A stretch of 12,071 nt of DNA from a virus, in the UHGV virus genome UHGV-0371921. One strand, 5' to 3'. The position numbers were made by a program, and so were the translations under genes. Below, one piece after another: positions 1 to 12,071 of the stretch. The notes under the pieces are model-generated. The model worked only from the letters and a program-made list of their open reading frames with translations. It did not search any database and was not told where the DNA came from. How positions within the stretch are numbered: position 1 is the stretch's first letter; every line of letters begins with the position of its first letter.

Positions 1-230
1 AGACTGGAGGCTATGATGGAGAAATTATCAGCAAGGGTGTAGAAGAAATTAATGTGTTGACAAGTGAAAAAGTTTTTGTTATAGTGCATCCAGATTCCAG
101 AGTGAAGCATTACTGGAATGCCAGAACAAAAACTTGGACACCGTTTGCAGATTCTGCTACGCCACTTTTAAACCAGAAAGCTCTTGACTCTGCCCCAAGT
201 TATGGGGTTGTTGAAGAAAAGCTAAACTGA
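1..230 (+). CDS. hypothetical protein, C-terminal fragment (5' end outside window); paralog of the 2037..2432 product
   Basis: Open frame in phase with nt 3 runs from the window edge to TGA 228-230. Tail ...VHPDSRVKHYWNARTKTWTPFADSATPLL aligns by eye with ...RHPHSNIAYYWDVLNNEWTPDLQKATVLTPFL of the 2037..2432 product. Confidence 0.6.
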   Translation, partial: TGGYDGEIISKGVEEINVLTSEKVFVIVHPDSRVKHYWNARTKTWTPFADSATPLLNQKALDSAPSYGVVEEKLN

Positions 231-247
231 AACAGTGAGGTGTCACC

Positions 248-538
248 ATGATGGATTTAATTCTAAATATTGATAACGCAGGAGAGTTTAAAGACGATGG
301 TGTAACAAGCATGGACAAACCCTGCTCTGCTAAGGTTGACTCAAAATGGACCTACAAGTTTGACGGAGAGATCTTCGCAAATGATGAGAAGGTTGTAGAT
401 GCTGCAGCCATTTTAAACGCTCTAGGGTACGACCCTGTGAATTCTTTGATCAAGGATCCTGTTGAGTTTGCAGAGTATGTTCGAAAAATGGCAGATCTTG
501 CTGTGGATATTTTAAAAACTATCGACAACAAGCTGTAA
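248..538 (+). CDS. hypothetical protein (96 aa)
   Basis: ATG 248 with GTGAGG 7 nt upstream; protein-like composition; same strand as neighbours. Confidence 0.65.
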   Translation: MMDLILNIDNAGEFKDDGVTSMDKPCSAKVDSKWTYKFDGEIFANDEKVVDAAAILNALGYDPVNSLIKDPVEFAEYVRKMADLAVDILKTIDNKL

Positions 539-544
539 AAACTG

Positions 545-573
545 TTGACACAACGCTTCAGATTTAGTATCAT
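545..573 (+). promoter_or_regulatory. sigma70-like promoter TTGACA-N17-TATCAT
   Basis: TTGACA 545-550, 17 nt spacer, TATCAT 568-573; sits upstream of the HPF-like gene. Confidence 0.5.
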
Positions 574-581
574 TGTTTTCA

Positions 582-606
582 AAGAGGGTTTGGTTCCCTC
601 TTCTTT
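582..606 (+). other. stem-loop in 5' leader (AAGAGGG / CCCTCTT, 7 bp stem, 7 nt loop) followed by TCTTT
   Basis: Perfect inverted repeat 582-588 / 596-602 just after the predicted start site; possible attenuator or leader structure. Confidence 0.4.
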
Positions 607-620
607 AAAAGGAACACGTT

Positions 621-938
621 ATGCAAATTGAGATCACTGGCAACGTAGAAATCACCGAAGGCATGGTGTCTTTCATTTCCCACAAAATGTCAAAACTGGA
701 GCGTCTACATCCTTCTGTAAATCATGCACGTGTAAGTGTAAAAGTTGAAAATGATCACCAGGAAGTTATGGCGTTCATTTTTGACACTTCTGGAAAAGAA
801 GTTATTGCCAAAGCTAAGGGCAGTGATGCTTACGAGGCAACTGACCGTATGGTGGATGTTGCAGCACGTCAGCTGGCTAAATGCGGTGGAAAGAAAGGTA
901 AAGGGAAAGGCAAAGTAAAGATTGACTTTGGAGAATGA
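621..938 (+). CDS. hpf: ribosome hibernation promoting factor-like protein (RaiA/HPF/YfiA, S30AE family) with Lys/Gly-rich C-terminal tail
   Basis: MQIEITGNVEITE...KLE...VSVKVE...GKEVIAKAKGSDAYEATDRMVDVAARQLAK matches by eye E. coli Hpf (MQLNITGNNVEITE...KLE...VVLKVE...GGEIHASAEGQDMYAAIDGLIDKLARQLTK). Weak SD AAGGA; own promoter at 545-573. Confidence 0.7.
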   Translation: MQIEITGNVEITEGMVSFISHKMSKLERLHPSVNHARVSVKVENDHQEVMAFIFDTSGKEVIAKAKGSDAYEATDRMVDVAARQLAKCGGKKGKGKGKVKIDFGE

Positions 939-947
939 GGTGCTACA

Positions 948-1049
948 ATGGGCGTGATTAAGAAATTAGTCCCAAATGTAGAGATTGCATGCTTTGAAAT
1001 TATGTTTGCAATCGCAGTTGTAGTTAATGTGTTAGGTTACGGCTATTAA
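948..1049 (+). CDS. small hydrophobic peptide (33 aa), not in ORF track (below size cutoff)
   Basis: ATG 948 with GAGGTG 6 nt upstream; MGVIKKLVPNVEIACFEIMFAIAVVVNVLGYGY has a hydrophobic C-terminal half; fills the gap between flanking genes. Confidence 0.4.
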   Translation: MGVIKKLVPNVEIACFEIMFAIAVVVNVLGYGY

Positions 1050-1075
1050 TATCAAATAATTGAGGAGACCTCTAA

Positions 1076-1345
1076 ATGAAAATTAAATTATTCAAAACTG
1101 AGCTGGCAGACAAAAACTGTGGACTGGTTGAAGGCATGATTGTCGAAGCACAACCAGTTGACTATATGAAGGTGGTTCGTGATGCCCTTGGTGAAGGTTT
1201 TGATCTGATGGAGCCAGCTCTGCGAGAAGATGTTATCGAGATGGCTAAAAAGCACACACCTGAAGGAATGGTGGTGTTTGTTGCACCAGGTAACGGAGAG
1301 GAGTTGATTGTAACTCCGGATGTGTATGAGATTGTAGAGGAATAA
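1076..1345 (+). CDS. hypothetical small acidic protein (89 aa); paralog of the 2512..2769 product
   Basis: ATG 1076 with GAGGAG 8 nt upstream; shares MKIKL start and C-terminal VFV.PGNGEELIVTPDVYEIVEE-like motif with the 2512..2769 product. Confidence 0.65.
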   Translation: MKIKLFKTELADKNCGLVEGMIVEAQPVDYMKVVRDALGEGFDLMEPALREDVIEMAKKHTPEGMVVFVAPGNGEELIVTPDVYEIVEE

Positions 1346-1365
1346 TCCTGCTTGGATTAGCATAC

Positions 1366-1396
1366 TTCCTCGACAAGGAAGGTTTGTAATTATTTG
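1366..1396 (+). terminator. weak candidate intrinsic terminator (5 bp stem CTTCC/GGAAG then T-rich tract)
   Basis: Inverted repeat 1365-1369 / 1377-1381 followed by GTTTGTAATTATTTG; short stem, so low confidence. Confidence 0.25.
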
Positions 1397-1436
1397 TGGG
1401 AAAGGAATCCCAATCTCTTACCAGAGGTGATACTAT

Positions 1437-1700
1437 ATGATTGTTTATTTTAAAACTTCAGGTGGATACCCTGATTCTCAAAGCTTGATCGGAAAAACGT
1501 GCACAGCATACTCACCTCTTGATGAGGAGGTAGGAGATATTCTACGAAATATGTATCGGATTGATCCCCAAGAAGCCTTTGATCAAAACCTTGTATTTGT
1601 CAAGGGATCAGACATGAAGTCTTTGGGAGCATTCCCTGAAGCAGATGATGATGCCGTTTATTCGTTCATGACCCCTTTTGAAGCTATGGTTGTTGGGTGA
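1437..1700 (+). CDS. hypothetical protein (87 aa)
   Basis: ATG 1437 with GAGGTG 7 nt upstream. Confidence 0.65.
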   Translation: MIVYFKTSGGYPDSQSLIGKTCTAYSPLDEEVGDILRNMYRIDPQEAFDQNLVFVKGSDMKSLGAFPEADDDAVYSFMTPFEAMVVG

Positions 1701-1704
1701 TAAT

Positions 1705-2037
1705 ATGAAAGTACGCTTTATTGGTGAAACAATTCCTGTGCATCTCCGGTCGCCTGGGGATTCTGCAGATCTTGCATCTCAGAAGGCGAGAGGCTATGAT
1801 AAGAAAGTAACCTCAACCGATGTAGTGCTTGAGGCTACTAGTCTACCTGACCCTGCTGCATTCTTTAATCATTATGGATACTATTTCAGCAATCTGATGA
1901 ATATCGGTGAGCTTGTGTTTATTAGTGGTGGAGAAATTGTTAGCAAGCTTGGCGGCGATCCGGATGTCTTTCATGAAACCTGTCCTTTTGCATTTGTGGT
2001 GGGTTCAGATGTGGAAGTTATTGAGGAGGTGCGGTAA
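1705..2037 (+). CDS. hypothetical small acidic protein (110 aa)
   Basis: Track ORF begins at TTG 1678, but the first in-frame ATG (1705) lies 4 nt after the upstream stop and is the more likely start. C-terminus ends ...VVGSDVEVIEEVR. Confidence 0.6.
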   Translation: MKVRFIGETIPVHLRSPGDSADLASQKARGYDKKVTSTDVVLEATSLPDPAAFFNHYGYYFSNLMNIGELVFISGGEIVSKLGGDPDVFHETCPFAFVVGSDVEVIEEVR

Positions 2038-2432
2038 TGGTAAGCCTATACCGTGTTGAGTATAGCTCAGATACTGTATACAACGTAAGAAGCAAAGATC
2101 GCAGCGACAGAGTGCAAGAAATGTATGTTCTTGCCGACAGTCCGTTATCTGCAGCGTTCAAGGCAGGGGCTCTTGCATCTCGTTGGAAATTTGAAGGCGG
2201 ATCTTTCTATGAAGAAACCCTTGAAGATTCTGTTGTTATTTCTTCTGTAGAGGTTTCAGATGACTACGAAGGGAAAAAGTTCGTAATGCGGCACCCACAC
2301 AGCAACATTGCGTACTACTGGGATGTTCTGAACAACGAGTGGACCCCAGATCTTCAGAAGGCTACTGTGCTAACACCGTTTTTGGCAGATAAGTTCCCAC
2401 CAGATGGTAATTTATCCGCACTGTTTCAGTAA
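2037..2432 (+). CDS. hypothetical protein (131 aa); paralog of the fragment at 1..230
   Basis: ATG overlaps upstream TAA (TAATG); GAGGAGGTG SD upstream; HP.S...YW......WTP motif shared with the 1..230 fragment. Confidence 0.7.
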   Translation: MVSLYRVEYSSDTVYNVRSKDRSDRVQEMYVLADSPLSAAFKAGALASRWKFEGGSFYEETLEDSVVISSVEVSDDYEGKKFVMRHPHSNIAYYWDVLNNEWTPDLQKATVLTPFLADKFPPDGNLSALFQ

Positions 2433-2440
2433 TTTTCTTG

Positions 2441-2479
2441 CACACAGGTGTTGACAACACCAACCCTGTGTGAAATAAT
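2441..2479 (+). promoter_or_regulatory. sigma70-like promoter TTGACA-N17-AATAAT with the -35 box embedded in an 8 bp inverted repeat
   Basis: TTGACA 2451-2456, AATAAT 2474-2479; inverted repeat CACACAGG 2441-2448 / CCTGTGTG 2465-2472 flanks the -35 box (possible operator). Confidence 0.5.
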
Positions 2480-2511
2480 ACCTTCATCTTAACAAGACGG
2501 GAGACTGATTG

Positions 2512-2769
2512 ATGAAGATTAAACTGAAAAACCTTGAAATGGCAGAGATTCAGGATGGTGTTGATTTCCGCTCTAAAGATGGTGACATCTTAGAGGTAAA
2601 TCTTCCAACCTACGAGCTGATTAAAGGTTTTGGCAACGTTCAGGAAGAGGATATTCCAGAAGCTCTTATGATGTTGATTCTTGACGGAACTGTGTTTGTA
2701 GGTGAAGGTGAGAACGCTATTGCAATCCCAGGCCATTTTTATGAAGTAGCTGACGAAGAGGTGCTGTAA
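2512..2769 (+). CDS. hypothetical small acidic protein (85 aa); paralog of the 1076..1345 product
   Basis: Track starts at TTG 2509; ATG 2512 with GGGAG 9 nt upstream is preferred. MKIKL start and VFVGEGENAIAIPGHFYEVADEEVL tail resemble the 1076..1345 product. Confidence 0.65.
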   Translation: MKIKLKNLEMAEIQDGVDFRSKDGDILEVNLPTYELIKGFGNVQEEDIPEALMMLILDGTVFVGEGENAIAIPGHFYEVADEEVL

Positions 2770-3120
2770 ATGAAAGTAGAAATTACTGGTTTTGATGTTA
2801 GTGTGGTTCCGGAAGATATTTTAGCTAACTTACCGGAAGGTTTTGGTAACGGTGTTGTGGTGGATGCTGTTCCTCCTACCAAAGACATTCTGCTGCAGTA
2901 TGGTGTAGCAGAGAAAGATGTCGATAAAGTTCTTACAATGATGGCAATCGATCGTGTTGTCGTTGTTAAAGGTCTCGATAATTTTGAGAGTGATCCTCTG
3001 ATTATTCGCGGAGATGACTACAAAATCATCGATAATGAAGGCCAAGAGTTCTATGAGCCTTGTGCAGAAGATATTCTTAACTTATTACTGGAAGCAGGCA
3101 CCGAAGAGGAGGACGAATAA
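2770..3120 (+). CDS. hypothetical acidic protein (116 aa)
   Basis: ATG follows upstream TAA directly; GAGGTG SD; acidic C-terminus. Confidence 0.7.
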   Translation: MKVEITGFDVSVVPEDILANLPEGFGNGVVVDAVPPTKDILLQYGVAEKDVDKVLTMMAIDRVVVVKGLDNFESDPLIIRGDDYKIIDNEGQEFYEPCAEDILNLLLEAGTEEEDE

Positions 3121-3449
3121 TGAAGATTGACCAGTTACTGAAGGCTCGTGCAGAAAAAGCGTACACCATTAAGCTGACCAATCTGGTTCCTACTTGTCAT
3201 CCGGATGTAGGTTGGCCCGAAGGTCTGGTAGAGGGAACTGTAACAGCTGCATACCTTCCTGACATCAAGTACCTTATGGAGATCTTAGAGATGGATGAGG
3301 AAACTGCAGAACAGTTCCAGTTAGATATGAAACAGAGTGGGACTCTGGTTATTCACGGGTGGTATAATACTAAAGATGCAGAAGACCCTCTGGTAACTTC
3401 TAATCTGGCATATGAAATCTTAGGTCCTTTGAACCTGGAGGAAGACTAA
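3120..3449 (+). CDS. hypothetical acidic protein (109 aa)
   Basis: TAATG overlap with upstream gene; GAGGAGGA SD. Confidence 0.7.
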   Translation: MKIDQLLKARAEKAYTIKLTNLVPTCHPDVGWPEGLVEGTVTAAYLPDIKYLMEILEMDEETAEQFQLDMKQSGTLVIHGWYNTKDAEDPLVTSNLAYEILGPLNLEED

Positions 3450-3736
3450 TGAAAGATCTGGTTAAGATTAAGATTAAAGATACCAATGGAGAACTCAGCC
3501 ATTTTGGAATTAATGATGGTGACGAGCTGATCGCACACCTGCCTACTAAGGAGGTTGTAAGCAAAGCAGTTGCCGGAGAAGAAGCTGCAATGCAGGCTGC
3601 AGGCGTGGATGAAAACTATGTAGCTATGTGCATGTGCCGAGATCAGGTTGTTCTGTATAAAGCGTATCGACCAAACGGAGCCACGGAGTGGCTTGTATTC
3701 CGACCCGAAGGATATGAAATCTTAGAGGCACTATGA
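3449..3736 (+). CDS. hypothetical protein (95 aa)
   Basis: TAATG overlap with upstream gene; GGAGG SD. Confidence 0.7.
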   Translation: MKDLVKIKIKDTNGELSHFGINDGDELIAHLPTKEVVSKAVAGEEAAMQAAGVDENYVAMCMCRDQVVLYKAYRPNGATEWLVFRPEGYEILEAL

Positions 3737-3816
3737 TAAATCTTGCCAAGGTTGCAACGGCACTGTTAATTATTTGCTGGTCTGTAACCTTAACACTGTG
3801 TCTTGTATTTCAGTGA
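3733..3816 (+). CDS. small hydrophobic peptide (27 aa, MINLAKVATALLIICWSVTLTLCLVFQ), predicted single transmembrane helix
   Basis: ATG 3733 overlaps upstream stop (ATGA); AGAGG 5 nt upstream; stop TGA 3814-3816; below ORF-track cutoff. Confidence 0.35.
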   Translation: MINLAKVATALLIICWSVTLTLCLVFQ

Positions 3817-3825
3817 GGTGCTTGT

Positions 3826-4089
3826 ATGAACATCCTGATGTGGGTTATAGCAGTGGCGTTTGTTGCATGTTTTTGCTGCTGGGTTGCGGTGAGGATTTCT
3901 GTAGCTACCCTTCGGAAGTTGGGGTTCTCAGAATGGGATATTAATATCCTTTCTTTTCGCAATGAAACAATCTCAGCCGCCCTGCTTTGTAAGAAATTCA
4001 AGTGGGAACCTTGTGAGGTCATGAGCTATCTAAGAACAGGCGATATCCCTGAAAGATTTAAAAAAGTTCTTGACGGCAAAGATAAATGA
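3826..4089 (+). CDS. small membrane protein (87 aa) with N-terminal transmembrane helix
   Basis: ATG 3826 with GTGAGGTG SD 7 nt upstream; N-terminus MNILMWVIAVAFVACFCCWVAV is strongly hydrophobic. Confidence 0.65.
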   Translation: MNILMWVIAVAFVACFCCWVAVRISVATLRKLGFSEWDINILSFRNETISAALLCKKFKWEPCEVMSYLRTGDIPERFKKVLDGKDK

Positions 4090-4117
4090 CAGTATAGTGA
4101 CTAACAAGAGGTGAGGA

Positions 4118-4258
4118 GTGACTGATTTTACTGAAGCTTTAATGATGGCCTTGTCTGTTTTAGCGCTATCGGTGTGTTTTGGGGCGTTATTCACATCTCT
4201 GGTTAAAGTTTTACATACAGTATTATTACCCAAGGGGCGCAGTAATGACGAAGATTGA
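4118..4258 (+). CDS. small hydrophobic peptide (46 aa from GTG 4118, or 38 aa from ATG 4142)
   Basis: AAGAGG 4106-4111 lies 6 nt before GTG 4118; product ...MMALSVLALSVCFGALFTSLVKVLHTVLLPKGRSNDED contains one hydrophobic helix; 3' end overlaps the next gene start by 14 nt. Confidence 0.35.
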   Translation: MTDFTEALMMALSVLALSVCFGALFTSLVKVLHTVLLPKGRSNDED

Positions 4259-4496
4259 CTTGAATGCTGGAGACCATGTTGTTGTCAAATGCATCGGAGA
4301 TTATCTTGGATTCACAATCGGCAATACTTACGAGGCGGTAGTGGCGAAGGTTTATCATGATAAAGTCCTCAGTCTTGTATTTGACTGCGATGATGATGGA
4401 GATGACCGATACGTCTGTGAGGTGCTGGCACGAGACGACAGTGAAGACCAGAAATTCCTGGTTATTGAACTGAACGGTATTTTTGTAGAACGTTAA
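4245..4496 (+). CDS. hypothetical acidic protein (83 aa)
   Basis: Track begins at TTG 4179; the in-frame ATG 4245 with AAGGGG 7 nt upstream is preferred; contains DCDDDGDD acidic stretch. Confidence 0.6.
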   Translation: MTKIDLNAGDHVVVKCIGDYLGFTIGNTYEAVVAKVYHDKVLSLVFDCDDDGDDRYVCEVLARDDSEDQKFLVIELNGIFVER

Positions 4497-4524
4497 TTTA
4501 AAACAACATAAGGAGACTCTTACT

Positions 4525-4830
4525 ATGGCTAAATCTAAAGTTGAACTGTTCACCTCTCTTCCTTCTGACACTGCAGAGCGTGATCGCCTTCGCAAGACAA
4601 TCGAAGAACTGGTGGAACTCCAACTTCAGATTAAAGATCTGAAAGATGCCATTAAGGATATCATTCTCGTTGAGAAGCAGGATCACCTGTATTCTCCTAA
4701 ATTCATCAAATCTTTGGTGGCTACCGAGTTCGATATTCGCTATGAGGCTGAAAAACGTCGAGCTAAAATCGAAGAAGAGGTTGAGCACATGTCCGAGGCA
4801 GACATTCTGTTCAAACGCTCTGTAGAATAA
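4525..4830 (+). CDS. hypothetical charged, probably alpha-helical or coiled-coil protein (101 aa)
   Basis: Consensus AAGGAG 4510-4515, 9 nt before ATG; strong terminator directly downstream; heptad-like charged sequence. Confidence 0.75.
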   Translation: MAKSKVELFTSLPSDTAERDRLRKTIEELVELQLQIKDLKDAIKDIILVEKQDHLYSPKFIKSLVATEFDIRYEAEKRRAKIEEEVEHMSEADILFKRSVE

Positions 4831-4838
4831 TGACAAAG

Positions 4839-4863
4839 AGAGGGGCTTGGGCCCCTCTTTTTA
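4839..4863 (+). terminator. intrinsic terminator (AGAGGGGC-TTGG-GCCCCTCT then TTTTT)
   Basis: Perfect 8 bp GC-rich stem 4839-4846 / 4851-4858 followed by T5 tract. Confidence 0.8.
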
Positions 4864-4885
4864 CTATCTATGAAGGAGATTTGAG

Positions 4886-5218
4886 ATGGGTATACCGATC
4901 ACTGTAAAAGAATTGAATGAACGTGATGCAGGTGGTCTATGGCCTGCACGAAAAATACGCTGCATCCGTATGAAAGAGAACCTTGAGCATCTTGAGCAAC
5001 AGAAACGGATTGAGGTTGGTGATATTTTCGAAGTATTTTATTCTGATCGCCGTAACTGGGAAACCATTCAACCTTCCGGTTTTGTTCTTGCTAAGCTTGA
5101 CACTGGAGAAGTGATTGTTCCTGGGTTGGATATTGTCTTCGAAATTATCCAGGAGTGGGATCCGGACAAGATTAGATACGAAGAGCTATTCGGTGAAGGT
5201 ATTATCAAACCTGTGTGA
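4886..5218 (+). CDS. hypothetical protein (110 aa)
   Basis: ATG 4886 with AAGGAG 7 nt upstream. Confidence 0.7.
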   Translation: MGIPITVKELNERDAGGLWPARKIRCIRMKENLEHLEQQKRIEVGDIFEVFYSDRRNWETIQPSGFVLAKLDTGEVIVPGLDIVFEIIQEWDPDKIRYEELFGEGIIKPV

Positions 5219-5226
5219 GGTGGATT

Positions 5227-5526
5227 ATGTCTACAAAGGCGGCTAAATACTCCTACATGCCATCAACCTCTGCAGAGGTAGACTTTAGTTTCGATGTGTT
5301 TCCACTGTTTGAGGTGGTTCTGGCATACCCAACAATACTATCTACTCCTGAATCACTTGTGCCTGTTAAGTTGCAGAACGCTATGCATTCCATGCACTAC
5401 AACAACAAATGTAGGCACAGATGGTGTCAGGACGAGGAAAAAGATTTGGATAGTTTGAGAGATTTTGACAGTCACCTTTTGACACCTTTCAGCTACTCCA
5501 ACCTTGATAAGCCCTCGTGGGTATAG
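5227..5526 (+). CDS. hypothetical protein (99 aa)
   Basis: Track starts at GTG 5215; ATG 5227 with GTGAGGTGG SD is preferred. Composition is less typical (His/Cys-rich middle), so moderate confidence; followed by a terminator. Confidence 0.5.
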   Translation: MSTKAAKYSYMPSTSAEVDFSFDVFPLFEVVLAYPTILSTPESLVPVKLQNAMHSMHYNNKCRHRWCQDEEKDLDSLRDFDSHLLTPFSYSNLDKPSWV

Positions 5527-5550
5527 CAAAATATCAAATTTAAGACACCT

Positions 5551-5580
5551 AGGACGCTCTGTGGCGTCCTTTTCTTTATC
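5551..5580 (+). terminator. intrinsic terminator (AGGACGC-TCTGTG-GCGTCCT then TTTCTTTAT)
   Basis: 7 bp stem 5551-5557 / 5564-5570 followed by T-rich tract. Confidence 0.7.
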
Positions 5581-5739
5581 TGGTGCACGATTGCATACCT
5601 TGGGCAGTTAATCTCATTACAGAGCGTTTAAGAGCTCCCTACAAACAACTCCATATTTCGAGCGTAGCGAGAACGCACGTCCGTTTTGACCCAAATCACC
5701 ATACGCTCGGATTTTAACCAAACCCTCGCGGCGTTTCTG

Positions 5740-5768
5740 TTGACACATTACCGCTCCAGTGATAATAT
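5740..5768 (+). promoter_or_regulatory. sigma70-like promoter TTGACA-N17-TAATAT
   Basis: TTGACA 5740-5745, 17 nt spacer, TAATAT 5763-5768; a DnaA-box-like ATATCCACA overlaps the start region at 5765-5773. Confidence 0.55.
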
Positions 5769-5788
5769 CCACACATCATTTGGAGAAT

Positions 5789-5890
5789 ATGGGATACACA
5801 ATGAAAACATTGTCAGAGGTTTTGGTGGTGATCCTGATGATCATTACGTCCATAGCAGCTGTTGCCGGAATACTCACGGGTGGAACATGA
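5789..5890 (+). CDS. small hydrophobic peptide (33 aa, MGYTMKTLSEVLVVILMIITSIAAVAGILTGGT)
   Basis: First ORF downstream of the 5740 promoter; GGAGA 3 nt before ATG 5789 (alternative ATG 5801); one predicted transmembrane helix; below ORF-track cutoff. Confidence 0.4.
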   Translation: MGYTMKTLSEVLVVILMIITSIAAVAGILTGGT

Positions 5891-6101
5891 TCAACACACA
5901 CATGCATCTGAAGAGACATCCAAAGGAGTGACTATATGTCCCTTGGCTGAGCCAGTGAAAGAGGAAAACTTAGATTCTGAAGATTCTCCATCTTCGCTCC
6001 AGGTAGATCCTGAGGCTGATGACCTAACGTGGGAAGACATCGTAGATATCTGGTTCTCTATTATGCCTGAGCACGAAGAGTTCAGAGGTGGTAGACTATG
6101 A
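5862..6101 (+). CDS. hypothetical highly acidic protein; 5' end uncertain (track TTG 5862; alternatives TTG 5943, GTG 5955)
   Basis: Open frame with acidic, protein-like C-terminal half (EENLDSEDSPSSLQVDPEADDLTWEDIVDIWFSIMPEHEEF). No good SD before 5862; AAGGAG 5923-5928 instead serves a 4-codon mini-ORF (ATG 5936 to TGA 5948-5950). Confidence 0.4.
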   Translation: MPEYSRVEHDQHTHASEETSKGVTICPLAEPVKEENLDSEDSPSSLQVDPEADDLTWEDIVDIWFSIMPEHEEFRGGRL

Positions 6102-6222
6102 AGCACCGAGCCCACACAGGTTCCTCATGCTAAAGCATGGCCTGAAGAGGCAAACGTGCATAATTCCTGTGCATTGGGACGTATAAAACCCTGTTCACAC
6201 TCTCATTTCCAGAGGAGATTTT

Positions 6223-6438
6223 ATGAAGATAGAAATATTTGGTGGAGCTGACAACACTCGTGGCCTGATTTACCTTGAATTCGATGAATCATACCTGCCA
6301 GAGGTGTTAAATATAGACTCTGTTGCTGAGGCTTTGGGAGTAAACCCTAAAGAACTCCACTCTTGTGCTGAGATCGATGGTTGGGAAGAGACCATGAACA
6401 TTGATTTCAGTGAAGTAGAGGATGAACCGCTGGACTGA
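6223..6438 (+). CDS. hypothetical acidic protein (71 aa)
   Basis: ATG 6223 with GAGGAG 5 nt upstream; last gene of the rightward block. Confidence 0.6.
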   Translation: MKIEIFGGADNTRGLIYLEFDESYLPEVLNIDSVAEALGVNPKELHSCAEIDGWEETMNIDFSEVEDEPLD

Positions 6439-6532
6439 CGCACAATTAGCTGCCCGGCCAAAGTGCTGGAAGCGCACCTATAACACATCTTTCAACTAAA
6501 TTTCCCACCACCACAATCACTTACCTTCCACA

Positions 6533-6565
6533 CATGACTGTTTGCTTGTTTAGTGAGCAGTCATG
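6533..6565 (+). other. inverted repeat CATGACTG-N17-CAGTCATG immediately upstream of a promoter
   Basis: 8 bp arms at 6533-6540 and 6558-6565. Confidence 0.4.
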
Positions 6566-6567
6566 CC

Positions 6568-6595
6568 TTGACATTCTTGCCTATCCTGATAAAAT
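6568..6595 (+). promoter_or_regulatory. sigma70-like promoter TTGACA-N16-TAAAAT reading into the ORF-free zone
   Basis: TTGACA 6568-6573, 16 nt spacer, TAAAAT 6590-6595; no ORF with a ribosome binding site follows. Confidence 0.45.
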
Positions 6596-7119
6596 TAAGT
6601 TCTTCTCTTTTCTTTTACCGAGTAATTCGGGTTTTCTGTTCTCTTCGGTTTGAAGGGGTATGGAGATACACCTGAGTGAACAGGGTGAACAACCGAACCA
6701 TTGGCTATGGCATTAGCATGGCGAAGCGGACGGGTGACGAAAGAGGGGCCGGAGGACACCAGTCACTGCCATATGATATATGGGTGATAACCTGAAGAGT
6801 CTGAATAAGTGTTTAAGTACCAGTCAGAGGAAAAGGTGAATGGTAGCCGAAGGGGAGGGGGGTTTCTTGTATCTTTAATTTGTATATTATGTATACACTT
6901 GTAAACCAATCTCATCTGAATCTGTTTACCACACAAAGCGAATAGAGACAAATATTACCTATTAAACTTGAATTATTTATAGAAAATACCGCAACACCAC
7001 TTAAGTCTTTGATTTTACACACAAATCCTACAGATATTCAGCCTCCCTATTTAACATACCTGTAACATATTCCATACTCTACCTGCCTGATCAATTTACC
7101 CAACTACATCCCCATATTT

Positions 7120-7350
7120 TCCCTGTCTGTACTACCCCTGCCCCGCCGGGAGTCCCGTCATATCTGGCTTTCCAGCAAATATCACACCCACAAATATCAT
7201 TGCCTGAAGAGGGTTTCATCCCATAATACATACCTTGCCTGAAGATCGCTTCATACACCACGTAAATTTTTTAATTGACCTGCAATTTCTCCTCAGATAT
7301 CCCCCTGTCCCGCCGGAGAGGTTGTCTTTTCCCACACAGACCTGAAGAGT
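7120..7350. repeat. degenerate ~175 bp duplication carrying CCCTG(C/T)CCCGCCGG and CCTGAAGAG motifs
   Basis: CCCTGCCCCGCCGGGAG at 7134-7150 versus CCCTGTCCCGCCGGAG at 7302-7317; CCTGAAGAG at 7203-7211 and 7341-7349 (also CCTGAAGAT at 7238-7246). Confidence 0.5.
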
Positions 7351-7544
7351 CAGTCAGAAATATCTGAATGGGCCCAGTTCTGCCCTGTCATGAGCGGTAG
7401 CGACTGGAGTGCTGCCAGGCGGACGGAATGGGAATACTTCTCATTCTTATAATAATTCTCAAATATCGAGGCAGTGAGGCAAATTAATAGGTGAGGCCGT
7501 TCACACAGTGGCACAACATTTGCAATCTATTTTGTGAGGGTGAA

Positions 7545-7579
7545 TGAGAATACCTATCATTGTGAGAATCTTTATCATT
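7545..7579. repeat. imperfect tandem repeat TGAGAAT(ACC/CTT)TATCATT x2
   Basis: Copies at 7545-7561 and 7563-7579, 14 of 17 positions identical. Confidence 0.5.
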
Positions 7580-7933
7580 ACGGGCAATTTAACATAATAC
7601 CCATTATGCGCACCACTGGCGATACATACAGGGATTGATAACATAGGTTACTGTTTACGCACATAACAATTATATTTCTTATTATTTGTGGGGGGATATA
7701 GTTAGCAGCCAATAGATTAGATATTGACCTGCAGACTTCTGACCGTCCAGACGTCTAAACGCCCACACAACAAGGATTATACATACAACACTGAATGTAA
7801 ACAGGGCCGCAAAAATGCTACCATACAAGCTTGTAAATTTTTCATGCAGCACTTGACAAAGAGGAGAAAAACTTGTCTGACATAATATGACACTTTAAGC
7901 ACATTAAACACACTGAACATAATTGACATGCAT

Positions 7934-8038
7934 GACTGTTTACGCTGTCACTATTCACGCTATTACTATTCGCTCGCTTACTGTTCATGACCTTTACTGT
8001 TTACATTCCCAATAGTTTACATAGCTTACTGTTAACGT
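7934..8038. repeat. iteron-like cluster of ACTGTTTAC / TTACTGTT direct repeats
   Basis: Exact ACTGTTTAC at 7935-7943 and 7996-8004 (also 7650-7658 and 8472-8480 outside the cluster); variants TTACTGTTCA 7978-7987, TAGTTTACA 8013-8021, TTACTGTTAAC 8026-8036; all in one orientation. Confidence 0.6.
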
Positions 8039-8064
8039 ATAGATTATTTACTCAAAAATGATAA

Positions 8065-8084
8065 GCCATGCCATTCGTTTGCAT
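8065..8084. repeat. 20 bp direct repeat GCCATGCCATTCGTTTGCAT, left copy
   Basis: Identical 20-mer recurs at 8296-8315. Confidence 0.8.
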
Positions 8085-8130
8085 GACAATAATTATACAT
8101 GACAATAATCGCACTGATTATAATTAGCAT

Positions 8131-8282
8131 GACATAATATAAAAGCAGGGCAACTATTAGCAGATCTATAGTTGCCTTGCTTGTTATGTCATGATTAACT
8201 GAATACAAGGCAACTATGATCTGATTAATAGATTGCAGACAAACTATCACGGGGGTGATGGTTACTGCTTTTATATTATGTC
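8131..8282. repeat. 16 bp inverted repeat pair GACATAATATAAAAGC (8131-8146) / GCTTTTATATTATGTC (8267-8282) enclosing the palindrome
   Basis: Exact reverse complements. Confidence 0.75.
8149..8176. repeat. 28 bp palindrome GGCAACTAT-N10-ATAGTTGCC (candidate protein-binding site)
   Basis: 9 bp arms are exact reverse complements; further GGCAACTAT copies at 8209-8217 (direct) and 8314-8322 (inverted); 12-mer CAAGGCAACTAT is shared by the arm at 8168-8179 and the copy at 8206-8217. Confidence 0.75.
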
Positions 8283-8295
8283 GCGACTCCGTCGC

Positions 8296-8315
8296 GCCAT
8301 GCCATTCGTTTGCAT
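8296..8315. repeat. 20 bp direct repeat GCCATGCCATTCGTTTGCAT, right copy
   Basis: Identical to 8065-8084; preceded by small hairpin CGCGAC-TCC-GTCGCG (8282-8296). Confidence 0.8.
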
Positions 8316-8929
8316 AGTTGCCTTATTGTTACAGATAGAATAATTGTATTGTTAATTATTTCTTATCTTTCTATTAGTCATCTAATGATTCCAGTTAGTA
8401 TAGTAACGTACAGTAAACATTAGACGACTAAAGATTTCTCTGCTTATGGTAACCTAACGTGACAATTCCAGACTGTTTACGAAAAATGTTGACACTTGGG
8501 CCGATTTATGTTATGCAGTTTACACGAATAATTATTTTATGCAGGTATTGACTATTCCGTTATTCTATGGTTGGAATAAATGCTTAGCAGGCTATAGAAT
8601 GGCGAGCGTACGTAAATTCTGAGATCTGGCGGCTATAGTTATACTCGATTTTTCACGTAGAAAACGCTTTTGTAGTTATGTAAGTGTATGACTTATAAGA
8701 ATTTTTAGTTGTTGACAAGCTATTGAAGATATGCATCAGGTTAAATTTTGTGCAAATGCTGCATTACGTGCAATTTTGGAAGGAAAAACGTGTAAAAATG
8801 GCCCTGCTACCACACAATGAAAAATTATGCAATAGTTATTTTATATGTATGTTTGTACAGTGGGGTTAATTGCTGGCTTGTTGATTATTCCATTTGCCAG
8901 GCGGGGCCATTTGTGGTAGGAAAAGAGGA

Positions 8930-8958
8930 GACAAAAGAAAGGGGCTTTAAGCCCCTGA
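8930..8958 (-). terminator. intrinsic terminator of the leftward gene block (minus RNA: AGGGGCU-UAA-AGCCCCU then UUUCUUUUGUC)
   Basis: 7 bp stem plus U tract on the minus strand, just downstream of the last minus-strand stop codons (8976 / 8987). Confidence 0.7.
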
Positions 8959-8975
8959 CCGTGCACCTTGTTGTA

Positions 8976-9110
8976 TTATTTGTTGCTCATCCAGTTTTCC
9001 CAAGCTGCCTGATAATCTGCCTCACTACGGCGGATCTCTTCTTGCTCTTCAAGGCGGATCTCTTCTTCCAGGTACCCCAAGATGTCAGCCTTTTTGGTCT
9101 GGCGTAACAT
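8976..9110 (-). CDS. alternative -1 frame ORF (44 aa, MLRQTKKADILGYLEEEIRLEEQEEIRRSEADYQAAWENWMSNK), possibly the true C-terminal part of the 9238 gene
   Basis: Protein-like acidic sequence with EEEIR repeat; no strong SD of its own; fully overlapped by the track ORF in another frame. Confidence 0.3.
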   Translation of the reverse strand: MLRQTKKADILGYLEEEIRLEEQEEIRRSEADYQAAWENWMSNK

Positions 9111-9238
9111 CCAATCATCTTTTTACGAGTGAAGATCTTATAAGCTTTCTCGCAAACCTCTTTTTTGCTACCTTTCTGGACTTCAAGAATTCTGTAGGCC
9201 ATGTACTGAACTAATTTAAGCTGATCCAGACGTTTCAT
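8987..9238 (-). CDS. hypothetical protein; 3' half likely out of frame (see frameshift finding)
   Basis: ATG 9238 with AAAGAGGA 7 nt upstream; N-terminal 40 aa protein-like, but residues after about 40 are Lys/Arg/Ser/Trp-rich, typical of out-of-frame translation. Confidence 0.4.
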   Translation of the reverse strand: MKRLDQLKLVQYMAYRILEVQKGSKKEVCEKAYKIFTRKKMIGCYARPKRLTSWGTWKKRSALKSKKRSAVVRQIIRQLGKTG

Positions 9239-9315
9239 GATGTTTCCTCTTTATGTGGTTCGTTTTGATTAGTTGATAATACAGCAGTTCGCAGATCAGT
9301 CTTTAGCAATTCATG

Positions 9316-9534
9316 CTATTTACTCACAACGGTGTCGAAAACAAATTTTTCTTTATTGTCTAAACTCACGTATCCGATTCGACCACGCAAGCCGCAAGTA
9401 GTGCCGTACTCGTAACCATTAAGGCCTTTAACCTTCCAATCCGTACCCATTAAAACCGCATTATATTCCTGACCAACTACAAAAGCGCCCCCAGTCGATT
9501 CAATGCAAACAACTTTAATTTTACGGGTTGTCAT
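9316..9534 (-). CDS. hypothetical protein (72 aa)
   Basis: ATG 9534 with AAGAGAG upstream in a CCACACAAAGAGAG leader. Confidence 0.65.
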   Translation of the reverse strand: MTTRKIKVVCIESTGGAFVVGQEYNAVLMGTDWKVKGLNGYEYGTTCGLRGRIGYVSLDNKEKFVFDTVVSK

Positions 9535-9566
9535 TTTCTTTCTCTCTTTGTGTGGTTCTGATTAGT

Positions 9567-9580
9567 GGGCCTTTTGGCCC
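9567..9580 (-). other. GC-rich stem-loop in 5' leader (GGGCC-AAAA-GGCCC on minus RNA)
   Basis: Perfect 5 bp stem; lies between a candidate promoter and the SD of the 9316..9534 gene. Confidence 0.5.
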
Positions 9581-9588
9581 GTGTCATT

Positions 9589-9617
9589 ATCTTATTACTT
9601 ATGGCGGCAGAATTCAA
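9589..9617 (-). promoter_or_regulatory. candidate sigma70-like promoter TTGAAT-N17-TAAGAT (minus strand)
   Basis: Minus-strand -35 at 9617-9612 and -10 at 9594-9589; overlaps the 3' end of the upstream gene. Confidence 0.3.
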
Positions 9618-9867
9618 GTGTTTTTAATTGATAATCTTCCTCAGCCTGGAGTACGACCGCCTCGATCATTTCGTTGGCATTGTTAAAGCCATAACCTTTA
9701 GCGAACTCATCCGCGCCACCTTCGTGATCATGTTCTGCGTTCATCGCTTCCACAAAATGGAATTCCAAATTGTTGAGGTAGGGGCTTGATGTGCCGTCTT
9801 CTTTTTCGATGAGATCCCAAATAGCATTAAAACGTGATTCGACTTCTTGATTAATCCAGCTTGACAT
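9595..9867 (-). CDS. hypothetical acidic protein (90 aa)
   Basis: ATG 9867 with AGGAGAGAGG upstream. Confidence 0.65.
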   Translation of the reverse strand: MSSWINQEVESRFNAIWDLIEKEDGTSSPYLNNLEFHFVEAMNAEHDHEGGADEFAKGYGFNNANEMIEAVVLQAEEDYQLKTLEFCRHK

Positions 9868-9896
9868 AGTGTTTTCCTCTCTCCTGGTTATTGTGT

Positions 9897-9910
9897 GGGC
9901 ACTTTTGCCC
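9897..9910 (-). other. GC-rich stem-loop in 5' leader (GGGCA-AAAG-TGCCC on minus RNA)
   Basis: Directly downstream of the -10 of the 9922-9950 promoter and upstream of the SD. Confidence 0.5.
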
Positions 9911-9921
9911 CTTCAAGATAA

Positions 9922-9950
9922 ATGTTACCCCACCCCATGGCAGATGTCAA
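9922..9950 (-). promoter_or_regulatory. sigma70-like promoter TTGACA-N17-TAACAT (minus strand)
   Basis: Minus-strand TTGACA at 9950-9945, 17 nt spacer, TAACAT at 9927-9922; in a 210 bp intergenic gap. Confidence 0.45.
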
Positions 9951-10036
9951 CGGTTTTTATAGTTCTTATATGACAGGCAGGCCCGGTGATTGTCTCCACC
10001 CGTCGCCAGGTGCCTGCCGTGAAACAAGTATAACAA

Positions 10037-10064
10037 AAAACAGGACCATTGCAAGCCCTGTTTT
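10037..10064 (-). terminator. candidate intrinsic terminator (minus RNA: AAAACAGG...CCUGUUUU running into a U6 tract)
   Basis: Inverted repeat 10037-10044 / 10057-10064 with 12 nt loop; U tract on the minus strand; immediately after the stop of the 10079..10270 gene. Confidence 0.4.
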
Positions 10065-10078
10065 GTAGTTTATAAGGA

Positions 10079-10270
10079 TTATATTTTTTCGCCTATGTAG
10101 TCCGGTCGGTTTTTCTCTGTCATGCGCTTGAGCAATTCTTGCATGTTGCTTATGGCTTGCAGTGTATCCCCTTCCAGACTTGAATCAACATAATCAGGAT
10201 CGTCTATAACCTTTCTATGATTATGATAACGCAGTACCGCCAATACCTTTCTAACTTGTTCGATATTCAT
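10079..10270 (-). CDS. hypothetical protein (63 aa)
   Basis: ATG 10270; weak SD AAAGAGCG; protein-like sequence. Confidence 0.6.
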   Translation of the reverse strand: MNIEQVRKVLAVLRYHNHRKVIDDPDYVDSSLEGDTLQAISNMQELLKRMTEKNRPDYIGEKI

Positions 10271-10281
10271 TTTATCGCTCT

Positions 10282-10416
10282 TTAAAACAAGGTGCCAACC
10301 GTTCCCAATAGATCACTGACTACCAGGACAATACTGATTAGCACATACCTAACCATAAGGGGAAAGAGCGCCAGCGATCCAGCCACAATCCCCAAGGTGA
10401 TGATTATCTTTCTCAT
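10282..10416 (-). CDS. small hydrophobic protein (44 aa), two predicted transmembrane segments
   Basis: ATG 10416 lies 2 nt after the upstream stop (translational coupling); no clear SD; below track cutoff. Confidence 0.4.
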   Translation of the reverse strand: MRKIIITLGIVAGSLALFPLMVRYVLISIVLVVSDLLGTVGTLF

Positions 10417-10418
10417 GG

Positions 10419-10703
10419 TTAACGGTTTACGTAAGCTTTACCGTTTACGGTGATGGGCAGATCTTCCAGGTCTGGATCTTCCTTAAGGTCGCGAGCAAGC
10501 TCACCGCACCGGATACCCTCGAATCCGTAGTACTCTGTTGTGCCGTCATTAAAAGTTTTAGCGGCAAGGCATAAGCGATAAGTAACCCCGATTTGATTGA
10601 CGGCATGGATATCCGTTAGATTAACCTCTTTTGCCAGCTCTTTAGCCATTACAGGCGCATTAAGTCCAACAACCAGGGCAACTACTGCGATCATCTTTTT
10701 CAT
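10419..10703 (-). CDS. small secreted or periplasmic protein with N-terminal signal peptide (94 aa, two Cys)
   Basis: ATG 10703 with AAGAGG 9 nt upstream; MKKMIAVVALVVGLNAPVMA-KEL has positive n-region, hydrophobic core and AxA-like cleavage motif. Confidence 0.7.
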   Translation of the reverse strand: MKKMIAVVALVVGLNAPVMAKELAKEVNLTDIHAVNQIGVTYRLCLAAKTFNDGTTEYYGFEGIRCGELARDLKEDPDLEDLPITVNGKAYVNR

Positions 10704-10731
10704 TGTGTCTAGCCTCTTTCTGCTACGTTTA

Positions 10732-10749
10732 AGGCGGCGGTAACCGCCT
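10732..10749 (-). other. GC-rich stem-loop in 5' leader (AGGCGG / CCGCCT, 6 nt loop)
   Basis: Perfect 6 bp inverted repeat upstream of the SD of the signal-peptide gene. Confidence 0.45.
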
Positions 10750-10794
10750 GTTTATGATTTATTGGTTAATTTTCAGGTATCGCTATAAATTAAA

Positions 10795-11010
10795 CTATGC
10801 TGTACGCTCAACTATAACAACGGTTTGCGGGATCTCACCTTCCACCACTATCAAGGCCTTTTTCTGCGTGATGGATATCTTTACCCGTTGCAGCGTGGCG
10901 GTGAAGTCTTTCATTTCGTCACGTGGTGTTTTAGTGCAATGCCAGATCTCTGGCTTGCCGATCTGCAAGCCTCGCAAGAATTCCGTTTTACCTGTCTTAT
11001 TCGTGATCAT
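10795..11010 (-). CDS. hypothetical protein (71 aa from ATG 11010; track extends to ATG 11034)
   Basis: ATG 11010 has AAGGTG 6 nt upstream, whereas ATG 11034 has no SD; more protein-like than the two overlapping plus-strand ORFs. Confidence 0.5.
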   Translation of the reverse strand: MITNKTGKTEFLRGLQIGKPEIWHCTKTPRDEMKDFTATLQRVKISITQKKALIVVEGEIPQTVVIVERTA

Positions 11011-11020
11011 TTGATTCACC

Positions 11021-11125
11021 TTAACCGATACCATGGGAAGATAGGATCATGTTAGCCATAGTTGCAACCACTCCAACCGATAATGCCAGGCCAACTACTA
11101 CAACCGTGAAAATTTTATCTAACAT
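11021..11125 (-). CDS. small hydrophobic peptide (34 aa, MLDKIFTVVVVGLALSVGVVATMANMILSSHGIG)
   Basis: ATG 11125 with GAGGG about 7 nt upstream; single hydrophobic helix; below track cutoff. Confidence 0.35.
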   Translation of the reverse strand: MLDKIFTVVVVGLALSVGVVATMANMILSSHGIG

Positions 11126-11144
11126 GATTCTACCCTCATTAATG

Positions 11145-11161
11145 GCGGGAAGTATTCCCGC
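11145..11161 (-). other. stem-loop GCGGGAA-GTA-TTCCCGC (7 bp stem, 3 nt loop)
   Basis: Perfect palindrome just upstream of the SD of the 11021..11125 peptide. Confidence 0.45.
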
Positions 11162-11207
11162 GCTATGTAGTACACTTTACCAGATTGTTGACTGTTGTCA
11201 AACTATT

Positions 11208-11387
11208 TTAACGATAATCATCATATGCTTTATTGACCTGGCGAATATAACATTCAAAAGCTAGATCAATAGATTTATATTCACGGATATATTCACCATA
11301 GGAAACCACATACATTTCTATAGCTTCCTCATATGCGAGAAGAATAGAATCTAAGCCTACGATCTCAGTCTTTGCAATAATAGCCAT
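11208..11387 (-). CDS. hypothetical acidic protein (59 aa, MAIIAKTEIVGLDSILLAYEEAIEMYVVSYGEYIREYKSIDLAFECYIRQVNKAYDDYR)
   Basis: ATG 11387 with AAAGAGGA upstream in a CCACAAAGAGGA leader; shares the MAI start context with the 12036 gene; missing from track because below 60 aa. Confidence 0.5.
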   Translation of the reverse strand: MAIIAKTEIVGLDSILLAYEEAIEMYVVSYGEYIREYKSIDLAFECYIRQVNKAYDDYR

Positions 11388-11413
11388 GATTTTTTATCCT
11401 CTTTGTGGTTGGT

Positions 11414-11428
11414 GGGGCTTGTTGCCCC
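11414..11428 (-). other. GC-rich stem-loop in 5' leader (GGGGC-AACAA-GCCCC on minus RNA)
   Basis: Perfect 5 bp stem upstream of the SD of the 11208..11387 gene. Confidence 0.5.
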
Positions 11429-11463
11429 CTTTGATTTATATACTACAGTCTTATATGGTCATG

Positions 11464-11697
11464 TCAACTATTTTCAAAAAATTTTTCTGCTGTGATATTT
11501 TTCCCGGTAGGGTTCGCTACTTTCAAAATTTTATCATGCACTGGACGCCCAAAAGAATAAGATCCGTATACAGTAAACCAATAATCGCCGTCAGGTTGTA
11601 CTATTACCGCCGCATATGGTACGCCTTTTTCGTTTTTGCTGACAAAATAGATCACATTGCCATTAATAGCCTCAGCGCGTTTAATTTGTTCCATCAT
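11464..11697 (-). CDS. hypothetical protein (77 aa)
   Basis: ATG 11697 with AGAGAGG upstream. Confidence 0.6.
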   Translation of the reverse strand: MMEQIKRAEAINGNVIYFVSKNEKGVPYAAVIVQPDGDYWFTVYGSYSFGRPVHDKILKVANPTGKNITAEKFFENS

Positions 11698-11727
11698 GAT
11701 GATTTACCTCTCTTTATTTTCATAATT

Positions 11728-11744
11728 GGGGCCTTTTCGGCCCC
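11728..11744 (-). other. GC-rich stem-loop (GGGGCC-GAAAA-GGCCCC on minus RNA)
   Basis: Perfect 6 bp GC stem between the stop of the 11752 gene and the SD of the 11697 gene. Confidence 0.5.
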
Positions 11745-11751
11745 GCCAGGT

Positions 11752-12036
11752 TTATTTATTGATAGCGTGCAGCGGGAAAGGTACGCCAGGTTGATAGATA
11801 ACTTTTACAACCTCATCAGGGCAAAAGAAATTGCAGAATTCACCCTGATAAGCCTCATCCTCTTTCAATTCTTCATCAACATACTCAAAAAAGTAGTCGA
11901 TGCTTGGATAATCCTGGCCGGGATTATAGTCTACCATCGTTAATAACAATTCTTGATCATTCCGTAGGATATGCATACCCGCTTTTAAGTATTTTGCTTC
12001 CATTTCCACTACATCGCCAACGGTGACAATAGCCAT
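11752..12036 (-). CDS. hypothetical acidic protein (94 aa)
   Basis: ATG 12036 with AGGAG about 8 nt upstream; protein-like; the overlapping 185 aa plus-strand ORF looks like an antisense artefact. Confidence 0.65.
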   Translation of the reverse strand: MAIVTVGDVVEMEAKYLKAGMHILRNDQELLLTMVDYNPGQDYPSIDYFFEYVDEELKEDEAYQGEFCNFFCPDEVVKVIYQPGVPFPLHAINK

Positions 12037-12071
12037 GATTTTAACTCCTATCTATCCACGCACTCGTCTGA

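Follow-up and report, generated by a model that had tools for sequence, protein, structure and literature searches.

A conserved 94-residue early protein of rV5-like coliphages with a predicted Sec signal peptide, a cysteine pair and a modelled fold shared with a Bonnellvirus protein

The gene described here lies on the minus strand of a 12,071 nt stretch of viral DNA (the window) and codes for a precursor of 94 residues. The coding region spans positions 10419..10703, stop codon included, and runs from an ATG at 10703 to a TAA at 10419. The initial annotation had reported a 94-residue ORF within a leftward block of phage genes, and this ORF is indeed present. It is the orthologue of ORF171 from phage rV5, and this name is used throughout. 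The right-hand 3 kb of the window are 97% identical to Escherichia phage APECc02, and the window shows 92-97% identity to many other Vequintavirus (rV5-like) genomes. At the protein level, ORF171 has 100% identity to APECc02_061 and 98% to ORF171 of rV5 itself (ABI79236). The protein matches phrog_9845, a family of unknown function, from end to end (residues 1-94 against profile positions 1-94 of 94, E=6.9e-62).

According to the rV5 genome paper, ORF171 is part of a leftward transcription unit (10-1-238-164) with sigma70-type promoters scattered along it. When the window was scanned, a promoter candidate of this type (TTGACA-16-TAAAGT with an extended -10 TG) was found on the minus strand at 11174..11201. 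It would drive ORF173-172-171-170-169, and the equivalent site in phage Gotham carries a PhagePromoter annotation. The late-promoter motif of rV5 is absent from the leftward block of the window, including the unit that contains ORF171. The first gene of the unit (11021..11125; as all others, on the minus strand) is a hydrophobic ORF of 34 residues that is homologous to rV5 gp173, annotated as 'membrane protein, 1 TMD'. It is followed by the orthologue of ORF172 (10795..11010, 71 residues, phrog_5988). The likely start of this gene is the internal ATG at 11010, as in rV5; the mechanically called frame extends to 11034, and the PHROG match covers its residues 9-79.

A conserved G+C-rich hairpin (AGGCGGU-UACC-GCCGCCU, minus strand, 10732..10749) is located between ORF172 and ORF171. 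It lacks a U-tract on the coding strand, and folding of the 91-nt leader of ORF171 yields -14.6 kcal/mol with a z of -1.44. At the equivalent position, Phapecoctavirus genomes have GGGGCG-GTAA-CGCCCC, and the hairpin is half-deleted at two loci (L009 and L012). It may be an element for RNA stability or processing. A Shine-Dalgarno sequence, AAGAGG, is found at 10713..10718 on the minus strand, 9 nt upstream of the ATG of ORF171, and has been kept as (A/G)AAGAGG in each of the 13 loci that were compared.

Downstream of ORF171 follows the orthologue of ORF170 (10282..10416, minus strand, phrog_16005), a hydrophobic membrane peptide of 44 residues that is again annotated as 'membrane protein, 1 TMD' in rV5. 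Its start codon lies 2 nt behind the stop codon of ORF171 (TAAccATG). ORF170 is directly downstream in 12 of the 13 loci, which represent three lineages, and the junction is TAAccATG, TAGatATG or an ATGA overlap. This tight junction suggests that the two genes are translationally coupled. ORF170 has been cleanly deleted in phage Murica, and it diverges faster than ORF171 (57-93% versus 80-100% identity). The unit ends with the orthologue of ORF169 (10079..10270, minus strand, 63 residues, phrog_9599), which has no hydrophobic segment. The operon is closed by a hairpin with a T-run that resembles an intrinsic terminator (10037..10064, minus strand, from the sequence scan), and the annotations of phages EdH4 and Murica have a terminator at the equivalent position. 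With this make-up, three of the five products of the early unit (ORF173, ORF171 and ORF170) would be targeted to the cell envelope.

A tblastn search detected full-length ORF171 in 173 phage records, all of Vequintavirus or Phapecoctavirus-like phages, and each of these 173 genomes has the gene annotated as "hypothetical". A large protein collection contained 42 clusters of ORF171 with 72-98% identity, in addition to fragments. An exhaustive profile search against 1.84 billion cluster representatives returned just two clusters at the 50% identity level, and both belong to the ORF171 family. One of the two is a lineage with about 56% identity to ORF171 (P0043), encoded on rV5-like contigs of 134-142 kb. 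No bacterial and no characterised relatives were retrieved, either by a word-indexed search or by the exhaustive profile search of the 1.84 billion representatives.

When Vequintavirus and Phapecoctavirus copies were compared by the method of Nei and Gojobori, dN/dS values of 0.16-0.27 were obtained (dN 0.09-0.12, dS 0.41-0.66), a clear sequence signature of purifying selection on this frame. The frame is thus conserved in relatives, and the objection that the initial annotation had raised against its own reading, a frame not conserved in related phages, does not apply. We conclude that ORF171 is a genuine conserved early gene of rV5-like (Vequintavirus / Phapecoctavirus) E. coli phages. One copy (P0042), on a 137-kb contig, is frameshifted, with signal peptide and N-terminal half missing, which suggests that ORF171 is dispensable. 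The rV5 genome paper lists gp171 without annotation, and we found no functional, transcriptome, proteome or fitness data on this protein in the literature. In the CRISPRi-ART study, the Vequintavirus EdH4 was used only for knock-downs of MCP and rII.

The initial annotation had assigned a Sec signal peptide to the product. The features that define such a peptide (n-, h- and c-region) are conserved in 40 of 40 full-length homologues, and our prediction is based on these features and on their conservation across homologues. The predicted Sec/SPase-I signal peptide consists of codons 1-20 (10644..10703, minus strand; MKKMIAVVALVVGLNAPVMA). The n-region has M-K-K at residues 1-3, without exception in the 40 homologues, and is followed by an h-region of 11 residues (MIAVVALVVGL) with a mean Kyte-Doolittle hydrophobicity of 3.09. 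The c-region, NAPVMA, has proline at -4, valine at -3 and alanine at -1, and there is no proline at +1. Cleavage is predicted after residue 20 (VMA|KE). The overall pattern of MKK, a hydrophobic stretch and A-x-A is retained by all 40 proteins, and every member of the family has V or A at -3 and alanine at -1. Substitutions within the signal peptide are conservative (V to A at -3, L to I). In the P0043 lineage the h-region has diverged, yet MAA|KE has been retained. The mature protein starts with KELAK and has a net charge of +1 in this segment, which is slightly unfavourable for Sec export; the mature forms from Phapecoctavirus begin with NDLPES. On these sequence features, we consider it highly likely that the precursor is exported by Sec and cleaved.

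A lipobox ([LVI][ASTVI][GAS]C, searched as a regular expression) is absent from ORF171, the first cysteine being residue 45. It is also very unlikely that the hydrophobic N-terminus remains uncleaved and that ORF171 is a signal-anchored inner-membrane subunit acting with ORF170 and the ORF173 homologue. Such an arrangement would be in line with co-transcription and translational coupling with membrane peptides, and T4 RI was long regarded as signal-anchored, according to PMC8385771. However, the h-region comprises only 11-12 residues and is followed by a helix-breaking proline and a canonical V/A-x-A site, which is kept even where the h-region has diverged. The best 19-residue hydrophobicity window in ORF171 reaches only 1.74 (Kyte-Doolittle), so that this short segment is not a transmembrane helix. 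The TMHMM/Phobius table of the rV5 paper (Table S3) lists one TMD each for gp170 and gp173 and none for gp171, as expected for a segment that is taken for a signal peptide.

That ORF171 is not secreted at all, its hydrophobic N-terminus being incidental or the ORF not being expressed, is highly improbable. Our crude signal-peptide filter did flag one probably spurious ORF in a non-coding region (1 among the 56 ORFs of the window), and expression data for ORF171 were not found in the literature. As this ORF was flagged too, the filter by itself is not decisive for export, and it is conservation that decides. Strong purifying selection and the conserved ribosome binding site argue against a non-secreted or unexpressed product, as does the signal-peptide architecture, which three lineages and a structural relative described below have in common.

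The mature protein (10422..10643, minus strand) would have 74 residues, 8.29 kDa, a pI of 4.81 and a net charge of about -4. The two cysteines that had been noted in the mature part are Cys45 (10569-10571, minus strand; mature residue 25) and Cys66 (10506-10508, minus strand; mature residue 46). They are the sole cysteines of ORF171, and the pair is present in 39 of the 40 full-length homologues, the exception being a protein with C45Y (P0031). Structure prediction and a fold search had been proposed as a follow-up to the initial annotation. AlphaFold2, which was provided with a shallow alignment of mature sequences, returned a confident model (mean pLDDT 90.6, pTM 0.76) of the type beta-beta-beta-alpha-beta. 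In mature numbering, it has strands at 6-15, 21-30 and 36-42, a helix at 46-55 and a last strand at 64-66. Cys45 is placed in strand 2, while Cys66 is the first residue of the helix. This placement fits a single stabilising disulfide in the oxidising periplasm, and on the model the mature protein probably carries one. ORF171 very probably yields a tiny (8 kDa) disulfide-bonded protein that is exported to the host periplasm, and the reading of the initial annotation as a small secreted protein with two mature cysteines is well supported.

Variation between the genera is concentrated in residues 21-41, which include the first strand. Residues 42-94 are almost invariant, and this region includes the acidic helix GELARDLKEDPDLE and a C-terminal strand with TVNGK. 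From this pattern of sequence conservation, residues 42-94 are likely to form the functional surface.

Searches in family databases were uninformative. Pfam returned zero families for ORF171 at E<=1, and there was no match in NCBIfam or PADLOC. For three neighbours of ORF171, these three resources gave nothing or sub-threshold noise, and all PHROGs matched by ORF171 and its neighbours are families of 'unknown function'. A sequence search of the PDB with ORF171 gave only chance matches (best E=0.19). When the model was compared to the PDB with Foldseek, there was no match at E<=0.001 and the best TM score was 0.38. From these comparisons of the predicted structure, the fold apparently has no relative among solved structures.

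In BFVD, a single good match other than the family itself was obtained, to protein A0A4D6DYR4 (QBZ71517) from Escherichia phage Lidtsur (Foldseek: TM 0.72, rmsd 2.9 A over 73 columns, 18% identity, prob 1.00, E=3e-3). Lidtsur is a Bonnellvirus with a genome of 42 kb, a T7-like podophage from the order Autographivirales. The gene (4001-4315) is located in the early region, upstream of primase. QBZ71517 also has a signal peptide (...TMALA|AT), followed by a mature part of 77 residues with two cysteines. The family comprises 12 clusters (QBZ71517 and 11 relatives), all from podophage contigs of roughly 42-43 kb, and none of the PHROGs was matched by the Lidtsur protein. In this family, the signal peptide ends with (V/M/A)-A-x-A and has an h-region unlike that of ORF171, and the C-terminus TTIVTLSINGHNINLT is invariant. 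Both cysteines are present in 12 of 12 proteins, at positions that are equivalent to those of ORF171 with respect to secondary structure. An independent AlphaFold model for the Lidtsur family (pLDDT 85.6) shows the elements in the same order as in ORF171, with the cysteines again placed in strand 2 and at the N-terminus of the helix. As for ORF171, nothing was found in the PDB by Foldseek at E<=0.001 with this model. Common to the two families is also a C-terminal strand with '(V/I)-N-G'.

At the sequence level, the relationship is not significant by BLASTP (E=1.0). An hhalign comparison of the full-length families aligned 81 columns collinearly with E=0.069, matching up the cleavage sites, the two cysteine positions and the N-G in the final strand. 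Upon removal of the signal peptides the value was E=0.36. The two families have architecture and predicted fold in common, and we consider common descent plausible, though unproven. This structural link between ORF171 and a Bonnellvirus protein is absent from the databases and papers that we searched. The Lidtsur protein is equally uncharacterised and thus adds no functional information on ORF171. Unlike ORF171, it has no adjacent membrane peptide. Together with the deletion of ORF170 in Murica, this indicates that the membrane partner is not obligatory.

Both models gave weak partial Foldseek matches to the RNase H-like superfamily (RNase H, PIWI, integrase and YeaZ domains; TM 0.3-0.55, E>0.03). 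The N-terminal half of the RNase H-like fold has the same beta-beta-beta-alpha-beta order of elements as ORF171. However, ORF171 is half as large as a genuine RNase H domain and its predicted location is periplasmic. A function as nuclease or RNase H was rejected as well, there being no acidic catalytic set that is common to both phage families. As far as the models can tell, the likeness is topological only.

Several identities that had been suggested for a phage-encoded periplasmic protein of this size could be discarded. ORF171 is not a spanin (i-, o- or u-type): it has no lipobox, the modelled fold is mostly beta, and its gene lies outside any lysis cassette. The suggested role as spanin regulator fails for the same lack of a lipobox and because the gene is not near that of the endolysin, rV5 gp89; this lysin is encoded far from ORF171, and no lysin is encoded inside the window. 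A lysozyme regulator had also been listed. The lysozyme inhibitors Ivy, MliC/PliC and PliG were rejected since no Pfam family was matched at E<=1 and no PDB structure, Spackle included, at TM>0.4. A lipoprotein receptor blocker is excluded by the missing lipobox. Masking of a receptor in the manner of Llp/Cor, which needs a lipoprotein, must therefore be dropped from the initial proposal. Neither sequence nor fold similarity to Spackle, Imm, RI, Llp or Sim was detected with Pfam, the PDB and Foldseek. The functional shortlist of the initial annotation is based on analogy only.

A domain of this size has no room for an active site, and no catalytic constellation is conserved in it, which makes a stoichiometric binder most likely. 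With the lack of family and PDB matches and the near-invariance of residues 42-94 next to a variable first strand also taken into account, we consider it quite likely that ORF171 is a binder rather than an enzyme. Combining this with the predicted export, we propose the following pathway. The Sec translocon would receive the 94-residue precursor via its classical N-terminal signal peptide, and signal peptidase I would cleave it after Ala20, so that a soluble acidic protein of 74 residues is set free in the periplasm of the infected cell. Cys45 and Cys66 would then be oxidised, presumably by DsbA, to form one stabilising disulfide, and the mature domain would bind a periplasm-exposed target stoichiometrically. 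ORF171 would be made together with the coupled inner-membrane peptide ORF170 and the ORF173 homologue from the sigma70-type early promoter. The role of the protein might be to shield the envelope of the already infected cell, either by superinfection exclusion or against damage by secondary adsorbing phages (lysis-from-without). As a whole, this proposal of a secreted periplasmic binder that protects the infected envelope is tentative.

The protective role is preferred because T4 Spackle has a nearly identical build and because the membrane-peptide partner recalls the Imm/Sp pair. By this analogy, ORF171 might serve in exclusion or envelope protection as a functional analogue, but not a homologue, of the T4 Spackle/Imm pair, an assignment that we regard as doubtful. 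Against this role, no obvious target is known to be common to the myovirus group and the Bonnellvirus podophages. Nothing specific on superinfection exclusion in Vequintavirinae was found in the literature.

ORF171 could, on the other hand, serve the current infection by inhibiting a periplasmic or envelope protein of the host, for takeover of the envelope or as a counter-defence. The target might be a protease, an enzyme that remodels peptidoglycan, a defence sensor in the envelope, or the export or Tol-Pal machinery. Signal peptide, cysteine pair and fold are as compatible with a host target as with envelope protection, and early expression alongside two membrane peptides is in line with it. 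The occurrence of a structural relative in unrelated podophages of the same host genus is even easier to reconcile with a host target than with a phage-specific one. However, ORF171 has no match among families of known inhibitors or anti-defence proteins, we cannot name a target, and its taxonomic range is very narrow (two clusters at 50% identity in 1.84 billion representatives), which would be unusual for a factor of general host takeover. We consider such a host-directed function rather unlikely.

A broader reading is that ORF171 and the Bonnellvirus protein are the first members to be recognised of a new fold family of Sec-exported periplasmic effectors with a single disulfide, distributed over unrelated lytic coliphages (a myovirus and a podovirus group). 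Such effectors might block secondary infection or disarm an envelope-located host function, and in rV5-like phages ORF171 would act jointly with the coupled membrane peptide of 44 residues. This generalisation is speculative and we would not expect it to hold in full.

For a specialist, ORF171 is another conserved hypothetical protein with a signal peptide and as such unsurprising. Small exported early proteins are a means by which lytic phages re-engineer the envelope of the infected cell, and we know of only a handful of such proteins for which the mechanism has been established (T4 Spackle, Imm and RI; T5 Llp). Phages of the rV5 type are widely used in the biocontrol of E. coli O157 and in therapy cocktails. 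If ORF171 is an exclusion factor, it would affect how the members of a cocktail interfere with each other. With its compact, confidently modelled and apparently unsolved fold, ORF171 is also a cheap target for study.

Among characterised systems, the closest resemblance in build is to T4 Spackle (gp61.3). Spackle is synthesised as a 97-residue precursor with a cleaved Sec signal of 22 residues, leaving a mature protein of 75 residues with one Cys-Cys bond; it is expressed early and binds 1:1 in the periplasm to the tail lysozyme gp5, which it inhibits, and is a superinfection-exclusion factor (PMC7650644). ORF171, with a 94-residue precursor, a 20-residue signal, 74 mature residues and two cysteines, is nearly identical in these respects. 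However, Spackle is all-helical whereas the ORF171 model has four strands and one helix. The proteins show no sequence similarity (Pfam, PHROG and PDB sequence search), and the PDB entries of Spackle are absent among the Foldseek matches of ORF171. Also, the target of Spackle is a tail lysozyme, and none has been identified for rV5-like phages.

T4 RI, likewise small and expressed early, has a cleavable signal peptide and binds a protein in the periplasm, according to PMC8385771 and PMC11413866. ORF171 might, like RI, be a periplasmic antiholin which acts on the holin or on a small membrane partner and thereby delays lysis. Size class and export signal would agree with this (about 97 residues and a cleavable signal for RI, PMC8385771), and ORF170 and the ORF173 homologue could form a membrane-lesion system. 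However, RI is helical while ORF171 is modelled as mostly beta, and there is no homology in sequence or fold. Nor is ORF171 linked to the lysis genes of rV5, being encoded far from lysin gp89 and from putative holin gp129. The proposed rV5 holin has 78 residues and two TMDs, which leaves little for a periplasmic domain that could be bound in the manner of RI, and the Bonnellvirus relatives carry a different lysis cassette. A function in lysis timing is thus improbable.

Llp of T5 and the Cor family of receptor blockers are, as described in PMC9586334, small early phage proteins that are exported, contain a disulfide and protect the infected cell. However, they are lipoproteins anchored in the outer membrane, and ORF171 has neither a lipobox nor a structural match to them. 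Not being a lipoprotein, ORF171 is neither Llp/Cor-like nor an o-spanin. It belongs to neither the Spackle nor the RI family, though it may work in a similar way.

Natural variants affect both ORF171, which encodes the predicted small secreted protein of 94 aa, and its neighbour ORF170. In phage Murica, the 44-aa ORF170 is cleanly deleted between ORF171 and ORF169 (positions 2791-2808 of its locus). One homologue of the ORF171 protein (P0042) is a frameshifted version without signal peptide, and is found on a single 137-kb contig.

A G+C hairpin on the minus strand (10732-10749) precedes the Shine-Dalgarno sequence of ORF171 by about 15 nt and also occurs at the equivalent place in the compared loci L001-L014. 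The stem differs by genus, being GGCGG-TTA-CCGCC in Vequintavirus versus GGGGCG-GTAA-CGCCCC in Phapecoctavirus, while the hairpin itself is kept; in L009 and L012, half of it is deleted. A U-tract on the coding strand is absent at the hairpin. It may represent an element of mRNA processing or stability, or a terminator acting on the opposite strand.

Further upstream, a hydrophobic ORF of 34 aa (11021-11125, minus strand) is a homologue of rV5 gp173, which is listed as 'membrane protein, 1 TMD'; it is missing from the annotation of APECc02. Mechanical ORF calling places ORF172 at 10795-11034 (minus strand), but the gp173 homologue implies that the true start of ORF172 would be 11010 rather than 11034, resulting in a protein of 71 aa.

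In the rightward block, consecutive small acidic ORFs on the plus strand (1076-1345, 2509-2769, 2770-3120, 3120-3449, and 3449-3736) resemble, by eye, a tandem array of diverged paralogues, with 6223-6438 as a further candidate. The ORFs at 1076-3736 have MK(I/V) at the start and the motif 'x-Y-E-(I/V/L)' at the C-terminus in common (DVYEIVEE, HFYEVADEE, DDYKIIDNE, LAYEILGPL, and EGYEILEAL).

Several labels in database records look doubtful. In APECc02, an 87-aa ORF (equivalent to 8987-9238, minus strand) is labelled 'DNA translocase FtsK' and an 89-aa ORF (equivalent to about 1076-1345, plus strand) 'sigma 54 modulation factor'. Neither product comes close to the size that its label would require, the ORFs are annotated as hypothetical in rV5, and the labels are probably over-annotations propagated to ime, magaca, pangalan, and nomo. 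About 15-22 records of 'Campylobacter phage' (e.g. A12a, A13b, A147), with C. jejuni as stated host, are 94-99% identical to 9000-12071, a region resembling that of the E. coli phage rV5. This looks like mislabelling or co-isolation of coliphages.

The rightward (1-6438) and leftward (8976-12071) gene blocks are separated by about 2.5 kb (6440-8975) devoid of credible ORFs, where searches for tRNA and Rfam matches gave none. In its AT-rich part (7800-9000, GC 0.35-0.37), this region contains short direct repeats, namely an exact 20-nt pair (8065/8296) and a 20-mer in three copies (7641/7926/8019), as well as a perfect 18-nt inverted repeat (8131-8148/8265-8282). It could represent an origin, genome termini or a non-coding RNA. 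The numbering of several GenBank relatives begins within the equivalent region, and in rV5 it corresponds to the segment described as 'no observable ORFs 104013-106618'.
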